A DNA stretch of 64,000 nucleotides from Candidatus Moraniibacteriota bacterium (GTDB lineage Bacteria; Patescibacteriota; Minisyncoccia; Moranbacterales; UBA1568). Position 1 is the first letter of the stretch; every line of letters starts with the position of its first letter. The stretch lies in NCBI GenBank assembly GCA_030648835.1, contig JAUSGT010000001.1, forward strand, positions 551 to 64,550, read 5' to 3'. A program made the translations under genes and the position numbers. The notes beneath the pieces are model-generated. The model ran no database searches, had not been told where the DNA came from, and saw only the letters and a program-made list of their open reading frames with translations. Shown in pieces: positions 1 through 64,000 of this stretch.

Positions 1-330
<330 letters not shown>

Positions 331-533
331 TTTCTTTTTTCTAAGCTTGTTTTACTCTTGTAAGAGAGTAAGGTGAGTGACGGTTAGCAGTGAAGAGTGC
401 TTGCAATGACAGACATATACAATTATTACCAAACGAAGCGAGCGTAGTGAAAGTAAGCTTTCACTATCGAGCGCAGTGCTGGTAAAATCGGGTTAAGTAC
501 CCGTTATTATTAGACAGACAATTTGGAGGGGAG

Positions 534-649
534 TGTTTCCGGTGCCTCTAGCGATAGGGTCACACCTGATCCCATACCGAACTCAGCAGTTAAGCCTATC
601 AGCGCTGATGGTAGCCTTCAGTGGCAAGAGTAAGTCGGTGCCGGGAACA
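534..649 (+). rRNA. rrf: 5S rRNA
   Basis: About 116 nt containing 'cacctgatcccataccgaactcagcagttaagc', the hallmark of the 5S loop region. The 5' and 3' ends pair to form helix I. It lies about 200 nt downstream of the 23S end. Confidence 0.85.
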
Positions 650-668
650 ATCCTCTTCAAAACAATAC

Positions 669-707
669 AAAAACAACCTGCATAAGGCTGTTTTTTGTTT
701 GTGGTAT
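669..707 (+). terminator. Rho-independent terminator after the 5S rRNA
   Basis: Hairpin 'caaaaacaacc-tgcataa-ggctgtttt' followed by a T-run. It is immediately followed by a 'tggtataat' -10-like box for the next gene. Confidence 0.5.
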
Positions 708-742
708 AATGAAAACAATTACGAATTCATTCAGTATTTTCT

Positions 743-1588
743 ATGGCCTTGCCTCGCTTACCCAAACAGTTTGTCATTGCTTTTATTTATCTTTTTTTTG
801 TGGTGCTTTTGGGTGTGCTTGTGTACGTTACTTTTATCAAAGCGCCGGAAACCTGTTTTGATAGTCTAGAGAATCAGAATGAGACCGGTATCGACTGTGG
901 CGGTGTTTGCGCGGCCGTGTGCAAAGAAAACATTGTCGGAGAAGACTTGCAATTTACTGAAGTGGCTTTTGTTCCGGCGGGAGATGGGAAATATGATGTT
1001 TTGGCGAAAGTCTACAACTCCAATGATGTGGAAGGGGCTTCTTCATTCACATACACGGTGACGCTGAAAGACGGCACCGGGAAAGGGATCGCTACGCGCT
1101 CGGGGAAAAATTATATATTGCCACAGGAAAGCAAATACATCTTGGAGCTCAACTTGGAGGCAACCGCGCCAGCCGCGGTGGATTTCGTTGTAGACAGCGT
1201 AGCGTGGGCGCGTCTTTCCGGGTATCAGGAAAAGCCGGCTGTCAATGTCTATCAGAAAAGTTACAGCCAGATTTCTTCCGGCGCCGGTTTCAGTGAGGCC
1301 AAAGGATTGCTCTCCAATCAAAGTCCCTATGACTTCCGTTCGATTATCGTGAGAGTGATACTTCGCGATGCTGCAGGCTCGCCGCTGGCTTTCAACGCGA
1401 CAGAAATTCGTACGGTGCGCGCCAGCGAAGAACGTGATTTCCGTCTGGTGTGGCCCAGCGCTTTTCCCGGGACAGTGGAGAAGGTTGAGATGGAAGTGGA
1501 CGCCGATGTCTATCATTCGGACAACTTTATCCGCCAGTATCTGCCTGGCGGAAAATTTCAGGAATTTACTCCGCCAACAGCCTTTTAA
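743..1588 (+). CDS. Hypothetical N-terminally membrane-anchored protein
   Basis: 281 aa ORF with a single N-terminal hydrophobic helix (FVIAFIYLFFVVLLGVLVYV) followed by a soluble domain. No recognisable family. Confidence 0.5.
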   Translation: MALPRLPKQFVIAFIYLFFVVLLGVLVYVTFIKAPETCFDSLENQNETGIDCGGVCAAVCKENIVGEDLQFTEVAFVPAGDGKYDVLAKVYNSNDVEGASSFTYTVTLKDGTGKGIATRSGKNYILPQESKYILELNLEATAPAAVDFVVDSVAWARLSGYQEKPAVNVYQKSYSQISSGAGFSEAKGLLSNQSPYDFRSIIVRVILRDAAGSPLAFNATEIRTVRASEERDFRLVWPSAFPGTVEKVEMEVDADVYHSDNFIRQYLPGGKFQEFTPPTAF

Positions 1589-1694
1589 GAGAGAATCAAG
1601 AATGGTGAATCGTGAATAAAAGACTCAACAGACATAGCTTTCTTAATTTTCATGATTCTTGATTCCGGATTCGTGATTCTATTTTCTTACCCCC

Positions 1695-2813
1695 ATGTTG
1701 CGGACACTTCTCAAATTTGATTGGATGCTCATCGCGGTGACAGTCCTTCTTTTGGGAGTGAGTCTCCTCACACTTTCCAGTCTCTCCGCGGTAGGCAACG
1801 TGGATTATTTTCTCCGGCAGTCGGTTTTTTCCCTGCTTGGTCTGGGGGTGATGTTGTTTGTCGGTTTTTTGGATTATCGACATATAGAAAAACAGAGCAC
1901 AGCGCTGTATTTTATCACGGCGATTGCTCTTTTCGGTGTGCTTCTTTTTGGGACCACGGTGCGCGGTACGGCAGGCTGGCTTTCTTTTGGTGTGTTTCAA
2001 GTCCAACCGGTGGAAGTCGCCAAGGTGACGCTCATCATCTTTCTTGCCAGCTTCATTTCCAAGAAAAAATCGGAACTTGGCGAATGGACACGGGTTATCG
2101 CGTCGCTCGTCCTTTCTGCGGTACTCATTTTTTTGGTTTTACGGCAACCCGATCTTGGTTCCAGTCTTGTGTTGGCCATTATCTGGGGTGGGATGATATT
2201 CGCATCGGGACTGAGAGCAAAGCATCTTGTCACCTTGTTTCTTCTCGGGACACTGCTTGTTTCCAGCGGTTGGTTTGCCTTGGCGGATTATCAGAAGGAG
2301 CGTATCAATACCTTCATTCATCCGGAATCCGATCCGCGCGGCTCGGGATACAATGTACTTCAGGCGATCGTGGCTGTCGGTTCGGGGGGGATTTCCGGTA
2401 AAGGGATCGGACATGGTTCACAATCTCAACTCAACTTTCTTCCAGAAAAACATACCGATTTCATTTTTGCCGTGATTGCCGAGGAACTCGGGTTGACGGG
2501 AGCCTTCTTTGTCATTGGCCTCTATCTCGTGCTTTTGTATCGGATCAAACGTATTGGTGATACGGCCAGTGACAATTTCGGCTATCTGGTCGCGGTCGGG
2601 GTGTTGGTGATGTTTCTGGCCCATATTGTCATCAATATTGGGATGAACATTGGGTTGCTTCCGGTGACGGGATTGCCGGCGCCGCTCCTCTCCTATGGGG
2701 GAAGCTCGCTTTTCTCAATGCTCTTTTCTCTGGGACTCCTTTTGAGTATTTACCGAAAGAAAAAAGGCAATGAAGACCTGCGTATTTCACTGGAAAAGAC
2801 ATCTATTGACTAA
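1695..2813 (+). CDS. FtsW/RodA/SpoVE family peptidoglycan glycosyltransferase (SEDS protein)
   Basis: 372 aa polytopic membrane protein with the conserved SEDS core 'SGGISGKGIGHGSQSQLNFLPEKHTDFIFAVIAEELGLTGA'. Confidence 0.9.
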   Translation: MLRTLLKFDWMLIAVTVLLLGVSLLTLSSLSAVGNVDYFLRQSVFSLLGLGVMLFVGFLDYRHIEKQSTALYFITAIALFGVLLFGTTVRGTAGWLSFGVFQVQPVEVAKVTLIIFLASFISKKKSELGEWTRVIASLVLSAVLIFLVLRQPDLGSSLVLAIIWGGMIFASGLRAKHLVTLFLLGTLLVSSGWFALADYQKERINTFIHPESDPRGSGYNVLQAIVAVGSGGISGKGIGHGSQSQLNFLPEKHTDFIFAVIAEELGLTGAFFVIGLYLVLLYRIKRIGDTASDNFGYLVAVGVLVMFLAHIVINIGMNIGLLPVTGLPAPLLSYGGSSLFSMLFSLGLLLSIYRKKKGNEDLRISLEKTSID

Positions 2814-2847
2814 ATATGATGTATGTTGCATAGTACAATACGTTCGT

Positions 2848-2995
2848 TGATCCCGCACCTACTTTACCGTTTTCTTCAGTGCGACGCGCGGGCGAATAGC
2901 TCGGTCCTATTCGGACCGGCGTTGCCATTTCAAAGAAGCAAATAGTCTGTAAACATAAGACGTTATTAGTAGCGGTAAAATAGGTGCGGGATTGA
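2848..2995. repeat. Intergenic element bounded by a near-perfect 20 bp inverted repeat, upstream of secG
   Basis: Left arm 'atcccgcacctactttaccg' and right arm 'cggtaaaataggtgcgggat', with an inner hairpin 'cggtcctattcggaccg'. Either a structured RNA or a MITE-like element. Confidence 0.4.
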
Positions 2996-3060
2996 CGGGT
3001 GACACCTTTTTTGTTACACTGAAAAGGCTTTGAAAAAGCTTTTTTTGTTTATCATACCTT

Positions 3061-3285
3061 ATGCGAGCTCTCCTTATAGCGCAGGCAATTGTCGCAATAT
3101 TTCTTGCGGTGTCTATTCTGCTTCAGAATCGCGGGGCTGGGTTGGGGAGCGCTTTTGGGGGTGATTTTGGCGGATATTACACCAAACGTGGTTTGGAAAA
3201 GTTCCTTTTGTATGCATCAGTGGTTCTGGCTATTGTCTTTTTTGTTTTGGCTATTGCCAACGTACGGTTGGCGCTCATAGTGTAG
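3061..3285 (+). CDS. secG: Preprotein translocase subunit SecG
   Basis: 74 aa with two TM helices and the typical SecG signature 'LLQNRGAGLGSAFGGDFGGYYTKRGLEKFL'. Confidence 0.8.
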   Translation: MRALLIAQAIVAIFLAVSILLQNRGAGLGSAFGGDFGGYYTKRGLEKFLLYASVVLAIVFFVLAIANVRLALIV

Positions 3286-3356
3286 TGAGGGTGCTCCTCG
3301 GGAGAGGGGCTAATTCGTAAAGTACGCCTATTCGTATTTTTAACTCCATCACTATT

Positions 3357-5036
3357 TTGAAAGGGCTAAACTGGATCCGTTTATTCCAAGCGATGAGGAC
3401 GAGGGATAAGGTTCTGGTGGCTTTTTTTTCCGGACTTGGCGTTGTTGCGCTTTTATTCTGGCTTTCCGCCTTGTATCTGGTTTCGACTAAAACTGTTCCG
3501 AAAGCGGGAGGTGAATACATCGAGGGGATCGCCGCTCAGCCGCGCTATATCAATCCGGTTCTCTCACAGACAAGCGAGGCAGACGCGGATTTGACGCAGC
3601 TTATTTACAGCGGTCTTTTCGGTTATGACGCATCCGGCAATTTGGTGAAACGAATGGCAGCGGACTGGAGCGTTTCCGGAGATGGGAAGCTGTACACGGT
3701 GACGCTTAGGCCAGGCATCAAGTGGCATGATGGCGAAGAAGTGACCGCGGACGATGTCCTCTATACCACTCAGGTCATTTTGGACCCAAGCTACAAGAGT
3801 CCGCTCAGGGCCATTTGGCAGACGGTGGAGGTGATGACGGTGGATCGCTATACGGTAACCTTCGCGCTCAAGAAACCGTATTTCGGATTTTTGGAAAACC
3901 TGGTATTGGGGATCCTCCCCAAGCATATCTGGGAAAATATCGCTCCGGAGAATTTCCTTTTGGCTGATTACAATCTCGCGCCGATTGGATCGGGTCCGTA
4001 CAGCTTTTTCGATTCCGAGAAAGATTCCAGCGGCAATATGCTCTCCTATGAATTACGCGCTTGGAATGATTATTTCGACGGAGCGCCCTACATTTCAAAA
4101 ATCATCTTTCATTTCTACCCCGACGAGGCGACGCTCATCGATGCCTACAACAGAAAAGAAGTATTGGGCATCAATTCCGTGACGCCGGAAAATCTTTCCC
4201 GGTTGGAAGAACACAAAAGCACCCGTGTCTATGATATCAATGTCCCGCGCATTTTTGCCGTTTTTTTCAATACGACCAAGAATGTCGCGTTGGCTCATGA
4301 CGAAGTGCGTCAGGCCTTGAGTTATGCCACAGACCGAAGCGCGATTATAGAGGAAGTGCTTTCCGGAAAAGGTCAGAGCGCCTATAGCGCGTTTTTGCCT
4401 TTTATGACCGGGTATGCCGCTGATCTCGAAAAACCCACTTTCGATATTGGGAAAGCCAACGCGCTTCTTGAAGACAACGGCTGGAAGCGGGGCGAGGACG
4501 GAGTGCGTTCCAAAAATGGTGACTCTCTGTCTATCGAGTTGACGGTACCCGACTGGCCGGAACTTACTCGGACAGCGGACTTGCTCAAGACGCAGTGGGG
4601 AGAGGCGGGCGCGCGCATCAGCGTGAATGTCCTTGGCGCCGCGGATCTTCAGCAGAATGCCATTCGACCACGCGAATATGAGGCTTTGCTCTTCGGGGAA
4701 GCGGCGATGATTGATTCCGACCCATATTCTTTCTGGCATTCGAGCAATAAGCACGACCCGGGTCTCAATCTGGCCCTTTTTGACAACAAAGATGCCGATG
4801 ATATACTGGCCACGCTGCGCGAGGAATTGGATCCGGAGAAGCTTCGCGAGAAGTACCGTGCGTTTCAGGAGATTCTCTTTGCGGAAAATCCGGCTGTCTT
4901 TCTTTACTCACCGACGTATCTGTATGTCGTGAACAGCACCGTCAAAGGTATCGATGTGCAAAGTGTGGACGCCGCGCCATTTCGCTTGAGCAATGTGAAG
5001 GATTGGTATATCAGTACTCAGCGTGTTCGTAAGTAA
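3357..5036 (+). CDS. ABC transporter substrate-binding protein, family 5 (peptide/nickel type)
   Basis: 559 aa with an N-terminal signal/anchor. Its length and motifs ('GIKWHDGEEVTADDV', 'PYSFWHSSNK') are typical of SBP_bac_5. No permease or ATPase lies adjacent. Confidence 0.75.
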   Translation: MKGLNWIRLFQAMRTRDKVLVAFFSGLGVVALLFWLSALYLVSTKTVPKAGGEYIEGIAAQPRYINPVLSQTSEADADLTQLIYSGLFGYDASGNLVKRMAADWSVSGDGKLYTVTLRPGIKWHDGEEVTADDVLYTTQVILDPSYKSPLRAIWQTVEVMTVDRYTVTFALKKPYFGFLENLVLGILPKHIWENIAPENFLLADYNLAPIGSGPYSFFDSEKDSSGNMLSYELRAWNDYFDGAPYISKIIFHFYPDEATLIDAYNRKEVLGINSVTPENLSRLEEHKSTRVYDINVPRIFAVFFNTTKNVALAHDEVRQALSYATDRSAIIEEVLSGKGQSAYSAFLPFMTGYAADLEKPTFDIGKANALLEDNGWKRGEDGVRSKNGDSLSIELTVPDWPELTRTADLLKTQWGEAGARISVNVLGAADLQQNAIRPREYEALLFGEAAMIDSDPYSFWHSSNKHDPGLNLALFDNKDADDILATLREELDPEKLREKYRAFQEILFAENPAVFLYSPTYLYVVNSTVKGIDVQSVDAAPFRLSNVKDWYISTQRVRK

Positions 5037-5183
5037 TTTAGAATTCTCAGATTTGGCGTATTTCTTTGTTGCAACCTCCAGTGCTCGACGCTGTATCGGA
5101 ATACAGCTTACTCCGCGCTTCAGTTGCGTCGTGAACTACGCTCAAATCTGAAAACTCTAAAAAAATAAAACACTTTTAATCTT

Positions 5184-6212
5184 ATGTTGAATCCAATCGA
5201 CAAGTCCAATCTTCGGCAGATGATTCTCGACAGCCCGGATCAGTTTCGCGTCGGTTTTGAGATTGCCAAAGATATTCGTATTCCGGGCACGTTTCGGTCC
5301 ATTATGATTTCCGGTATGGGAGGGTCGGCGCTTCCGGGGAATCTTTTCCGGATATACCTCAATAATCTTTTCAGACAAGACCGACCGAGTGAACAGCCGC
5401 TCTCCGTGTATCAAAACCGCTCCTACAATCTTCCGCCGGAGAGTTTTCATGAGTGTCTGAATTTTATTTGCTCGTATTCCGGGAATACCGAAGAAACTGT
5501 CGCTTCGTTTGAGGAGGCGCTGAAAAATGATCTACCCTGTATCGCTCTTTCGTCCGGTGGCAAGATCGAAGAGATGGCGCTGGCTCACGGGGTGCCTCAT
5601 GTGAAACTGCCTATTCCGTACGAAAACTTCCAGCCGCGCGTCGGGACGGGCTATTTCTTTGGCACTCTGTTTCAGATACTCGTCAATCAGGGGATGGTGC
5701 CCGATACGACAGGGGATCTTTTGAAAGAAGCGGCGGCACTCAAGCAGCATATGGGGGTTTTGGAAGAACAGGGAAAAGAGCTGGCCCAAAAAATAGCCGG
5801 GAGAACGCCGGTCATCTATACGACAGCCAAATACAAATCGGTAGCCATGGTGTGGAAAATCAAATTCAACGAAAACGCCAAAACGCCGGCTTTTTGGAAT
5901 TTTTTTCCGGAGCTGAATCACAACGAGATGGTTGGCTTCACATTGCCGCAAGGGAAGTTTTTTGTGCTGATGTTTCGTGATGCGGACGCGCATCCACAGA
6001 GCTTCAAACGTTTTGAGATTACGGCAAAATTGTTGCGCGAGAAAGGCGTGGAGGTGGAGGTACTGGATATGCAAGGAGAGGGAGTCTTTGCCAAGATATT
6101 CCTTTGCATCGCGCTCGCCGACTTCACCTCGTATTATCTGGCGCTCCAGTACGGACAAGACCCGACGCCGGTTGATATGGTAGAAAAACTTAAAGGCCTT
6201 CTGGCCGAATGA
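5184..6212 (+). CDS. Bifunctional phosphoglucose/phosphomannose isomerase (SIS domain, PGI/PMI family)
   Basis: 342 aa. The N-terminus 'SPDQFRVGFEIAKDIRIPG...ISGMGGSALPGNL' is the SIS-type PGI/PMI signature. It is clustered with manC. Confidence 0.75.
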   Translation: MLNPIDKSNLRQMILDSPDQFRVGFEIAKDIRIPGTFRSIMISGMGGSALPGNLFRIYLNNLFRQDRPSEQPLSVYQNRSYNLPPESFHECLNFICSYSGNTEETVASFEEALKNDLPCIALSSGGKIEEMALAHGVPHVKLPIPYENFQPRVGTGYFFGTLFQILVNQGMVPDTTGDLLKEAAALKQHMGVLEEQGKELAQKIAGRTPVIYTTAKYKSVAMVWKIKFNENAKTPAFWNFFPELNHNEMVGFTLPQGKFFVLMFRDADAHPQSFKRFEITAKLLREKGVEVEVLDMQGEGVFAKIFLCIALADFTSYYLALQYGQDPTPVDMVEKLKGLLAE

Positions 6213-6218
6213 AGAAAT

Positions 6219-7250
6219 ATGTATAGCGTCATTCTTTGTGGTGGTTCCGGGACACGGCTGTGGCCAATGAGTCGGAAAAATCTTCCGAAGCAGTTTTTGA
6301 AATTGTACGGTGATCAGTCGCTTTTGCAGGAGACCTATGTGCGCGTGCGGGAATTGCTTCCGATTGAGCATGTTTTTTTTGTGACGAATAAAGAGAATGC
6401 GCAGCATGTTTTGGAGCAGATCCAGGAATCGGAGAAAGAATTTCCGGAGAACCAGGTAATAATCGAACCGGCAGCTCGCAATACCGCTCCCGCGATCGCT
6501 CTTGCGATGAAGTATCTTGTCGAAAAAGTACGGATAGACGAAGCGGAACCGGTTTTATTTCTCCCGTCGGATCATTACATCGGTGGAAAAAACGCCTATC
6601 TCGAAACCGTAAAGAAAGTTCTCGACATAGGAGAGGATTGCATCGGGACGATCGGCATTGTGCCGACGAAAGCGGAAACAGGGTACGGATATATCCGTAA
6701 GGGGGAGAAGCGCCCCGATGGTTCTTTTTCCATACTTGAGTTCAAGGAGAAGCCGGACAAGGCGACCGCGGAAAAATATATTGCGTCGGGGGAATATCTC
6801 TGGAACTCCGGTATGTATTTTTTCAATGCGCGCACGTTTTTTGCCGAGCTCTCACTCCACGCTCCGGAAATAGCCCATTTCTTTGAAGACGGTTTTGAGA
6901 TGCTTCTGACAAAGTATGTTTCCGTTCCGGCAGTGTCTATCGATTACGCCATATCGGAAAAATCGCAGCGTGGTGTTGTATTCGCGGGGGAATTCGGCTG
7001 GAGCGATATCGGATCTTTCGACAGTCTGGCTGACATTATCGGGAATAATCCCGCGGCCCGGCACATCGGCATCGATTCGAAAAATGTCTACACCTATAGT
7101 ACGGAGAATCGTCTGATCGCGACCATCGGTGTGGAAGATCTGATTGTTGTCGAAACCAAGGGGAGCATTCTCATCTGCAAGCGTGGACACGCGGAGGATG
7201 TGCGGAAAGTTGTCGAGAAGCTGAAAGAAAGCGAGCCGGGGGAACTGTAG
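6219..7250 (+). CDS. manC: Mannose-1-phosphate guanylyltransferase (GDP-mannose pyrophosphorylase)
   Basis: N-terminal nucleotidyltransferase motif 'ILCGGSGTRLWPMSRKNLPKQF'. 343 aa. Confidence 0.85.
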   Translation: MYSVILCGGSGTRLWPMSRKNLPKQFLKLYGDQSLLQETYVRVRELLPIEHVFFVTNKENAQHVLEQIQESEKEFPENQVIIEPAARNTAPAIALAMKYLVEKVRIDEAEPVLFLPSDHYIGGKNAYLETVKKVLDIGEDCIGTIGIVPTKAETGYGYIRKGEKRPDGSFSILEFKEKPDKATAEKYIASGEYLWNSGMYFFNARTFFAELSLHAPEIAHFFEDGFEMLLTKYVSVPAVSIDYAISEKSQRGVVFAGEFGWSDIGSFDSLADIIGNNPAARHIGIDSKNVYTYSTENRLIATIGVEDLIVVETKGSILICKRGHAEDVRKVVEKLKESEPGEL

Positions 7251-7255
7251 AGGGG

Positions 7256-7284
7256 TTGACAAGGTAATGATGGCGTGCTAGAAT
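7256..7284 (+). promoter_or_regulatory. Consensus sigma-70 promoter (TTGACA-N17-TAGAAT)
   Basis: Exact -35 TTGACA, 17 nt spacer, then -10 TAGAAT. It is followed by about 170 nt of non-coding sequence and then tRNA-Leu. Confidence 0.6.
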
Positions 7285-7460
7285 GGAGAATCTGAAAACT
7301 TGGACACATTGTTTGAGTTTCGCACCTCTTCTCAAATAGTCATCATGTACGTCGTTTTTTCGCGTACCATAGGGCTTTTTAGCTTTTTCAGATAGGGAAT
7401 CCTAGCACTAGAGCAGAGCTCAGTGCGGGGCAGTCGCGCTAGTTTAACAGTAGTAAATAG

Positions 7461-7544
7461 GCCTTGGTGGTGGAATTGGTAGACACACTAGCTTCAGGTG
7501 CTAGCGGTAGCAATACCATGGGAGTTCGAGTCTCCCCTAAGGCA
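7461..7544 (+). tRNA. tRNA-Leu (anticodon CAG)
   Basis: Cloverleaf with acceptor gccttgg/ctaaggc, anticodon loop tTCAGgt, a long variable arm and T-loop GTTCGAGTC. Confidence 0.8.
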
Positions 7545-7751
7545 CAACGTAGAATAATTTTTTGGGATTATCCCAGAAAGTTCATCTTTCGTCAGGAGCA
7601 GATCTTACAAATCGCTTCAATATAATTCATTTCTGTTGGCGGATAAAAACACCTCAACAGAAAAACTTAATTAATCTTGTAGACAGGTTTTTGCTCGTAG
7701 ACTTTTTGAAGTTTACTTCGGCACAAACAGTTCGAACAAGGAAGTAACAAT

Positions 7752-9938
7752 ATGCAAACGAGCAATTCGTTTCAGAGAAACCGTAGGCCTCAGTCGAGAC
7801 CGGTGGATTCTTTTGGTGGCCGCGCCAATCAAAATAATGCCGGTCAAAATATATCTCGCCAGGCGAAAGCCCCGGCGGGAAGTTCTATCGGTGCCTTCGA
7901 AGGTATCGTCGCACATGCACAGGCGCCCCGCGCAGCTTTCAAAAAATCGGGGGAAGGAAGTGTTCGCCCGGTACAAAAACCAGCCTCGCGTAGCGCAAGT
8001 CTAGGTGGGCCGGTGTCTTCTCAAACCCCGAGAACCGGATTTGGGGTGTCGGCTTCGAATAAACCAAGTCTCGGCGGGTCCGGCGCGTCTTCTCCTCTGG
8101 GGCAGTCAAGTCGTAACCAGCGGTCGGGAGGCTTCAAACGCCAGGGGCCAAAACCAGCAGGGAAAAAGGGCGGGCAGCGGAATCGTCGGTTTGTCCCGGT
8201 AGCCGCTTCGCGCTTCGAGGTCAAATCGAATGGCGAGGTAGTGCCTCCGATCGGAGAAAAAATTCTGCGTATCATTCCGCTCGGCGGGCAGGAAGAAGTG
8301 GGCCGCAATATGACTGTCTTCGAATATGGTAATGATATCGTCATCATCGATATGGGCATGCAGTTCCCCGAAGAAGATATGCCGGGCATCGATTACATCG
8401 TGCCGAATGTCAATTATCTCAAAGGCAAAGAGAAAAATATCCGCGGTGTGGTCTTCACACATGGACACCTCGATCATATCGGGGCGGCTCCGATTCTCCT
8501 CAAAAAATTGAATTACCCGACCATTGTGGGACGTGACTTTACGTTGGCGCTCATTCAGCGCAAGGCGGAAGATTATGACAAGGGTTCATCGAAGCAATTG
8601 AAAATAGTCCGCGTGAAATCGCTCGCCGACCGTATCAAGCTAGGGGTTTTTGAGGTGCGTTTCTTCGAAGTGGAGCATTCGATTATGGATGCCATGGGGG
8701 TCGCGCTCGTGACGCCCAACGGATCCATCATCCACTTGGGCGATTGGATGATCAGCAATGAACCGCTGGTCCCCAAAGACGAAGAAATCAAATACGATCA
8801 CTTGGGAGCTTTGCCACAACCGACCATTCTTATGTTGGAAAGTCTCGGCGCCATCAAGAAGGGCATGCCGCCTTCCGAGACGGAAGTCCACCGCAATTTG
8901 CAGAACTTGATCAAGAGCTCGCCGGGGCGCATTATCATCGGGACGTTCTCCTCACAGGTGCGGCGCATCGCGTATCTTATCGAATACGCGGAACAAGTCG
9001 GCAAGAAAGTGGCTATCGAAGGCTACAGCATGAAAATGAATATCGAAGTAGCCAAAGAACTCGGCTATCTGAAAGCCAAGAACGATACGTTCATCACGGT
9101 AGCGGATATCCACAAATATCCCGATAAGCAGGTCGTGGTGATCTGCACCGGAGCGCAGGGAGAGTCGAACGCGGCCTTGACGCGCATCGTGACGGACAAT
9201 CATCGCTTCATCAAATTGCAGAAGAACGATACCATCGTGTTTTCTTCTTCGGTCATTCCGGGGAACGAACGCACCATCCAGCGCTTGAAGGACAACCTGT
9301 ATCGCAAGTGCGACAATGTCATCCACAGCGAGATTATGGAAATCCATATCGGCGGGCACGGCACCATCTGGGAAATCGAAGAAATCATTCGCCAGGTCAA
9401 GCCGACCTATATCCTGCCGGTGTATGCCAACCACTTTTTCATCGTTGAGGCGGCCAGGATCGCCTATCGTCTGGGATATCCGGAGAAGAATGTTTTTGTG
9501 ATGGACAACGGGCATGTGCTCGAAGTGCCGGAAGAAGACAAAGGCTTGCCGTATCTCTTGAAGGAGAAAGCCGACGCCAGTTACGTCTTTGTCGACGGTC
9601 TCGGTATCGGGGATATCGGGCACGTGGTACTCCGTGATCGCCAGATGCTGGCGCAAGACGGTATGGTGGTCGTTACGGTCATCATCGATTCCAAAACCAA
9701 AAACATTATCGGCAATGTCCAGATCACGTCGCGTGGATTTATCCATGTGAAAGAGAATTTCGATTTGGTGAACGAGACCAAACGCAAAGTGGAAAAAGTG
9801 GTGAAGGACAATACGTCCAGAGGCTCTTCCATCGATTGGGATCAGATTCGCAATCAGATCCGCGAAGGCGTGGGGCAGTTCCTCTTTACCAAGACGGAAC
9901 GTCGGCCTATGGTGCTTCCTGTCGTCATAGAAGTGTAA
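7752..9938 (+). CDS. rnj: Ribonuclease J (metallo-beta-lactamase / beta-CASP RNase)
   Basis: 728 aa. The core has 'HGHLDH' and 'GDWMI' motifs. About 170 aa of S/G/P/R/Q-rich low-complexity N-terminal extension. The true start may be internal. Confidence 0.85.
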   Translation: MQTSNSFQRNRRPQSRPVDSFGGRANQNNAGQNISRQAKAPAGSSIGAFEGIVAHAQAPRAAFKKSGEGSVRPVQKPASRSASLGGPVSSQTPRTGFGVSASNKPSLGGSGASSPLGQSSRNQRSGGFKRQGPKPAGKKGGQRNRRFVPVAASRFEVKSNGEVVPPIGEKILRIIPLGGQEEVGRNMTVFEYGNDIVIIDMGMQFPEEDMPGIDYIVPNVNYLKGKEKNIRGVVFTHGHLDHIGAAPILLKKLNYPTIVGRDFTLALIQRKAEDYDKGSSKQLKIVRVKSLADRIKLGVFEVRFFEVEHSIMDAMGVALVTPNGSIIHLGDWMISNEPLVPKDEEIKYDHLGALPQPTILMLESLGAIKKGMPPSETEVHRNLQNLIKSSPGRIIIGTFSSQVRRIAYLIEYAEQVGKKVAIEGYSMKMNIEVAKELGYLKAKNDTFITVADIHKYPDKQVVVICTGAQGESNAALTRIVTDNHRFIKLQKNDTIVFSSSVIPGNERTIQRLKDNLYRKCDNVIHSEIMEIHIGGHGTIWEIEEIIRQVKPTYILPVYANHFFIVEAARIAYRLGYPEKNVFVMDNGHVLEVPEEDKGLPYLLKEKADASYVFVDGLGIGDIGHVVLRDRQMLAQDGMVVVTVIIDSKTKNIIGNVQITSRGFIHVKENFDLVNETKRKVEKVVKDNTSRGSSIDWDQIRNQIREGVGQFLFTKTERRPMVLPVVIEV

Positions 9939-9945
9939 AGGAAAC

Positions 9946-9975
9946 AAAAAAGCTCTCCGAAATGGGGAGCTTTTT
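9946..9975 (+). terminator. Rho-independent terminator after rnj
   Basis: Hairpin 'aaaaagctctcc-gaaatg-gggagctttttg' followed by T-run. Confidence 0.6.
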
Positions 9976-10060
9976 GTTGTGTTGTATGTACCTGATAGCC
10001 AACAACCTTTCAGAGAGACGTTCGTTCACCCAGCGGTTCTCTCACTTCTGAAATTTTTTC

Positions 10061-10122
10061 GATCCGCCGAAACGTCGGCACCATGCTCGAAAAAAGTTCA
10101 AGCCTCTCTGGAAAGATTTTGG
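10061..10122 (+). repeat. Repeated intergenic motif, copy 1 (hairpin followed by the conserved 'GGCACCATGCTCgAAAAAAgTTCAAGCCTC' block)
   Basis: About 85% identical to the motif at 13589..13656. It contains a conserved micro-ORF, MLEKSSSLSGKILAIGA. Confidence 0.5.
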
Positions 10123-10153
10123 CTATAGGCGCATAGTTACTAGGCTTGTACGT

Positions 10154-10939
10154 ATGTTACAATTGCACAGTATGAATATGCTCGAGAAAAAGACCATCAT
10201 CGTCGATAATCTGAGTATCCGGTACTACCAAAGCGCGGACTTTTGGGGTAGCGGAGTTTTGGTGTTTCTCCACGGGTGGGGGTCACAGGCGATGCATTTT
10301 TCGAAGACTTTGGAGAAATGTCACAATGTTGTCGCTCTTGACTTGCCGGGCTTCGGGGAGAGTGAGATGCCGGGGACAGCCTGGGCAATCAGAGACTACG
10401 CCGGATTTTTGCGGCACTTTTTGGAGAAACTGCATATTGAACGACCGATACTCACGGGGCATTCTTTTGGTGGCAATATCGCCATCAAATACTGCGCGGA
10501 ATATGGTGATGTAGAGAAACTGATTCTGATTGGAAGCGCCGGGATACGGAGGAAAACTTTGAAAAAATTATTGTATTTTATTCTGGCGAAAGTATTGAAA
10601 GTCATAGCGTATCTTCCGGGGCTCACCCAATTGCGCGAGCGTGTCAGGAAGTCGTTTTATACCGCCATTGGCTCCGAAGACTATATCCAGTCCGGAGCGC
10701 TCATGGAAACCTATCGCAAAAATATCGGCGAGGATCTGCGAAAAGATATGAAAAAAATCAAAGTACCCACGACCATTATTTGGGGAGAGAACGATGCTAT
10801 GGTACCAGTGGCCGATGGCAAATTGACCCAGGAACATATCAAAGGTTCGCAGATGTTCGTTATCCCTGGCGCCGGGCATTACGTATTTCTCGACAAAGAA
10901 AAAGAATTCGAGGAAATTTTTTTAAAAGCTCTCTCATGA
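10154..10939 (+). CDS. Alpha/beta hydrolase fold protein
   Basis: 261 aa with 'FLHGWGS' and the nucleophile elbow 'GHSFGG'. Its stop overlaps the murF start as ATGA. Confidence 0.7.
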   Translation: MLQLHSMNMLEKKTIIVDNLSIRYYQSADFWGSGVLVFLHGWGSQAMHFSKTLEKCHNVVALDLPGFGESEMPGTAWAIRDYAGFLRHFLEKLHIERPILTGHSFGGNIAIKYCAEYGDVEKLILIGSAGIRRKTLKKLLYFILAKVLKVIAYLPGLTQLRERVRKSFYTAIGSEDYIQSGALMETYRKNIGEDLRKDMKKIKVPTTIIWGENDAMVPVADGKLTQEHIKGSQMFVIPGAGHYVFLDKEKEFEEIFLKALS

Positions 10940-12303
10940 TACTCAAAAATCTCATCTATATTCTGCAGAGCGAGAATTACGATTTCTGGCGTTTTCTCTC
11001 TTTTTGTTACTCGCATCTTCTTTGGTGGCGGCTGGAACAGCGCCAAAGAATCGTCTGGACGATGAAAGCGCGCGCTCTGCAATGGGTGAGTGCGCTCTTG
11101 TTTCTGGGTGTGGCCACCGGAGCTATTTTTTGGCTCGGATGGAACAGAGGCTCTGTCGTTCTGGCCTTTTGTATCGTGACATTGCCTTTCTTCATCGGAG
11201 CAACGCTTCTCCTCCTTCTGCCACTGGATCACTATCTCAAATGGAAAAAGGTATCGCAAGCGAGAGCAATAGTAGAGAAGTCTGGGGTGCAAGTGATCGG
11301 CATCACGGGAAGCTATGGCAAGACGACCACCAAAGAAATTTTGGCCGCTATTTTGGAGAAGCGGTTTTCCGTGATAAAAACGCCGGACAATATCAATACG
11401 GACATTGGCATCGCTGATTTTATCATAGGCCACTCCGGAAAATTCACGAAGGAGAAAATTTTTATTGTCGAAATGGGAGCACACAAGCGAGGTGAGATAG
11501 AAAGCATTTGCCGGATGGTTTTACCCGAGTATTCGATCCTGACCGGTATCAATGAGGCGCATCTGGAGCGTTTCGGCAGTCTCCAAAACATTATTGAGAC
11601 GAAGTTCGAGTTGCCCGCGCATACCGAGAAGCTGACGATCCTCAATGGTGATGACGAAAATGTGAAAAAAAACTATTCTCGATTTGTTAAAATTAAAAAT
11701 ATTTGCGTAACGGGAGCTGACGCACAGGATGTTATCGCCAAAGAAAATTTTCAGGGCTGGCAGTTTGTTTGGCAGGGGACGAATTTTGAGATAGCTCTCC
11801 TCGCGAAACACAATATTACGCTTATCCTCTTGTGCGCGACACTAGCGCGAGAACTTGGACTCTCTCTCGAAATGATTCGGGAGGCTGTAAAGAATGTCCG
11901 ACCGATACCACACAGACTGGAGCCTCTTTACAACGCTGTAACTGGTATTATGGTGATTGATGACAGCTACAATGGCAATGTGGCCGGTATCAAAAGCGGT
12001 ATCGAGCTCTTTGGTTTGGCCAAGGGAAGAAAAGTGGTGTTGACACCGGGGTTGGTGGAGCTGGGCGAAGAATCGGAGCGGATCCATCGACAGATAGGAG
12101 AACTGTATGCGAAGAGCGCTGATCTGGTACTCCTCATCAAGAGTCCTATGACGCCGTTTGTAGAGGATGGTTTGAGGACTCATGCATATACGGCTTATAC
12201 CGTGTATACTACGACAGAGGAAGCCCACAGAGACCTTCCCAATGTACTTCGAAGAGGAGATACGATTATTTTTCAAAATGACCTCACTGATAACTATTTT
12301 TAG
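10936..12303 (+). CDS. murF: UDP-N-acetylmuramoyl-tripeptide--D-alanyl-D-alanine ligase (MurF) with an atypical N-terminal transmembrane region
   Basis: P-loop 'GITGSYGKTTT' and the Mur-ligase middle and C-terminal domains. The first about 120 aa contain two predicted TM helices instead of the usual soluble domain 1. The start is set at the ATG overlapping the upstream stop. Confidence 0.8.
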   Translation: MILKNLIYILQSENYDFWRFLSFCYSHLLWWRLEQRQRIVWTMKARALQWVSALLFLGVATGAIFWLGWNRGSVVLAFCIVTLPFFIGATLLLLLPLDHYLKWKKVSQARAIVEKSGVQVIGITGSYGKTTTKEILAAILEKRFSVIKTPDNINTDIGIADFIIGHSGKFTKEKIFIVEMGAHKRGEIESICRMVLPEYSILTGINEAHLERFGSLQNIIETKFELPAHTEKLTILNGDDENVKKNYSRFVKIKNICVTGADAQDVIAKENFQGWQFVWQGTNFEIALLAKHNITLILLCATLARELGLSLEMIREAVKNVRPIPHRLEPLYNAVTGIMVIDDSYNGNVAGIKSGIELFGLAKGRKVVLTPGLVELGEESERIHRQIGELYAKSADLVLLIKSPMTPFVEDGLRTHAYTAYTVYTTTEEAHRDLPNVLRRGDTIIFQNDLTDNYF

Positions 12304-12306
12304 AAT

Positions 12307-13494
12307 ATGGCTTCAGAAAAAAACAAGATAACTATCGGGGTATTCTTTGGCAGCCGCAGTCCGGAACACGAAGTGTCTATCATTACCGGGCAGTTGATCA
12401 TTGCGGAACTGAAGAAGCTCGGTTATACTGTCGCGCCGGTTTTTATAGATAAAAAAGGCCAGTGGTTTTCGGACGCTGTTTTGGGGAATCTGAAGTTTTT
12501 TACGGAAGGAAACCTAGAGGAGAAACTTGGCCGTTTGTCGAGGTATTGTGTCGATACGGGTTCCGAGAATCAAACACTCGTTTTGAAGACAGGAAAAATG
12601 TTTTCCAAAGACAGAGTCATTGATATGGCGTTTCCGGCCTTGCACGGTATGAACGGAGAAGACGGTACGATCCAGGGCATTTTCGAATTGGCGAATGTAC
12701 CGTATGTTGGATGTGGGGTGACCGCCTCAGCCGTCGCCATGGACAAAGTACTGACCAAACGATTGCTTCAGAGCGCGGGCATCGTGACAACGCCGTTTGT
12801 GTGTATCATGGCTGACGATTGGCGGAAAGATAAAGCAGCGGTCCTCGAGGCTGTTCGAAAATTACGCCGGCCGATTTTTGTGAAGCCCGCCCGGCTCGGT
12901 TCTTCTATCGGCATAACCAAAGTACGGACGGAAGAAGAATTGGAAAACGCCTGTGAAGTGGCGCTCCACTACGATACGAAGGTGATCGTGGAAGAGAGCG
13001 TGGAAAATCTGATGGATGTCACTTGCGCGGTGCTCGGAAATAGTAGTCCGATCCCTTCTCTCATCCAGGAATCCATTTTTGCGGGTGAGCATTTCAGTTA
13101 CAGCGACAAATATTTGGAAGAGGGGGGAGCGCAACTGGGGAATGCACAGAACAAGATAGTTATCCCGGCTCGTTTGTCTGCCGAACGGACCAAGGAAGTG
13201 CAAGCGCTCGCGGTGAAAATATTTGCACTGGCTGATTGCGTCGGTATCGCGCGCGTCGACTTTCTCTATGATAAAATTGCCGACAAGGTGTATGCCAACG
13301 AAATAAATACCATGCCCGGGACGCTCTATCATCATCTCTGGAAAGCGAGTGGCATAGAGATTGGAGCGCTCCTCGAAAAACTGCTGATGCTGGCTCTTGA
13401 ACAGCACGAGAAAAAAAATGAGACGACCATGATCTTCAAATCCGATCTTCTCAGTTTCGCCAATTCGGTGAAGCTGCAGATGAAGAAAGAGTAA
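12307..13494 (+). CDS. ddl: D-alanine--D-alanine ligase
   Basis: 'IGVFFGSRSPEHEVSIITG' N-terminus with an ATP-grasp core. 395 aa. Confidence 0.9.
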   Translation: MASEKNKITIGVFFGSRSPEHEVSIITGQLIIAELKKLGYTVAPVFIDKKGQWFSDAVLGNLKFFTEGNLEEKLGRLSRYCVDTGSENQTLVLKTGKMFSKDRVIDMAFPALHGMNGEDGTIQGIFELANVPYVGCGVTASAVAMDKVLTKRLLQSAGIVTTPFVCIMADDWRKDKAAVLEAVRKLRRPIFVKPARLGSSIGITKVRTEEELENACEVALHYDTKVIVEESVENLMDVTCAVLGNSSPIPSLIQESIFAGEHFSYSDKYLEEGGAQLGNAQNKIVIPARLSAERTKEVQALAVKIFALADCVGIARVDFLYDKIADKVYANEINTMPGTLYHHLWKASGIEIGALLEKLLMLALEQHEKKNETTMIFKSDLLSFANSVKLQMKKE

Positions 13495-13588
13495 CAGCTG
13501 ACTTTCCTCGACAGCCCTGTCACAAGCAATCTTTCTGGGTAGACACTCGTTTGCCCCAGCGGGCAAACTCATTGCGTGAACTTTTTTT

Positions 13589-13656
13589 GATCCGTCCCGC
13601 TGGAGCAGGACGGCACCATGCTCAAAAAAACTTCAAGCCTCCCAGAAAAATTCTTG
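13589..13656 (+). repeat. Repeated intergenic motif, copy 2
   Basis: Hairpin 'cgtcc...ggacg' followed by 'GGCACCATGCTCaAAAAAAcTTCAAGCCTCCCAGAAAAATTCTTG'. Micro-ORF MLKKTSSLPEKFL. Confidence 0.5.
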
Positions 13657-13745
13657 TGACGAGGGCTTCCTGTGTACACAAAACTTAAGCACCTTTTGCG
13701 GTATTGGTATAGAGACGGTATAATAGGGTTACTAACTGTTAGGAT

Positions 13746-14744
13746 GTGTTGTCTATGAAAAAAAGGCTTTTTTCGGGGGTCCAGCCGTCAGGGAATCTGC
13801 ACCTGGGGAATTACCTCGGGGCGATAAAGCAGTGGGTAGAGCTTCAGAAAGACAATGAAGCGATGTTTTGTATTGTCGATTTGCATGCCATTACCGTTCC
13901 CCAGGATCCGGCAGAATTGCGGAAGAAGACACTTGAGATTGCCAAAATTTATCTGGCGGCTGGCATAGACCCGGGCAAAGCGACACTTTTCGTCCAGTCG
14001 CATGTGAAGGAACATACCGAGCTGGCTTGGATTTTGAATACGCTCACCAAGATTGCTGAGTTGGAGAGGATGACACAGTTCAAAGATAAATCACAGAAAG
14101 ACGGTAAAGAGGGGATAGGGGCGGGGCTACTCACCTACCCGACTCTTATGGCGGCAGATATTCTTTTGTACGATACGGCGGTGGTGCCGGTAGGCAAGGA
14201 TCAGTCACAACATATCGAATTGACGCGGACTCTCGCCAAGCGGTTCAATGATCGTTTTGGGGAAATGTTTGTCATTCCGGAGGGGAAACTTTCCAAAGAA
14301 GGCGCGCTCATTATGGGGCTGGATGACCCGACGAAGAAAATGTCCAAGTCTGCAACGAGCGAATATAATTACATCGCTCTCACGGATGATGCCGAGACGG
14401 TAAAGAAGAAAATCAAGAAAGCCGTGACGGACAGCGGATCGGAGATTGTTTATGCCGACGAAAAACCCGCGTTGAAAAATCTTTTGAATATCTATGCGTT
14501 GCTATCCAATAAAAAACCGGAAGTGATAGCAGGGGAATATGTCGGGAAGGGATATAGCGACTTCAAAAATGGTTTGGCGGAAGTGATTGTCAATTTTCTC
14601 GCTCCGTTTCAAGCGCGCTTGAAAAACATTTCTGATGAAGAAGTGTTGGTGGTGCTCAAGGCGGGTGCCGAAAAAGCCGGATCTTTGGCGGAACAAAAAA
14701 TGCGACAGGTTCGCGAACGGGTAGGATTCCTCGCAAATTACTAG
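13746..14744 (+). CDS. trpS: Tryptophanyl-tRNA synthetase
   Basis: Class I aaRS motifs 'GNLHLGNYLG' (HIGH-type) and 'KMSKS'. About 330 aa, typical of TrpS. Confidence 0.9.
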   Translation: MLSMKKRLFSGVQPSGNLHLGNYLGAIKQWVELQKDNEAMFCIVDLHAITVPQDPAELRKKTLEIAKIYLAAGIDPGKATLFVQSHVKEHTELAWILNTLTKIAELERMTQFKDKSQKDGKEGIGAGLLTYPTLMAADILLYDTAVVPVGKDQSQHIELTRTLAKRFNDRFGEMFVIPEGKLSKEGALIMGLDDPTKKMSKSATSEYNYIALTDDAETVKKKIKKAVTDSGSEIVYADEKPALKNLLNIYALLSNKKPEVIAGEYVGKGYSDFKNGLAEVIVNFLAPFQARLKNISDEEVLVVLKAGAEKAGSLAEQKMRQVRERVGFLANY

Positions 14745-14751
14745 GGCGCGT

Positions 14752-15693
14752 ATGGAAAAATTTCCGTTCGTTTGGAAAAAAGGGGCAAGGCCGGAAGACC
14801 CACTTTTACAGAAACAAAGAGAAGAAAAAGCCGAAAAACAGCTTTCGTGGCGCCGGAATAGGGAAATTTCGGAGTGGTCGCATGAGTTACCGCTGACGCC
14901 GGAACGAAAAGAAATGATAGAGGCCGCTGCTCTCGTTTTCGAAAAACAATTTGAGGTGCTCGGTATCCCGTGGAAAGCGGAATTTTCGTTGAGACTGTTT
15001 CATTTTTTTGACCGGGAAGGATTTGACACGCAGTTTCCCGAATCGGTGGGGAACGATGGTTTCCACGGAAAGTATGATATAACCGCAGTCGTCGAAGAAA
15101 AAGAGAAAGGAAAAACTTTGCTCACTCTGTTTCACGAGATGGCCCATGTTGCTTCGGCGCAAAAATATATGCTGACCGAAGAGGAGGAGAAACTTCTCTT
15201 GTACCGGGTCGGGTATGCCGGAGTTGATGTGAATAGCCAAAACGGGGGAGTGGATGAAAAAAAGACGCACTTTGATGCTTTCAATGAGGGGGTGGTGGAA
15301 ATGTCGGCTTTGCGTATGATGATACGCTATAAGGAGACGCTTGCGAAGCAGTTGGACATCGATGAAGATTTGGAGGAACTGGCAAACAAGGGACATGCGT
15401 ATAAGAATTGTGTTGCGCTGGTCGGAATAGTTATTGAGAAATTGGCCAAGTTGGAAGGGTGCGAAGAGTTGAAGGTGTGGAAAAGAATAGAGAAAGGACA
15501 GTATACGGGGGAAATGATGTGGATGAGAGATATCGATACTTTGTTCGGCAGGGGGTCGCTGCGTGTCTTGGATGCGTTCGTAGCCGATCCGGGGAAAGAC
15601 GCGGAAGTTTTGGCAAGAAACGTAAAAATCTTTCGTTACTTTCAAACGGACGATCTCGCCGAACGAGAGCAACTGCAGACCGAAATACATTGA
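14752..15693 (+). CDS. Hypothetical cytoplasmic protein with an HExxH motif (putative zinc metallopeptidase-like)
   Basis: 313 aa, acidic, with 'LFHEMAHV'. No family recognised. Confidence 0.4.
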   Translation: MEKFPFVWKKGARPEDPLLQKQREEKAEKQLSWRRNREISEWSHELPLTPERKEMIEAAALVFEKQFEVLGIPWKAEFSLRLFHFFDREGFDTQFPESVGNDGFHGKYDITAVVEEKEKGKTLLTLFHEMAHVASAQKYMLTEEEEKLLLYRVGYAGVDVNSQNGGVDEKKTHFDAFNEGVVEMSALRMMIRYKETLAKQLDIDEDLEELANKGHAYKNCVALVGIVIEKLAKLEGCEELKVWKRIEKGQYTGEMMWMRDIDTLFGRGSLRVLDAFVADPGKDAEVLARNVKIFRYFQTDDLAEREQLQTEIH

Positions 15694-15793
15694 TCCAGCA
15701 CCTTCCAGAATACCCCGTGGTCTTGCTACGGGGATGAATAGAAATATAAATCCTTCCCGCAGGGTTTAATACCCTGTAGTGAAGGTGCTGGAT
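15693..15793. repeat. Structured element bounded by a 13 bp inverted repeat directly after the stop codon
   Basis: Arms 'atccagcaccttc' and 'gaaggtgctggat', with two internal hairpins (ccccgtgg..ctacgggg and cagggtttaataccctg). Confidence 0.4.
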
Positions 15794-16375
15794 TGATTGA
15801 AAGTTTTAAAAAAAAGAGAGCTTGCCGCGTTGGACAAGCTTTTTTGTTGGAGGAACAGCCTCTGGGGGGGGCTAGCCGAATCGGTAGCGCTGTTCTCTTT
15901 GTATGAGTCGTATTTCCTGCCGCCTCATTTCCGGATAGACTTTCCCTGCCAGACAGATTTCGCTGGCGTGGCATGGGAGATCGTGGTTGGCGAGATAATG
16001 CTCCCGTGTTTTCGGGCTGTCGCAGAGACGATCGTGGTCGCTCAGCTTGGGGAAGCGTTCTTTGTTGCTGGCGATTGGGCAGGCGGGCGGGGTGGGGGAA
16101 ACGGGGGCGATGGGGATGATCCTCCTCACATTATTTTGCATAAACACCTCTTTTGTTAACGAACCGGTTTATGGGGTATGAAAAAACCACCCGATTGGTG
16201 GTCTAGTGGGAAAAATGAAACCAGGAGAAAGTTCCCGGTATTCTCTTGTGAAGTGTTTCCCTTTTCATACGTTGCTATCAGTATACACTTTATTTCAAAA
16301 AGCTGTCAAATCTTGTTCTGAACCTTTGTCTGTGACTATCTTGCCTAACAAACAAAGGAATTATGCATTTCGTTA

Positions 16376-16462
16376 CTGTCATTCTGAGTGAAGCGAAGAA
16401 TCCCGTAAATAAAAGGTTCTTCTTTGCCTCAACGAGATCCTTCACTACGTTCAGGATGACAG
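16376..16462. repeat. MITE-like palindromic element, family copy A (termini CTGTCATyC...GGATGACAG)
   Basis: Homologous, in inverted orientation, to the element at 34715..34820. Terminal inverted repeats are present. Confidence 0.5.
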
Positions 16463-16511
16463 ATAATTTTTTGTTGAATTAAAATTTGGGTAGCTCACTT
16501 TAAGTCGAGGT

Positions 16512-17846
16512 TTACCCTCGAATCAGGGCAAGCAGCTCGGCTTTTTTTTCTTCCAGGAGTTTTTGCGTGTTGGCTTCGAGGTTGAGACGCAGGAGGGGTT
16601 CGGTATTGGATGGGCGGACGTTGAACCACCAGTCGGGGTAGTCGACTTTCAGTCCATCAAGTTCGTGTTGTTTGCCGTCGCTATATTTTTCTTTTAGTTT
16701 TGCCAATATGGCATCTTTATCTTTGACTTCGCTATTTATTTCACCGGAATGAAAGTAACGCTTCAGTTCCGAAACGAGTTGGGAAATAGTTTCCCCAGAT
16801 TCTGCCATGAGATTGAGGAGGAGGAGGGCGGCCAGCGTACTGGCTTCCGCGAAAGAATTTTCCTCGAAGTAGTAATGTCCCGACAGTTCGCCGGCGAAGA
16901 TGGCATTCTCTTCGCGCATCTGTTTTTTGATATTGGCGTGGCCTACTTTGCATTCGATAGCTATGCCACCATTTTCTTCGATCATTTCTTTGACGGCGCG
17001 CGAGGAACGGAGGTCATAGAGGATAGTGGCGCCGGGGTGTTTTTTGAGAATGATCTTTGCCAGAAGTCCCGTCACCAAATCCATGGGGATGATTTCGCCC
17101 TCTTCATCGACAAAGCCGACACGATCCGCGTCGCCATCGTACGCGATGCCGAGATCGGAGTGTGATTCTTTCACTTTTTCACAAAGTTCAGCGAGTGTTT
17201 CGGTCTTAAGCGGATTGGCTTCATGACACTCGAAAGCGTGTTCCATGTCGTTGTAGAGATTGACGATTGTGAGGTTGTCCGGGAATTGCTCGTAGATGGG
17301 GAGCTCCAAGACGCCCATAGCGTTCGCAGTGTCGATGACGATGGTGAAACGTTTGTCCTGAAAATCCGCGAATGAAGTGAAATAGCCATAGTAGGCCGGA
17401 CAGATATCTTCGGATGTCATCGTACCTTTGCTCTCTACTTCTTCCCACTCTGCTTTGAGGGCAAGGTCGCGGATTTCCTTGAGGCCGGAGTTTTCACCGA
17501 CCGGGATGGCTCCGCGCAAAGCGATTTTCATGCCGTTGTACTGGGGGGGATTGTGTGAAGCGGTGAGAGAAATGGCGGCATCGATATCGAGGCGGCCAGC
17601 GGCGAAATAGACCATGGGTGTGGTGATGATGCCGAGGTCGAGCACATCGACTCCGGCGTCCATCACGCCGCGCGTGAAACTCGCGAAAAGACTCGGGCTG
17701 GAACTTCTGATATCACGACCGATGCCGAGACGTTTGGGTTCGAGATGCGCGACCACCGCTCGGCCGATATTGTAGGCATCGTCTTCATTGATCTCATCCG
17801 GGTAGATGCCGCGGATATCATAGGCTTTGAAAATGCCGGGGTTCAT
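16512..17846 (-). CDS. manB: Phosphomannomutase/phosphoglucomutase
   Basis: 'FKAYDIRGIYPDEINED' N-terminus and the active-site 'TASHNPPQYNGMK'. 444 aa. Confidence 0.85.
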   Translation of the reverse strand: MNPGIFKAYDIRGIYPDEINEDDAYNIGRAVVAHLEPKRLGIGRDIRSSSPSLFASFTRGVMDAGVDVLDLGIITTPMVYFAAGRLDIDAAISLTASHNPPQYNGMKIALRGAIPVGENSGLKEIRDLALKAEWEEVESKGTMTSEDICPAYYGYFTSFADFQDKRFTIVIDTANAMGVLELPIYEQFPDNLTIVNLYNDMEHAFECHEANPLKTETLAELCEKVKESHSDLGIAYDGDADRVGFVDEEGEIIPMDLVTGLLAKIILKKHPGATILYDLRSSRAVKEMIEENGGIAIECKVGHANIKKQMREENAIFAGELSGHYYFEENSFAEASTLAALLLLNLMAESGETISQLVSELKRYFHSGEINSEVKDKDAILAKLKEKYSDGKQHELDGLKVDYPDWWFNVRPSNTEPLLRLNLEANTQKLLEEKKAELLALIRG

Positions 17847-17983
17847 ATGGTCGTAGTAAAATTACGATTTTATTATACCACAGAGAGTTTGACCGAAAGC
17901 CTTTTTCCTGCGAAGATAAGTAATACTTTTGATAGCGGAGTTTGGAAATCGAGTTTTGATTATTGGTGATTTACTTATAAATT

Positions 17984-19033
17984 ATGTCTCTCAAAGTCGG
18001 CATCGTCGGACTACCTAATGTAGGTAAATCAACACTTTTTAAGGCGCTGACGCGCAAAGCGGTGGATATCAGCAACTATCCTTTCTGCACCATCGAGCCC
18101 AATGTCGGTATCGTGGAAGTGCCCGATCTGCGTCTGGCGAAACTTGCCGCGCTATCTAAGAGCAAAAAAATTGTTCCGGCAGTGATCGAGTTTGTCGATA
18201 TCGCCGGTTTGGTGAAGGGGGCCAGTGAGGGGGAAGGTCTCGGCAACAAATTCCTTTCGCACATCCGGGAGGTGGATGCCATTGTGGAAGTGGTGCGGGT
18301 GTTCCCGAACGAAAAAATTATTCATGTTCACAATACGATTGACCCGTTGCATGACCAAGAAATTGTGGAGACGGAATTGATTCTTGCTGATTTGGATACC
18401 GTCACCAAGGTGCAGGCACGGTTGGAAAAGGAAGCCCGCGGTCAGAATAAAGAAGCGCTCGCCAAATTACCGGTACTGAAAAATATAGAGCAAGCGTTGG
18501 CTCTGGGGAAACTGGCTTCGCAGGCCGTGTTGACCCATGATGAAACGACCAAGGTGTTGATTCGTGAACTAACTCTACTCACGATGAAGCCTATTCTCTA
18601 TGTGTACAATGTGGCGGACGTGTCAAAACCATTGTCACCGGAACTCGAGAAGCGTCCTCACGTGAAGTTGGATGTCAAGATAGAAGAAGAGTTGATAGAA
18701 ATGTCGGCTGAAGAAATGAAAGAGATGGAACTGACATCGCATTTGGGGGATCTCATTGTTCAGGCGTACGCGCTTCTTGGGCTGATGACGTACTTTACCA
18801 CGGGGGAGGATGAGACACGGGCGTGGACTATTCGGCGGGGATCGACGGCGCCGCAAGCGGGAGCGGCTATTCATGGTGATTTTGAGGAAAAATTCATTCG
18901 GGCGGAAGTCATTCACTTTACCAAACTTTTGGAAGCCGGCTCCTGGAGCGCCGCTCGTGATAAAGGATCGCTTCGTCTGGAAGGCAAGGAGTATATCGTA
19001 GAGGACGGGGATGTTATCGTGTTCAAGATCTGA
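17984..19033 (+). CDS. ychF: Ribosome-binding ATPase YchF (Obg-family GTPase)
   Basis: '[19 protein letters not shown]' G1 motif and a C-terminal TGS domain. 349 aa. Confidence 0.9.
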
Positions 19034-19168
19034 TATGTTGATTAACAGTTAACTGTTGCCTGCTGACTGATGGGGGGTGTTGACATCTTTTTCGAAACAC
19101 TCTTTTATTTTGACAACTTTTGTCGTATACTAAACATATCTAATTAATAAACATACATCCCAGTTACC

Positions 19169-19597
19169 TTGAAAGAAGGTAACGGGATAAACAAAAATAT
19201 GTATGAAGAACAGCCTTCGTCTTCGCGACCGCTGAGAGTCGCTTTGTTGGTGTTATTTTTCGTTCTGCTCGCAGCGCTGGTTCTCGTTATCTTGACGCAG
19301 AAGGGTTTACTCGGTAAGAAAACCGGAACCACCATCCAGTCTCAAACAGGGACCACTACTCCAACAGGAAATCAAAGGCAGGCAACGTCTGGTGAGGCCG
19401 TTCCCGCCGCCACCTCGCAGCCTGTTTTTTCGGAAGAAGTTCAAAATCAATTTAAGGCAATACAGGATCAGGTCAATGCAGGCACAATCACTCCTGAAGA
19501 AGCTTCAAAACAGCTGAATTCACTCAACATTCCTCCTCCGCCGATTCCACCTGAAATCCAGAAGCAAATTGATGAAGCGACAAAAGCTCAACAGTAG
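19169..19597 (+). CDS. Small N-anchored hypothetical protein (paralog of the 28074 gene)
   Basis: 142 aa. The N-terminus 'SSRPLRVALLVLFFVLLAALVLVILTQKGLLGKKTGTT' is near-identical in pattern to that of the 28074..28646 product. T/Q/P-rich linker. Confidence 0.55.
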   Translation: MKEGNGINKNMYEEQPSSSRPLRVALLVLFFVLLAALVLVILTQKGLLGKKTGTTIQSQTGTTTPTGNQRQATSGEAVPAATSQPVFSEEVQNQFKAIQDQVNAGTITPEEASKQLNSLNIPPPPIPPEIQKQIDEATKAQQ

Positions 19598-19950
19598 TCA
19601 GATATACCAGCAGTGGCTGTGTTTCTTGGTTAGAGATGGATGTTTGTAGCTGAAAGGCTGTAAGATCAGCAGCTACGAGCAATATATTTTCTTGAAAAAA
19701 TTAAATGACACCTCTACATATGTGGTGGGTTTGTTGTTGCGATCCAGAGAATTTTCATATTCATATTTCACAGGGTTGACCTCGTTTACAAATAATACTG
19801 TTGTTTTGCTTTTCAAACGATGTAAGACGAAGTCACCTATCGGTTTGTATCAAGCGGATAATCGCCATCCCGTTTGGATTTGTAATGGGGTTGACAAATG
19901 ATTAAAAAAATCAGGGTTTTTGTGCTAGAATGAAACAGAAATGAGCTTGA

Positions 19951-22347
19951 ATGGAAAAAAATACAAAAACAGGCAAGAAAAAAAATTTATTTCGAATACT
20001 CTTCCCCTTTATGAAAGGTAGAACGGGAAAAATCCTTTCATTTTTCGCTTCGCGGAGGCGTGATTATTTTTTTGTGTTTCATTCTCTGATGCGGGGGAGG
20101 AAAAACATAAAAAAATACGCTTATTCCGGCGGACTGATTTTTCTTTTTGCTATCGTTCTCTCCTCGACCGTTTATTTTCAGGACCGGCGTTCTCATGAAT
20201 CTGCCTCGTCGGTGGAAGTTGGCTTTTTCTCTCTTTCTCCCAACGGTTCTCTCGGAGGTGAAATTCTCCCGGCTTCCTGCGAATCTGGTACTATTCATGA
20301 GATGTCTGGCTGTGACATGACCTTTTGGGCTGATAGCACATCACTGCCTTATGGCGGGAGTACCAGCTTACATTGGTACGTACCCACAGGGAATGTGAAT
20401 GCTTATGTCGGTGTTATGAATTCTCATCCCGGCTATCCCGATGGCTTGGAAATTGGTCATATTCAAAGCTGTGTTGCTTCGGGTGACTGGAGCGGTGATC
20501 AAAACGCCAGACCTTATCCTGAAACATACTCTTATTGGTCAACCATCGGTGGTGGTTATCATTTTTATGCTCGACAAAGTGACCCAGGCACAGGATCCTT
20601 AACTTCAACCAAGACGTATAATTTAACCTGCACCATCAACTATCCGGCTTCAGGGGGACAAGATGTGGTGACGAAAAGCGTGACGGTGAATGTTGCGCCG
20701 CATCCTCCCGCTGCCGCCATTTCTGCTGTGCCCAACACGATCCCGTGGAATAGCGCGTCTTTACTTATTTTGGACTCGCAATACTCTACGCGTTGTGGAC
20801 TGGGATATTATGACTATTCCGGAGTTTGGAACAATTCTTCGATAACTCCCAATACAACGATCTACCAATCCACGGGGCCGCTTACTGCCAATCGGACCTA
20901 TTATTTCACCTGTGACAATGGCACTCAAAGCAACCCTGGTGGTTGGCAGCCCGTTGCTATTACTGTTGATCCCGCGCCTACTTCATCCATTTCTGTCTCT
21001 CCTCCTAATCCCGTACCCAATGGCGCCAATCCTAGCTTCACGCTGAACACGAATGCCACAGCTTCTATCTGTTATGTCCGGCATATATTTCCGAATGGTG
21101 TGTGGGACTCGTGGGGTGTGGATAACGCCACCCCGGGTGCTCCGGGTGGAACGTACTATCCCGGACCACAAACCTATTCCGGTACTCATTATGCCGCTTC
21201 TTATTGCTACAATTCCCTTTGGAAGGGACCTACCGTCTGGACGTATACGGGCTTCACTGTTGATCCGGCGCCTACCGTCTCCGTCTCTATCTTACAGAAC
21301 CCTCCTGTACCTTACGGGAGCAACCCGGGTTTCAAACTGGAATCGCAAAATACCGCCGGAGGTACATGCTACATCCAAGTGGATGGTGCCTATCTCACTG
21401 ACGGAACTGATATCTATTTGCCCACATCTGGGACATTTTATCACGGTGCCTTTACCTCACCGGGAACGCATAATTACCGGGCCTTCTGTTACAATTCTGT
21501 AGGGTACGGTACTGGTTGGACGCCTCCAGCTCCGACGAATTATTATTATTTTACCGTCGACCCCGCTCCCACTGCCTCTATCTCTCCAAATGTGACCATA
21601 CCGTATGGGAGCAGTACCACACTCACTCTTTCCAATACCAACTCTTCAACGTGTTATCTGTACAGCACGGCCACTGGATGGGATTACACAAACCGTGCCG
21701 GTACCACCTCTTACAATACAAGCCCTCTGACCGCCACCACTTCCTATACATATCATTGTACGAATGGATATGTTTGGAGTGATAATTATCTTGGCGCTAA
21801 CAATCCAGGCTATCCATGGGCTACGGTTACTGTCGAACCGCCACTACAGCTGTGTCGTAATATAGGAGGAACCTATCAAAAAATTGCAACTCAGGGCGGC
21901 ACGGCTGGTTTTGAGTTGCTCGTTCATGGAGAAGAGTCTGCAATACTTAGGACATATCTCAATAATGCGAATAATTGTTCAGGAAGGGATATAACAGATC
22001 AAACAATTTTTGTCGAGAAAAATAATCCACAAGATGTTATCAGGGTAACTGGTTCGAATCCAAAAATTGTTGAAGCGACTTTGGATATATTACCTCCCAA
22101 AAAGCAGTCAGGAACAGAACGAATTGTTGTCTCCTATAACGGACAGGAGGTTAGTCGAGACATTAACGTTGATGTAGCTGTAGTAGAAAATTGTGTATGG
22201 GACTGTTCGCTAACAGAGAAAGACCATTGTTCAGTGGATGCCAATAATGAAAAGCTAAAGTACAAAGTAACTGACAGCTGCGACATCGAACAGTCTTGCG
22301 ACGGCAAAAGATACTGTGATTACAATTACAAGGAAGTGTCGCCGTAG
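19951..22347 (+). CDS. Large secreted/surface protein with tandem Ig-like repeats and the conserved Cys-rich C-terminal cassette (P1)
   Basis: 798 aa. Internal hydrophobic anchor, three tandem 'FTVDPAPT...' beta-sandwich-like repeats, and a C-terminus '...SCDGKRYCDYNYKEVSP'. The true start may be the internal MRGRKN. Confidence 0.6.
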   Translation: MEKNTKTGKKKNLFRILFPFMKGRTGKILSFFASRRRDYFFVFHSLMRGRKNIKKYAYSGGLIFLFAIVLSSTVYFQDRRSHESASSVEVGFFSLSPNGSLGGEILPASCESGTIHEMSGCDMTFWADSTSLPYGGSTSLHWYVPTGNVNAYVGVMNSHPGYPDGLEIGHIQSCVASGDWSGDQNARPYPETYSYWSTIGGGYHFYARQSDPGTGSLTSTKTYNLTCTINYPASGGQDVVTKSVTVNVAPHPPAAAISAVPNTIPWNSASLLILDSQYSTRCGLGYYDYSGVWNNSSITPNTTIYQSTGPLTANRTYYFTCDNGTQSNPGGWQPVAITVDPAPTSSISVSPPNPVPNGANPSFTLNTNATASICYVRHIFPNGVWDSWGVDNATPGAPGGTYYPGPQTYSGTHYAASYCYNSLWKGPTVWTYTGFTVDPAPTVSVSILQNPPVPYGSNPGFKLESQNTAGGTCYIQVDGAYLTDGTDIYLPTSGTFYHGAFTSPGTHNYRAFCYNSVGYGTGWTPPAPTNYYYFTVDPAPTASISPNVTIPYGSSTTLTLSNTNSSTCYLYSTATGWDYTNRAGTTSYNTSPLTATTSYTYHCTNGYVWSDNYLGANNPGYPWATVTVEPPLQLCRNIGGTYQKIATQGGTAGFELLVHGEESAILRTYLNNANNCSGRDITDQTIFVEKNNPQDVIRVTGSNPKIVEATLDILPPKKQSGTERIVVSYNGQEVSRDINVDVAVVENCVWDCSLTEKDHCSVDANNEKLKYKVTDSCDIEQSCDGKRYCDYNYKEVSP

Positions 22348-22450
22348 AGGGGGAGAGAGAATCGTGAGTTGAGAAAGATGTATCAAAAAAAAGGGGCACC
22401 ACTCGCCCCTTTTCGTGTTATAATGACAACAAACATATACACAAGTAATT

Positions 22451-24199
22451 ATGCGTATCGAACTTGATCAGCTCAAAAGTTTTTTGCTTGATTCTAATCT
22501 CATCCCCAAGGAAAAAGTGGAACAGGCAGCGGCAGAAGCCGAGAAGAATGAGAAAAATCTTGGGGTACTCCTTTTGGAGAAAAAACTCATTCAAGAAGTG
22601 GAGTTGCAGAAAGTGTACGCCTATATTCTGGGTATTCCGTTCGTGGATCTTTCCAAGGAAACCATACCGATCGAGATACTGCAGATTGTTCCGGAGCTCA
22701 TTGCCAAAAAATACAATATTGTTTCTTTCGAAAAAACCGGAGTCAATCTGAAGGTGGCCATGCTCAATCCCGAGGATCTCCAGACGATCGATTTCATCAA
22801 GAAAAAAACCGGCTTGAAAATTGTGCCGTGTCTCACCACTCAGGAGAGCATCCAGGCGATACTTCGTCAGTATGAGAAGAGTCTCAAAGCGGAGTTTGGC
22901 GACATTTTGACAGGGGAGATCAAACCGGACGGCGAGAGTCAGGACGATGAGGATCTCGAGCAAGTGGCTGCGGGTCTGCCCATCATCCGTATCGTGGATA
23001 CGCTTTTGAAACACGCCATTCTCGAATCGGCAAGCGATATCCATATCGAACCGGAAGAAAAAGAAGTGCATGTCCGTTATCGGATCGACGGCGTTTTGCA
23101 TGACGCGATGACTTTGCCCAAAGACGTGGCGGCCGGCATTGTGGCACGCATCAAAGTGCTCTCCAATTTGAAACTGGATGAACATCGTCTTCCACAGGAC
23201 GGGCGATTCAAGATCCAGAGTGACGAGTACAAGATCTCTTTCCGGGTCAGTATGTTGCCGGTGTTTGACGGGGAGAAAATTGTGATGCGTCTTCTGGACG
23301 AGACCTCCAAAGGGTTGACGCTCGAGAAAATGGGGCTGAATGGCCAGGCACTGGAAGCGGTACACCGGGAAATCAGCAAACCGAACGGTATGATCCTCGT
23401 CACCGGTCCGACCGGTTCCGGAAAAACAACGACGCTCTATACCGTGATGGATATTTTGAATACCCCGGAAGTGAATATCTCGACCGTCGAGGATCCGGTA
23501 GAATATCGGATGCCGCGCGTGAATCAGACACAGATCAATCCGAAAGTCGGGATGACGTTTGCCGCGGCGCTGCGCTCCCTTTTGCGTCAGGATCCGGACA
23601 TCATCATGGTGGGGGAAATTCGCGACCAAGAAACCCTGGAAATCGCCATGCACGCGGCGATGACGGGGCATCTGGTGCTTTCTACTCTCCATACCAACAA
23701 CGCGTCCGCGACATTGCCTCGGATGCTCGATATGGGAGCGGAACCGTTTCTCATCGCCTCAACGGTGAATGTCATTATCGCTCAGCGTCTCATCAGGCGC
23801 CTGTGTGTCGAATGCCGCAAGGCCTATCAGCTCGACAAAAAAGAAATCGAATCACTTCAAAAATTCTATACTATCGACGATATTTTCACCTATCTCAAAA
23901 ACGATCCTGCCAGTAAGAAATATGTCGAGAAGGCAAAGAGTTGGGAAGAAATTACCATGTACAAGCCGGTCGGCTGCGATAAGTGCGGAGGTGAAGGCTA
24001 TCATGGTCGCAACGGTATCTATGAGGTTCTGCCGATGACCGACGGTATCCGCAAGCTGGTGACGCAGTCGGCGTCGACCGAGATGATCGAGACCGAAGCC
24101 AAGAAGAGCGGGATGGCGACGATGGTGGAGGATGGTTTTTCAAAAATCGTGCAGGGGATGACCTCGCTCGAAGAAGTGATGCGCGCGACGAAGGAGTAG
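22451..24199 (+). CDS. pilB: Type II secretion / type IV pilus assembly ATPase (GspE/PilB family)
   Basis: 582 aa. N-terminal GSPII_E N-domain, Walker A 'GPTGSGKTTTLY', and the tetracysteine motif (CVEC...CDKCGGEG). Confidence 0.9.
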   Translation: MRIELDQLKSFLLDSNLIPKEKVEQAAAEAEKNEKNLGVLLLEKKLIQEVELQKVYAYILGIPFVDLSKETIPIEILQIVPELIAKKYNIVSFEKTGVNLKVAMLNPEDLQTIDFIKKKTGLKIVPCLTTQESIQAILRQYEKSLKAEFGDILTGEIKPDGESQDDEDLEQVAAGLPIIRIVDTLLKHAILESASDIHIEPEEKEVHVRYRIDGVLHDAMTLPKDVAAGIVARIKVLSNLKLDEHRLPQDGRFKIQSDEYKISFRVSMLPVFDGEKIVMRLLDETSKGLTLEKMGLNGQALEAVHREISKPNGMILVTGPTGSGKTTTLYTVMDILNTPEVNISTVEDPVEYRMPRVNQTQINPKVGMTFAAALRSLLRQDPDIIMVGEIRDQETLEIAMHAAMTGHLVLSTLHTNNASATLPRMLDMGAEPFLIASTVNVIIAQRLIRRLCVECRKAYQLDKKEIESLQKFYTIDDIFTYLKNDPASKKYVEKAKSWEEITMYKPVGCDKCGGEGYHGRNGIYEVLPMTDGIRKLVTQSASTEMIETEAKKSGMATMVEDGFSKIVQGMTSLEEVMRATKE

Positions 24200-24258
24200 C
24201 CAATTGCTTGATTACTTTCAAATTTTATTAATTTTTAAGCAGAGGGAATATAGGTAAG

Positions 24259-25713
24259 ATGAAATCAAAAAAGCAAAAATACAATTTGTTATTTTTGAAA
24301 ACTCTAGTGGCGGCAGTTTTTGTTTTCGTTCTGCCACTTTTTGTTTTTGCGCAGACATCCAATGAACCTACATCATTACCTGCACAAAATGTGGAAGTCA
24401 GTCCCTTGACGACATCGCCTCCGCCATCTTTCATTTCTCCAAACGCATTTCAAGGGCAGCCAACCGGACTCAGCTCCTGCTTTGACTATTACCGCTTCGG
24501 TTCCATACAGGTGAGTGTCTCGCCATCGCTCTCTCAAGTGATGCAGGGATCCGCTATCGCCTTCTCCGGTACCGTCACCAACCAAAATCACTATCCCATC
24601 ATTGATGCGACCGTCTACATCAAGATTTTTCATGATCGCACGGGCGGCGCAAAAAATATAAACGGTCCCGACGTGGTTGATTGGTTCCCCGCGGCTGAGC
24701 ACATCACGCTCAAAGCCGATGAATCGAAACCGCTCTCATTCGTCTGGCAGGTGCCGTATGACGCTGACCCGGGTGCGTATAAAGCGGCGATGTATGTGAC
24801 GGCATCCGACCGTTTCGAGCTCTCCGGCCTTGTCTTTACTGACGATGTCACGGGGTCTATGGAATCGTTCGATGTGGTTGGCAGCGCTTCTGGCGATACG
24901 CGCTTCGACAAAGCTAGAGTAACGATAAACGACATCCCCTTCTATTTTGCTGCGTTCCCTCCCACTATTGCGGCATCAACAAAGACCGTCACGGTGTCTG
25001 TCCCCGTAATGAATTCGTCCGCTCGATCTTACGCCGGAACGCTCTCTTGGAAACTCTATTACTGGGATCAGCTTCAGACAAATCATCTTATCGCGCAGTC
25101 GAGTGTCGCCATCAATCTTAATCCCGAAAGCGCCACGACGGTTTCGTATGTCGTGAATGATACTGCTCATGCAGTTTATTATCTCGTCGGCTCTCTCGAG
25201 AACTCGATGAGCGGTGCGAAGTCAATTATCGGCGTACGCTTCGTACGCGAAGGAGTTGCCGAACCGCGCATCAATGCGATGGGGGTAAGTGCCTATCCAC
25301 CCACGCAGGGTGCAACAGCTTTTGTCTGTGTGCACTCGACGAGCAATGATCTGTCCCAGAACGCGCGGGTGGAGTTGTCGGTAACGCCTGTTGGTTTTCT
25401 TGCCGGTCTTTTGGGGCCGCGTGCGCATACCGCCTATACAGGAATTATTCCGGGCGATATCTATGCACTCACCGCACCGATTGCGGGCAGAGCATCCTCT
25501 TTTGACCTCACCGCCTTCCTTTACGACGGACAGGGCGCTTTGGTTGATAGTGTGACGATACCGTATCGCTGTAGCGATCTCGGCGCAAAGTGCAATGATA
25601 TGACTTTGCCGATAATTCTTGGCACTCTTGCTATCGTCGTTATTATTGGCGCAATCATTATCGTCCGACGTCGGCATGCATATGCCCGACAACAGAATCA
25701 ATCAAACGTATGA
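24259..25713 (+). CDS. Cell-surface protein with a signal peptide and a C-terminal TM anchor plus basic tail
   Basis: 484 aa. Signal peptide 'VAAVFVFVLPLFVFAQT'. C-terminus 'LPIILGTLAIVVIIGAIIIVRRRHAYARQ'. Its stop overlaps the next start (ATGA). Confidence 0.6.
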   Translation: MKSKKQKYNLLFLKTLVAAVFVFVLPLFVFAQTSNEPTSLPAQNVEVSPLTTSPPPSFISPNAFQGQPTGLSSCFDYYRFGSIQVSVSPSLSQVMQGSAIAFSGTVTNQNHYPIIDATVYIKIFHDRTGGAKNINGPDVVDWFPAAEHITLKADESKPLSFVWQVPYDADPGAYKAAMYVTASDRFELSGLVFTDDVTGSMESFDVVGSASGDTRFDKARVTINDIPFYFAAFPPTIAASTKTVTVSVPVMNSSARSYAGTLSWKLYYWDQLQTNHLIAQSSVAINLNPESATTVSYVVNDTAHAVYYLVGSLENSMSGAKSIIGVRFVREGVAEPRINAMGVSAYPPTQGATAFVCVHSTSNDLSQNARVELSVTPVGFLAGLLGPRAHTAYTGIIPGDIYALTAPIAGRASSFDLTAFLYDGQGALVDSVTIPYRCSDLGAKCNDMTLPIILGTLAIVVIIGAIIIVRRRHAYARQQNQSNV

Positions 25714-27983
25714 GAAGTTATCGCGCGAATCAAAGCCGAACCATCTATTTTGTTTTTGCATTCGTGCTTACCGTGCTTTTGACGCCGGTGCGGAGCGAAG
25801 CAGCTTCGGCGACATGGAGCAAAACAATGTCAGACACATACCTTGCGTATGCCTGGAATAATGGCGGGTGTTCCGGAACAGGTGGTTATACGTTGGGGCT
25901 TGCGAATCCAAGCTTCGGTGTCACTTATAACGCTCAAGTTCTCTCATCGTCTGGGGTTCCTATAGCTTCTTCCGGTACAGTGACGAGCGGTCAGTCGGTC
26001 ATTCTCAAATTTCAACCTCACCAATCATCCGATATCTCGTGGTTTGGAACGGGGTATTCAACGGACACTCCTTTCGGCGAATGGGGGACTTCCGCTCCGG
26101 CGTTGACATGTGACAGCAAGGATCAGGTGACTACTTGGAGTATGTATGGAATACGGGCATACATCCCTCTGGTAATAGCTCCTCCGACACAGACGCTTTC
26201 AAATCTTTCCGGGCTCTCGTGCGGTGTTTTGACTCACAATAGTGATGGAAGCGACCAGACGACTTGCACCGTTACGGCAACGAGCGGCACTCTTTCTCCG
26301 ACTTTCGACTTTGCGGCGACTACGGGAACGCTTTATTACCGGTATGACAAGTATCCGTATAGTTGTACTCCAAATGCGTGTGTGGCAAATAATACTCCTA
26401 TGGCGCTTATGAATGCCGGTTCCGGGGCTACTATCGCAAACTGGTACCAAAAAGGAGGAACCATAGGAATAGGAGCTCTTTGGAATGCTTCTACCACTCC
26501 TTTTCAACTTTCCGTTACTGACCAAAGCATCTCATACAGTCTGACTGTTTCTCCGCCTGCCGCATCGCCAAATACACCAACAGTTACCTGTCCTGCTACT
26601 GCTACCGTCGGACAGAACGCCTTTTTCACCGTTACCGGGACAGACCCGAACGGTTTGACGATACGTTATGGTATGGACTGGACCGGTTCAAGTTCTACAC
26701 CTAATGAATGGACTCCTGTAAGCGGGTATGTGCTTTCCGGTACGCAAATGATGTTGATGCATACCTGGGCTTCTGCTGGTATCTACGGGGTTCGTGCACT
26801 TACGGAAAATTCACAGGGTGGACAATCCGGCTGGTCAACGGGTTGTACAGTGACCGTCACTCTTCCGCCGCCGCCAACTATACTTTTTGTCGTATCTCCG
26901 ACATCGGTTATAACATACGCGAGTTCGCTTACGGCTTCTATCGGAAGTGAAACTGCCGTGTTGTCATGGTATTCCATAGGCGCTACTTCGTGCACGGCTT
27001 CAGATTCGTGGTCCGGATCAAAAGATATCGGATTTATGCCAATAACGTGGGCGTCTTGGCAAGAAACAGTCGGGCCATATGCGACTGCAGGGAGCTACCT
27101 ATATACGCTTTCTTGTACTGGTTTAGGTGGTACTGTGTCGAAGACGGTGACAGTCACTGTCAACGACACTTTTCCCGTCACTACCTTCACCGGTACGTAT
27201 GCCGGACTACCAGCCCAAACGAATCTGACCACTCTCAACCTCCCAGTTGGCGGAGGCAGTGTCAATCTCAATTGGTCTGTCACGAATGCTGCTTCAGGAA
27301 TCTGTACCGGATACTCAACCACAGGAGTAACTGATTGGGCAACGACTGGAACTGACGGCAAACCAGTGACTGGCACAAATGTCTCAGTCACTGTCTCTGG
27401 TACAACGACATTTGATCTCGATTGTTGGAATACCTCTACAACCCCATGGGTAGCAGCCACTCGGCAGTCTGTCGTGGTGAATGTGGCTGTTCCCCCCTCC
27501 ACTCTCAAGATCTGCCAGGACTCTTGCCAAAACTCTTACCGTACTCCTCGTGGCCAAGGCGGCGCCACGACAAGCTTCAGCCTTGTCAAAGGCACTTCCC
27601 AAGACCTGGTTGCCTGCTACAATACTGTCTCTGACTGTTCTGATTCTTCAGGCGATGTTACAGCATCACCCGGTACTGTTTGGGCAGAAGATGCTTCTAA
27701 CAATATTATTTCCCTTTCTTCGGTTCTGGGCAAAGAACGTGTCACCGGCGACGCTCCTGGCACGGAAAACTTCACTGCCCAGTACAGCGGAGCAACCGCT
27801 ACGATGGCTGTTTCTGTCACCTGCGTTGAAACGGTGACATGCACCTCCGAACAAAACAAAGTCTGCTCCGGCAAAACAGTACCCGCCGGAACAACCCTTA
27901 CCGGAATTTGTGGGCCAGTCTACTGCGAAGGCAAGTCCGGCAAGAGATATTGCGACTTCAACTGGAAAGAAGTGGCTCCGTGA
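25710..27983 (+). CDS. Large secreted protein with Ig-like repeats, a Big_2-like domain and the conserved Cys-rich C-terminal cassette (P2)
   Basis: 757 aa with a signal peptide. Ig-like repeats fit the pattern 'S..L.W......C.....W.G....TYTL.C.G.GG..S.TVTV'. The C-terminus is 'CEGKSGKRYCDFNWKEVAP'. Confidence 0.65.
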   Translation: MRSYRANQSRTIYFVFAFVLTVLLTPVRSEAASATWSKTMSDTYLAYAWNNGGCSGTGGYTLGLANPSFGVTYNAQVLSSSGVPIASSGTVTSGQSVILKFQPHQSSDISWFGTGYSTDTPFGEWGTSAPALTCDSKDQVTTWSMYGIRAYIPLVIAPPTQTLSNLSGLSCGVLTHNSDGSDQTTCTVTATSGTLSPTFDFAATTGTLYYRYDKYPYSCTPNACVANNTPMALMNAGSGATIANWYQKGGTIGIGALWNASTTPFQLSVTDQSISYSLTVSPPAASPNTPTVTCPATATVGQNAFFTVTGTDPNGLTIRYGMDWTGSSSTPNEWTPVSGYVLSGTQMMLMHTWASAGIYGVRALTENSQGGQSGWSTGCTVTVTLPPPPTILFVVSPTSVITYASSLTASIGSETAVLSWYSIGATSCTASDSWSGSKDIGFMPITWASWQETVGPYATAGSYLYTLSCTGLGGTVSKTVTVTVNDTFPVTTFTGTYAGLPAQTNLTTLNLPVGGGSVNLNWSVTNAASGICTGYSTTGVTDWATTGTDGKPVTGTNVSVTVSGTTTFDLDCWNTSTTPWVAATRQSVVVNVAVPPSTLKICQDSCQNSYRTPRGQGGATTSFSLVKGTSQDLVACYNTVSDCSDSSGDVTASPGTVWAEDASNNIISLSSVLGKERVTGDAPGTENFTAQYSGATATMAVSVTCVETVTCTSEQNKVCSGKTVPAGTTLTGICGPVYCEGKSGKRYCDFNWKEVAP

Positions 27984-28073
27984 GGGGACTGGCGGTTTTC
28001 TATTCTTGGTGATTCTTCTGGATGGAGTATACTGAAAACAGTTACGTTTTATAAATGAAACATACACAAGAAT

Positions 28074-28646
28074 ATGCTTGAACAGTCTTCACGACCGTTG
28101 AAAGTTGCTCTATCAGTATTATGTGTCGTCATGCTTGCGGTGCTTGTTCTTGTTATTTTGGGAGAGAATGGGGTGCTCGGAAAGAAAACAGTAATTACCC
28201 AGCCCGCCGTTACTACGAGCCAGTCTCAACCACAAACTGTACAGCCGGTACCGCCGACAGAAGTGCGCAGAGTACTCGGTACGGTAGAAAAAGTTTCCGG
28301 TCAAGAGATCATGCTTAAGGATTTTAGGAAAATATCGAGTATTGTTACCGCTGTATCCGATCAATCGGAGCGTATGTTTGTCACCGTCGATCAGTCGACG
28401 ATTATTGAACGCTTTACGTATAAAGACGCAACAACCATAGCGAAAGAGCAGGATGCTTTTGTTAAAAATATTCAAGAAATACAACGACAAAACCCGTCTG
28501 TCCCTCCGACACCGCCGGAACCTTTTACGTTTGAAAAAATTACATTGAGTGATATCAAAATTGGTGACAAAGTTATGGCGTCTTTTGGGGAGGATATATC
28601 AAACCTTGCGACTTTCACAGCGACAAAAATAGAAGTACGAAATTAA
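28074..28646 (+). CDS. Small N-anchored hypothetical protein (paralog of the 19169 gene)
   Basis: 190 aa. N-terminus 'SSRPLKVALSVLCVVMLAVLVLVILGENGVLGKKTVIT'. Confidence 0.55.
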   Translation: MLEQSSRPLKVALSVLCVVMLAVLVLVILGENGVLGKKTVITQPAVTTSQSQPQTVQPVPPTEVRRVLGTVEKVSGQEIMLKDFRKISSIVTAVSDQSERMFVTVDQSTIIERFTYKDATTIAKEQDAFVKNIQEIQRQNPSVPPTPPEPFTFEKITLSDIKIGDKVMASFGEDISNLATFTATKIEVRN

Positions 28647-28650
28647 ATTT

Positions 28651-30411
28651 ATGAGATCAAACCATTTTCATCTAAAATTTATTGCAGTAGCGACATTGTT
28701 TTTGTTTGTTGGGATTTTCCCGATTCGACAGACTCATGCTGCTGCTGACGGCACCCTTTTTGGTTGGGGGATGAATTTCTACGGCAATCTCGGCTTAGGT
28801 TGGGCCAGCCACGGTTATAGCAATGCCCTAGGTTTTTCCCGTGACTATGTCCTTTCTCCGACCCAAGTCGGGATGGCAACAAATTGGGCCAGCATCTCGG
28901 CGGGAAACTTTTTTGTTATGGCCACAAAGGCCGACGGCACCCTGTGGGGTTGGGGGAATAATTCCTCCGGTCAGCTCGGTTTAGGCTACATTTCTAACCC
29001 GCCTTACTCTTGGGATTCTGGGTATTCTACCGGTATTTGGTCCCCGACCCAAGTCGGATCGGGAACAAATTGGGCCAATGTCGCGGCAGGGGACAGTTTC
29101 GTTTTAGCCGTAAAAACCGACGGCACCTTGTGGGCTTGGGGAGGTAATCCTGATGGACAACTTGGTTTAGGTGATACAATTAGTCGTTCGGTACCAACTC
29201 GGGTCGGGACAGATACAAATTGGTCTGGTGCTGTGGGGAAGATTTCCGGAGGATATGCAAATTCTGCGGCTGTAAAAACAGACGGTACTATTTGGGTTTG
29301 GGGAAGTGATGTATTTGGCGAGCTCGGTCAAGGCAACACCAATGGTGCCATCAGTCGCTATTATCCGACCCAAGTCGGAACGGCGACGAATTGGGACAAA
29401 GTTTCGGCGATGGGTCAATTTACCGTTTTAGCCACCAAGACCGACGGCACCCTTTGGGCTTGGGGAGATAATATGTATGGCCAGGTTGGTCCCGGGTATG
29501 TCGACTACTCTGGTAATGGTCAACATTCTGTACCGGCTCAAGTTGGGACGGGGACAAATTGGAGTAGTATTGGTCAGGGAGATACATACTCTATGGCTTT
29601 AAAGAGGGATGGCACTATGTGGGTCTGGGGTAGGGTTTCTATCCCGTTCGCCGTCAATTGTGATGTGTCGGGCTGCTATGGGATGACAGGTTCTCCGACC
29701 CAAGTTGGGACGGCAACGGATTGGCGTAGTTTTGGAGCATATCCCTATCCCACCAGCGTGGCTGCTATAAAGACAGACGGTACCCTGTGGGATTGGGGGA
29801 ATAATTGGTATGGTAATCTCGGCTTAGGTGATACCGTCACTCGCAATTCCCAGACCCAGGTCGGAACGGGAACAAATTGGGACAGCGTTACGTCGGGCAT
29901 ATATGGAACTATGGCAATAACAGGCACACCTCCTCCTCCAACCACCCTCAAAGCATGCGTGAGCTCCTGTACTACGACGGGAGCCAGTGCCATCACGAAT
30001 TTGACTATGGCTTACAATAGTACGAGTACTATCGCAGCTTGTTACAACACCGCCGCAGCCTGTGATGCGCCCGATAACACTGGGAATGTTACTCTTTCTT
30101 CTGCATGGGCAGAGTCCGGGACAGACGTTGTTTCTCTCTCGGATCAAAGCAATAGTACGAAGAAATTCCAATCAGGAACAGCATATGGCACGGAAACAAT
30201 CACTATCACATATCTGACACAATCAGTAACACTGAATGTGACCGTACCTTGCATCGAAACGATGACATGCGCTGCTGAACAGACAAAAGTCTGTTCCGAT
30301 AAAACAGTGCCCACTGGAAAAACTCTTTCCGGAATCTGTGGAACAGTCGACTGCGGCGGCAAGCCTGGCAAGAGGTATTGTGATTTCAACTGGAAAGAAG
30401 TGGCGCCGTAG
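28651..30411 (+). CDS. Secreted RCC1-repeat (beta-propeller) protein with Big_2-like domain and the conserved Cys-rich C-terminal cassette (P3)
   Basis: 586 aa with a signal peptide. At least seven 'DGT[LI]W[AGV]WG.N..GQLGLG' RCC1 repeats. The C-terminus 'CGGKPGKRYCDFNWKEVAP' is about 70% identical to the P2 tail. Confidence 0.7.
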   Translation: MRSNHFHLKFIAVATLFLFVGIFPIRQTHAAADGTLFGWGMNFYGNLGLGWASHGYSNALGFSRDYVLSPTQVGMATNWASISAGNFFVMATKADGTLWGWGNNSSGQLGLGYISNPPYSWDSGYSTGIWSPTQVGSGTNWANVAAGDSFVLAVKTDGTLWAWGGNPDGQLGLGDTISRSVPTRVGTDTNWSGAVGKISGGYANSAAVKTDGTIWVWGSDVFGELGQGNTNGAISRYYPTQVGTATNWDKVSAMGQFTVLATKTDGTLWAWGDNMYGQVGPGYVDYSGNGQHSVPAQVGTGTNWSSIGQGDTYSMALKRDGTMWVWGRVSIPFAVNCDVSGCYGMTGSPTQVGTATDWRSFGAYPYPTSVAAIKTDGTLWDWGNNWYGNLGLGDTVTRNSQTQVGTGTNWDSVTSGIYGTMAITGTPPPPTTLKACVSSCTTTGASAITNLTMAYNSTSTIAACYNTAAACDAPDNTGNVTLSSAWAESGTDVVSLSDQSNSTKKFQSGTAYGTETITITYLTQSVTLNVTVPCIETMTCAAEQTKVCSDKTVPTGKTLSGICGTVDCGGKPGKRYCDFNWKEVAP

Positions 30412-30425
30412 GAAAAGTATTTCAG

Positions 30426-33002
30426 TTGTTGTATATTACAATCAAAATGCAAACAGAAAAACAATTACAAAACCTAATATTTTTAAGCATTGGTATAGTG
30501 GCAGCATTTGTTTTTGCTGTTCCGTTTTTTGTTCTTGCGCAGGAAACAGAGGGACCTGTTTTTGGTGACACAGTCCAGAGTAAAGCCGTGCTTTTGGCAA
30601 CAGTGAATATTTATAATGCTACTTTCATACAAACCGGAAACAATTTCTCCCTTTCCTTTGATTTAACGAATAAGGTTGGTGTTCAGCCGGGGATCAAATA
30701 CAGCGCCGTTCTCATAAAAGAAACAAAAGAGGGGCAGGTTGTTGTGGATGAACATGTCTATGACGAAGTTGTGGCTCTCGGTGAGAATAGCTCTGTGCAT
30801 AAAATAGTCGACTATACAGCCCCAGCCAATTTGGAAGGCGAATATACTCTTCTTATTTCAAGTAAAAATACGAGTGATTTTCCTTTTGGGCAAATCTTGC
30901 TCGGTACAGTAAACCTTCAAAAGAGCGCCACTGATGCGAATCCAATTGCTATAGACACACAGAGTTGCTACCTGACAGTAGAAGGGGAAGAAGGCCAGCC
31001 GCACCACGTCCCTTCTCAGGGCGTTGTTATTTCTTCTGCCGAAAATTTACAAAGTAATTGTTTGGTAGAGAATACTTCGAGTTCTCCAGTCGTTACCACA
31101 CCTTTATTTACCACTCGCGCGCGTTCAAATTTTGGCGGTACAGTAGACGCGCAAGGTGGTGATATCGGCTCCATCACACTGGCTCCGTACGAAAAGAGAA
31201 TGGTTGTCACCGCGCTCCCGAAACCGTTACTGTCTCAATCCTACTCTGTGAATCTGCAATATGGATCAACAAGCAATAGAATCTCCTATTATTACGTTAT
31301 TTCGGGTGGTGGCGCGACGATTCAAAGCATCCTTTTTGATAAAGACAATTATACAAAAGGAGAAACAGCGGATATTTCGTTTATGTGGTCACCATCCGTC
31401 GATACTCTTCGTAGCTTTTCTCAGGGAACAACCCCAAAACCAACTACATTTTCTGTCACTATTTTACTGGTTGACGAAAACGGAAATTCTTGTGCCAATC
31501 CTTTCAATCAATCCGTTACCAGCCAAGAAATGCGGTTGGAGCTTACGATACCTATGACTGCTTCTTGTCTTCACCCGAAAGCGGATGTGACACTCATGGA
31601 CGCACAGTCAAACACGTCATCCCACGTCTCATTTGAGACAGGGGTGGCATCTCCATCTTTGCAAAAAGGACCCAATGTAAAAATTGTCGCTCTTTCCGTG
31701 TTTGTGATCCTCTTATTCATCATAGGCGCCTTTGTCTTTTACAGAAAAAGAATTCGTATTTCTCTGCCGCCGACCTTGCTCTTCTTTATTGTCGTTATGG
31801 GGAGTATGTTTCTTGGCCCAGGCAGCGCGAAAGCGGATACATTTGCTATGGGTTACGGAGTTTACACAGTGTCAATCAATAAAGCCTCATATGCACCTGG
31901 TGAACCAATGACAATTTATGGTTCGGTGCGAAACCTCGTACCTTCTCTTACTTTTGAATTTCGTCTTTTCTATGCTATCGATACAAGTATTTATAATTCA
32001 TGTCCAAGTTGTCGCAATGTTTTTGATGTAGGTGTCGGGGGATCTCCTTATTCAACTTCTGTCAGCGCTTTTGCCCCATCTGGTGTAGGGGGGCATAGTG
32101 TTACTTTTCTTGCCGCTGATGCTGTGTTTGCGGGGGTTCATACGTTAGCGGGTGGTTTTACTGTTACATCGGCGTGCGCCCCAGATCAAGGTACTGCGTG
32201 TCCTTCAACAACTGCCAACGTTTGCGGTCAGACTCAGTCCGACGGCGCTATTCAATGCGATGGTTCTTGTTCATCAACTACGCCACCGATAACTACTCCC
32301 AATGGTACTACCTATCGTGCTTCCTGTGTCTCTTCCACCAACGCCTGTGATCAGACTCAGTCCGATGGCACTATTCAATGTGATGGTTCTTGCTCATCGA
32401 CTCCTCCACCGAATTCAAATTGTCCGCTTCCTACTCTCGATTTTTCTGCCAACCCGACCACAGTTACGTCTGGTGATTCATCAACCATCACCTGGACGAC
32501 AACTAATGCTACCTGGTGTTGGGCATGGTCGGATAATACGATGAACGATGGGAACTGGACAATTTTTGATGATGGCACCCCGGGTGATAATTGGAAAATT
32601 AGTACTGATGGAACTCATACTCAAACTGTCTTTCCGACTGCTTCCACTACGTATAGTATGGAATGCGGAAACAGTATCGATGCTTCTTCCGGAGCAAAGC
32701 AAGCCACGGTGACGGTGCCTGCGAGAATAAATGGTGGATGGTCTCTTTGGTCAAACTGTTCTTCTACAACTTGTGGAACGGATGGGACACAAACGAGAAC
32801 GTGTACCAACCCCGCTCCTTCGGGCGGCGGTGCGGATTGTGTTGGACCTCTCACTCAGAGTTGCACCAATCTGCCTTGCTGTATTCCGGATTGCAGCGCG
32901 GCTGTCAATTACTGTAGTGGCACTAGCTTCGATGACAGTTGTGGGGGATCATGCACCGGTACTCGCTTTTGCAATTTCAATTGGAAAGAAGTGGCGCCGT
33001 AG
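30426..33002 (+). CDS. Fusion-like surface protein: an N-terminal paralog of the 24259 anchor protein, an internal TM and signal-like segment, a thrombospondin type-1 repeat and the conserved Cys-rich C-terminus (P4)
   Basis: 858 aa. The signal peptide 'VAAFVFAVPFFVLAQETEGP' resembles that of the 24259 product. An internal stretch 'VALSVFVILLFIIGAFVFYRKRIRISLPPTLLFFIVVMGSMFLGPGSAKA' has TM, basic and signal-peptide-like character. The TSP1-like stretch is 'WSLWSNCSSTTCGTDGTQTRTC'. The protein ends 'FCNFNWKEVAP'. Confidence 0.6.
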   Translation: MLYITIKMQTEKQLQNLIFLSIGIVAAFVFAVPFFVLAQETEGPVFGDTVQSKAVLLATVNIYNATFIQTGNNFSLSFDLTNKVGVQPGIKYSAVLIKETKEGQVVVDEHVYDEVVALGENSSVHKIVDYTAPANLEGEYTLLISSKNTSDFPFGQILLGTVNLQKSATDANPIAIDTQSCYLTVEGEEGQPHHVPSQGVVISSAENLQSNCLVENTSSSPVVTTPLFTTRARSNFGGTVDAQGGDIGSITLAPYEKRMVVTALPKPLLSQSYSVNLQYGSTSNRISYYYVISGGGATIQSILFDKDNYTKGETADISFMWSPSVDTLRSFSQGTTPKPTTFSVTILLVDENGNSCANPFNQSVTSQEMRLELTIPMTASCLHPKADVTLMDAQSNTSSHVSFETGVASPSLQKGPNVKIVALSVFVILLFIIGAFVFYRKRIRISLPPTLLFFIVVMGSMFLGPGSAKADTFAMGYGVYTVSINKASYAPGEPMTIYGSVRNLVPSLTFEFRLFYAIDTSIYNSCPSCRNVFDVGVGGSPYSTSVSAFAPSGVGGHSVTFLAADAVFAGVHTLAGGFTVTSACAPDQGTACPSTTANVCGQTQSDGAIQCDGSCSSTTPPITTPNGTTYRASCVSSTNACDQTQSDGTIQCDGSCSSTPPPNSNCPLPTLDFSANPTTVTSGDSSTITWTTTNATWCWAWSDNTMNDGNWTIFDDGTPGDNWKISTDGTHTQTVFPTASTTYSMECGNSIDASSGAKQATVTVPARINGGWSLWSNCSSTTCGTDGTQTRTCTNPAPSGGGADCVGPLTQSCTNLPCCIPDCSAAVNYCSGTSFDDSCGGSCTGTRFCNFNWKEVAP

Positions 33003-33023
33003 AGAGAGTCAATGAAAACAAAA

Positions 33024-33056
33024 AAACACCCTTCGATAAGCTCAGGGTGTTTTTTC
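33024..33056. terminator. Bidirectional terminator between convergent P4 and relA
   Basis: Hairpin 'acaccct-tcgataagctc-agggtgt' flanked by A-run on one side and T-run on the other. Confidence 0.55.
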
Positions 33057-34590
33057 ATTCCGCGATATTCTTGAATTCGTTGTGGCGCAGTTCGTGGTGA
33101 ATATGTGATTTGGCGGTGGATGTTTTGACGAAGTCCAGCCAATCGCGGCTCGGTTTCTTTTTTTCTTTGACGGTGAGAATCTCGATCACTTGGCCGTTTT
33201 GGATGTGATAATCGAGCGGCACCATCTTGCGATCGGCTTTGGCGCCGACGGTGCGATTGCCGACTTCGCTATGGATAGCGTAGGCGAAATCGATCGGGGT
33301 GGCTTCCTCGGGCAACTCGATGATGTCGCCCTTGGGAGTAAAGGCAAAAATATGGTTTTTGAAAAATTCTATTTTCAGTCCTTCCATGAATTCTTTGTCG
33401 TCCCGGCCGATTTCTTTCTGCCACTCTTTCAGTTGTCTGACCCATGTGAGTTCCTTGGGTGGGACAGCGGAACTTTCTTTTCTGCGGAAGAAGAGATTGC
33501 GCCAGCTGGGACGCGCTTTTTCCGTGTACATCCAGTGGGCGGCGATGCCATACTCTGATTCGTCATGCATTTTTTGGGTGCGGATCTGGATTTCCAGAAT
33601 ACGACCATCGGGTCCGAAAATCGTGGTATGCAAGGATTGATACCCGTTGGGTTTAGGGAGCGAAATATAATCTTTGATGCGGCCGACCATCGGTCGGTAT
33701 TCGCGATGAATGATGCCGAGAGCTTCATAGCAATCGGCGATTTCCGGAACGACGATGCGGATGGCGATGAGATCATAGATGCGACTGACATCCATATCAT
33801 GACGCTTCAATTTTTGGTACAGGCGGTAGAGATGTTTGGTCCGCCCGGTGATATCGATGAGTTTGATTTTTTCTTTTTCCAAGACGCCATGGAAAAGTTT
33901 CACAATACGATTCATATATTCCTCGCCCTCATGCATGTAGGTTTCCTCGATTTTTTTCGTTTCCGCGTAGTGTTCGGGTTCGATGTATTTGAAACAGAGG
34001 TCTTCCAGTTCAACCTTGATTTCACCGATGCCGAGGCGGTTGGCGATGGGCGTGTAGATTTCCATTGTTTCTCGGGCGATGCGGAGCTGTTTTTCGGGGG
34101 GGAGATATTCCAGTGTGCGCATATTGTGCAACCGGTCGGCGAGTTTGATAATCACGACGCGGATATCCTGCGCCATAGCCAGGAACATCTTGCGGAGATT
34201 TTCGAGGTAGTATTCTTCTTTGGTGCCGCGCAACTTGATTTTTCCCAGTTTGGTGATGCCATCGATGAGGTAGGCCACTTCGGCGCCAAATTTTTTCTCA
34301 ATTTCGGCAAGCGTGACTTCCGTATCCTCCGGTACGTCATGGAGGATGGAAGCTACGATTGTTTTGGCATCCATGCCGATTTCGGTCAATGTTTTGGCTA
34401 CATGGAGACAGTGAGAAATATACTCAAGTCCGGATTTTCGTTTCTGGCCGTGGTGGGCACTGTCCGCGAAACGATAGGCTTCCGTGATGAGTTTCTGTTC
34501 ATCACTTGAGAAAGGGCGTCCTGTGGCGCTTATGATATCGCTGAGAGTAATCGGAGTGGGCATAGGCAAAAGAAAAAAACGTACATTCAT
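33055..34590 (-). CDS. Bifunctional (p)ppGpp synthetase/hydrolase (RelA/SpoT homolog)
   Basis: HD domain 'HGQKRKSGLEYISHCLHVAKTL...ILHDVPEDT', RelA/SpoT synthetase domain and a TGS domain. 511 aa, with no ACT-domain region. Confidence 0.9.
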   Translation of the reverse strand: MNVRFFLLPMPTPITLSDIISATGRPFSSDEQKLITEAYRFADSAHHGQKRKSGLEYISHCLHVAKTLTEIGMDAKTIVASILHDVPEDTEVTLAEIEKKFGAEVAYLIDGITKLGKIKLRGTKEEYYLENLRKMFLAMAQDIRVVIIKLADRLHNMRTLEYLPPEKQLRIARETMEIYTPIANRLGIGEIKVELEDLCFKYIEPEHYAETKKIEETYMHEGEEYMNRIVKLFHGVLEKEKIKLIDITGRTKHLYRLYQKLKRHDMDVSRIYDLIAIRIVVPEIADCYEALGIIHREYRPMVGRIKDYISLPKPNGYQSLHTTIFGPDGRILEIQIRTQKMHDESEYGIAAHWMYTEKARPSWRNLFFRRKESSAVPPKELTWVRQLKEWQKEIGRDDKEFMEGLKIEFFKNHIFAFTPKGDIIELPEEATPIDFAYAIHSEVGNRTVGAKADRKMVPLDYHIQNGQVIEILTVKEKKKPSRDWLDFVKTSTAKSHIHHELRHNEFKNIAE

Positions 34591-34714
34591 AGTATAGGTG
34601 ACCTTCGAGTAAAAAGAAAGTTAGGGCGCATCTTTCGGTAGAAGTTATAATTAACTAGTCTCAAGTAAACTCTATTTATCCCTCTCTTGAAGGAAGTAAT
34701 AAGTAAAACTTTGT

Positions 34715-34820
34715 TGTCATCCTGAACGGAGTTGAAGCCTGCCTGCCGGCGGGCAGGGATCTCGAAAAGAAGGAACTGTGCTTTCTATAACGGGATTCTT
34801 CGCTTTGCTCAGAAAGACAG
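34715..34820. repeat. MITE-like palindromic element, family copy B
   Basis: Termini 'tgtcatcctgaacg...acgggattcttcgctttgctcagaaagacag' match copy A in inverted orientation. Internal hairpin 'cctgccggcgggcagg'. Confidence 0.5.
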
Positions 34821-34890
34821 AGGATTCTACTTGAGATGGGGTCAATGATTCTTCTTGACAAACGCAACTCAGTTGCGTTAGAGTAAGTAT

Positions 34891-35316
34891 ATGGGATACG
34901 AAGAAGAAATTTTTACCGTATTGAAAACACACCATCTCCGCCTTACAAAGACACGCAAGGCTTTGATAGAGGTTTTTTTTCGGTATGAGGTTCCTCTTTC
35001 CGCACAGGATATTTCACGCGAGCTGTCAAAAATACAGAGAGCCGTCAACAAAACAACAGTGTATCGAGAACTGGAGCGGTTACGGGAAATAGGTATTATT
35101 GGAGCTGTTCAATTGGGAGATCGGAAACAATATTATGAGTTGGCTCTGCGTAGGCACCATCACCATCTCATCTGTTTACGTTGTGCGGTGGTAGAGGATA
35201 TTGATATGGATGAGCGAGCGCTTCTAGGTCAGGAGAAGCGAATACAAGGGGAAAAACACTTTACTATTCTCCGCCATTCGCTTGAATTTTTCGGGTTGTG
35301 TAAAATGTGTAGCTGA
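34891..35316 (+). CDS. Fur-family transcriptional regulator (probably Zur, given the adjacent ZIP transporter)
   Basis: 141 aa. Winged-helix N-terminus 'LRLTKTRKALIEVF...DISREL', a His-rich motif 'HHHHLICLRCAVV' and C-terminal 'CKMC'. Confidence 0.75.
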   Translation: MGYEEEIFTVLKTHHLRLTKTRKALIEVFFRYEVPLSAQDISRELSKIQRAVNKTTVYRELERLREIGIIGAVQLGDRKQYYELALRRHHHHLICLRCAVVEDIDMDERALLGQEKRIQGEKHFTILRHSLEFFGLCKMCS

Positions 35317-35324
35317 AAAATACT

Positions 35325-36074
35325 ATGATAACGGTCTATGTGTATACTTTTGTCGGGGTACTCGTGGTGAGTGTGATTTCTTTGGTGGGAGTATTTATTT
35401 TTTCCTCTCGAGAAGATATCTTGCGAAAATATATTTTTATATGTATCAGTCTGGCAGTGGGGGCGCTCCTCGGTGACGCGTTTATTCATCTGATACCCGA
35501 GGCGCTCGAAAAATCTTCGGACACCACCGCTACCGGTGTCTTCATCATTCTGGGTATCCTCTCGTTTTTTACTTTGGAAAAAGTTCTTCATTGGCACCAT
35601 CATGGCGAAGACGCGAAAGAAAATCATATTCATCCGGTAGGCAGACTGATACTTTTTTCGGATGGTGTCCATAACTTTTTGGACGGTACCATCATTGCGG
35701 CAAGTTTTATGGTGAGTGTTCCGGTAGGTGTCGCTACGACTCTCGCCGTTATCCTCCACGAGATACCCCAAGAGGTGGGAGATTTTGCCATATTGCTTCA
35801 CTCCGGGTACTCGAGGAGACGAGCTCTTGTGCTCAATTTTCTATCCGCTCTTACGGCGTTTGTGGGAGCTGTGGCTTTTTTCGCGTTTGGTGAACTTTCG
35901 AAATCTTTGGTGGATTATTTTATTCCTCTTGCCGCAGGAGGTTTTATTTATATTGCCGCTTCCGATCTTATCCCCGAACTCCACAAAACAAAGCAGGCGA
36001 GACACTCTCTCTACCAACTGGTGGCGGTGCTCTTGGGGGTTCTCGCCATGGTTGCTCTCGCCTTTTTAAACTAG
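35325..36074 (+). CDS. ZIP-family zinc transporter (ZupT-like)
   Basis: 249 aa with eight TM segments and the conserved 'HEIPQEVGDFAILL' metal-binding motif. Confidence 0.8.
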   Translation: MITVYVYTFVGVLVVSVISLVGVFIFSSREDILRKYIFICISLAVGALLGDAFIHLIPEALEKSSDTTATGVFIILGILSFFTLEKVLHWHHHGEDAKENHIHPVGRLILFSDGVHNFLDGTIIAASFMVSVPVGVATTLAVILHEIPQEVGDFAILLHSGYSRRRALVLNFLSALTAFVGAVAFFAFGELSKSLVDYFIPLAAGGFIYIAASDLIPELHKTKQARHSLYQLVAVLLGVLAMVALAFLN

Positions 36075-36111
36075 GATGGTTCTGTCCTGTGAATTACGAA
36101 ACTCCCATTTT

Positions 36112-36190
36112 CTGTCATCCCCGCGAAGGCGGGGATCCAGAATATGGCTTATTTACGAGAACCTAGATTCCCACCTTCGCGGGGATGACA
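36112..36190. repeat. MITE-like palindromic element, related family copy C (about 22 bp terminal inverted repeats, TGTCATCCCCGCGAAGGCGGGGA)
   Basis: It shares the terminal 'CTGTCATCC...GGATGACA' with copies A and B. Its interior is different. Confidence 0.45.
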
Positions 36191-36198
36191 ACTGGGAT

Positions 36199-36227
36199 TT
36201 GACACCTCTTTTTTGGCAGTCTATAAT
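36199..36227 (+). promoter_or_regulatory. Consensus sigma-70 promoter for groEL (TTGACA-N17-TATAAT)
   Basis: Exact hexamers with a 17 nt spacer, about 40 nt upstream of the groEL ATG. Confidence 0.65.
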
Positions 36228-36239
36228 TGAGAGTGCTAA
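36213..36239 (+). promoter_or_regulatory. CIRCE-like HrcA operator (TTGGCAGTC-N9-GAGTGCTAA) overlapping the groEL promoter
   Basis: The left half matches TTAGCACTC in 7 of 9 positions. The right half is the exact consensus GAGTGCTAA. The spacer is 9 nt. Confidence 0.55.
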
Positions 36240-36242
36240 TAG

Positions 36243-37910
<1,668 letters not shown>

Positions 37911-37946
37911 AAATGGAATCTAGAATTTTGAATTTAGAATCTTGGT

Positions 37947-37973
37947 AAAAGAGGCTTGAAAAGCCTCTTTTTG
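37947..37973 (+). terminator. Rho-independent terminator after groEL
   Basis: Hairpin 'aaaagaggcttgaaaagcctcttttt' followed by T-run. Confidence 0.65.
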
Positions 37974-38073
37974 TTTCTTTTATTTTAAAGTTTGGAAACG
38001 AGGGTTGAAAATGTGATACAATTGGAGCAAGGAGTGCCATTTTTTAAAACATTCAAAAAATTGGTTTTGTAAT

Positions 38074-38532
38074 ATGTTTATGTTGAAAGCTAACAAAGGG
38101 TCTGCCCTTGTTTTCTCACTAATCATTCTCGGATTTCTTTTGGTATCGGCTCTTTCCGTGGCGACTATCGCGGTGGCCGACAAAAAATCCGCTCTCTCTA
38201 CCGAGAAGTCCGGCATTTCTTTTCAGACTGCCGACAGTGGGATAGAGAGAGTTTTGCAAACAATTTATAAGAAGGCACCTACAGGCTTGGAAAGTTTGGC
38301 AACTAAATTGGGAGGCGGAGCTTCTTGCAGGAGTGGAGTGGTTTCTTTCTCTGTCGCTCAAGGAAACGTGAAAGTTTTCTTTTATGAAGGTGTAGAAGGT
38401 AAAACTCTTTATACAAGATGTAATAATGATGCTACTTGGCGGAGTACTATCAATAAAATTAAATCCGTAGGGACGTATGCCAATACGACGCGAGTGGTGG
38501 AAGTGAGCATAAATCCCCCTTCTCCTCCTTGA
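38074..38532 (+). CDS. Putative type IV pilus minor pilin / pseudopilin (PilX N-terminal-like)
   Basis: 152 aa. N-terminus 'KANKGSALVFSLIILGFLLVSALSVATIA' resembles the PilX_N hydrophobic segment. There is no canonical G-F-T-L-I-E prepilin cleavage motif. Confidence 0.4.
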   Translation: MFMLKANKGSALVFSLIILGFLLVSALSVATIAVADKKSALSTEKSGISFQTADSGIERVLQTIYKKAPTGLESLATKLGGGASCRSGVVSFSVAQGNVKVFFYEGVEGKTLYTRCNNDATWRSTINKIKSVGTYANTTRVVEVSINPPSPP

Positions 38533-38635
38533 AAATTTTCCAATCAAAAAACGCCTTTGCCAGGCGTTTTTTGATTTGGAGAAGCGTTAATGGGCGGGTA
38601 AACATTTCTTATCACTTCTTTTCTGCCACATCTAT

Positions 38636-38692
38636 TTTATGAGGGTTGTGGTTTGTACAAGTTTTATTGCTGCATCTTTCCGGGATTGTTTT
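38636..38692. repeat. 57 bp direct repeat, copy 1 (duplicate of the topA 3' end)
   Basis: Identical to 38838..38894. On the minus strand it encodes '...ERCSNKTCTNHNPHK', matching the TopA C-terminus. Confidence 0.7.
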
Positions 38693-38826
38693 TGGTCGCA
38701 GATAATATCCTCGCCGTCGCTCAGATATTTCCGCGACCCCGGCTCGCGGTTTCGTCTGCTGACGAAACATCGCTCCGCCCCACGAAAACAATAGTACACG
38801 CAAAGCAGTTTGCGTGTACCTCCTGT

Positions 38827-40986
38827 TCACTTCTTTAATTTATGAGGGTTGTGGTTTGTACAAGTTTTATTGCTGCATCTTTCCGGGATTGTTTTCGTGC
38901 CTTCCATCATGAGTGAACCACAGAGTTTACAGAGGGCGCCGGTCGGTTTGGCCTTGATGGCGTTTTTACAATCGGGATAGAGGGAACAGCTGTAAAAAAT
39001 TCCGAAACGACCGCGGCGTTCGGTCATCTTACCTTTGCCGCAGGTAGGACAGGTAATGTCAGTCGAGGGAGTGGCATTCTCGTCTTTCTTGATGAATTTA
39101 CATTTCGGGAAATTGGAACAAGCAATGAATTTTCCGAATTTGCCATCCCGTTCGATGAGCTTGCCGTCTTTGCATTGTGGACAGGCCTCGCCGGTTTCTC
39201 TGGGTGGGGCGACTACTTTTCCCTCATCGGTGAGCGCTCCGTCGCACTCCGGAAAGCGTGAACAGCTGAAGAATTTTCCGGCGCGGGAAAGTTTGATGAC
39301 CATCGTCGCCCCACACTTGGGACATTCGGTCCCTTCCGGGGCGTCACCGATGTTCGTCACTTTTTCCACTTTGTCCTTGCTTTTCACTTCTCTGGCAAAA
39401 GGCGTATAGAAGTCTCGCAATGTTTTTTCGTATTCACGCTCTCCATTGGCAATGTCATCGAGCTTATTTTCCATATCGGCCGTGAATGTTTCGGAGACGA
39501 TATCTTCGAAGTGTTTGAAGAGAAAGTCATCCACGACGATGCCGACATCGGTAGCTTGGAGAGCTCTGCCTTCTTTTGTGACATAGCCGCGGTCCTGAAT
39601 GGTTTTGACAATCGCTGCGTACGTTGATGGTCGCCCGATGCCGCGTTTTTCTAATTCTTTGACAAGACCGGCTTCGGTGTAGCGCTTGGGTGGCTCTGTC
39701 TGTTTTTCTTCGGCTTCTATTTTTTCCAAAGTGAGCGGGTCGTTTTTTACCACTTTCGGTACTTCGATATCATCGCCACGAGCGGCGGTATCGAGAGCCA
39801 GCCAACCGTCGAAGAGGAGATGGGAGCCGTTCGTCGAAAAATCCGGCAGTGTCTTGTCGGTTGTATTGGCGATGATCTTGGTGCGGAGAATCTTGGCTTC
39901 AGTCATCTGACTTGCCAGTGTGCGGATACGGATGAGCGTGTAGAGTTTCTTTTCATCATCAGTGAGGCCGGCAGATTTTTTGAACGGATCAGTCGGGCGG
40001 ATAGCTTCGTGAGCTTCTTGCGCGTTCTTGCTTTTGGTTTTGTAGCGACGGACAGTGAGATATTTTTCACCGAATTCTTTTTTTACTGCCGCGATGATTT
40101 CCGGGAGAACGGTTTCGGAGAGAGAGATACTGTCCGTGCGCATGTAGGTGATGTGGCCTTTCTCGTAGAGTTTCTGGGCGGCGCGCATCGTCCGAGAGGG
40201 AGACATTCCGAGACGCGAACTGCCGGCTTGCTGGAGGGTAGAAGTCGTGAAGGGTGCGTATGGACGGCGTGTCGCTTCGGTGGCGGTAACATCGACAATT
40301 TCCCAAGATTTTTTTCTCGCAATCATGAGAATTTCATCGACACGTTTTTTTTCGGCAGGTTGTTCGGAGCAGGTAAAAAGAATACGCTCCTGTTTCTTTG
40401 TGAAACACTCGGCCACAATGACATGATATGTTTCGGGAATGAAGGCGCGGATTTCTTTTTCCCGCTCCACGAGGATATGAAGGGCAGGAGATTGGACTCG
40501 GCCGGCCGAGAGACCGTAGCGGACTTTTTTCCAGATGAGACCGGAGAGATCATAGCCGACGAGACGATCGAGGACGCGCCGGGCTTCCTGGGCTTTACGC
40601 AGGTTTATATCGAGTTCGCGCGGATGCTCTACCGCCTCCCTCACAGCCTTCTCGGTAATTTCATAAAAGAGGACACGTTTGGGGTTTTTGATGCCGCAGG
40701 TTTCGGCCACATGCCAAGAAATCGCCTCACCTTCTCGGTCAGGGTCGGTAGCCAGGAGGACAACGCTGCTTTTTTTGGCGAGTGTTTTGATTTCGTTTAC
40801 GACAGATTCTTTGCCGGGAGAAATGACGTAGCGGGGGATGAAACCGCCCTCAATGTCGATAGCATCTTTGTTGGATTTTGGCAGGTCGCGGATGTGCCCG
40901 ATGGAGGCGACGACCCGGTATTCATTGTTGAGATACTTTTCTATGGTCTTGGCTTTGGATGGTGATTCGACAATGAGAAGCTTCAT
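38827..40986 (-). CDS. topA: DNA topoisomerase I with C-terminal zinc-ribbon repeats
   Basis: 719 aa. TOPRIM N-terminus 'LLIVESPSKAKTIEKYL', the active-site Tyr region, and four C4 zinc ribbons. Confidence 0.9.
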   Translation of the reverse strand: MKLLIVESPSKAKTIEKYLNNEYRVVASIGHIRDLPKSNKDAIDIEGGFIPRYVISPGKESVVNEIKTLAKKSSVVLLATDPDREGEAISWHVAETCGIKNPKRVLFYEITEKAVREAVEHPRELDINLRKAQEARRVLDRLVGYDLSGLIWKKVRYGLSAGRVQSPALHILVEREKEIRAFIPETYHVIVAECFTKKQERILFTCSEQPAEKKRVDEILMIARKKSWEIVDVTATEATRRPYAPFTTSTLQQAGSSRLGMSPSRTMRAAQKLYEKGHITYMRTDSISLSETVLPEIIAAVKKEFGEKYLTVRRYKTKSKNAQEAHEAIRPTDPFKKSAGLTDDEKKLYTLIRIRTLASQMTEAKILRTKIIANTTDKTLPDFSTNGSHLLFDGWLALDTAARGDDIEVPKVVKNDPLTLEKIEAEEKQTEPPKRYTEAGLVKELEKRGIGRPSTYAAIVKTIQDRGYVTKEGRALQATDVGIVVDDFLFKHFEDIVSETFTADMENKLDDIANGEREYEKTLRDFYTPFAREVKSKDKVEKVTNIGDAPEGTECPKCGATMVIKLSRAGKFFSCSRFPECDGALTDEGKVVAPPRETGEACPQCKDGKLIERDGKFGKFIACSNFPKCKFIKKDENATPSTDITCPTCGKGKMTERRGRFGIFYSCSLYPDCKNAIKAKPTGALCKLCGSLMMEGTKTIPERCSNKTCTNHNPHKLKK

Positions 40987-41079
40987 AATTCAATCAACAG
41001 ATAACAATTAACAGTAAACGAAGAATGTTCAGAAGTAAGCAGACAACAAAATTATGTTTTTTGTTAACTGTTAACTGCC

Positions 41080-42180
41080 TTATGTTCGGATATAGTGCAT
41101 GTTGCCGACATTGTGTATCAATCCTTTTATTTCGAGGAGTGTGAGGATGGAATTTGCGGACGATGTTTCCAGTCTAGCTTCTTTAATAATCTTGTCAACG
41201 TGGAGGGGTTCGTGCGAGAGGAGTTTGAAAATTTTTTCCTCTTCAGGAGAGAGATTGGGGCGAACGGACAAATCTGTTTCCCCTAACTTATTTTTTAGTG
41301 GGTGAGTTTGAGGAAGCTCTTCGAGAATATCCTGTACCGATGTGATTATTTTGGCGCCGGCTTTGATGAGGCGATGGGTGCCAAGCGAAGCTTCCGAAAA
41401 AATGGATCCCGGTACTGCAAAGACTTCCCGATTGTAGTCAATGGCCAGCCGGGCAGTGATGAGCGCTCCGCTTTTTTCCGGAGCCTCGATGACGACTGTG
41501 CCGAGTGTCATACCGGCGATGATGCGGTCGCGAGCCGGGAAGGTTCCTTCGGTAGCTTTGACGCCGGGGGCATACTCGGAAATGAGCGCGCCGGCATTCA
41601 CCACGGCACGGGCTAAAGGAAGATGCGATTGGGGGGAGATAGACGCTTCGTCGACTCCGCTTCCCAGGATGGAAAGTGTTTCACAACCGGCCTCAAGGGC
41701 GGCCTTGTGAGCGATGGAATCGATGCCAAAGGCGAGGCCGGAGACTATCACATACCCGGCATGCGCGAGATCGGTCGCGAGACGTTTGGCTACTTGTTCA
41801 CCGTAACCGGTAAGTTTGCGCGTGCCGACTATGGCAATGAGCGGTTTTTCCTTCCAATCATAATTACCGCGCACGAAAAGAATCATCGGCGCGTCAGGGA
41901 TCTCTTTCAAGAGGCGCGGATACGCTTCATCGGTGAAAGCCAAAATATGTACTCCTTGGTCTTCGATATGTTGCCACTCCTTGTTAGGCTGGAGGGAATT
42001 TCTTCCGGCAGTAATAGCGGCGACGGTGATGGGGCCGAGACCGTTTACGGCGAGGAGGGATTTTTCATCCGCTTCCCAAATGGCCTCGGCCGAACCGAAA
42101 TGGACAATGAGATCGCGGAGCGTCTTGTTTCCGATTCCTGGGATGAGACTGAGAGCGTAGAGGATGGCAGTCGGGCGCAT
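41080..42180 (-). CDS. dprA: DNA processing protein DprA (Smf)
   Basis: 366 aa with the Rossmann-like DprA core 'GIDSIAHKAALEAG...'. It lies upstream of topA in the conserved smf-topA arrangement. Confidence 0.85.
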   Translation of the reverse strand: MRPTAILYALSLIPGIGNKTLRDLIVHFGSAEAIWEADEKSLLAVNGLGPITVAAITAGRNSLQPNKEWQHIEDQGVHILAFTDEAYPRLLKEIPDAPMILFVRGNYDWKEKPLIAIVGTRKLTGYGEQVAKRLATDLAHAGYVIVSGLAFGIDSIAHKAALEAGCETLSILGSGVDEASISPQSHLPLARAVVNAGALISEYAPGVKATEGTFPARDRIIAGMTLGTVVIEAPEKSGALITARLAIDYNREVFAVPGSIFSEASLGTHRLIKAGAKIITSVQDILEELPQTHPLKNKLGETDLSVRPNLSPEEEKIFKLLSHEPLHVDKIIKEARLETSSANSILTLLEIKGLIHNVGNMHYIRT

Positions 42181-42303
42181 AAATTATGAGCAGAGAAAAT
42201 TGTTTTTTTGTTTGATGTCATTCATTGTAACGATGTTTCGTTTCATTCGCAACATATCCTCGACAAAAGAGTCCTTCTTCGTTACAATGGTCATATTTGT
42301 AAT

Positions 42304-42376
42304 GGGCCGTTAGCTCATCTGGTAGAGCACCGCATTTGCAATGCGGGGGTGGCAGGTTCGAGTCCTGTACGGTCCA
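42304..42376 (+). tRNA. tRNA-Ala (anticodon TGC)
   Basis: Acceptor gggccgt/acggtcc with a G3:U70 pair. Anticodon loop tTTGCAa. T-loop TTCGAGT. Confidence 0.8.
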
Positions 42377-42460
42377 CAAGATTCTTTCTCTTGAATCTTT
42401 TTCACATTTGTGTTAGCATTTGGATTGCTGTTTTAAATAAGGAGTGGTGGATATCCAAGG

Positions 42461-42534
42461 GGGTGATTAGCTCAGTTGGTTAGAGCGCTACACTGATAAT
42501 GTAGAGGTCCCAAGTTCGAATCTTGGATCACCCA
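42461..42534 (+). tRNA. tRNA-Ile (anticodon GAT)
   Basis: Acceptor gggtgat/atcaccc, anticodon loop cTGATAa, T-loop TTCGAAT. Confidence 0.8.
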
Positions 42535-42563
42535 CATAAAAGGTATACAATAGAAAATACACA

Positions 42564-42640
42564 GCGGGATAGCGCAGGTTTGGTAAGTCAGCTCGTCTGG
42601 GCTCATAACTCAGAGGAGGAGTGCAAGTAAAGCAAGAAGC
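42564..42640 (+). pseudogene. Degenerate tRNA-Met-like copy (decayed duplicate of the adjacent tRNA-Met)
   Basis: It shares 'cagctcgtctgggctcataac' (anticodon arm, CAT) with the downstream tRNA-Met. It has no canonical D-stem or T-arm (no GTTCGAATC). Confidence 0.3.
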
Positions 42641-42647
42641 CTATACA

Positions 42648-42721
42648 GCGGGGTAGAGCAGTCTGGCAGCTCGTCTGGCTCATAACCAGAAGGTCGGTGG
42701 TTCGAATCCACCCCCCGCAAC
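42648..42721 (+). tRNA. tRNA-Met (anticodon CAT)
   Basis: Anticodon loop cTCATAa, T-arm 'ggtggttcgaatccacc', acceptor gcggggt. Confidence 0.7.
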
Positions 42722-42818
42722 ACATGAAGCAAAATGAAAAGCTCATAATTGGCGGCAGAAAACGGTGACAGGGTTGGATGTTGTTGATTGTGAGTTCTTT
42801 GTTTTTTGGCCAGGGTAG

Positions 42819-42882
42819 CTCAGTTGGTTAGAGCATAGCCTTCATAAGGCTGGGGTCGCGAGTTCGAATCTCGCCCCTGGTA
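42819..42882 (+). tRNA. tRNA with CAT anticodon (tRNA-Ile2/lysidine-type or a second Met isoacceptor)
   Basis: Acceptor gccaggg/ccctggt, anticodon loop tTCATAa, T-arm 'cgcgagttcgaatctcgc'. The anticodon stem lacks the three consecutive G-C pairs of an initiator tRNA. Confidence 0.65.
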
Positions 42883-42897
42883 CAAAAAAATAATATT

Positions 42898-42974
42898 GGA
42901 CCGGTAGCTCAGCTGGTTAGAGCGCTTCCCTGTCACGGAAGAGGTCGCGGGTTCGAATCCCGTCCGGTCCGCCA
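42898..42974 (+). tRNA. tRNA-Asp (anticodon GTC), with CCA encoded
   Basis: Acceptor ggaccgg/ccggtcc, anticodon loop cTGTCAc, T-loop GTTCGAATC, 3' gCCA. Confidence 0.8.
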
Positions 42975-43125
42975 AGTCAAGATTTCAGTCCCAAGAGGGG
43001 CTGTTTTTTTCTTTAGGTAAACATTTGTCTTTTTGCCCGAGGGGTGTATGCTGAGGAAGTAAAGGGAGGGATTACATTTTATATGTGGTCCTTTTACAAT
43101 TTCCGAAACGAAAGAGAGGCAATCA

Positions 43126-44580
43126 ATGAAACACGGAGCGAAGTCAGGTAGGCCGACCCCCGAAAGGACCGAAATCAAGCTGTTTGTCGTGGATACGAAC
43201 GTGCTGATGCACGATCCTAACAGCTTGTTCCATTTTGAGGAACATGACATTTTCCTCCCGATGATGACACTTGAAGAGCTCGATCACCACAAGCAAGGTA
43301 TGACGGAAGTGGCGCGCAATGTCCGTCAGACGAGCCGTTATCTCGACGAAATCGTAAATGCGGCTACAGGCGATATCGATCAGGGCATCGAGCTTCGTCT
43401 GCACAATGGCGGCAATGCGACCGGGAGGTTGTTTCTTCAAACACAGGCGATTAACGCCGAATTGCCGGCGAATCTTGCGAATGGCAAAGCCGACAATCAA
43501 ATCATCGGTGTCGTCAAACATTTGCAGGCAACCTATTCCAAGCGCCAGGTGATTCTGGTCAGCAAAGATATCAATATGCGCATCAAGGCGCGCGCGTTGG
43601 GATTGGCTGCAGAGGATTACTTTAACGACAAGGTGCTCGAAGACACCGATCTGCTTTACACCGGTACGTATGAGCTACCTGCTGATTTTTGGGACAAGCA
43701 TGGCAAAGGGATGGAGTCATGGCAAGACAAGGATCGTTCATACTATCGCGTGCACGGCCCACTCTGTTCGAAGCTGCTTGTCGGCCAATTTGTGTATCAG
43801 GATGGCGATCGGCCGCTCTACGCTCAGGTTAAGGAGATCACTGGCAAGACCGCTGTTTTGCGGACGATCAAGGACTACGCGCACCAGCGCCATAACGTGT
43901 GGGGCATTATGGCGCGTAATCGCGAGCAGAATTTTGCTTTGAATGCGCTGATGAATCCCAATATCGATTTTGTCACGCTGCTTGGTCAGGCCGGTACCGG
44001 TAAGACCTTGCTGACGTTGGCGGCCGGTCTCATGCAGACTTTGGAACACAAGACTTACACGGAAATCATTATGACGCGGGTTACCGTGCCGGTCGGTGAG
44101 GACATCGGTTTTTTGCCCGGTACCGAGGAAGAGAAGATGAATCCGTGGATGGGCGCGCTCGAAGACAACCTTGATGTGCTCAATGGTGGAGGGGATCATG
44201 GTTCACACAAGGATGGAGAAGCCTCTCAGAGTTCTGAATGGGGACGGGCGGCGACACGCGATCTGATCCGCTCGCGTATCAAGGTTAAATCGCTCAACTT
44301 CATGCGTGGTCGCACGTTCATCAACAAGTACCTGATCATCGACGAGGGGCAGAATCTGACACCCAAACAAATGAAGACGCTCATTACACGCGCCGGCCCC
44401 GGTACCAAAGTGGTGGTGCTCGGCAATATCGCACAGATCGACACGCCGTACTTGACTGAAGGCAGTTCGGGGCTGACGTATGTCGTTGACCGTTTCAAGG
44501 GTTGGGAGCATGGTGGGCATGTGACGCTTTTGCGGGGGGAGCGTTCACGACTGGCTGATTATGCCGCCGAGGTGCTCTAA
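43126..44580 (+). CDS. PhoH2/YlaK-type protein (N-terminal PIN domain fused to a PhoH-like ATPase)
   Basis: 484 aa. PIN 'LFVVDTNVLMHD', Walker A 'GQAGTGKTLL' and Walker B 'LIIDEGQN'. Confidence 0.85.
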   Translation: MKHGAKSGRPTPERTEIKLFVVDTNVLMHDPNSLFHFEEHDIFLPMMTLEELDHHKQGMTEVARNVRQTSRYLDEIVNAATGDIDQGIELRLHNGGNATGRLFLQTQAINAELPANLANGKADNQIIGVVKHLQATYSKRQVILVSKDINMRIKARALGLAAEDYFNDKVLEDTDLLYTGTYELPADFWDKHGKGMESWQDKDRSYYRVHGPLCSKLLVGQFVYQDGDRPLYAQVKEITGKTAVLRTIKDYAHQRHNVWGIMARNREQNFALNALMNPNIDFVTLLGQAGTGKTLLTLAAGLMQTLEHKTYTEIIMTRVTVPVGEDIGFLPGTEEEKMNPWMGALEDNLDVLNGGGDHGSHKDGEASQSSEWGRAATRDLIRSRIKVKSLNFMRGRTFINKYLIIDEGQNLTPKQMKTLITRAGPGTKVVVLGNIAQIDTPYLTEGSSGLTYVVDRFKGWEHGGHVTLLRGERSRLADYAAEVL

Positions 44581-44594
44581 AGTAAGGGCAAAAA

Positions 44595-44632
44595 CGTGTG
44601 GGAGAGAAGCATTTCTCCCACACGGTTTTTTT
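44595..44632 (+). terminator. Rho-independent terminator after the PhoH2 gene
   Basis: Hairpin 'cgtgtgggagagaagcatttctcccacacg' followed by a T7 run. Confidence 0.7.
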
Positions 44633-44820
44633 ATTCAGGAGAAATGCTGTAAGATGAAGACAAGAGTCTATCATTTTTTAATACACACGTATGAGGTTGG
44701 TAGGAAAAAAGGAGGGGAAAAACGATGCCAAGCGGGGCAAACAGGATATGAGTATGCTTTCGCATAAAAAGAATATCGGGTCTATGTACGAAGCCCACCG
44801 ACTCGAGGGGAAAGTGAAGA

Positions 44821-45144
44821 ATGTGGGCATCAAGAATGTCGGTCATCAGAAAAAGAAATCTGTCGGAAATTGAACTTGCAATAGAAAATATGAGTTCGTT
44901 TACGGAAAAAGTTTTGGCCATTGTAAAGAAGATCCCGCGCGGGAAGATGATGACGTATGCGACTGTGGCCAAGCGCGCCGGAAGTCCGCAAGCGTTTCGC
45001 ACGGTGGGTTCGATTTTGAAGAAAAATTTTAACCCAGCGATTCCCTGCCATCGTGTGATCCGCAGTGATGGCTCTCTCGGAGAATACAATCGTGGAATAA
45101 GAGAGAAGATTCGAAAACTTCGTAGAGAAGGAGCAATTTTTTAA
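44821..45144 (+). CDS. O6-alkylguanine-DNA alkyltransferase-like protein (MGMT C-terminal domain only)
   Basis: 107 aa with the active-site 'IPCHRVIRSDGSLGEY' (PCHR motif). The start may be an internal ATG. Confidence 0.7.
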   Translation: MWASRMSVIRKRNLSEIELAIENMSSFTEKVLAIVKKIPRGKMMTYATVAKRAGSPQAFRTVGSILKKNFNPAIPCHRVIRSDGSLGEYNRGIREKIRKLRREGAIF

Positions 45145-45155
45145 CGTCTACTACT

Positions 45156-45617
45156 ATGCGTATCGAGAGTCCCGCCTTTGAAGAAAATGGTTTCCTCCCT
45201 GTTGCCTATACTTGTGATGGAGTAGGTGTCAATCCGCCACTTATATTTGCAGACGTGCCGACTGAAGCCCGGAGTTTGGCGCTCATTGTGGATGATCCTG
45301 ACGTGCCGAAGGATCGTCATCCGGATGGATTGTTTGTGCATTGGGTACTGTGGAATATTGATCCCGCGATTACAGGTATCGAAGAGAACAGCGTGCCACA
45401 AGGCGCGGTGGAAGGAGCTACGACCAGGGGAGTACCGGGGTTTGTCCGGGCTTGCCCGCCCGACCGTGAACATCGCTACTTTTTCAAGCTCTACGCGCTC
45501 GATACGCCTCTCAATCTTCCCGCGACGGCCGGAAAGGATGAATTGGAAAAGGCGCTGGAGGGTCATACTCTCGCTTCTGCTACTCTCATGGCGCGCTACG
45601 ATCGTCCTGTTAAATAG
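45156..45617 (+). CDS. YbhB/YbcL-family phosphatidylethanolamine-binding protein (PEBP)
   Basis: 153 aa with 'DPDVP...HWVLWNI...HRYFFKLYALD', characteristic of bacterial PEBP. Confidence 0.8.
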   Translation: MRIESPAFEENGFLPVAYTCDGVGVNPPLIFADVPTEARSLALIVDDPDVPKDRHPDGLFVHWVLWNIDPAITGIEENSVPQGAVEGATTRGVPGFVRACPPDREHRYFFKLYALDTPLNLPATAGKDELEKALEGHTLASATLMARYDRPVK

Positions 45618-45650
45618 ATTTGTCAGAGAACAAATCCTGTTGATTTTTTT

Positions 45651-46892
45651 ATGGGCATTATCGAATGGTTCCAACATAATACGTTTTCCTCACTGGCGAT
45701 ACGAAATTATCGTTTGTTTTTCATCGGGCAAGTAGTTTCTCTTTCCGGGACGTGGATGCAGACGGTAGTGCTCGGATGGCTTGTCATAGAGTTGACTGGT
45801 TCCGGTACTCAGCTCGGTCTCGTCGTTGCGTTGCAATTTTTGCCGTTGCTTTTTTTGGGTCCGTGGGGCGGCGTTATCGTGGATCGTTTCAAAAAGCGCT
45901 CTATTCTTACCGCCACAAGTTCGCTATATGGACTACTCGTCTCAGGAATGGCTCTCCTGATTTTTATCGGCGCCATCAAGTTGTGGATGCTGTATGTTTT
46001 CGCATTTTTGCTCGGCATGCTCAGGATTTTTGAAAATACGGCGCAGCAGACATTCGTAGCGGAGATGGTCCCTGAGGATGAGTTGAAAAATGCGGTGAGT
46101 CTGAATTCTCTGGCAGTCAATCTGGCTCGCGTCGTAGGCCCGACACTCGGCGGCGCGCTGATTGCCGGTTTTGGTATAGCATTCTGTTTTCTTTTCAACG
46201 CGCTGACGTATGTGGTTGTTTTGATCATACTCTTTATGATGCGCGAAAATGAAATCAATATGGCCATACCGAATGGGAAGAAATCGGGGCAATTGAGAGA
46301 AGGCTTGCGTTATATGCTTGCGGACCCACTCATCAAACACATATTACTTATGATGGCGGTCATCGGAACATTTGCCTATGAATTTCAGGTGAGTCTGCCA
46401 CTTTTGGCCGATCAGACATTTCATGGAGGTGTGGCGAGCTACGCGATGCTTCTCTCCGCGATGGGGGTCGGTTCTGTTGCTGGTGGATTGTATGCCGCTG
46501 GCCAGAGAAAAGTCGCTCCGCAATTTCTCATTACCTTTGCTCTTTTGTTCGGTCTGAGTATTGTCGTGACGGCGCTTCTACCGACGCTCGATGCGGCCAT
46601 AGCAGGAATGTTGTTCGTGGGATTTTTTTCTATCAATGTACTCACGCTTGGCAATACGATGCTCCAGTTGGAATGCGTGCCGGAGATGCGGGGGCGCGTG
46701 ATGGCGCTGTGGGGGGTGGCGCTGGTCGGGTCGACGGCTATTGGTGGCCCGATTATCGGTTTTATCGGCGAGTATGCCGGGGCGCGCTGGGGGTTGGCGT
46801 TTGGAGGGCTGATAACGGTGCTGGCAGCGGTAGTTGCGGCAGGAAATCTTCTCAAGAAAGACAAATTGAAAACTACTCTATCTGTTACATAA
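45651..46892 (+). CDS. MFS transporter
   Basis: 413 aa with about 12 TM segments and the MFS motif 'GPWGGVIVDRFKKR' between TM2 and TM3. Confidence 0.8.
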   Translation: MGIIEWFQHNTFSSLAIRNYRLFFIGQVVSLSGTWMQTVVLGWLVIELTGSGTQLGLVVALQFLPLLFLGPWGGVIVDRFKKRSILTATSSLYGLLVSGMALLIFIGAIKLWMLYVFAFLLGMLRIFENTAQQTFVAEMVPEDELKNAVSLNSLAVNLARVVGPTLGGALIAGFGIAFCFLFNALTYVVVLIILFMMRENEINMAIPNGKKSGQLREGLRYMLADPLIKHILLMMAVIGTFAYEFQVSLPLLADQTFHGGVASYAMLLSAMGVGSVAGGLYAAGQRKVAPQFLITFALLFGLSIVVTALLPTLDAAIAGMLFVGFFSINVLTLGNTMLQLECVPEMRGRVMALWGVALVGSTAIGGPIIGFIGEYAGARWGLAFGGLITVLAAVVAAGNLLKKDKLKTTLSVT

Positions 46893-46896
46893 AAAT

Positions 46897-47148
46897 ATGT
46901 CCTTTCTCATCGATGTGCGAACCCAAGAGGAATTTAAAGAGCGTCACGCACCGGGTGCTTTGAATATTCCTGTGGATGAAATATGCGCCGGGAAACTCGG
47001 TATATTGGAAGGGATACAAAAAAGTACTCCTCTTAAACTCTATTGCCGTTCGGGTAAGCGTTCCGAAACGGCCAAGGAAGTACTCGGTCTTCTCGGTTTT
47101 ACCGATGTTACCAATCTTGGCGGGCTGGATGATATAAAGAATGCTTAA
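46897..47148 (+). CDS. Rhodanese-domain protein (single-domain sulfurtransferase)
   Basis: 83 aa: 'IDVRTQEEFKERHAPGALNIP...YCRSGKRS' with the catalytic Cys in the CRSG loop. Confidence 0.8.
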   Translation: MSFLIDVRTQEEFKERHAPGALNIPVDEICAGKLGILEGIQKSTPLKLYCRSGKRSETAKEVLGLLGFTDVTNLGGLDDIKNA

Positions 47149-47346
47149 ATAAGGCATTATTTGAGATTTTTTGCCAAGACAGATAGTCCAGGTTTGACAA
47201 ATGAGAATAGACAAGCTATAATAGGACGGTGTAAGAGCCTGTTCAGAATCTCTCTTTGGTGGCATATGGAGGTTTCGAACAGGCTCTAAGAGACACAGAA
47301 AACAGAGTCGAGTTTTCCCGGTATTAAGCAATCGTAAAAGTATCAT

Positions 47347-47544
47347 ATGAACGGAATTATCAAAACTCTTACGGATAGAGGATTCGGATTCATCTCTCGC
47401 GATGGCGAAGAGAAGGATTTGTTTTTTCACTCCAAAGAATTGGTAGGTGTTACCTATGACGAATTGAAGGTCGGCGATGCCGTTACCTTTGAAGTCGTGC
47501 AAGGTGAGAAGGGCCCGGCTGCCACAGGTGTGTCACGTGCCTAA
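47347..47544 (+). CDS. Cold-shock protein (CspA family)
   Basis: 65 aa with the RNP1-like 'RGFGFI' and 'FFH' motifs. Confidence 0.9.
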   Translation: MNGIIKTLTDRGFGFISRDGEEKDLFFHSKELVGVTYDELKVGDAVTFEVVQGEKGPAATGVSRA

Positions 47545-47562
47545 AGACTACCGAGCTTTACA

Positions 47563-47594
47563 GAAAGCGCTCTCATTACGAGAGCGCTTTTTGA
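47563..47594 (+). terminator. Rho-independent terminator after csp
   Basis: Hairpin 'agaaagcgctctcattacgagagcgcttt' followed by a T-run. Confidence 0.7.
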
Positions 47595-47787
47595 TTTGTA
47601 GGTATTTTTATGGTTCGATGCTATACTGGAAGTGAAAAGCCTTCAGAAAGGACTGCGCTAAATTGAAACCCACCTGGATTTCAGGGAAAAATATATTTTT
47701 TCCGTTAATCTTTTTCAAGGGATTCAGTCGCTCTCCCGCATTGAGGGCTTTTTATATATATGATAAGATAGCTATAGGCTTGAAATT

Positions 47788-48192
47788 ATGAAATCACTGA
47801 AAAAATTCATTACTGGAGGCCTCATTGTGGCGCTCGCATCATTGGCGGGAAGTTTTTGTTTACATCCGATGTCAGTGCAAGCGGAGGGCGGAGACTCCAT
47901 AGATATGTCCGCTATGCACATGAATGAGCAGGGAGTGGTAGATAGCACGCATAGTATGCAGAGTAGTGATGCTTCAGCAGCTTCCATGAGCACATGCACT
48001 TTCGATTGTATCAGCACGATGCCGCAGGTTACAGTGACCAAAAAAACCAGTGCGAGCAGCATCCTTGCGCTTGCGGCTGTTTCTCCGGTAGAACAACCAC
48101 GACTGCTTGAGTTTTCTTCTGGTCCAACGGATCTCACGGGGACGCAGCCTCTGCCTCCGGACATCCTTTTTTCCGTAGTTAAAAGAGAATAG
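47788..48192 (+). CDS. Hypothetical secreted protein (Met/His/Ser-rich, possibly metal-binding)
   Basis: 134 aa with a signal peptide. No recognised family. It sits upstream of the copper island. Confidence 0.35.
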   Translation: MKSLKKFITGGLIVALASLAGSFCLHPMSVQAEGGDSIDMSAMHMNEQGVVDSTHSMQSSDASAASMSTCTFDCISTMPQVTVTKKTSASSILALAAVSPVEQPRLLEFSSGPTDLTGTQPLPPDILFSVVKRE

Positions 48193-48306
48193 ATTTATTC
48201 TGGCGCTTTCGAGATGAAAGAGTGGGTCTTTTTCATCTCTGCGCCACTCTGCCATTTCTTCGTTTAAGGAGTGGTTTTTGTTTCTTTACTATGTAACAAT
48301 GAACAC

Positions 48307-49647
48307 ATGAACAAAATTATCATCGATATTGCCGGCATGCACTGCCGTTCCTGCGAACTGGTAACAGAAGACGAGCTTTTGTCGGTGCCGGGCGTGAAGA
48401 AAGTGAAAACTCATTTCCGTTCGGGCGTGGCGGAAGTATTTTATGAAGAGACGCGGCCGGACGTGAAAGCGCTCGAGAGAGCGATACGCAATGCCGGGTA
48501 CGAAGTAGGCAAAGGGGAGAGACCATGGGTGACACACGATGTGGCGGCCTGGGTGGAGATGCTTTTCGCTCTGGGTATCGTCTTTGTGCTTTATGTGATT
48601 GCCAAATCGTTCGGATTGTTCGATATTTCTCTCGGTTCATCCGCGAAGCTCTCCAGTCTTCCATTTGTGCTTCTCTTGGGTTTGGTAGCGGGACTTTCGA
48701 CTTGTATGGCGATGGTGGGCGGATTGGTATTGGCGGTAATGGCGCGTTACAGCGAGATGCACCCGACAGCCGGTGTACGGCAGAAATTCATCCCCAATGT
48801 GTATTTTAACGCGGGACGTGTTTTGGGATTCGCATTTTTTGGTGGGTTGCTGGGGCTTTTTGGTTCGACATTTCAGTTATCGGCGCTTTCCGTCGGGACA
48901 CTGACACTTATCATCGGAGGCGTTATGCTTTTGGTCGGATTCCAACTGTTGGAACTATTTCCACGTCTTTCGGCCTGGAAGCTGACATTGCCGAAAAGCA
49001 TTGCCAAGTTGTTTGGAGTGCAAGCGCATGCCAAAAAAGAATATAGTCACAGTCGAGCGATGTTGCTCGGCGCATTGACGTTTTTCTTGCCGTGCGGATT
49101 CACGCAATTGACGCAACTCTTCGTCGTGACGACTGCTAATCCGTTTGTCGGCGCGCTGACGATGGGAGTGTTCGCTCTGGGGACGGCTCCGGGACTCTTG
49201 GGAATCGGAGGAGTAGCGGCAGCAGCGCAGGGGACATTCAAAAGGTTTTTCTTCAAAACGGCAGGGGTGATCGTCATCGCGCTCGGTATTTTCAATTTCC
49301 AGAACGGATCCGTGTTGGTAAGGCTGGGTTCGGCATCGTCTCAAGGAGTGAGAGAGACGATAATTGGAGCTCCGGCTAAAAATGTGCAGACTATCCGTAT
49401 CACACAGAAGGCGAATGGTTATTTCCCGAAGACACTCACGGTAAAAAAGGGACAGCCGGTGAAGTTGATTGTGGATTCACAGGATTCTTATACATGCGCG
49501 ACGAGTTTTATGATGCCGAAGGCGGGCATCAGGAAGGCGCTTCAGCCGGGAGAAAATGTATTTGAATTCACACCGGATGAATCGGGAGCTATCCCATTCT
49601 CCTGCTCGATGGGGATGTATCGGGGGGTTATCAATGTGGTTGATTAA
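48307..49647 (+). CDS. Heavy-metal-associated (HMA) domain membrane protein with a C-terminal cupredoxin-like domain
   Basis: N-terminal HMA domain 'GMHCRSCE', about 6 TM helices with intramembrane Cys ('STCMAMV', 'FFLPCGF'), and a soluble C-terminal beta-sandwich ('CSMGMYRG'). The start is set at the internal MNKIII. Confidence 0.55.
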
Positions 49648-49658
49648 TACATAATTAT

Positions 49659-52070
49659 ATGAACACAACACAATCAGTAGGTACGGAAAAAAGAATAGAC
49701 CTTTCTCTCACGGGGATGCACTGCGCTTCCTGCGCCAATATCATCGAGCGAACTCTGAAAAAAGTGGAAGGCGTGAAGCAAGCACATGTCAATTACGGTA
49801 CGGAAAAAGCCACTATCGTGTTTGACACCGGCCAAGTCAGCGTTTCCGCTTTGCAGGCAGCCGTGAAAGGAGTCGGTTACACGGCGGAAGAAATCAATCC
49901 TAAGGATACCGAATTTGAAAAAAAGAAACGGGAGCGGGTGGAAGGCGAATATCGGCAGAAATTCATTTGGGGGCTGGCGTTTTCTTTGCCGATGTTCTAC
50001 TTTATGTTGTTTGATTTCTTCGGTCTTTGGGGCAAAGAAACATTGTCGCCATATATCGGTGTCATATCGCTTCTTTTGACATTGCCGGTGCAGTTTTGGA
50101 TCGGGGCGGGATTTTATCGTGGCGCGTGGTCATCGCTCAAGATGAAGATGTTCAATATGGATAGCCTCATCGCCATCGGCACGACGACGGCCTTCGCTTA
50201 TAGCACGGTGAACTATTTCCTGTATGTATGGAACAATAATTCTTGGGTCGGACTCTCCGGAGCAAAAATTCCGGAATTGTATTTCGAGACGGCTGCCTTT
50301 CTTATCACATTCGTCACTCTCGGAAAATGGTTGGAAGCACGAACCAAGGGGAAAACATCGGATGCTATCCGCAAATTGATGGGACTGCAAGCCAAGACGG
50401 CGCGCGTAGTACGAAACGGTGCGACGATAGATATACCGGTGGAAGAAGTGGCCCATGGTGATATTGTCGTGGTACGTCCCGGAGAACGGATTCCTGTCGA
50501 CGGAAAACTTACACAGGGGCATTCTGCGATTGATGAATCGATGATTACCGGGGAGAGCATTCCGGTAGAAAAAAATGTTGGTGATACCGTGATTGGCGGA
50601 ACCGTCAATAAGGTAGGGAGTTTTGAATTTGAAGCGACGCGCGTGGGGAGCGAAACGACACTGGCGAATATCGTGCGACTGGTTGAAGAAGCACAAGGGT
50701 CGAAAGCACCCATTCAGGATTTTGCTGACCGAATATCGATGTGGTTTGTACCGGCGGTTATCATTGTTGCGATACTGACCTTTGTCGTCTGGTATGTGCT
50801 GCTCGGATCGACACTCTCATTCGCGCTTATGGCATTCACGGCGGTGATCGTTATTGCTTGTCCGTGCGCATTGGGATTGGCAACACCGACGGCCCTTATG
50901 GTGGGGACGGGCAAAGGAGCGGAGAACGGCATTCTTATCAAAGGGGGCATTCCGCTTGAGGCGACGAGAAATATTACGGCTATCATTTTCGATAAGACAG
51001 GAACGATTACCGAAGGGAAGCCGGTAGTGACAGAAATTCTTTCTTTTGGCGCGTTTGAGAAAAATAAAATTCTTGAATCAGCCGCGGCGCTGGAGAGGCA
51101 ATCCGAGCATCCTTTGGCGGAAGCGATCTACACCTACGCGGAAGGGCAAAAACTGATTCTTCCGCATGTGAGTGATTTTCAGGCTATGCCGGGCAAAGGT
51201 GTGCGTGGCAGAGTGGCGGATACGGAATACTTTTTCGGGAACAAAAAACTGGTAAAGGACAGTGGGATCGTTCTCTCGGAAGAAGTGGAGCAAAAAATTT
51301 CTTTGCTTGAAACGCGGGGGAATACCGTTATGTATCTTATGTCCAAGACAGAGGTCCTCGGGGCTATCGCCGTGGCGGATACGGTGAAAGAAACATCGAA
51401 AGTTGCGGTCGAGCAACTGAAAAAAATTGGCCTGGAAGTATGGATGATCACCGGCGATAATGAGCGGACGGCGCGGGCTATTGCGAGTGAGGTCGGCATT
51501 GAAAACGTGATGGCAGGGGTGCTTCCGGAAGAGAAGTCCGCCAAAGTGAAAGAACTGCAAGCGCAGGGAAAGAAGGTAGCGATGGTTGGTGATGGTATCA
51601 ATGATGCCCCAGCGTTGGCACAAGCGGACCTCGGTATCGCGATGGGAGCGGGAACGGACGTGGCGATGGAAACCGGTGGTATCGTGCTTATGAAAAACGA
51701 TTTGCGTGACGTAGTGACGGCCTTCGAACTGTCAAAAGAGACCATGGATAAGATCAAACAGAATCTTTTCTTCGCGTTGTTTTACAACGTGATGGGGATT
51801 CCGATTGCCGCGCGCGTGTTCATCGGGCTTGGTTTGGTCTTGAAGCCGGAGCTGGCGGGTTTGGCTATGGCGTTTTCGTCGGTATCGGTGGTGGGCAATT
51901 CACTCCTTCTCAGATTTTTTCGTCCCGGCAAGAAAAACTGGGTGTCCTTTGTCGCACCTCTTGTGATGATTTCCCTCTTCTCTTTCTTATTTTTTCAATT
52001 CGCTCGTTTGAGTAGCGCCCAGGATATGAATGGAGGAAAAACAATCGAAGTCAGAGCGAATAATGAGTAA
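49659..52070 (+). CDS. copA: Copper-translocating P1B-type ATPase
   Basis: 803 aa. N-terminal HMA 'GMHCASCA', TM6 'CPC', phosphorylation site 'DKTGTIT', hinge '[10 protein letters not shown]'. Confidence 0.9.
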
Positions 52071-52079
52071 AATATTCAT

Positions 52080-52622
52080 ATGGTTCAGAAAAAAATTCTC
52101 TTGTACACAGGTGTAGTAGTTGTCGTGTTGGCAATTGCCGGAGGAATGGCATTCTCCCGTTCTACAGGGGGGCCCGGAGGAAAAGACACAATCGGTATTT
52201 CTCAACCAACTGTGTCAGATACGTCCGAACAAGCTATCCCGGCAGTGATAGAACGCCAGGCAACGGTTTATAAGGAGGCGACGTGCGGATGTTGTCTGGG
52301 CTATGTTGCCGAGCTAAAAAAACAAGGATTCACAGTGGATGTGAAATCTCTGGGAGATGAAGATATGACCGCCGTAAAAGAACGGTATGGTATTTCGGAA
52401 GACAAGCAAAGCTGCCATACGACGATCATCGGAGATTATTTCATCGAAGGGCATGTACCGATAGAGGCGGTAGAGAAATTGTTGATCGAAAAACCGAAGA
52501 TCGCCGGTATCGGGTTGCCCGGGATGCCGCTCGGAACACCGGGGATGCCCGGCGTGAAACAAGTCCCCTATGAGATATATGAAAAAGCGGGAGACACATT
52601 CTCGGAATTTATGAAGCTGTAA
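52080..52622 (+). CDS. DUF411-like secreted metal-binding protein
   Basis: 180 aa with an anchor and 'TCGCCLGY...HVPIEAVEKLL'. It resembles DUF411 proteins, which are often linked to copper loci. Confidence 0.45.
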   Translation: MVQKKILLYTGVVVVVLAIAGGMAFSRSTGGPGGKDTIGISQPTVSDTSEQAIPAVIERQATVYKEATCGCCLGYVAELKKQGFTVDVKSLGDEDMTAVKERYGISEDKQSCHTTIIGDYFIEGHVPIEAVEKLLIEKPKIAGIGLPGMPLGTPGMPGVKQVPYEIYEKAGDTFSEFMKL

Positions 52623-52628
52623 CAATCA

Positions 52629-53207
52629 ATGAAAAAATTGATTATCATTCTTCTCATACTGGGCCTTATGGAAGGGATCGTCTGGTGGGTGTATCGCAGC
52701 TTTACTTCTGAAGATGCCGCTCCTGATACGCAAAAAACAGTTGAGCAGAGCCAGGACAAATCTTCGGTTGAATCAAGTCAAAACAGGACAGAAGGAATTT
52801 CTCAACAGGAAGAAAAGCCTGATCCTGAAGAAAAAATTGTCCCGATCGAGGATGCCCCGCCCACAGTGGTACCGGGAAAAGACTGGAATGCAGGAAATTT
52901 CCCTCCGCCGAGCACGGAGGTAGTCAATGGAGTAACGGAACGGACTATTCATATAGGCGTGCGACAGTGGGCGTGGGATCCGCCGACAATCGTAGCAAAG
53001 AAAAGCGAACTGGTGCGGTTTGTTATTCACAATGCCGATGTAAAGCACGGATTGGTTATTCCCGATCTCGGGGTGAATCAGGATATTCCCGAAGATGGCG
53101 CCGTGGTAGAATTTATTGCGAGCAAGGTGGGGACATTTGAATTTTTCTGTTCGGTTTGGTGCGGTGAAGGTCACATGGAAATGCGGGGGAAGATTGTCGT
53201 TGAGTGA
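52629..53207 (+). CDS. Cupredoxin-domain protein with a CuA-type binuclear-site motif (COX2-like fold, stand-alone)
   Basis: 192 aa with an anchor. 'HGLVIPD...CSVWCGEGHMEM' matches the CuA ligand pattern H...C-x3-C-x3-H-x2-M. Confidence 0.55.
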   Translation: MKKLIIILLILGLMEGIVWWVYRSFTSEDAAPDTQKTVEQSQDKSSVESSQNRTEGISQQEEKPDPEEKIVPIEDAPPTVVPGKDWNAGNFPPPSTEVVNGVTERTIHIGVRQWAWDPPTIVAKKSELVRFVIHNADVKHGLVIPDLGVNQDIPEDGAVVEFIASKVGTFEFFCSVWCGEGHMEMRGKIVVE

Positions 53208-53272
53208 GAGTATACGAGCCTATTAAAAAGTGATATACTGTAGAATACCGTTAAATAACTGATGATAATCTT

Positions 53273-53860
53273 ATGAACAAGCTGTATCGTTACGCGTTTT
53301 TATTTGTTGTTTTGGCGGTTGGGTTACCGGTACATGCACAGGTGGCAGACAATACTGCGGCGAAGACTGGTGTGAGTGAAATAATGCAGGAAGAAGCGGA
53401 AGGAAAAGCAATTTGGGACAAGCTACAGAACAAACAGATAAATTGCAAAGATGTTGAAGATGATGGTTTCGATGTTCTTGGAGAATTTTTTTTCGGCAAT
53501 ATGATGGGAATCAGCCACGATACTATGAATAAAATGATGGAACAGCGGTTGGGGAAAGAGGGAGAGAAGCAAATGCATATAGCAATGGGCAAAAGACTGA
53601 GCGGATGCGAGACGGCAGCTGCCTTTCCTCAAGGCGCGAGCTATTTCGCGCCTATGATGGGATTTGGGAATATGATGGGAAATAACGTAGGAAATGTTTC
53701 ATCGGGGACGAGAGGCACTTGGGCAGGGGGTATGATGGGATATGGATATGGGAACAATCTGTCGGGTGGCTTTGGTTTTCTTTGTTTATTGACGTGGGGC
53801 GCGTTGCTCACATTTCTTGCGCTTGGGAGCGCTTTCTTTTGGAAAGGACTTAAGAAATAA
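53273..53860 (+). CDS. Secreted Met/Gly-rich protein with a C-terminal TM anchor (putative Cu(I)-binding)
   Basis: 195 aa with a signal peptide. Repeated 'MMG.GNMMGN' motifs like Met-rich copper-binding proteins. C-terminal hydrophobic helix. Confidence 0.4.
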   Translation: MNKLYRYAFLFVVLAVGLPVHAQVADNTAAKTGVSEIMQEEAEGKAIWDKLQNKQINCKDVEDDGFDVLGEFFFGNMMGISHDTMNKMMEQRLGKEGEKQMHIAMGKRLSGCETAAAFPQGASYFAPMMGFGNMMGNNVGNVSSGTRGTWAGGMMGYGYGNNLSGGFGFLCLLTWGALLTFLALGSAFFWKGLKK

Positions 53861-53871
53861 TCCTTAGCAGT

Positions 53872-54267
53872 ATGGACACGACAAACTATGGATTTAGCCG
53901 TGTCGTGACGCTCTCGTTTACGGAGGCAGTTACGGCAGTGAAAGCTGCCCTCGCCAAGGAGGGGTTTGGTCAGTTGACCGAGATCGATGTGCAGGCTAAA
54001 TTGAAAGAGAAAGTGGGAGCAGATATGGAACCGTATGTGATTCTGGGGATGTGTAAACCTCAGTTGGCACATCAAGCACTTCTTATAGAAACTGAGATCG
54101 GTTTGCTTTTGCCGTGCAATGTTATCGTGTATGAGAAAGGCGGTAGCGTACATGTCGCGGCCCAGAAGCCGAGTCTTATGTCGCAAGTCGTAGGGAAAGA
54201 AGCATTGAAGGCAGTGGCCGATGAAGCAGAGAAGCATATTCTCGCGGCGTTGGATTCTATTACGTAG
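53872..54267 (+). CDS. DUF302 domain protein
   Basis: 131 aa with 'LTEIDVQAKLKEKVG...YVILGMCKP', the typical DUF302 pattern. Confidence 0.55.
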   Translation: MDTTNYGFSRVVTLSFTEAVTAVKAALAKEGFGQLTEIDVQAKLKEKVGADMEPYVILGMCKPQLAHQALLIETEIGLLLPCNVIVYEKGGSVHVAAQKPSLMSQVVGKEALKAVADEAEKHILAALDSIT

Positions 54268-54291
54268 TAAATAATTATTAAATACAAGAGT

Positions 54292-54540
54292 ATGATGGGA
54301 AGCTATTTTGGAGGCGGGTATGGGTTTGGAGGATTTGGGTTTATTTTTATGATTCTTTTTTGGGGATTGATTGTCTGGGCTATTATCGCGGGCGTGAGAA
54401 TGGTGTCCGGTAAGGAGGGGCATTCATGCTGTGGCGGGACAAAAGGGGACGAGGCTCAAAAGGTGCTCCGCGCGCGCTATGCTAAAGGGGAAATCACCAA
54501 GGAACAGTTTGACCAGATGAGAAAAGATCTGGGCGCGTAG
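54292..54540 (+). CDS. SHOCT-domain membrane protein
   Basis: 82 aa. Gly-rich N-terminus, one TM helix, and a C-terminal 'LRARYAKGEITKEQFDQMRKDL' SHOCT motif. Confidence 0.55.
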   Translation: MMGSYFGGGYGFGGFGFIFMILFWGLIVWAIIAGVRMVSGKEGHSCCGGTKGDEAQKVLRARYAKGEITKEQFDQMRKDLGA

Positions 54541-54585
54541 ATTGCACGGTAGAATCGAACGGGGTAGAATAGGGGGGGGTGCGTA

Positions 54586-55164
54586 ATGGATTACGCGTTT
54601 TTCTTTGTGTTTTTTGCAGTCACTATGGGAGATAAAGCGTCCGAACAAATTTTCTTTTCACTCTATGAGAGCCAATCGGATGCTCTCTTTCGTTTCGTTT
54701 TTTTCCGAGTGAGTGACCGTGAAGCGGCCAAAGATATCGTTCAAGAAGCCTTTCTCAAAATGTGGGAGACGCTTTCTTCGGGCCGAGACATAAAAAACAA
54801 TCGAGCGTTTCTTTTTCGGATTGCTTCCAATCTTGTGATTGACCGCTATCGGAAAGCCAAAGAATATTCTCTGGATAGTCTGGCCGAACAAGGTTTTGAT
54901 GCTCCGGATGATCCCGGGATACCGATTGAGGCCAAGATCGATACCGATCAAGCACTGGAAATCCTTCAGAGTCTCCCGGACAAGTTTCACGAGGCGGTCT
55001 GGCTCAGAATGGTGGAAGAATGGTCGGTGCAGGATATTGCAGCGCTCTTGGACGAGACACAGAACGCGGTATCCGTCCGTATCCATCGCGGGCTCAAGCT
55101 TTGGCGCAAGCGCCTGAGCGAAGCCACCGGTAAGAAACCCGGTCTTGAAACGTCATCAGATTGA
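54586..55164 (+). CDS. ECF-type RNA polymerase sigma-70 factor
   Basis: Region 2 'RVSDREAAKDIVQEAFLKMWE' and region 4 'QDIAALLDETQNAVSVRIHRGLKLWR'. The start is possibly at the internal MGDKAS. Confidence 0.8.
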   Translation: MDYAFFFVFFAVTMGDKASEQIFFSLYESQSDALFRFVFFRVSDREAAKDIVQEAFLKMWETLSSGRDIKNNRAFLFRIASNLVIDRYRKAKEYSLDSLAEQGFDAPDDPGIPIEAKIDTDQALEILQSLPDKFHEAVWLRMVEEWSVQDIAALLDETQNAVSVRIHRGLKLWRKRLSEATGKKPGLETSSD

Positions 55165-56072
55165 AGTATTATATGTATAAAAACAGTCAAAACATGAGTA
55201 TCGGAGAGGGTGAGCGCGAAGCGTTTGTTTTGCTTCGTTCGCAGAGACTCTCGGTTGAGGAAAAAAGTGTGATGAGAAAAGCGCTCCAAACGTCGATGAA
55301 CCAGGTAAAAACAGTTGTTTCGCAGCCGGAGCGTCGAACAATTGGTTTCTTCTCGTTTTTTCTGGGACGCTCATTTGCGGTATCGGCGCTCTCTCTCATA
55401 CTTATTGTTGGGAGCAGTTTTGGCGTTGCGAGAGCCGCGGAGCGGGCGCTTCCGGGCGAGACTCTTTATCCGGTGAAGATCAAGGTGAACGAGCCATTCA
55501 TGGCGAGTTTCAAATATTCCGATACGGCGCGCAGAGAGTGGGAACACGAGCGGGTGGAGCGGAGAATGGCGGAGGCTGAAGCGCTTGCAGAGGAGGGGCG
55601 GCTCGGCGAGGACGAGAAAAACGAAATTGAACAGCAACTCTCCGAACGGCGAAAAACACTCGAAGAGATTGAGGGGCGTGATCTTGATGATGATGAATTC
55701 ATCCCGCAGCAGGCCGGAGACAAGACCAAGAAAACCCGAGTGCGTTTCGAACGTCAAGAAAATGAAGTTCGCGCTCATATTGAGGAACAAGACAGCGATG
55801 ATGAGAGTGACGAAAATGAAGAAGCTCGTTCATCATCCGAAAAACGCACTGACGGAGAAATGGAACAAAAAAGAGGGAATGAAGAAAGTAAATCGAATTC
55901 GAAAGTGGCAACGGACAGACAAAAAACTTCAGATCAGAAAAGAGGGGAAGAGAGCAATAGTAAGAGTTCTTCTTCCAGTCAAAATAGCTCATCTGATGAT
56001 CAAGAATCCGGACAAGATAGTACTGAGCAGGATGGTGGAGGGGATGGTAGTGACGTCGAGGAAAACCAATAG
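55161..56072 (+). CDS. Putative anti-sigma factor (single-pass membrane protein with a highly charged periplasmic tail)
   Basis: Overlaps the sigma gene's stop. Cytoplasmic N-terminus, one TM helix 'FFSFFLGRSFAVSALSLILIVG', then an E/R-rich coiled region and an S/D/E-rich tail. The call rests on position and topology. Confidence 0.4.
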   Translation: MKYYMYKNSQNMSIGEGEREAFVLLRSQRLSVEEKSVMRKALQTSMNQVKTVVSQPERRTIGFFSFFLGRSFAVSALSLILIVGSSFGVARAAERALPGETLYPVKIKVNEPFMASFKYSDTARREWEHERVERRMAEAEALAEEGRLGEDEKNEIEQQLSERRKTLEEIEGRDLDDDEFIPQQAGDKTKKTRVRFERQENEVRAHIEEQDSDDESDENEEARSSSEKRTDGEMEQKRGNEESKSNSKVATDRQKTSDQKRGEESNSKSSSSSQNSSSDDQESGQDSTEQDGGGDGSDVEENQ

Positions 56073-56141
56073 GGATGAATGTTGTGTAAGATTCTCTACC
56101 GAGTGGCGTCTCAGGTAGTGTAATCAGTAACACATAAAGAT

Positions 56142-56564
56142 ATGCAGGTAAATAAAAACATTGTCGGATTGGCAGTGGCGGTAGTGGGGCTGACACTTGC
56201 GGCGCAAGTTCCGGGAGTTTTGGCTCAAGGCGGAGAGAACAACCGGTCGGAACAGAGTCCAATTTCCGAGGCGGCCGTAGCCATCAGTGAAGCGCGGGCT
56301 ATTGAGATTGCCCAAGGAGAGCTTCCTGGTACTGTGAGGAAAGCTCATCTTGATATGGAGCGAGGCACAGCCACTTGGAAGGTTCGTATTATTTCGGCTG
56401 ATGGTTTCCAACGGGGTAGTTTCCGGATTGATGCCAACACTGGCGCTCTCCTGAAGTCCATAATCAAACCGATTGGGATCAAACATGCTGATCGAGGAGA
56501 CAAATTTGAAAAGAAGGGACGACATCTTGGAGAAAGAAATCGCTGGTTTGAGTCGAGACGCTAA
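56142..56564 (+). CDS. PepSY-domain secreted protein
   Basis: 140 aa with a signal peptide and 'ISEARAIEIAQGELPGTVRKAHLDMERGTATWKVRI', the PepSY signature. Confidence 0.55.
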   Translation: MQVNKNIVGLAVAVVGLTLAAQVPGVLAQGGENNRSEQSPISEAAVAISEARAIEIAQGELPGTVRKAHLDMERGTATWKVRIISADGFQRGSFRIDANTGALLKSIIKPIGIKHADRGDKFEKKGRHLGERNRWFESRR

Positions 56565-56641
56565 CGTAGGGGGCAGAAAAATTGAATAACGAGAAAAATC
56601 CCCGGAAATTCTCCGGGGTTTTTGTTTTGTCTTTACTCATG

Positions 56642-57148
56642 TTATTTCTTTTTATCTTCGAGTTCGCGAATTTCTTGCAAGAGCTCCCTCAGGATATTTT
56701 CAATATGGTAAATTTTTTCTTGGTCATGCTGATGTTTGAGGGCTGATTCCTCATCCCCTTTTTCCAATTCTTCACCGAGGTCATCCACATCCTCACTGAT
56801 TTCTTCCACGTCTTCTTGGATGACATCAATATCTTTGGAAATTTCTTCCACATCTTCGGAAATGTCCTCCACATCCTGGCTGACCTCGGTCAGTTTGTGG
56901 GCCTGGCGGTTGACGGTCATCTGGATGAAGATCGAGAGATAGATAGCTTCGAGTGAGACGACGGTGGTGAGAATGAGCATAATTTGGTCGAAGCTGAATC
57001 CGAGCCATTGTAGCGAAAAAATTCCCACAAAAAAAACGGTATGTAAGACCAAGGAAGTGAGCGACCCTATATGCTGCGTTGTGGTAAGCGCGAGGTGCTC
57101 AAGCCGCAAAGAGGGTTTTCGTAGATTGTTTCTTGGTGGATGATCCAT
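56642..57148 (-). CDS. DUF1003-like membrane protein with an acidic repeat tail
   Basis: 168 aa. Two TM helices and the 'QMTVNRQAHKL' motif, then a repeated 'EDVEEISEDV' acidic tail. Confidence 0.5.
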   Translation of the reverse strand: MDHPPRNNLRKPSLRLEHLALTTTQHIGSLTSLVLHTVFFVGIFSLQWLGFSFDQIMLILTTVVSLEAIYLSIFIQMTVNRQAHKLTEVSQDVEDISEDVEEISKDIDVIQEDVEEISEDVDDLGEELEKGDEESALKHQHDQEKIYHIENILRELLQEIRELEDKKK

Positions 57149-57266
57149 TATATTTTCAGTATAATTGCTTTTCTTTTTTTTGGAAAGAAAATTACCCCTG
57201 TTTGCCCGGTGTGTGGGGGTATAGTCCGAGGGTGTATAATAAAAAAGAGATATATAACCTATTTTT

Positions 57267-57551
57267 ATGAAAAATATATTTGAAAGTAACGCTGTTAAAG
57301 TTGAAGACGCAGGAAATCAGTTGACCCAATTCAGCTACTTTACAGATATTGATCAGATAAGAAAATTGATAGAGGAAACCAATTTTAGTACGCTTGAAGA
57401 GTATCTTGGTAAGTCAACAGCTGAACTGGACTCCGTGAAACCCGGAATCTGTGCCAAATACAATAGTCTTATCGTAGAGTTAAAGAACCCCGATCTCTCT
57501 TTTGAGAATTTTCAAGCGATTATGAAGAAAACATTTGAGTTGGTGCGGTAG
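57267..57551 (+). CDS. Hypothetical small protein
   Basis: 94 aa ORF, not recognised. It is placed between regulatory genes. Confidence 0.3.
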   Translation: MKNIFESNAVKVEDAGNQLTQFSYFTDIDQIRKLIEETNFSTLEEYLGKSTAELDSVKPGICAKYNSLIVELKNPDLSFENFQAIMKKTFELVR

Positions 57552-57609
57552 AGGGTGTGCCTTCTTGTGCCTCTATGAGTAGGGTTTTTGCAACCCGGTT
57601 TTCTCGTGT

Positions 57610-58746
57610 ATGATAGGGATACAACTAAGTAATATTTGGACGTTTCACGTCCAAATGGTAGGTGGTATGTCTTTTATGGAAACGGCCGATACGCTGAACA
57701 AGGCACTAAATAGCTCTCTTGGAGTGTTTCTTATCTCGGATCCGAGTGGGACGGCTCTGTATGCCAACTTGGCTACCGAGAAACGCACAGGGTTTTCCGT
57801 GGGGGAGATCATCGGCAAGGCGCCGGGGAAACTCTGGGGTGGTCAGATGCCTCGGGCCTTCTACAACAAATTGTGGGCGACGATCGGGGAGAAGCAGATA
57901 CCATTCGTGGCGACGGTGACGAACGTGCGCAAGGACAAGGCACGCTATCCGGAACTTATGGCTATCGCGCCAATCATCGGAAAGGGGAAAAAGACACCGG
58001 ACTATTTTATCGCTTTTGAAATGAGCCATTTGGAAGGCAAAGCGCCTCGGGAACGCTTCGAGCGTGAGTTTCAAAAGGTTTTTTCCAAAAAGGGGGCTCT
58101 GAACGATGAAGATCGATTGCGTTATATATTACAGACGCTTGGTTCCAAGCATGCGGCGCCGAGAATGGAAGGGAAATCACTGCCGGAAATTTTTCGGGAA
58201 ACGTTGGTAGGGCCATTCGAAGAGCGTTTTCGGGCCCGGAAAGTCGATCATGAGCTCATTTTGGCCGCCCAGACGGATCCGAAGCAGTTTCAAGCGTTGT
58301 ACAACAAATATCGGCATACGATTTTTGTTTATTTCATGCGGCACGCCGAGGGCAATATCGAGATTGCCGAGGATTTGGCCCAGGACACGTTCTATCGGGC
58401 GCTTCGGTACTTGGAGAACTTCCGCCTCACCAACGCGTCGTACGGCACCTATTTGCTGCGTGTGGCGCACAACGTGCTCATCAATTATTTCCGTAAGAAG
58501 CAGTTTCTCTCCATCATTGATGAAACCATCCTGGACAAGGTTACGCCGGAAGTTTGTCAGCTTTCTGAAGACACACTCTGGCAATCGCCGAGTCTCCTCA
58601 CAACCGAGCGCAAGGTGCTCTCAATGAAGTATCAAGAGGGCTTTTCGATTCATGAAATAGCCACTATGTTGGGGAAGAGCGAGAATGCCGTAAAGCTCCA
58701 TTTGAGCCGGGCTCGGAAGAAACTCCGCAATACTCTTATAGGGTAA
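57610..58746 (+). CDS. PAS-domain protein fused to a sigma-70-like region 2/region 4 module
   Basis: 378 aa. The N-terminal about 130 aa look PAS-like ('FLISDPSGTALYANLATEKRTGFSVGEIIGKAP'). The C-terminus has region 2 'YNKYRHTIFVYFMRHAEG...AEDLAQDTFYRA' and region 4 'FSIHEIATMLGKSENAVKLHLSRARKKLR'. Confidence 0.55.
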   Translation: MIGIQLSNIWTFHVQMVGGMSFMETADTLNKALNSSLGVFLISDPSGTALYANLATEKRTGFSVGEIIGKAPGKLWGGQMPRAFYNKLWATIGEKQIPFVATVTNVRKDKARYPELMAIAPIIGKGKKTPDYFIAFEMSHLEGKAPRERFEREFQKVFSKKGALNDEDRLRYILQTLGSKHAAPRMEGKSLPEIFRETLVGPFEERFRARKVDHELILAAQTDPKQFQALYNKYRHTIFVYFMRHAEGNIEIAEDLAQDTFYRALRYLENFRLTNASYGTYLLRVAHNVLINYFRKKQFLSIIDETILDKVTPEVCQLSEDTLWQSPSLLTTERKVLSMKYQEGFSIHEIATMLGKSENAVKLHLSRARKKLRNTLIG

Positions 58747-58925
58747 GTGAGAGAAAGCCGTTTTCTCCGATAAAAAGTGAAAATCTACCAGATATTGTGG
58801 TTTTGGGTGTCGCGATGACACCTTTTCTGTTTTCAGGTGTTTAACTCTATGCAAGAGAAAAACGCTTCGGGGGAAGTCGTTTTTTCTTCTCTCAATAACC
58901 GATAATTAAAACAAAAAACGCGCTT

Positions 58926-61043
58926 ATGCCGATATACAAGGTGCAGAAACGGAGCGGGGGAATCGTCGACTTCAATCTCTCAAAGATCGAGCAGGCTATC
59001 GAGAAGGCGGCCGAAGCAGTGGAAGAGAAGGACACTATCACGGCGCAGGTGTTGGCTGAGGACGTCTATCACCAGCTGGAAGAGCAGTTCGAGGATGGGA
59101 TACCGACCGTGGAAGAAGTGCAGGACATTGTCGAGAGCGTGCTGATTCAGTATGGCTATGCCGAAATCGCCAAGGCGTATATTTTGTATCGTGAGAAGCG
59201 TCGCGAGATGCGCGAGCAAAAGAATGTCGTTGTTCAGGTGGAGAAGGCGGTCAAAGAATATCTGGAAAAGCTCGACTGGAGGGTCAATGCCAATTCCAAC
59301 CAGGGCTACTCTCTGGGCGGGATGATTTTGAATACGGCCGGCAGCGTCATTGCGAACTACTGGTTGTCGCATATCTATCCGAAGAATGTCGGTGACGCGC
59401 ATCGGAATGCCGATATTCACATTCATGATCTGGATATGTTTTCCGGATATTGCGCCGGATGGAGTCTCCGGGCCCTTCTCGAAGAAGGTTTCAACGGGGT
59501 TCCAAACAAGATAGAATCCGCACCGCCGAAACATCTGGTCTCCGCCGTTTCGCAAATGGTAAATTTCCTTGGCACATTGCAAAATGAATGGGCGGGTGCG
59601 CAAGCGTTTTCCAGCTTCGATACGTACATGGCGCCGTTTGTGAAGAAGTACGAGATGGAACTCCGGGTCGATATCAAGAAATACGGTATGAAGTTCACGT
59701 CGAAAAAAGCCAAGGAGAAGTATGTGAAAGAAAAGACCTACGCGTATGTCTATCAGAACATCCAATCATTCGTATTCAACTTGAACATCCCTTCGCGTTG
59801 GGGGACGCAGACGCCGTTCACCAATATCACGCTCGACTGGGATTGCCCGGAAGATATGAAAGAGAAACGTCTCTTGCTCGGGGGCAAGCCGTTCGAATAT
59901 ACGTTCGGTGAGCTCCAACCGGAGATGGATATCGTCAATCGGGCGTTTATCGAAGTGATGTCGAAGGGTGATGCCAGAGGGAGAACTTTTACTTTTCCGA
60001 TCCCGACGTACAACGTGACCAAAGACTTTGATTGGGAGGACCCAAAAAATCTGGCGCTTTTCGAGATGACCGCCAAGTATGGGACGCCGTATTTCCAGAA
60101 CTTTATGAATTCCGATCTCAATCCGAGCGATGTGCGTTCGATGTGTTGCCGATTGCAGTTGGATTTGCGCGAATTGCGCAAGCGCGGTGGAGGACTCTTC
60201 GGTTCGGCGGAAATGACCGGATCCATCGGCGTGGTGACGATAAACGCGGCGCGTATCGGCTATTTGGCGAAGGGCGACAAAGAAAAATTCTTCAAGCGTA
60301 TTGAGCATCTTATGGAATTAGCCAAGACCTCGCTCGAGATCAAACGCAAAGAAGTCCAAAAATGGATCGATCGTGGACTTTTTCCCTATACCAAGCGCTA
60401 TCTCGGCTATTTGAAGAACCATTTTTCGACGATCGGTATCAATGGTATCAATGAGGCCATTCGCAATTTCACGAACGACGAGGAAAATATCACCACAGAG
60501 AAAGGACATAAATTTGCCGAGGAATTGCTCGATTTTATGCGTGAACGCATCAAAGATTTTCAGGAAGAGACGGGCAGTTTCTACAATCTGGAAGCCACAC
60601 CGGCCGAAGGGACGACGTATCGTTTTGCCAAAGAAGACAGAAACCGTTTCCCGGAAATTCTCCAGGCCGGTACCGTGGAGGCCCCGTACTATACAAACTC
60701 TTCGCAGGTCCCGGTCGGTTACACGGACGATGTGTTCGAAGTGTTGGAATTGCAAGACAGCCTGCAAACCAAATATACCGGTGGGACGGTTCTTCACTGT
60801 TATATGAACGAGAGAGTCAGTTCCGGACAAGCCTGCCGTAATTTGGTGCGGAGCATTCTTTCCAATTTCCGTTTGCCCTATATCACCATCACGCCAACTT
60901 TCTCGATTTGTCCGAAGCATGGATATCTTGAAGGAGAGTACGATTATTGTCCAAAGTGTGATCAGGAACTTGGTATTGAAGGCGGTACCCGGTTTGATAA
61001 GGAAGCGCGTAAGAAGTATCAGAGTGCCAGTGCCGAGAGATGA
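58926..61043 (+). CDS. nrdD: Anaerobic ribonucleoside-triphosphate reductase NrdD (ATP-cone, catalytic barrel and zinc ribbon), lacking the glycyl-radical loop
   Basis: 705 aa. N-terminal ATP-cone 'VQKRSGGIVDFNLSKIEQAI', class III RNR core, and C-terminal Cys4 ribbon 'CPKHG...CPKC'. There is no RVxGY motif before the stop. Confidence 0.8.
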   Translation: MPIYKVQKRSGGIVDFNLSKIEQAIEKAAEAVEEKDTITAQVLAEDVYHQLEEQFEDGIPTVEEVQDIVESVLIQYGYAEIAKAYILYREKRREMREQKNVVVQVEKAVKEYLEKLDWRVNANSNQGYSLGGMILNTAGSVIANYWLSHIYPKNVGDAHRNADIHIHDLDMFSGYCAGWSLRALLEEGFNGVPNKIESAPPKHLVSAVSQMVNFLGTLQNEWAGAQAFSSFDTYMAPFVKKYEMELRVDIKKYGMKFTSKKAKEKYVKEKTYAYVYQNIQSFVFNLNIPSRWGTQTPFTNITLDWDCPEDMKEKRLLLGGKPFEYTFGELQPEMDIVNRAFIEVMSKGDARGRTFTFPIPTYNVTKDFDWEDPKNLALFEMTAKYGTPYFQNFMNSDLNPSDVRSMCCRLQLDLRELRKRGGGLFGSAEMTGSIGVVTINAARIGYLAKGDKEKFFKRIEHLMELAKTSLEIKRKEVQKWIDRGLFPYTKRYLGYLKNHFSTIGINGINEAIRNFTNDEENITTEKGHKFAEELLDFMRERIKDFQEETGSFYNLEATPAEGTTYRFAKEDRNRFPEILQAGTVEAPYYTNSSQVPVGYTDDVFEVLELQDSLQTKYTGGTVLHCYMNERVSSGQACRNLVRSILSNFRLPYITITPTFSICPKHGYLEGEYDYCPKCDQELGIEGGTRFDKEARKKYQSASAER

Positions 61044-61077
61044 AAACAAAAATAATTAATCATATAAAAGTAACATT

Positions 61078-61290
61078 ATGACCAAAGGTAAGAAGGGCCG
61101 GACAGCAGAGATAGAATCACAACGCACACACTGTGAAGTATGGACGCGCGTGATGGGGTATCATCGTCCGGTTTCTCATTTTAATATCGGTAAAAAGTCT
61201 GAGCACTATTCGCGCAAGCACTTTCAGGAGACGGTGGCTGCCAATCACGAATTTTGCGAGAAGTATCAGCTTCAGTCGCAAGCTTGTTAG
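61078..61290 (+). CDS. Stand-alone NrdD glycyl-radical domain (C-terminal fragment of class III RNR)
   Basis: 70 aa: 'HCEVWTRVMGYHRPVSHFNIGKKSEHYSRKHF' is the NrdD glycyl-radical signature RVxGY...N.GK..E. It is in a different frame from the upstream nrdD. No single indel can join the two ORFs. Confidence 0.55.
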   Translation: MTKGKKGRTAEIESQRTHCEVWTRVMGYHRPVSHFNIGKKSEHYSRKHFQETVAANHEFCEKYQLQSQAC

Positions 61291-61460
61291 CCATGGTACA
61301 GAGAAAATCTTTCGCCGCAAGAATCTTCCCGGGAGAGTTGAAGTTTTTTTGAGCATGGTGCTGCCGTTTCGGCAGATCAAAAAAAGTTCATAAGTGGAGT
61401 TCGTCGCTGGATGAACGGAACGGCTCCCGAGGAGGTTGCTTGCGGTCGGAAGATGAATAG

Positions 61461-62204
61461 ATGGAAGAGGGAGAAGAGTTTCTTGTTTTGAAAGATATGA
61501 TTTTGAGCGGCATCCAAAAATTCACTCTGATTGATTTTCCCGGCAAAATAGCCTGTGTGCTCTTCACCGGTGGTTGCAATTACCGGTGTGGTTTCTGCCA
61601 CAATCCGGAGTTTGTTCTGCCGGAAGAATTGGCCAAGCTCTCCAAAAGTTTCATTCCGGAAGTGGCGGCGCTCAATTTTCTGAAGAGACGGAGGGGGATG
61701 CTTGAGGGAGTGGTGATCTCCGGTGGTGAGCCGACCATTATGCCCGACCTGGAAAGCTTCATCGTGAAAGTGCGGGATCTGGGATTTGCCGTGAAGCTTG
61801 ATTCCAACGGTAATCGTCCGGAAGTGCTGCGCTCACTGATTGAAAAAAAGTTGGTGGACTATATCGCGATGGATTTCAAAACGAGTCTGCCGGAATATCA
61901 ATCGCTTGTTGGCAAATGGGCGGATGAGAAGAAGTTGCAAGAGAGCATCAACCTTCTGAAACAAGGGGATGTCGATTATGAATTCCGTACGACGCTCGTC
62001 CGTGAAGTGCATACGCCGGAGATTCTCGAGGCTATGAGCAAAACGTTGGTGGGATCCAAACGTCTTTATTTGCAAACCTTTCGGCCTGGCATCGTGCTTG
62101 ATCCTACTTTCAAGGATTATCATGCTTTTTCTTCGGAAGAGATGCAAGACATCGCAAAACTTTTTTCTGCCAGCGTGGAAGAAGTATCTCTTCGTGAGGA
62201 ATGA
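61461..62204 (+). CDS. nrdG: Anaerobic ribonucleotide reductase activating protein (radical SAM)
   Basis: 'FTGGCNYRCGFCHNPE' CxxxCxxC radical-SAM motif. 247 aa. Located adjacent to nrdD. Confidence 0.85.
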   Translation: MEEGEEFLVLKDMILSGIQKFTLIDFPGKIACVLFTGGCNYRCGFCHNPEFVLPEELAKLSKSFIPEVAALNFLKRRRGMLEGVVISGGEPTIMPDLESFIVKVRDLGFAVKLDSNGNRPEVLRSLIEKKLVDYIAMDFKTSLPEYQSLVGKWADEKKLQESINLLKQGDVDYEFRTTLVREVHTPEILEAMSKTLVGSKRLYLQTFRPGIVLDPTFKDYHAFSSEEMQDIAKLFSASVEEVSLREE

Positions 62205-62221
62205 TATGCTAGAGTAGGGAC

Positions 62222-63025
62222 ATGGGGCGGAAACTTTTACTCATTCTTTTTGTGATAGTTGTCGTCTCGGGTGTGGCGATCCGCCGTTTTCCGACTGTTT
62301 TTTTGCACGGCGGAGAGGAAAAGCCTGTAAAATCCGGAGATATTGCCTCTCAAGAACCGAACACTCAACCGACAATTGTTTCTGAAAAAGAAGTATCAGC
62401 AGATCTGAAGGAGTCCGCCCAAGGCGGATCCGCCTTGGGCGGAAGCAGTCTGATAGAGAATGTGCCTTTTACGGTGCAGGCACCGTTTGGCGAGTGGGAT
62501 GTTGTGACATTTCAAGACGGTTGTGAGGAAGCAGCGCTGGTTATGGTCGCTCACTGGCTTTCCGGAAAACCATTGACCAGAGAAATAGCCAAGAAAGAAA
62601 TCATGGACCTTGCCGGCTTTGAAGACAAAAAATACGGACAATCGATCGATACTTCGGCGGAAGATACGCAAAAACTTTTGATGGAGTATTATGGTGTGAC
62701 TACTTCGGAACTGCGTACGGACATTTTAATGACCGATATACAAGAGACCTTGGCAATTGGCGCTATCGTAATTGTTCCGGCAGACGGGAGAAAACTTATG
62801 AACCCAAATTATAAGCAGCCTGGACCGACCACACATATGCTGGTGGTGATTGGGTATGACGCGGGGAAAAAAGAATTCATCGCCAATGACTCCGGAACGA
62901 GGAAAGGGCAGGGGTACCGGTATAAAGAAGATATCCTTTATGAAGCGATCCGCAATTATCCGACAGGTGACCATTTACCGATTCGAGGAATACATAAAGA
63001 TATGATTGTGGTCAGCAAGCCGTGA
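62222..63025 (+). CDS. Secreted papain-like (peptidase C39-like) domain protein
   Basis: 267 aa with an anchor. 'FQDGCEEAALVMV' (candidate catalytic Cys) and a distal His/Asp, as in the C39_2 family. Confidence 0.45.
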   Translation: MGRKLLLILFVIVVVSGVAIRRFPTVFLHGGEEKPVKSGDIASQEPNTQPTIVSEKEVSADLKESAQGGSALGGSSLIENVPFTVQAPFGEWDVVTFQDGCEEAALVMVAHWLSGKPLTREIAKKEIMDLAGFEDKKYGQSIDTSAEDTQKLLMEYYGVTTSELRTDILMTDIQETLAIGAIVIVPADGRKLMNPNYKQPGPTTHMLVVIGYDAGKKEFIANDSGTRKGQGYRYKEDILYEAIRNYPTGDHLPIRGIHKDMIVVSKP

Positions 63026-63075
63026 TACGCCGCACCTTATGATATAATAAACAGATAACGAGTAACGCTATTTAT

Positions 63076-63429
63076 ATGGGGCTATTTTCCTCAATGGCAA
63101 AAAAGCCAGCAGCGGCATCGATGAAGCCGATAGTCTCTCATCCGGAGCCACCCACTTTGAGCCATCAGGACAGACGGGCATCAAGCCAGCACGGCCATGG
63201 GCTAATTACCGAGCACGAACTTGGGGGAATAGCATACAAACTTCAGCATAAATTGGGAGAAAAAAGAGGGGGCGAGATAAAGGAGTTATTGGAAGAGAAT
63301 ATGCACGGAGGCGTTTTGAGGGAAATAAAAGTAGACAAAGTAATGCATGAATTGAAAAGAAATCACCACGATGACATTCGGCAGCGCGATATCGATAAAT
63401 TGGAAGACATAATTGATTCAAAATTGTAA
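63076..63429 (+). CDS. Hypothetical small protein
   Basis: 117 aa ORF, hydrophilic and His-rich. Not recognised. Confidence 0.3.
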   Translation: MGLFSSMAKKPAAASMKPIVSHPEPPTLSHQDRRASSQHGHGLITEHELGGIAYKLQHKLGEKRGGEIKELLEENMHGGVLREIKVDKVMHELKRNHHDDIRQRDIDKLEDIIDSKL

Positions 63430-63521
63430 CTTTTGTGATGTGGCTACCGTATCTGTCCCGTAGCTGAGTTTATGGAGTTATGGGAGAGAAAATCAATCTT
63501 GAACAAGGAATCGTCTGTACA

Positions 63522-64000
63522 ATGAAGAAGAGTCGGCGCGCGCGACGCGTACGCCTGGCGCTCTACCGTGACAGGAGGGTCGTACTGACACTTCCGTTTT
63601 TTGTTTCTTATAAGCGAGGGCAACAATTTTTGAAAAGCAAAGAAGAATGGATTCGTAGAACACTTCGAAAACTTACCTCGCGTCCGGAAAATATTTTGCG
63701 TCGAGGCAGCCGGAAGGAGTATCGGGATTCCCGAGAGCTAGCACGACAGCTTATAGAGGAAAGGCTGGCATATTTTCAGAAATTTTATGCCGTCATCTGG
63801 AAACGAGTGAGTATCCGCAACCAAAAAACGCGCTGGGGCAGCTGTTCACGAGCGGGGAGCCTTTCTTTCAATTATCGGCTTCTCTTATTGCCTCCGCATC
63901 TGCGGGATTATATTATTGTTCACGAATTGTGTCATCTCAAAGAGTTGAATCACTCACGGCGCTTCTGGGCGCTGGTCGTCCAGACTTTTCCTGATTACCT
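63522..64000 (+). CDS. YgjP-like (DUF45) metal-dependent hydrolase, 3' end truncated by the window
   Basis: 'YIIVHELCHLKELNHSRRFW' HExxH motif and the DUF45 pattern 'WGSCS..G.L.FN..L'. The ORF runs to the window end. Confidence 0.6.
   Translation, partial: MKKSRRARRVRLALYRDRRVVLTLPFFVSYKRGQQFLKSKEEWIRRTLRKLTSRPENILRRGSRKEYRDSRELARQLIEERLAYFQKFYAVIWKRVSIRNQKTRWGSCSRAGSLSFNYRLLLLPPHLRDYIIVHELCHLKELNHSRRFWALVVQTFPDY

Follow-up and report, generated by a model that had tools for sequence, protein, structure and literature searches.

The window examined here, a 64,000-nucleotide stretch of a Candidatus Moraniibacteriota genome (GCA_030648835.1), encodes an 858-residue modular protein with a genuine thrombospondin type-1 repeat (TSR) near its C-terminus. 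The repeat is of a short form, with two tryptophans and one arginine, and probably acts within this Moranbacteria surface protein as an adhesive or spacer cassette for attachment to a host. It comprises residues 768–819 (nt 32727–32882); the stretch WSLWSNCSSTTCGTDGTQTRTCTNPAPSGGGADCVGPLTQSCTNLPCC covers residues 772–819 (nt 32739–32882), and inclusion of the INGG lead-in usual for such repeats brings the start to nt 32727. The original prediction had placed a TSP1-type repeat at 32728–32885, which is right to within one codon (translated literally, that interval is out of frame); its domain call is correct, and its reading of the domain partly so.

The resemblance to TSP1 repeats goes well beyond chance at the level of sequence. 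The Pfam model TSP_1 (PF00090), which the original prediction had proposed as a check, scores 24.8 bits against the whole protein (E = 2.5e-5; gathering cut-off 21.6 bits) and 29.7 bits against its last 100 residues (E = 7e-7), the latter match spanning profile positions 2–49 of 49. Comparison with PDB sequences using phmmer identifies TSRs of thrombospondin-1, UNC5, C7, and ADAMTS13 with six of six cysteines aligned, among them thrombospondin-1 TSR2–3 (3r6b, E = 1.3e-11; 1lsl, 4.5e-11) and UNC5B (1.4e-9). The cysteines (778, 783, 793, 805, 813, and 818) have the canonical spacing, align with those of thrombospondin-1 TSR2/3, and are expected to form the disulfides C778–C813, C783–C818, and C793–C805, equivalent to the group-1 pairs C1–C5, C2–C6, and C3–C4.

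Structure prediction leads to the same assignment. An AF2 model of the region, based on a 129-sequence alignment, has block-mean pLDDT values of 67–89 across the repeat and places strands at residues 786–790 and 810–814. The top 50 Foldseek matches listed from the PDB all contain TSRs, many at probability 1.00; their TM-scores are low because they are normalized to a 95-residue query that includes a disordered C-terminal domain (CTD). The predicted fold agrees, with confidence, with the elongated three-stranded type (a rippled strand A plus a two-stranded beta-sheet). An artefact, in the form of a fortuitous likeness in a Cys/Gly/Thr-rich stretch, eukaryotic contamination, or a chimeric assembly, is extremely improbable: the domain is short and cysteine-rich and its full-protein Pfam score is only 3 bits over the cut-off, but independent PDB sequence matches reach E 1e-11, the fold search is concordant, and the repeat lies in frame in a 2.6-kb ORF on a 204-kb contig, among pilB and the other flanking genes relA/spoT, fur, and a ZIP transporter. 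Fusions of a TSR to the same CTD also occur in other MAGs (L027, L069, P0159, and P0163) and at two further loci (L010 and L060).

The Trp-Arg ladder of the repeat is minimal. Strand A retains the WxxW motif as W772-S-L-W775, with two Trp rungs rather than three, and strand B (T-Q789-T-R791-T-C) has a single Arg, with Gln in place of the other; the TSRs of thrombospondin-1 (TSR2/TSR3; 1LSL, 3R6B) and UNC5 (6OOL), members of the same Pfam family, have three Trp and two or three Arg. Of the fold and ladder that structure prediction was expected to reveal, the fold does match solved TSRs and the ladder is reduced in the sequence to two Trp and one Arg. The basic groove of animal TSRs binds glycosaminoglycans; given the substitution at Gln 789, a groove of that type would be weak here. 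Common to all these repeats are the WSxW motif, the CSxTCG turn, the predicted elongated shape, and the core R-x-C-x-N-P-x-P-x-x-G-G-x-x-C-x-G. The Moranbacteria repeat differs in its setting, a protein of bacterial origin in which its neighbours are Ig-like modules and a novel CTD, and in an extra residue within C-S-S-T-T-C-G that breaks the O-fucosylation motif C-x-x-(S/T)-C-x-x-G; glycosylation machinery of the eukaryotic kind is not to be expected.

The carrier corresponds to the database protein P0001 (hypothetical protein Q7S04_00125, Candidatus Moranbacteria bacterium), for which PF00090 is already precomputed; NCBI begins it at a GTG codon at position 30498, giving 834 residues. Its predicted plan (Table 1), all-beta in its domains, would see it exported by the Sec system, with a three-domain N-terminal ectodomain followed by a transmembrane (TM) helix, an internal segment resembling a signal peptide, and a string of C-terminal modules (Ig-like, two 4-Cys, Ig-like, TSR, and the 6-Cys CTD) that would be displayed and possibly released. 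The signal peptide and TM hairpin together predict that both halves are extracellular, which supports the view of the original prediction that this is a surface protein.

Table 1. Predicted genes of the TSR neighbourhood and features of the TSR protein (positions in the window)
Feature	Position	Strand	Basis
Paralogous secreted protein, 798 aa, CTD ending CDYNYKEVSP	19951..22347	+	sequence
PilB, type IV pilus assembly ATPase	22451..24199	+	T2SSE 457 bits; TIGR02538 593 bits
484-aa secreted protein, C-terminal TM anchor	24259..25713	+	sequence, homologs
757-aa secreted CTD protein, ends CDFNWKEVAP	25710..27983	+	sequence
586-aa secreted RCC1 beta-propeller protein with CTD	28651..30411	+	Pfam, sequence
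858-aa ORF, modular surface protein with TSR	30426..33002	+	100% identity to P0001
Sec-type signal peptide, hydrophobic core aa 13-38, ...FFVLAQ/ETEG (putative cleavage site)	30426..30539	+	hydrophobicity scan
N-terminal ectodomain, aa 57-405, three beta-sandwich (CARDB/MG-like) domains	30594..31640	+	AF2, homologs
TM helix 1, aa 420-439, then basic loop RKRIR	31683..31742	+	hydrophobicity scan, model
Basic loop and second hydrophobic helix, aa 440-470, ending GSAKA/DTF	31743..31835	+	hydrophobicity scan, model, homologs
First C-terminal ectodomain module, aa 471-583, SINKASYAPGEPMTIYGS..., beta-rich	31836..32174	+	model, homologs
Two 4-Cys mini-module copies, C-x6-C[GD]QTQSDG[AT]IQCDGSCSST	32215..32412	+	sequence, DNA repeat
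Ig/PKD-like module, aa 666-765, FSANPTTVTSGDSSTITWTTTNATWC...	32421..32720	+	strand pattern in low-confidence model
TSR, short form, aa 768-819	32727..32882	+	Pfam, PDB sequences, AF2, Foldseek
6-Cys C-terminal domain (CTD, includes Cys 819), ending ...CTGTRFCNFNWKEVAP	32883..32999	+	sequence, homologs

The N-terminal ectodomain, modelled entirely as strands at AF2 pLDDT 75–91, is the conserved core of the family (kept in P0002–P0016 and in the proteins of L068, L042, and L010); no NCBIfam or Pfam model matches it. A Foldseek search with the full-length model retrieves generic MG/Ig-like beta-sandwich arrays only (alpha-2-macroglobulin and complement C3, TM-scores 0.09–0.16), matches that are not informative about function. 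The second hydrophobic helix resembles an internal signal peptide and ends in a putative signal-peptidase site of the AxA type, where cleavage between A470 and D471 may take place; the n-h-c layout with small residues at -3 and -1 is kept in the homologs that were read (P0002–P0006, P0009, P0010, P0012, and P0016).

Homologs retain the N-terminal domain, the TM hairpin, and the first C-terminal module, which is the last region conserved throughout the family; the part downstream varies, TSRs recur within it in P0006, L068, and L042, and the TSR would thus be one cassette of a variable extracellular half, which AF2 models at low confidence. The two duplicated Cys motifs that had been described as preceding the repeat are both present (aa 600–618, nt 32223–32279; aa 641–659, nt 32346–32402), although they lie 110–170 residues upstream and not immediately before it. 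In the DNA they correspond to a direct repeat 75 nt long, the two copies being 85% identical and 123 nt apart; a single copy of the module is also found in a Yanofskybacteria TSR protein (L016). The Ig/PKD-like module belongs to a type that recurs in CPR surface proteins, with similar examples in L013 and L067. The protein ends in CNFNWKEVAP and has no terminal TM segment, and the LPXTG signal with hydrophobic segment and basic tail is absent. A different TSR protein (L001/P0020) carries LPKTG and is encoded beside a sortase gene.

To survey TSRs in prokaryotes, GTDB species genomes of bacteria and archaea were searched with one strict 9-residue peptide pattern, giving 108 confirmed TSR loci, of which 79 were kept. 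CPR genomes account for 43 of the 79, several on long contigs or complete chromosomes, and cover at least nine CPR phyla; the remainder include DPANN archaea, Rickettsiales, Bdellovibrionota, and Gammaproteobacteria. A word-indexed search for homologs of the protein's final 100 residues returned only 13 short fragments, and an alignment-based search of a general collection returned 917 matches, mostly exon-sized fragments that lack taxonomy and served only to deepen the alignment and to compile statistics on the form. The short form seen in the Moranbacteria protein makes up 82 of 122 distinct prokaryotic repeats as against 15 of 97 among the general-collection fragments, which are mostly eukaryote-derived. 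Within the 122 prokaryotic repeats, A strands with two aromatic residues pair with a shorter, one-basic B strand (82 versus 5) and those with three aromatics pair with a longer B strand; this covariation fits a ladder that is one layer smaller.

The nearest relatives of the repeat are CPR repeats, at 63–79% identity. The prokaryotic short-form TSRs (L005–L083, from CPR/Patescibacteria, DPANN, Rickettsiales, Bdellovibrionota, and Gammaproteobacteria) have the same 2-Trp/1-Arg layout, and a CSxTACGxxGTQTRTC subtype is common to the Moranbacteria repeat and L001, L005, L013, L014, L027, L069, and L077. At the Pseudomonadales loci L039 and L049, a small TSR protein is encoded next to PMT (GT39) and GT87 enzymes. 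Copy number differs, since the Moranbacteria protein has one TSR and certain other bacterial proteins (L080 and L034) carry as many as 11 in tandem, as do carrier architecture and ending: NWKEVAP in the Moranbacteria protein; KKPxFIE[ND], LPxTG, or a TM anchor at other prokaryotic loci.

Mimicry of matrix proteins has been proposed for apicomplexan adhesins. TSRs have classically been described in animals and apicomplexans (PMC3417536). A recent horizontal gain from a eukaryotic host, with the TSR mimicking extracellular matrix proteins of that host, might on this ground be considered, and the repeat is about 45–63% identical to general-collection fragments (one of them, P0030, named UNC5C) and 46–49% identical to solved TSRs in the Foldseek table (UNC5B 49%, thrombospondin-1 46%). 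Against such a gain stand the closer CPR relatives, the spread of TSRs over CPR phyla, DPANN archaea, and other bacteria, the contrasting frequencies of the short form, and the location of the repeat within a single long ORF of bacterial type, where it is joined to a CTD that, among the loci and proteins searched, occurs only in CPR loci and metagenome proteins. The GC content across the TSR gene (0.45–0.50) equals the window average (0.48), and recent transfer was rejected on composition. Because the closest relatives are from CPR, the form is the short one, and the GC is native, recent transfer from a eukaryote is very unlikely. The original prediction had called the repeat eukaryote-like and rare in bacteria; the number of confirmed bacterial and archaeal loci and the dominance of the short form among prokaryotes speak against this, and the TSR is most probably a native prokaryotic module, fairly ordinary in CPR, rather than a rare eukaryotic import. 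A host-associated organism, as the original prediction also supposed, would be plausible for a Moranbacteria (CPR) genome. Literature searches on TSP type 1 in CPR, Patescibacteria, Saccharibacteria, DPANN, Bdellovibrio, and prokaryotes found nothing relevant in the papers examined; mentions of thrombospondin in the CPR and predatory-bacteria literature that was found concern type-3 repeats, never type 1. Those type-3 repeats (in OmpA-like proteins and giant Omnitrophota proteins) are likewise thrombospondin repeats on bacterial surface proteins, but they are calcium-binding, Asp-rich, and unrelated in fold.

The CTD that follows the TSR is shared by four proteins in the window. In none of these proteins does it match a Pfam model or, at E <= 0.1, an NCBIfam model, curated models of C-terminal sorting signals such as PEP-CTERM and the T9SS CTD included, and its structural model, made with three homologous sequences, has pLDDT below 50. 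In all 82 database representatives at most about 20 residues separate the CTD from the C-terminus, and in 81 of them at most 4; the loci and representatives searched place it in CPR loci and metagenome proteins only. The other modules of the proteins that bear it are Ig-like, PKD, CARDB, RCC1, fn3, and TSP_1, with no enzymes. A metagenome scan for the domain yielded only five loci, whose contigs (1.4–5 kb) are not long enough for an analysis of gene context. TSR ORFs are enriched in a C-terminal [FWY][KRIQ]E motif, which is present at the end of 20 of 62 of them and of 12 of the 699 remaining ORFs (p = 8e-16, odds ratio 27). String searches for the motif gave no matches among the papers listed, and no candidate sorting enzyme was identified.

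The TSR gene is the last of the four CTD-sharing genes, which flank pilB. It lies immediately downstream of the RCC1 propeller/CTD gene; pilB, which has the same orientation, is 6.2 kb upstream of it, and all the genes in the interval encode secreted proteins. The PilB match to TIGR02538 is below the equivalog cut-off of 675.65 bits; pilC and pilM/N/O were not found next to this pilB, and one PilX_N pseudopilin is encoded at 38074..38532; a 190-aa protein is also among the neighbours. Homologs of the 484-aa protein adjoin TSR/CTD genes at L010, L042, and L070, two of which are Moranbacteria. In seven other CPR loci pilB-pilC adjoins a TSR gene, directly downstream of it in six, so that pilus adjacency extends to only 7 of 43 CPR TSR loci; six proteins ending in a [FWY][KRIQ]E-type motif are encoded directly upstream of pilB-pilC. 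The pilus adhesin proposed for Saccharibacteria is an RCC1 beta-propeller protein whose gene accompanies pilus genes (PMC11623550).

This arrangement raises the question of whether the protein works with a pilus. The C-terminal half might be cut off by signal peptidase after A470 and dock through its CTD, or its [FWY]-[KR]-E end, onto the type IV pilus or the cell wall as a released adhesin. The internal AxA-type segment kept in homologs, the four CTD proteins around pilB, the terminal position of the CTD, the enrichment of the motif in TSR ORFs, the six motif proteins upstream of pilB-pilC, and the precedent of non-pilin adhesins whose genes accompany those of CPR pili (PMC11623550) are all in keeping with this. 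We nevertheless think it rather unlikely, since the six other loci whose CTD is of the NWKEVAP type (L010, L014, L027, L042, L060, and L069) all lack pilB within 6 kb, the CTD model is of low confidence, and the search for a sorting enzyme was negative. The TM hairpin, too, argues against a simple location at the pilus tip, unless the internal signal peptide is cleaved.

A broader and similarly doubtful suggestion is that the TSR is cargo of a new CPR system for sorting or docking surface proteins, comprising secreted all-beta proteins in gene clusters often beside pilB-pilC. These proteins would be attached to a type IV pilus or to the envelope, and would so capture a host cell, by means of a short [FWY]-[KR/I/Q]-E motif at the C-terminus, which in Moranbacteria follows the 6-Cys knot (...C-x-G-T-R-x-C-D-[FY]-N-W-K-E-V-A-P); in the protein described here the internal signal peptide would free the TSR-bearing half.

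For the TSR itself, the favored role is that of an adhesive or spacer module, kept rigid by its disulfides, which would aid attachment to a partner cell or to its surface glycans, a role that is most likely by analogy with eukaryotic adhesin TSRs. A tentative alternative, compatible with an adhesive module, makes the TSR and the small Cys-rich modules a pure spacer that stiffens and lengthens a stalk and leaves specificity to another part of the protein, such as the N-terminal ectodomain or the CTD. A ladder cut down to one Arg, the long tandem arrays, and the free swapping of modules in the C-terminal half among homologs would suit a spacer. Set against it, 14 of 52 alignment columns in the TSR are invariant, and the loop and the CTNPAPxxGG core are very highly conserved among distant phyla, which is more than spacers usually need; TSRs are, moreover, binding modules in eukaryotes.

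The adhesive or spacer role has parallels in known systems. As in apicomplexan invasion adhesins of the TRAP/MIC2 family, a TSR would be carried on a membrane-linked surface protein of a cell-attaching organism (PMC3417536), and TRAP structures are among the Foldseek matches listed; unlike TRAP, the Moranbacteria protein has no sequence relation to the family beyond the TSR. Like PilX2 of Saccharibacteria TM7x and PilY1 of Pseudomonas, which are encoded with pilus genes, it is predicted to be a secreted, non-pilin, beta-rich protein; its putative association with pili is through gene neighbourhood only. The adjoining gene encodes an RCC1 propeller, as found in PilX2; the TSR protein differs in having a TM hairpin and no propeller, whereas adhesins of the PilY1/PilX2 type have a C-terminal one and interact with minor pilins at the pilus tip. 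TRAP itself combines a vWA domain with a TSR and has a cytoplasmic tail that connects to a gliding motor.

Taken by itself, the TSR is one more bacterial member of a well-defined domain family, already tagged PF00090. More generally, TSRs recur as a cassette in the surface proteins of prokaryotes that attach to other cells, CPR bacteria and DPANN archaea among them; no discussion of this was found in the literature searched. Eukaryote-like domains in CPR genomes are accordingly not to be taken as evidence for eukaryotic hosts or for recent transfer between domains of life. The TSR proteins, the CTD with its terminal motif, and the frequent adjacency to pilus genes offer candidates for the means by which ultra-small episymbionts recognize and hold their hosts, candidates that can be tested in cultivable Saccharibacteria. 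If the proposed sorting and docking system is real, short-form TSRs would be an old, mobile adhesion cassette of episymbiotic, predatory, and intracellular prokaryotes.

The window protein, an 858-aa surface-type protein, carries a thrombospondin type-1 repeat (TSR; Pfam TSP_1, PF00090), as three independent lines of evidence agree: a profile match, sequence matches in the PDB, and the predicted fold. The Pfam model matches the whole protein at 24.8 bits (E 2.5e-5; gathering cut-off 21.6) and its last 100 aa at 29.7 bits (E 7e-7), the latter spanning profile positions 2-49 of 49. A phmmer search of all PDB chain sequences gave thrombospondin-1 TSR2-3 (3r6b, E 1.3e-11; 1lsl, 4.5e-11), UNC5B (1.4e-9), UNC5D, complement C7/C8/C6, BAI1, and ADAMTS13, with all six Cys of the repeat aligned. 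An AlphaFold2 model of aa 764-858 (input alignment of 129 sequences) has block-mean pLDDT values of 67-89 across the repeat, and its beta-strands fall where a TSR has strands B and C (aa 786-790 and 810-814). All 50 matches listed by Foldseek against the PDB are TSR-containing structures, many with probability 1.00 (thrombospondin-1, UNC5, properdin, ADAMTS13, C6-C9, BAI1, semaphorin-5A, F-spondin, and TRAP). The original prediction of a TSP1 repeat with a significant Pfam score is thus borne out, and an artefact is scarcely credible.

The core of the repeat, WSLWSNCSSTTCGTDGTQTRTCTNPAPSGGGADCVGPLTQSCTNLPCC, occupies aa 772-819 (nt 32739-32882). The predicted position, 32728-32885, is right to within a codon, because the typical "INGG" lead-in puts the start at nt 32727; read literally, it is out of frame for this protein. 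By sequence, fold, and location the repeat belongs with TSP_1, with the RxR feature half present: the ladder is reduced to two Trp (772 and 775) and one Arg (791), and Gln 789 stands at the usual second-Arg position. Structure prediction agrees with the expected fold; by homology, the Trp and Arg residues would be stacked and C778-C813, C783-C818, and C793-C805 would be paired.

Features of the window protein, its gene neighbourhood, and related loci
Feature	Position	Strand	Remark
CTD protein	19951..22347	+	ends CDYNYKEVSP
pilB	22451..24199	+	flanked by CTD genes
484-aa membrane-anchored protein	24259-25713	+	unannotated; weak PilY2 match; between CTD genes
CTD protein	25710..27983	+	
190-aa membrane-anchored protein	28074-28646		unannotated; between CTD genes
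CTD protein	28651..30411	+	secreted RCC1 beta-propeller
CTD protein, TSR gene	30426..33002	+	window protein; 858 aa counted from first TTG
Signal peptide	to aa ~38		window protein
All-beta ectodomain	aa 57-405		three beta-sandwich domains; pLDDT 75-91
TM helix	aa 420-439		followed by loop RKRIR
Second hydrophobic segment	aa 440-470; nt 31743-31835	+	second helix of TM hairpin; ends GSAKA, followed by DTF
Conserved beta-rich module	aa 471-583		
Two 4-Cys modules	aa 600-659		
4-Cys module copies	32215-32289 and 32338-32412		consensus C-x6-C-G-Q-T-Q-S-[DN]-G-x-I-Q-C-[DN]-G-S-C-S-S-T-P-P
Ig/PKD-like module	aa 666-765		
TSR	aa 768-819		
6-Cys CTD	aa 819-858		ends CNFNWKEVAP
pilB-pilC, directly downstream of TSR gene	L006 6855-9822; L013 6508-9571; L018/L004 6372-9435; L026 8832-11813; L054 6356-9363; L067 1832-4823		
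pilB-pilC, upstream of TSR gene	L050 3-3459		

The N-terminal ectodomain of the window protein matched only generic MG/Ig-like arrays in Foldseek. The hydrophobic segment ending at aa 470 is built like a signal peptide, both in its n-h-c layout and in the small residues at its -3/-1 site, and every homolog sequence examined (database proteins P0002-P0006, P0009, P0010, P0012, and P0016) shares the two features, with AKA, ARA, VKA, AGA, and similar sites. The segment may therefore be an internal signal peptide, with cleavage between A470 and D471 freeing the C-terminal half. Homologs P0002-P0016 (from Patescibacteria, or CPR, where named) are conserved to aa ~583 and wholly divergent thereafter, and TSRs recur in this variable part in P0006, L068 (Saccharibacteria), and L042 (Moranbacteria; L numbers denote prokaryotic TSR loci from a pattern scan), so the TSR behaves as a shuffled cassette. 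The C-terminal repeat of P0006 (1185 aa) is a degenerate TSR-like form, DWSSCTKSCGKGTQTRSCVDVNCNPYTSAPRDCNTTSC, lacking the first Trp and the CTNPAP core.

The two duplicated Cys motifs (C[GD]QTQSDG[AT]IQCDGSCSST; aa 600-618 and 641-659) are present as predicted, but at a distance of 110-170 residues on the upstream side of the TSR rather than directly before it. The copies form a 75-nt direct DNA repeat, 123 nt apart, and are a recent DNA duplication (85% identity). Database models give no match to this 4-Cys unit, which is a small conserved module, since it is also found in a Yanofskybacteria TSR protein (L016).

The last ~45-60 codons of four secreted proteins in the window encode a common six-Cys C-terminal domain (CTD) ending C[DN][FY]N[WY]KEV[AS]P; the motif terminates none of the window's other stop-free stretches (80 aa or longer). 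A profile built from three CTD sequences and searched against 1.84 billion representatives (E ≤ 1e-3) found 82 proteins of 55 to 1493 aa, all with the match within ~20 residues of the C-terminus (within four in all but one). Their other domains are Big_2, TSP_1, PKD, CARDB, RCC1, fn3, and InlB-type repeats; none is an enzyme. The CTD has no matching model in Pfam or NCBIfam, and the window protein has neither LPXTG nor a match to a curated C-terminal sorting domain; the CTD has the look of a sorting or docking domain that has yet to be described. Across the fetched loci, [FWY][KRIQ]E plus 0-5 residues terminates 20 of 62 complete TSR ORFs versus 12 of the 699 remaining ORFs (odds ratio 27, p 8e-16), as in KKPIFIEN, RPIFKEQ, and WREIAPR, and most of the 12 are signal-peptide (secreted) proteins of the same clusters. 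Many CPR TSR proteins have this ending, at L006, L008, L010, L013, L016, L018, L026-L029, L050, L054, L055, L067-L070, and L076. The TSR protein of L001 (6001-8919) ends in LPKTG with a sortase gene alongside, so that the same TSR subtype can be held by a different anchoring route; L001, from a relative, is partially syntenic with the window, with an adjoining ZIP transporter as at window 35325-36074.

One strict pattern, [TYS]RTCTNP[AP]P, was scanned against GTDB genomes of Bacteria and Archaea, each species being represented once, and yielded 108 loci confirmed by tblastn, of which 79 were kept. By record title, 43 of the 79 are from CPR (Nomura-, Sacchari-, Paceibacterota, Moran-, Levy-, Yanofsky-, Shapiro-, Magasanikbacteria, and Microgenomates), three from DPANN or other archaea, six from Rickettsiales, four from Bdellovibrionota, and ~11 from Gammaproteobacteria or Pseudomonadales, with Omnitrophota, Myxococcales, Planctomycetales, and Thermodesulfovibrionia among the remainder, proportions that are biased because the pattern derives from a CPR-biased alignment. 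Several of them come from complete chromosomes or from long contigs (L041, 0.70 Mb; L056, 1.78 Mb; L080, 4.33 Mb). In absolute terms, the number of loci nonetheless shows the TSR to be well established as a module among prokaryotes, contrary to its supposed rarity in bacteria.

The supposed eukaryote-like character of the repeat likewise does not hold. Of 122 distinct repeats in these loci, 82 share the short form of the window TSR (two aromatic rungs, one basic residue, and a B strand two residues shorter); a longer B strand accompanies three rungs, the co-variation that a layered Trp/Arg core predicts. The best matches in the general collection, mostly exon-sized fragments on megabase contigs (one named UNC5C), are long form in 68 of 97 and short form in 15, all 15 on short contigs. 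The window TSR is 63-79% identical to CPR repeats versus ~45-63% to these fragments and 46-49% (Foldseek) to thrombospondin-1 and UNC5 structures, and its gene has a GC of 0.45-0.50 throughout, in line with the mean of 0.48 for the window. These comparisons make recent transfer from a eukaryote very unlikely; ~50 alignable residues are too few for the ultimate inter-domain direction.

Non-CPR bacteria contain long tandem TSR arrays (L080 1591-9276, L034 5188-7026, and L048 5524-7542). A distinct TSR subtype with a 78-aa period occurs 11 times in an ORF of at least 2562 aa on a Pseudomonadales chromosome (L080, OZ220680.1), and MAGs of Thermodesulfovibrionia and Pseudomonadota have five tandem TSRs each. 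Pseudomonadales MAGs of two species encode a small protein that has one TSR and is TM-anchored at its C-terminus (L003/L039 6001-8960; L049 ~1-3379), directly followed by PMT-family (GT39) and GT87 glycosyltransferase genes, which hints at a possible bacterial glycosylation of a TSR analogous to eukaryotic C-/O-glycosylation.

The four CTD genes flank pilB and the 484-aa and 190-aa anchored proteins, and homologs of the 484-aa protein adjoin TSR/CTD genes in L010, L042, and L070. A pilB-pilC pair lies beside the TSR gene in seven CPR loci, directly downstream in six, against an estimated chance rate of 2-4% if the neighbourhood spans 12 kb and the genome 1 Mb; the pilus link is not universal, and the other NWKEVAP-type loci have no pilB nearby. 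The TSR genes of L018 and L054, two of these seven loci, specify small proteins that combine GWAWSSNIGWISF repeats with TSRs and end in KKPIFIE. The RCC1 protein of the window, a seven-bladed-type propeller (WD40_RLD, 193 bits) with the same CTD, resembles PilX2 of Saccharibacteria TM7x; the type IV pilus adhesin proposed for cultivated Saccharibacteria is an RCC1-propeller protein that lacks a prepilin signal and whose gene accompanies pilus genes (PMC11623550). A PilX_N-type pseudopilin (38074-38532) and DprA (41080-42180), a few kilobases downstream of the cluster, are in keeping with a genome that encodes a type IV pilus or competence system. That the window protein itself is a released adhesin docked to a pilus would combine this neighbourhood with the putative internal cleavage, and is unlikely.

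Domain databases already annotate the window protein as TSP_1: its entry (hypothetical protein Q7S04_00125, Candidatus Moranbacteria bacterium; 204-kb contig; 100% identity over the covered 97% of the query) carries a precomputed PF00090 tag. The literature searched did not link type-1 repeats to CPR or other prokaryotes; the thrombospondin mentions found concern type-3 repeats. The more novel leads are the CTD with its terminal motif, the candidate internal signal peptide, and the frequency with which TSR genes lie next to pilus genes. In the best-supported reading, the TSR would be an adhesive or spacer module, locked by disulfides, in an all-beta protein that is exported and either membrane-linked or released; a spacer role alone is somewhat unlikely. 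Displayed at the surface and binding a ligand, the window protein would act within a surface-protein cluster that probably mediates attachment to a partner cell.

Follow-up and report, generated by a model that had tools for sequence, protein, structure and literature searches.

The closest described systems to the locus reported here are the one-piece class III RNRs and their activases, such as the NrdD/NrdG of phage T4, E. coli, T. maritima, P. copri and S. thermophilus (PDB 1h78, 4coi, 4u3e, 8p23 and 9d3x among the known structures). In the solved or biochemically studied NrdDs that we found, the chain that bears the catalytic core also ends in the glycyl-radical domain (GRD), and we know of no studied glycyl-radical enzyme in which the radical glycine is not on the catalytic chain, with GrcA (YfiD) as the repair exception. 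GrcA, of about 127 aa, is a small stand-alone protein with a glycyl-radical loop and, after oxygen damage, serves as the spare part of a host enzyme with a GRD of its own. It works by inserting into the barrel of its large partner (PMC12288474, PMC8683613). Divided RNRs are also known. For example, two consecutive genes of the free-living Pseudomonas aeruginosa encode the catalytic subunit of its class II enzyme, NrdJa/NrdJb, the second chain carrying the C-terminal functional module (PMC4520616, PMC9669993). In phages, functional RNR genes can be physically split, as are NrdA-a/NrdA-b of Aeromonas phage Aeh1 and the nrdD genes that an intron or a homing endonuclease interrupts (PMC3045599, PMC3653736). 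These phage splits, however, are recent and lineage-specific, with the causal mobile element still present.

We analysed a 64-kb stretch of DNA from a Candidatus Moraniibacteriota bacterium (hereafter the window), in which nrdD is divided between two ORFs (Table 1). The locus shares with one-piece NrdD the matches to PF13597 and NF006126, the ATP-cone, the barrel, the finger-loop cysteines, the zinc ribbon, the RVxGY motif and an NrdG. At 58926-61290, however, the core and the GRD are not on one polypeptide as they are in all characterised NrdDs; a gene of its own encodes the GRD, and the radical would accordingly arise on one polypeptide and act on another. We estimate, with a probability of roughly 0.85, that the locus encodes a class III RNR that is heteromeric and has a radical subunit acting in trans. 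The observations behind this reading are the architecture, independent translation signals, conservation, purifying selection, synteny with nrdG and the fold of the joined sequence.

ORF1 stops at a TGA (61041-61043), ORF2 lies in the +1 frame relative to it, and a TAA (61057-61059) is present in the ORF2 frame upstream of the ORF2 ATG (61078); between this TAA and the GRD the sequence contains no other start codon. No Shine-Dalgarno site was found in the 34-nt spacer before ORF2 of the window, and such sites are rare in its genome (6 of 42 genes). In an NCBIfam profile search, nrdG scored 195 bits against TIGR02495 (NrdG2; cut-off 131, E 5.7e-58), placing an activase gene close by, as is expected for the NrdD family, and its downstream position is conserved in related loci. 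The hairpin beyond the PAS-sigma factor gene is likely to be the 5' boundary of the nrd operon. A first-pass annotation had described a large ORF with ATP-cone and catalytic core but no RVxGY loop, a GRD on a separate +1-frame ORF that begins 34 nt beyond it, and nrdG behind them, and our analyses agree with it on each of these features; the zinc ribbon that it had read as Cys4, on the other hand, is Cys3His (C662-x2-H665...C675-x2-C678).

Table 1. Positions in the window of the features belonging to or flanking the split nrdD
Feature	Position	Strand	Basis
Terminator-like hairpin, 3' of PAS-sigma factor gene	58805..58823	+	consensus scan only
nrdD large piece (ORF1), 705 aa, class III RNR catalytic subunit without GRD	58926..61043	+	Pfam, NCBIfam, PDB relatives
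ATP-cone, ORF1 residues 5-94, allosteric activity domain	58938..59207	+	PF03477, E 3.5e-23
Finger-loop motif M406-C407-C408-R409, double-cysteine 'MCCR' type, predicted thiyl-radical site	60141..60152	+	translation
Predicted zinc ribbon, C662-P-K-H665 ... C675-P-K-C678	60909..60959	+	alignment
ORF1 C-terminal tail, 27 aa, DQELGIEGGTRFDKEARKKYQSASAER	60960..61040	+	alignment of relatives
Spacer between the pieces, 34 nt, A-rich	61044..61077	+	sequence
GRD minigene (ORF2), 70 aa, stand-alone glycyl-radical subunit	61078..61290	+	Pfam, NCBIfam, homologues
GRD core, ORF2 residues 16-49, RTHCEVWTRVMGYHRPVSHFNIGKKSEHYSRKHF	61123..61224	+	homologue alignment
GGG codon of Gly27, predicted glycyl-radical residue in R-V-M-G-Y	61156..61158	+	sequence
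ORF2 C-terminal extension, QETVAANHEFCEKYQLQSQAC, past the canonical NrdD end	61225..61287	+	homologue alignment
nrdG, radical-SAM activase	61461..62204	+	TIGR02495

The large piece was assigned to NrdD by every profile compared: 594 bits against Pfam NRDD (PF13597; cut-off 26.2), covering profile positions 2-538 of 562; 1090 bits against NF006126 (cut-off 548), up to position 653 of 684; and 470 bits against TIGR02487 (cut-off 326). Its relatives in the PDB are class III RNRs without exception. In homologue alignments A4 and A5, C407, C408 and R409 of the finger loop, whose motif classes (MGCR and MCCR) have been described (PMC9669993), are invariant or nearly so, and in alignment A3 the zinc-ribbon ligands C662, C675 and C678 are invariant and H665 is nearly so; the ribbon region aligns with that of T. 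maritima NrdD. About 60 of the 150 nearest relatives (representatives of 50%-identity clusters) have GRD-less ends like that of ORF1, no more than 45 aa past the zinc ribbon. The 27-aa tail beyond the ribbon is kept among the CPR relatives, with the consensus D-x-E-L-G-I-x-x-G-x-R-x-D-x-E-x-R-K-x-Y, and a tail of this type is absent from the non-CPR relatives compared. The tail motif (G-x-R-F/Y-D-x-E-x-R-K-x-Y) was also considered as a relic of a duplicated GRD, the first-pass annotation having proposed a comparison of the tail with the region after the radical loop, but no resemblance was found (hhalign of A6 against A1, probability 0.2%) and the idea was rejected.

The small piece supplies what ORF1 lacks. 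It matched PF13597 with 31.1 bits (E 1.3e-7) at profile positions 531-562 and NF006126 at positions 646 to 683. The profile coordinates of the two ORFs therefore abut (653 and 646 in NF006126), and nothing catalytic is missing or duplicated at the junction, a point on which the first-pass annotation had asked for alignment; only the linker is longer, the 27-aa ORF1 tail and the first 18 aa of ORF2 comparing with 11-24 aa in fused relatives. The break falls where a flexible linker connects the zinc ribbon to the GRD. The glycine loop, R24-V-M-G27-Y28, is present on ORF2 and absent from ORF1, and aligns with the RIVGY motif of T. maritima NrdD. Almost all positions of the GRD core are invariant or at least 90% conserved among 40 homologues, and the core is under strong purifying selection (pN 0.02-0.05 versus a saturated pS of 0.5-1.0). 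The C-terminal extension is semi-conserved and contains two Cys, C60 and the last residue, C70. In addition, a protein identical to ORF2 is annotated in a Candidatus Moranbacteria MAG (P0001).

Stand-alone GRD proteins of 48-83 aa constitute a large family. Homologues of ORF2 formed 2490 clusters at E<=1e-3, the best 120 of which are all 55-83 aa in length, and Pseudomonas-type GRD queries retrieved 1820 and 3377 further clusters, with lengths of 48-94 aa among the matches listed. At least 595 GTDB species genomes contain a relative. Among the best 80 related GTDB loci, the GRD is a short separate ORF in 77 and fused in three; the split is also present in an independent Logan assembly and, among cultured bacteria with complete genomes, in Pseudomonas, Stutzerimonas and Ectothiorhodospira. 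Its recurrence across independent assemblies, hundreds in number, excludes chance. Taxa with a split nrdD include CPR bacteria, Proteobacteria, Chlamydiota, Elusimicrobiota and Omnitrophota. A large NrdD clade (CPR, many Proteobacteria including P. aeruginosa, and others) has the split as its standard architecture, and, judged from the sequences, hundreds of bacterial species appear to have a two-gene NrdD as their normal, conserved condition. Unlike the phage RNR splits, that of the window has no mobile element in its 34-nt spacer and is old, being common to several phyla. In the 70 loci verified, the frame offset between the pieces was 0, +1 and +2 in 19, 24 and 27 loci, respectively, and the gap ranged from -38 to +960 nt (median 33). 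A Shine-Dalgarno-like motif preceded ORF2 in 31 of the 38 non-CPR loci and in none of the 32 CPR-type loci. In one locus (L032), a PIN/AbrB toxin-antitoxin pair lies between the two pieces. The order nrdD - GRD gene - nrdG was found in the majority of related loci holding all three genes. In a few genomes, the GRD gene is located away from nrdD (L050, L053 and L070-L072), an arrangement that is also compatible with a spare-part role in those lineages.

P. aeruginosa provides a cultured example. Its nrdD encodes 675 aa without a GRD and is followed, after 43 nt containing AAGGAG, by a 48-aa GRD gene, the stop codon of which overlaps the nrdG ATG. The class III locus of this species has always been described as "nrdDG" and treated as its sole class III locus. 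Genetically, the enzyme is functional: deletion of nrdD impairs anaerobic growth, and a cloned nrdDG fragment complements the mutant (PMC4860495). The deletion phenotype, in a species with the same split, lends indirect support to glycyl-radical-dependent NTP reduction by such an enzyme. The "nrdDG" picture is corrected by a third gene of 48 codons between nrdD and nrdG, and constructs expressing P. aeruginosa nrdD alone would be missing the radical site. P. aeruginosa has both this split and that of NrdJa/NrdJb, which concerns another RNR class and another break point.

An AlphaFold2 model was built on an artificial fusion of ORF1 and ORF2 with homologue alignment A5, and therefore shows compatibility of fold, not affinity. 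The joined sequence adopted the canonical NrdD fold (mean pLDDT 89.3, pTM 0.85) and matched every solved class III RNR with TM scores of 0.65-0.81. The GRD core was modelled as a hairpin plus helix (pLDDT 90-93), with Gly27 in the turn between strands 725-729 and 734-736. The junction had a pLDDT of 63-77, with the ORF1 tail modelled as a helix; the finger loop was poorly predicted (54-65), and the pLDDT dropped from 75 to 44 in the ORF2 C-terminal extension. Concatenation without an alignment (single-sequence AlphaFold) gave a pLDDT of 37.

Two adjacent ORFs in different frames that jointly make up one protein family are the usual signature of a frameshift, and the first-pass annotation had offered a disrupted gene as one of two options. 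It is nevertheless so improbable as to be nearly negligible that a one-piece nrdD was broken, by an indel from sequencing or assembly or by a nonsense mutation, and left as a pseudogene. A single indel cannot join the ORFs across TGA 61041 and the in-frame TAA 61057, as had been pointed out from the start; an artefact or decay is contradicted by the split in the Logan assembly, in 77 of the best 80 GTDB loci and in complete cultured genomes, by the occurrence of all three frame offsets and by the strong purifying selection on ORF2. The same loci run counter to both conditions that the annotation had named as refuting it, an error at read level and an uninterrupted nrdD in all relatives. Its other option, a natural two-piece class III RNR, is upheld by the split across phyla and in complete genomes, the own start of ORF2 and purifying selection. 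Alternatively, ribosomal frameshifting or bypassing, an intron or trans-splicing of a split intein might make a single chain of the two ORFs. For recoding, a 50-nt translational bypass in another gene of phage T4 may be counted as a precedent. Many close NrdD relatives are laden with inteins, and introns, inteins and homing endonucleases are often found in RNR genes (PMC3653736). However, no RNA family of Rfam was matched between 58500 and 62000, even with the threshold relaxed to E<=1, and the junction RNA (61010-61110) is unstructured, folding no better than shuffled sequences (z +0.83), and therefore no intron, riboswitch or bypass-like element is present. The length, sequence and frame offset of the spacer vary beyond what any recoding signal tolerates; ORF2 starts at an ATG of its own, preceded by a canonical Shine-Dalgarno sequence in 31 of 38 non-CPR loci; and both the toxin-antitoxin cassette in L032 and the unlinked GRD genes oppose a joining. 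An intein requires Cys or Ser at its position +1, and His-Asn followed by Cys, Ser or Thr at its C-junction. These junction residues (His-Asn/Cys) are lacking, with no His-Asn before C19; the 27-aa tail and 18-aa head, which vary in length and sequence, are far too short for intein halves, and neither ORF had a Pfam intein match. We consider joining into one chain highly improbable.

Slightly less remote, but still improbable, is the explanation that ORF2 is a GrcA-like repair module for a one-piece NrdD encoded elsewhere, ORF1 being inactive or otherwise used. GrcA/YfiD plays such a part for pyruvate formate-lyase (PMC8683613, PMC12288474), five loci have an orphan GRD gene with neither nrdD nor nrdG nearby, and a one-piece NrdD might be located outside the 64 kb of the genome that were covered. 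Against this, ORF1 retains every conserved catalytic feature, ORF1, ORF2 and nrdG stand in an operon-like row in the majority of related loci with all three genes, and in P. aeruginosa the GRD-less nrdD, the deletion of which impairs anaerobic growth, belongs to what the literature takes to be the only class III locus. ORF2 derives from NrdD and not from pyruvate formate-lyase, a Pfam scan of it at E<=0.01 having returned PF13597 only and no Gly_radical (PF01228); it is also about half the size of GrcA. The likeness to GrcA suggested earlier holds for a small stand-alone protein with a glycyl-radical loop but not for its role, since GrcA backs up a host that has its own GRD, whereas the NrdD adjacent to ORF2 has none in the window, and ORF2 would be the sole GRD of the enzyme.

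For the two-chain enzyme, we propose that the 705-aa piece would supply the ATP-cone, the ten-stranded barrel with its MCCR finger loop and the zinc ribbon, and that the 70-aa protein, made from its own start codon, would supply the glycyl-radical hairpin with Gly27. The chains would associate physically, the small protein docking non-covalently in the barrel at the position of the C-terminal domain in one-piece NrdD. NrdG, with S-adenosylmethionine, would abstract a hydrogen from Gly27, placing the radical on the small chain, and the radical would then be transferred in trans to the large piece, where a finger-loop cysteine would receive it and nucleotide reduction would start. ORF2 Cys19 is invariant and was considered as part of an inter-chain zinc site, an assignment not adopted; against it, ORF1 already has a conserved Cys3His set aligned with the T. 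maritima ribbon.

A further suggestion, which we make tentatively and regard as rather doubtful, is that the small protein is an exchangeable radical cartridge, with the freed chain ends perhaps having a second job. NrdG would activate it free or loosely bound, after which it would plug into the GRD-less NrdD; after oxygen cleavage at Gly27, only the 6-8 kDa piece would be discarded and replaced. If so, the cartridge would be a cheap, built-in repair of class III RNR for facultative anaerobes such as Pseudomonas and for oxygen-exposed CPR bacteria. As to the chain ends, Cys pairs are found on flexible C-terminal tails, ORF2 of the window ending in ...FCEKYQLQSQAC and P. aeruginosa NrdD in ...KSCCGGCGG. 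In class I and II RNRs, C-terminal cysteines shuttle reducing equivalents, and the same role, with the MCCR active site as the destination, is conceivable for these tail pairs.

A full-text literature search, in which subscription journals were thinly covered, turned up no account of a cellular NrdD whose GRD has a gene to itself, and the two-gene NrdD is apparently undescribed so far. We found no dedicated Pfam or NCBIfam model for the small subunit, which is annotated variously as "anaerobic ribonucleoside-triphosphate reductase", "oxidoreductase" or "hypothetical protein", and the large piece is open to misreading as a truncated one. Metabolic reconstruction of CPR bacteria with small genomes, for which RNR is essential, depends on a correct reading of the split. 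A class III RNR that is obligately two-chain, occurs widely and is found in a genetically tractable pathogen would lend itself naturally to questions such as how the activase gains access to a buried GRD, whether a free GRD can be activated and how oxygen damage is dealt with.

Among other relatives, NrdDs with helical, coiled-coil-like tails (e.g. P0404) were noted as a second split-like group, for which a GRD partner was sought. On contig L082, the gene of a Cys-rich repeat protein comes after an intein-fragmented nrdD, and the contig ends without a GRD gene. In a rough neighbour-joining tree based on 412 columns, we found about 14 changes of state overall, some of the split calls outside the main clade possibly being truncations at contig ends. 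The main clade is mostly split, with three fused genes nested inside it, which makes the state evolutionarily labile.

In the window, nrdD is divided between ORF1, which encodes the large piece, and ORF2, a short downstream gene encoding the glycyl-radical domain (GRD). ORF1 matched positions 2 to 538 of the Pfam NRDD profile (562 positions), in addition to the ATP-cone, and ORF2 matched positions 531-562; against NCBIfam NF006126 (684 positions), ORF1 scored 1090 bits and reached position 653, and ORF2 extended from 646 to 683. The two spans thus abut to give one complete NrdD, with no catalytic part absent or doubled at the junction. ORF2 contains the motif R-V-M-G27-Y, in which Gly27 is the predicted radical residue, and no further start codon lies between the TAA in its frame and the conserved part. 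The split, the frame of ORF2, the in-frame TAA and the adjoining nrdG, all proposed in the first-pass annotation, were borne out, as were the ATP-cone and catalytic core of ORF1, but the zinc ribbon described there as Cys4 is Cys3His by sequence (C662-x2-H665...C675-x2-C678). No terminator-like sites were found between nrdD, the GRD gene and nrdG, and one was located upstream of nrdD.

Positions of features in the window and in related loci (L numbers)
Feature	Position	Strand	Remarks
PAS-sigma-70 gene	57610-58746	+	378 aa; directly 5' of nrdD
Inverted repeat	about 58855-58900	+	agagaaaaacg ... cgttttttcttct; between terminator-like hairpin and nrdD start
ORF1 (nrdD large piece)	58926-61043	+	705 aa; TGA stop at 61041-61043
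ORF1-ORF2 spacer	between 61043 and 61078		34 nt, A-rich
TAA in ORF2 frame	61057-61059
ORF2 (GRD gene)	61078-61290	+	70 aa; +1 frame relative to ORF1
nrdG	61461-62204		downstream of ORF2; TIGR02495 match
Peptidase_C39-like gene	62222-63025	+	267 aa; 3' of nrdG
P. aeruginosa nrdD	L083, GCA_002136435.1, within 1930-4842		675 aa, without GRD; ends ...CPKCDEELLQRSTPKSCCGGCGG (stop)
P. aeruginosa GRD gene	L083		48 codons; 43 nt 3' of nrdD; preceded by AAGGAG; product MNPNQLPEGQRQRCEVWTRVMGYHRPVAAFNAGQQSEHRERRHFRETR
PIN toxin and AbrB-type antitoxin genes	L032, 2588-3272	-	opposite strand, between nrdD and GRD gene
Unlinked GRD gene	L070, L071, L072, about 3460-3700
Locus with two nrdD genes	L030, 824-7127		Peribacteria
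nrdD in several pieces	L082, 426-5070		metagenome contig

A natural two-piece class III ribonucleotide reductase (RNR) and a disrupted gene had both been considered at first pass. A homology search with ORF2 retrieved 2490 clusters (E<=1e-3), the best 120 of which were all 55-83 aa in length, their named sources being Moranbacteria, Moraniibacteriota, Magasanikbacteria, the Patescibacteria group or just 'bacterium'. A protein identical to ORF2 is encoded on a 204-kb Candidatus Moranbacteria contig, and the same two-ORF layout is present in an independent Logan assembly. In a GTDB scan with one genome per species, at least 595 species possessed a relative; among the best 80 loci, in which the split or fused state was scored, the GRD was a short ORF in 77 and was fused to the NrdD core in three (L043, L047 and L055). 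Non-CPR carriers include cultured Pseudomonas, Halomonas/Billgrantia, Alloalcanivorax and Ectothiorhodospira (complete genome), as well as Betaproteobacteria, gut Alphaproteobacteria, Parachlamydiales, Elusimicrobiota, Omnitrophota and Thermoflexus. In an alignment of 40 homologues, nearly all positions of the 34-residue ORF2 core (R16-F49) were invariant or at least 90% conserved, with an N-terminus of variable length and a semi-conserved C-terminal extension. When the window was compared with CPR relatives, the core of 34 codons showed a pS of 0.5-1.0 (near saturation) and a pN of only 0.02-0.05; the small GRD gene is under selection. An assembly error or a pseudogene is ruled out by the ORF2 family, the independent assembly and the split GTDB loci. 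The two-ORF nrdD is real and conserved and very probably functional, and of the two first-pass readings the natural two-piece enzyme is the correct one, with a split kept across lineages, a core under purifying selection and a reach wider than the window sequence alone could show.

ORF1 and ORF2 are separate genes. In the 70 loci whose upstream gene was verified as nrdD, the frame of ORF2 relative to nrdD was 0 in 19, +1 in 24 and +2 in 27; the gap had a median of 33 nt and spanned -38 (an overlap) to +960 nt. Of the non-CPR loci, 31 of 38 have a Shine-Dalgarno (SD)-like motif ahead of ORF2, typically AAGGAG; none of the 32 CPR-type loci does. Such motifs were present upstream of only 6 of the 42 long ORFs in the window, the leaders being A/T-rich, and this genome appears to start translation largely without SD; the A-rich leader of ORF2 is therefore normal for the organism. 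No RNA structure was predicted at the junction (fold z +0.83), and no Rfam match was found at the locus. In L032, a Magasanikbacteria MAG, toxin and antitoxin genes lie between the two pieces, and the GRD gene is away from nrdD in five loci (L050, L053 and L070-L072). The mixed frames, variable gaps, own SD motifs, unstructured junction, L032 insertion and unlinked genes together exclude a single chain produced by frameshifting, bypassing, introns or split inteins.

Most related loci holding all three genes have the order nrdD, GRD gene, nrdG, with frequent start/stop overlaps. L030 has a second nrdD after nrdG, and about 394 nt separate its first nrdD from the GRD gene. In the five loci with a distant GRD gene, from gut Alphaproteobacteria-type MAGs, neither nrdD nor nrdG occurs within 3.5 kb of the minigene, whose neighbours in L072 are a ParC/GyrA-like gene and a hypothetical gene; such a minigene may encode an unlinked subunit or be a genuine spare.

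A phmmer search with ORF1 yielded 8222 matches among 1.84 billion cluster representatives. Among the best 150, sorted by C-terminus, about 60 lacked the GRD and stopped at most 45 residues after the zinc ribbon, about 52-63 were fused, and the remainder were truncated or of another C-terminal type. In a rough neighbour-joining tree, the window fell in a large, almost wholly split clade (CPR, Proteobacteria and others), within which the three fused loci were nested, with about 14 state changes overall. Inteins swell many of these 150 relatives to 800-1800 aa; many of the representatives P0284-P0433 align with the query in 3-6 separate segments, with one or several inteins, and the window NrdD has none. 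A further C-terminus, 'CPxHGY...CPYPHTEE...', without the CxxC second half or GRD, was seen in P0303, P0313, P0315, P0330, P0339 and others, and coiled-coil-like tails without GRD in another group (for example P0404 and P0408); no matching radical subunit was found for either. In L082, the nrdD pieces have intein matches, and the gene after them encodes 325 aa of short, Cys-rich repeats (CGxxC-like).

All solved NrdDs in the PDB are one chain with a fused GRD, and in that of T. maritima CPVC and YMRIVGY lie only about five residues apart. AlphaFold2, run on concatenated ORF1 and ORF2 with an alignment of 62 cluster representatives, gave a model (mean pLDDT 89.3, pTM 0.85) matching all class III RNRs in the PDB with TM 0.65-0.81. 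Residues 16-45 of ORF2 formed a strand-turn-strand and helix (pLDDT 90-93), the turn holding Gly27; the junction was helical (63-77), and the ORF2 C-tail dropped to 44. The finger loop of ORF1 with the MCCR motif (M406-C407-C408-R409) was uncertain (54-65); low confidence there has likewise been reported for double-cysteine NrdDs (PMC9669993). The model, an artificial joined chain bearing on fold fit rather than affinity, shows that the pieces would fit the canonical NrdD assembly, with the break in a linker. The large piece would, by homology, build the dimeric barrel, and the Gly hairpin of the small protein would slot in beside the finger-loop cysteines; NrdG with SAM would generate the radical on Gly27, and Cys407 or Cys408 would receive it in trans.

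We hypothesize that the split may allow a radical piece cleaved by oxygen to be replaced cheaply, make the free GRD easier for the activase to reach, or free the chain ends for further roles. Cys pairs were present in 50 of 279 ORF2 C-tails (that of the window ends ...FCEKYQLQSQAC) and in 10 of 69 tails of GRD-less NrdDs, and some fused relatives carry CPNC redoxin-like C-terminal extensions. These tail cysteines hint at thiol-based re-reduction in the MCCR clade and call to mind the redox-shuttle tails found in class I and class II RNRs.

In P. aeruginosa, the stop codon of the GRD gene overlaps the nrdG ATG, and the NrdD tail ends in a Cys cluster, KSCCGGCGG. The GRD protein is RefSeq WP_086340034.1, labelled 'oxidoreductase' or 'anaerobic ribonucleoside-triphosphate reductase', and the P. 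fluorescens group, P. chlororaphis, P. putida and Stutzerimonas also have annotated minigenes of this type. In the papers on P. aeruginosa covered here (PMC4860495, PMC5645315), the locus is called solely nrdDG. Anaerobic growth of a delta-nrdD mutant was strongly impaired and was complemented by cloned 'nrdDG genes', a fragment that would contain the minigene; if the species has no other class III locus, as those two papers state, the split enzyme works in vivo.

The window enzyme has every sequence feature of the NrdD family, the one-chain architecture being the sole exception. The likeness to GrcA suggested at first pass extends to a detachable GRD and no further; ORF2 has no homology to the PFL domain and is very probably no spare. 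The gene splits of NrdJ and of phage Aeh1 NrdA are analogous, differing in position and in cause. Full-text literature searches, with most subscription journals outside their scope, found no description of a cellular NrdD with a separately encoded GRD, and Pfam and NCBIfam have no model dedicated to the small subunit; a split NrdD with a separate GRD gene seems to be undescribed, though an earlier description may exist.

The protein encoded directly 5' of nrdD combines a PAS domain with sigma-70 regions 2 and 4, and its gene also adjoins nrdD in the related locus L001; it may act as a sigma factor of the nrd operon that senses oxygen or redox state. The inverted repeat preceding nrdD, spotted by eye, had no match in Rfam. 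The protein encoded 3' of nrdG has a hydrophobic segment at its N-terminus and contains a Peptidase_C39-like domain (E 6e-9).
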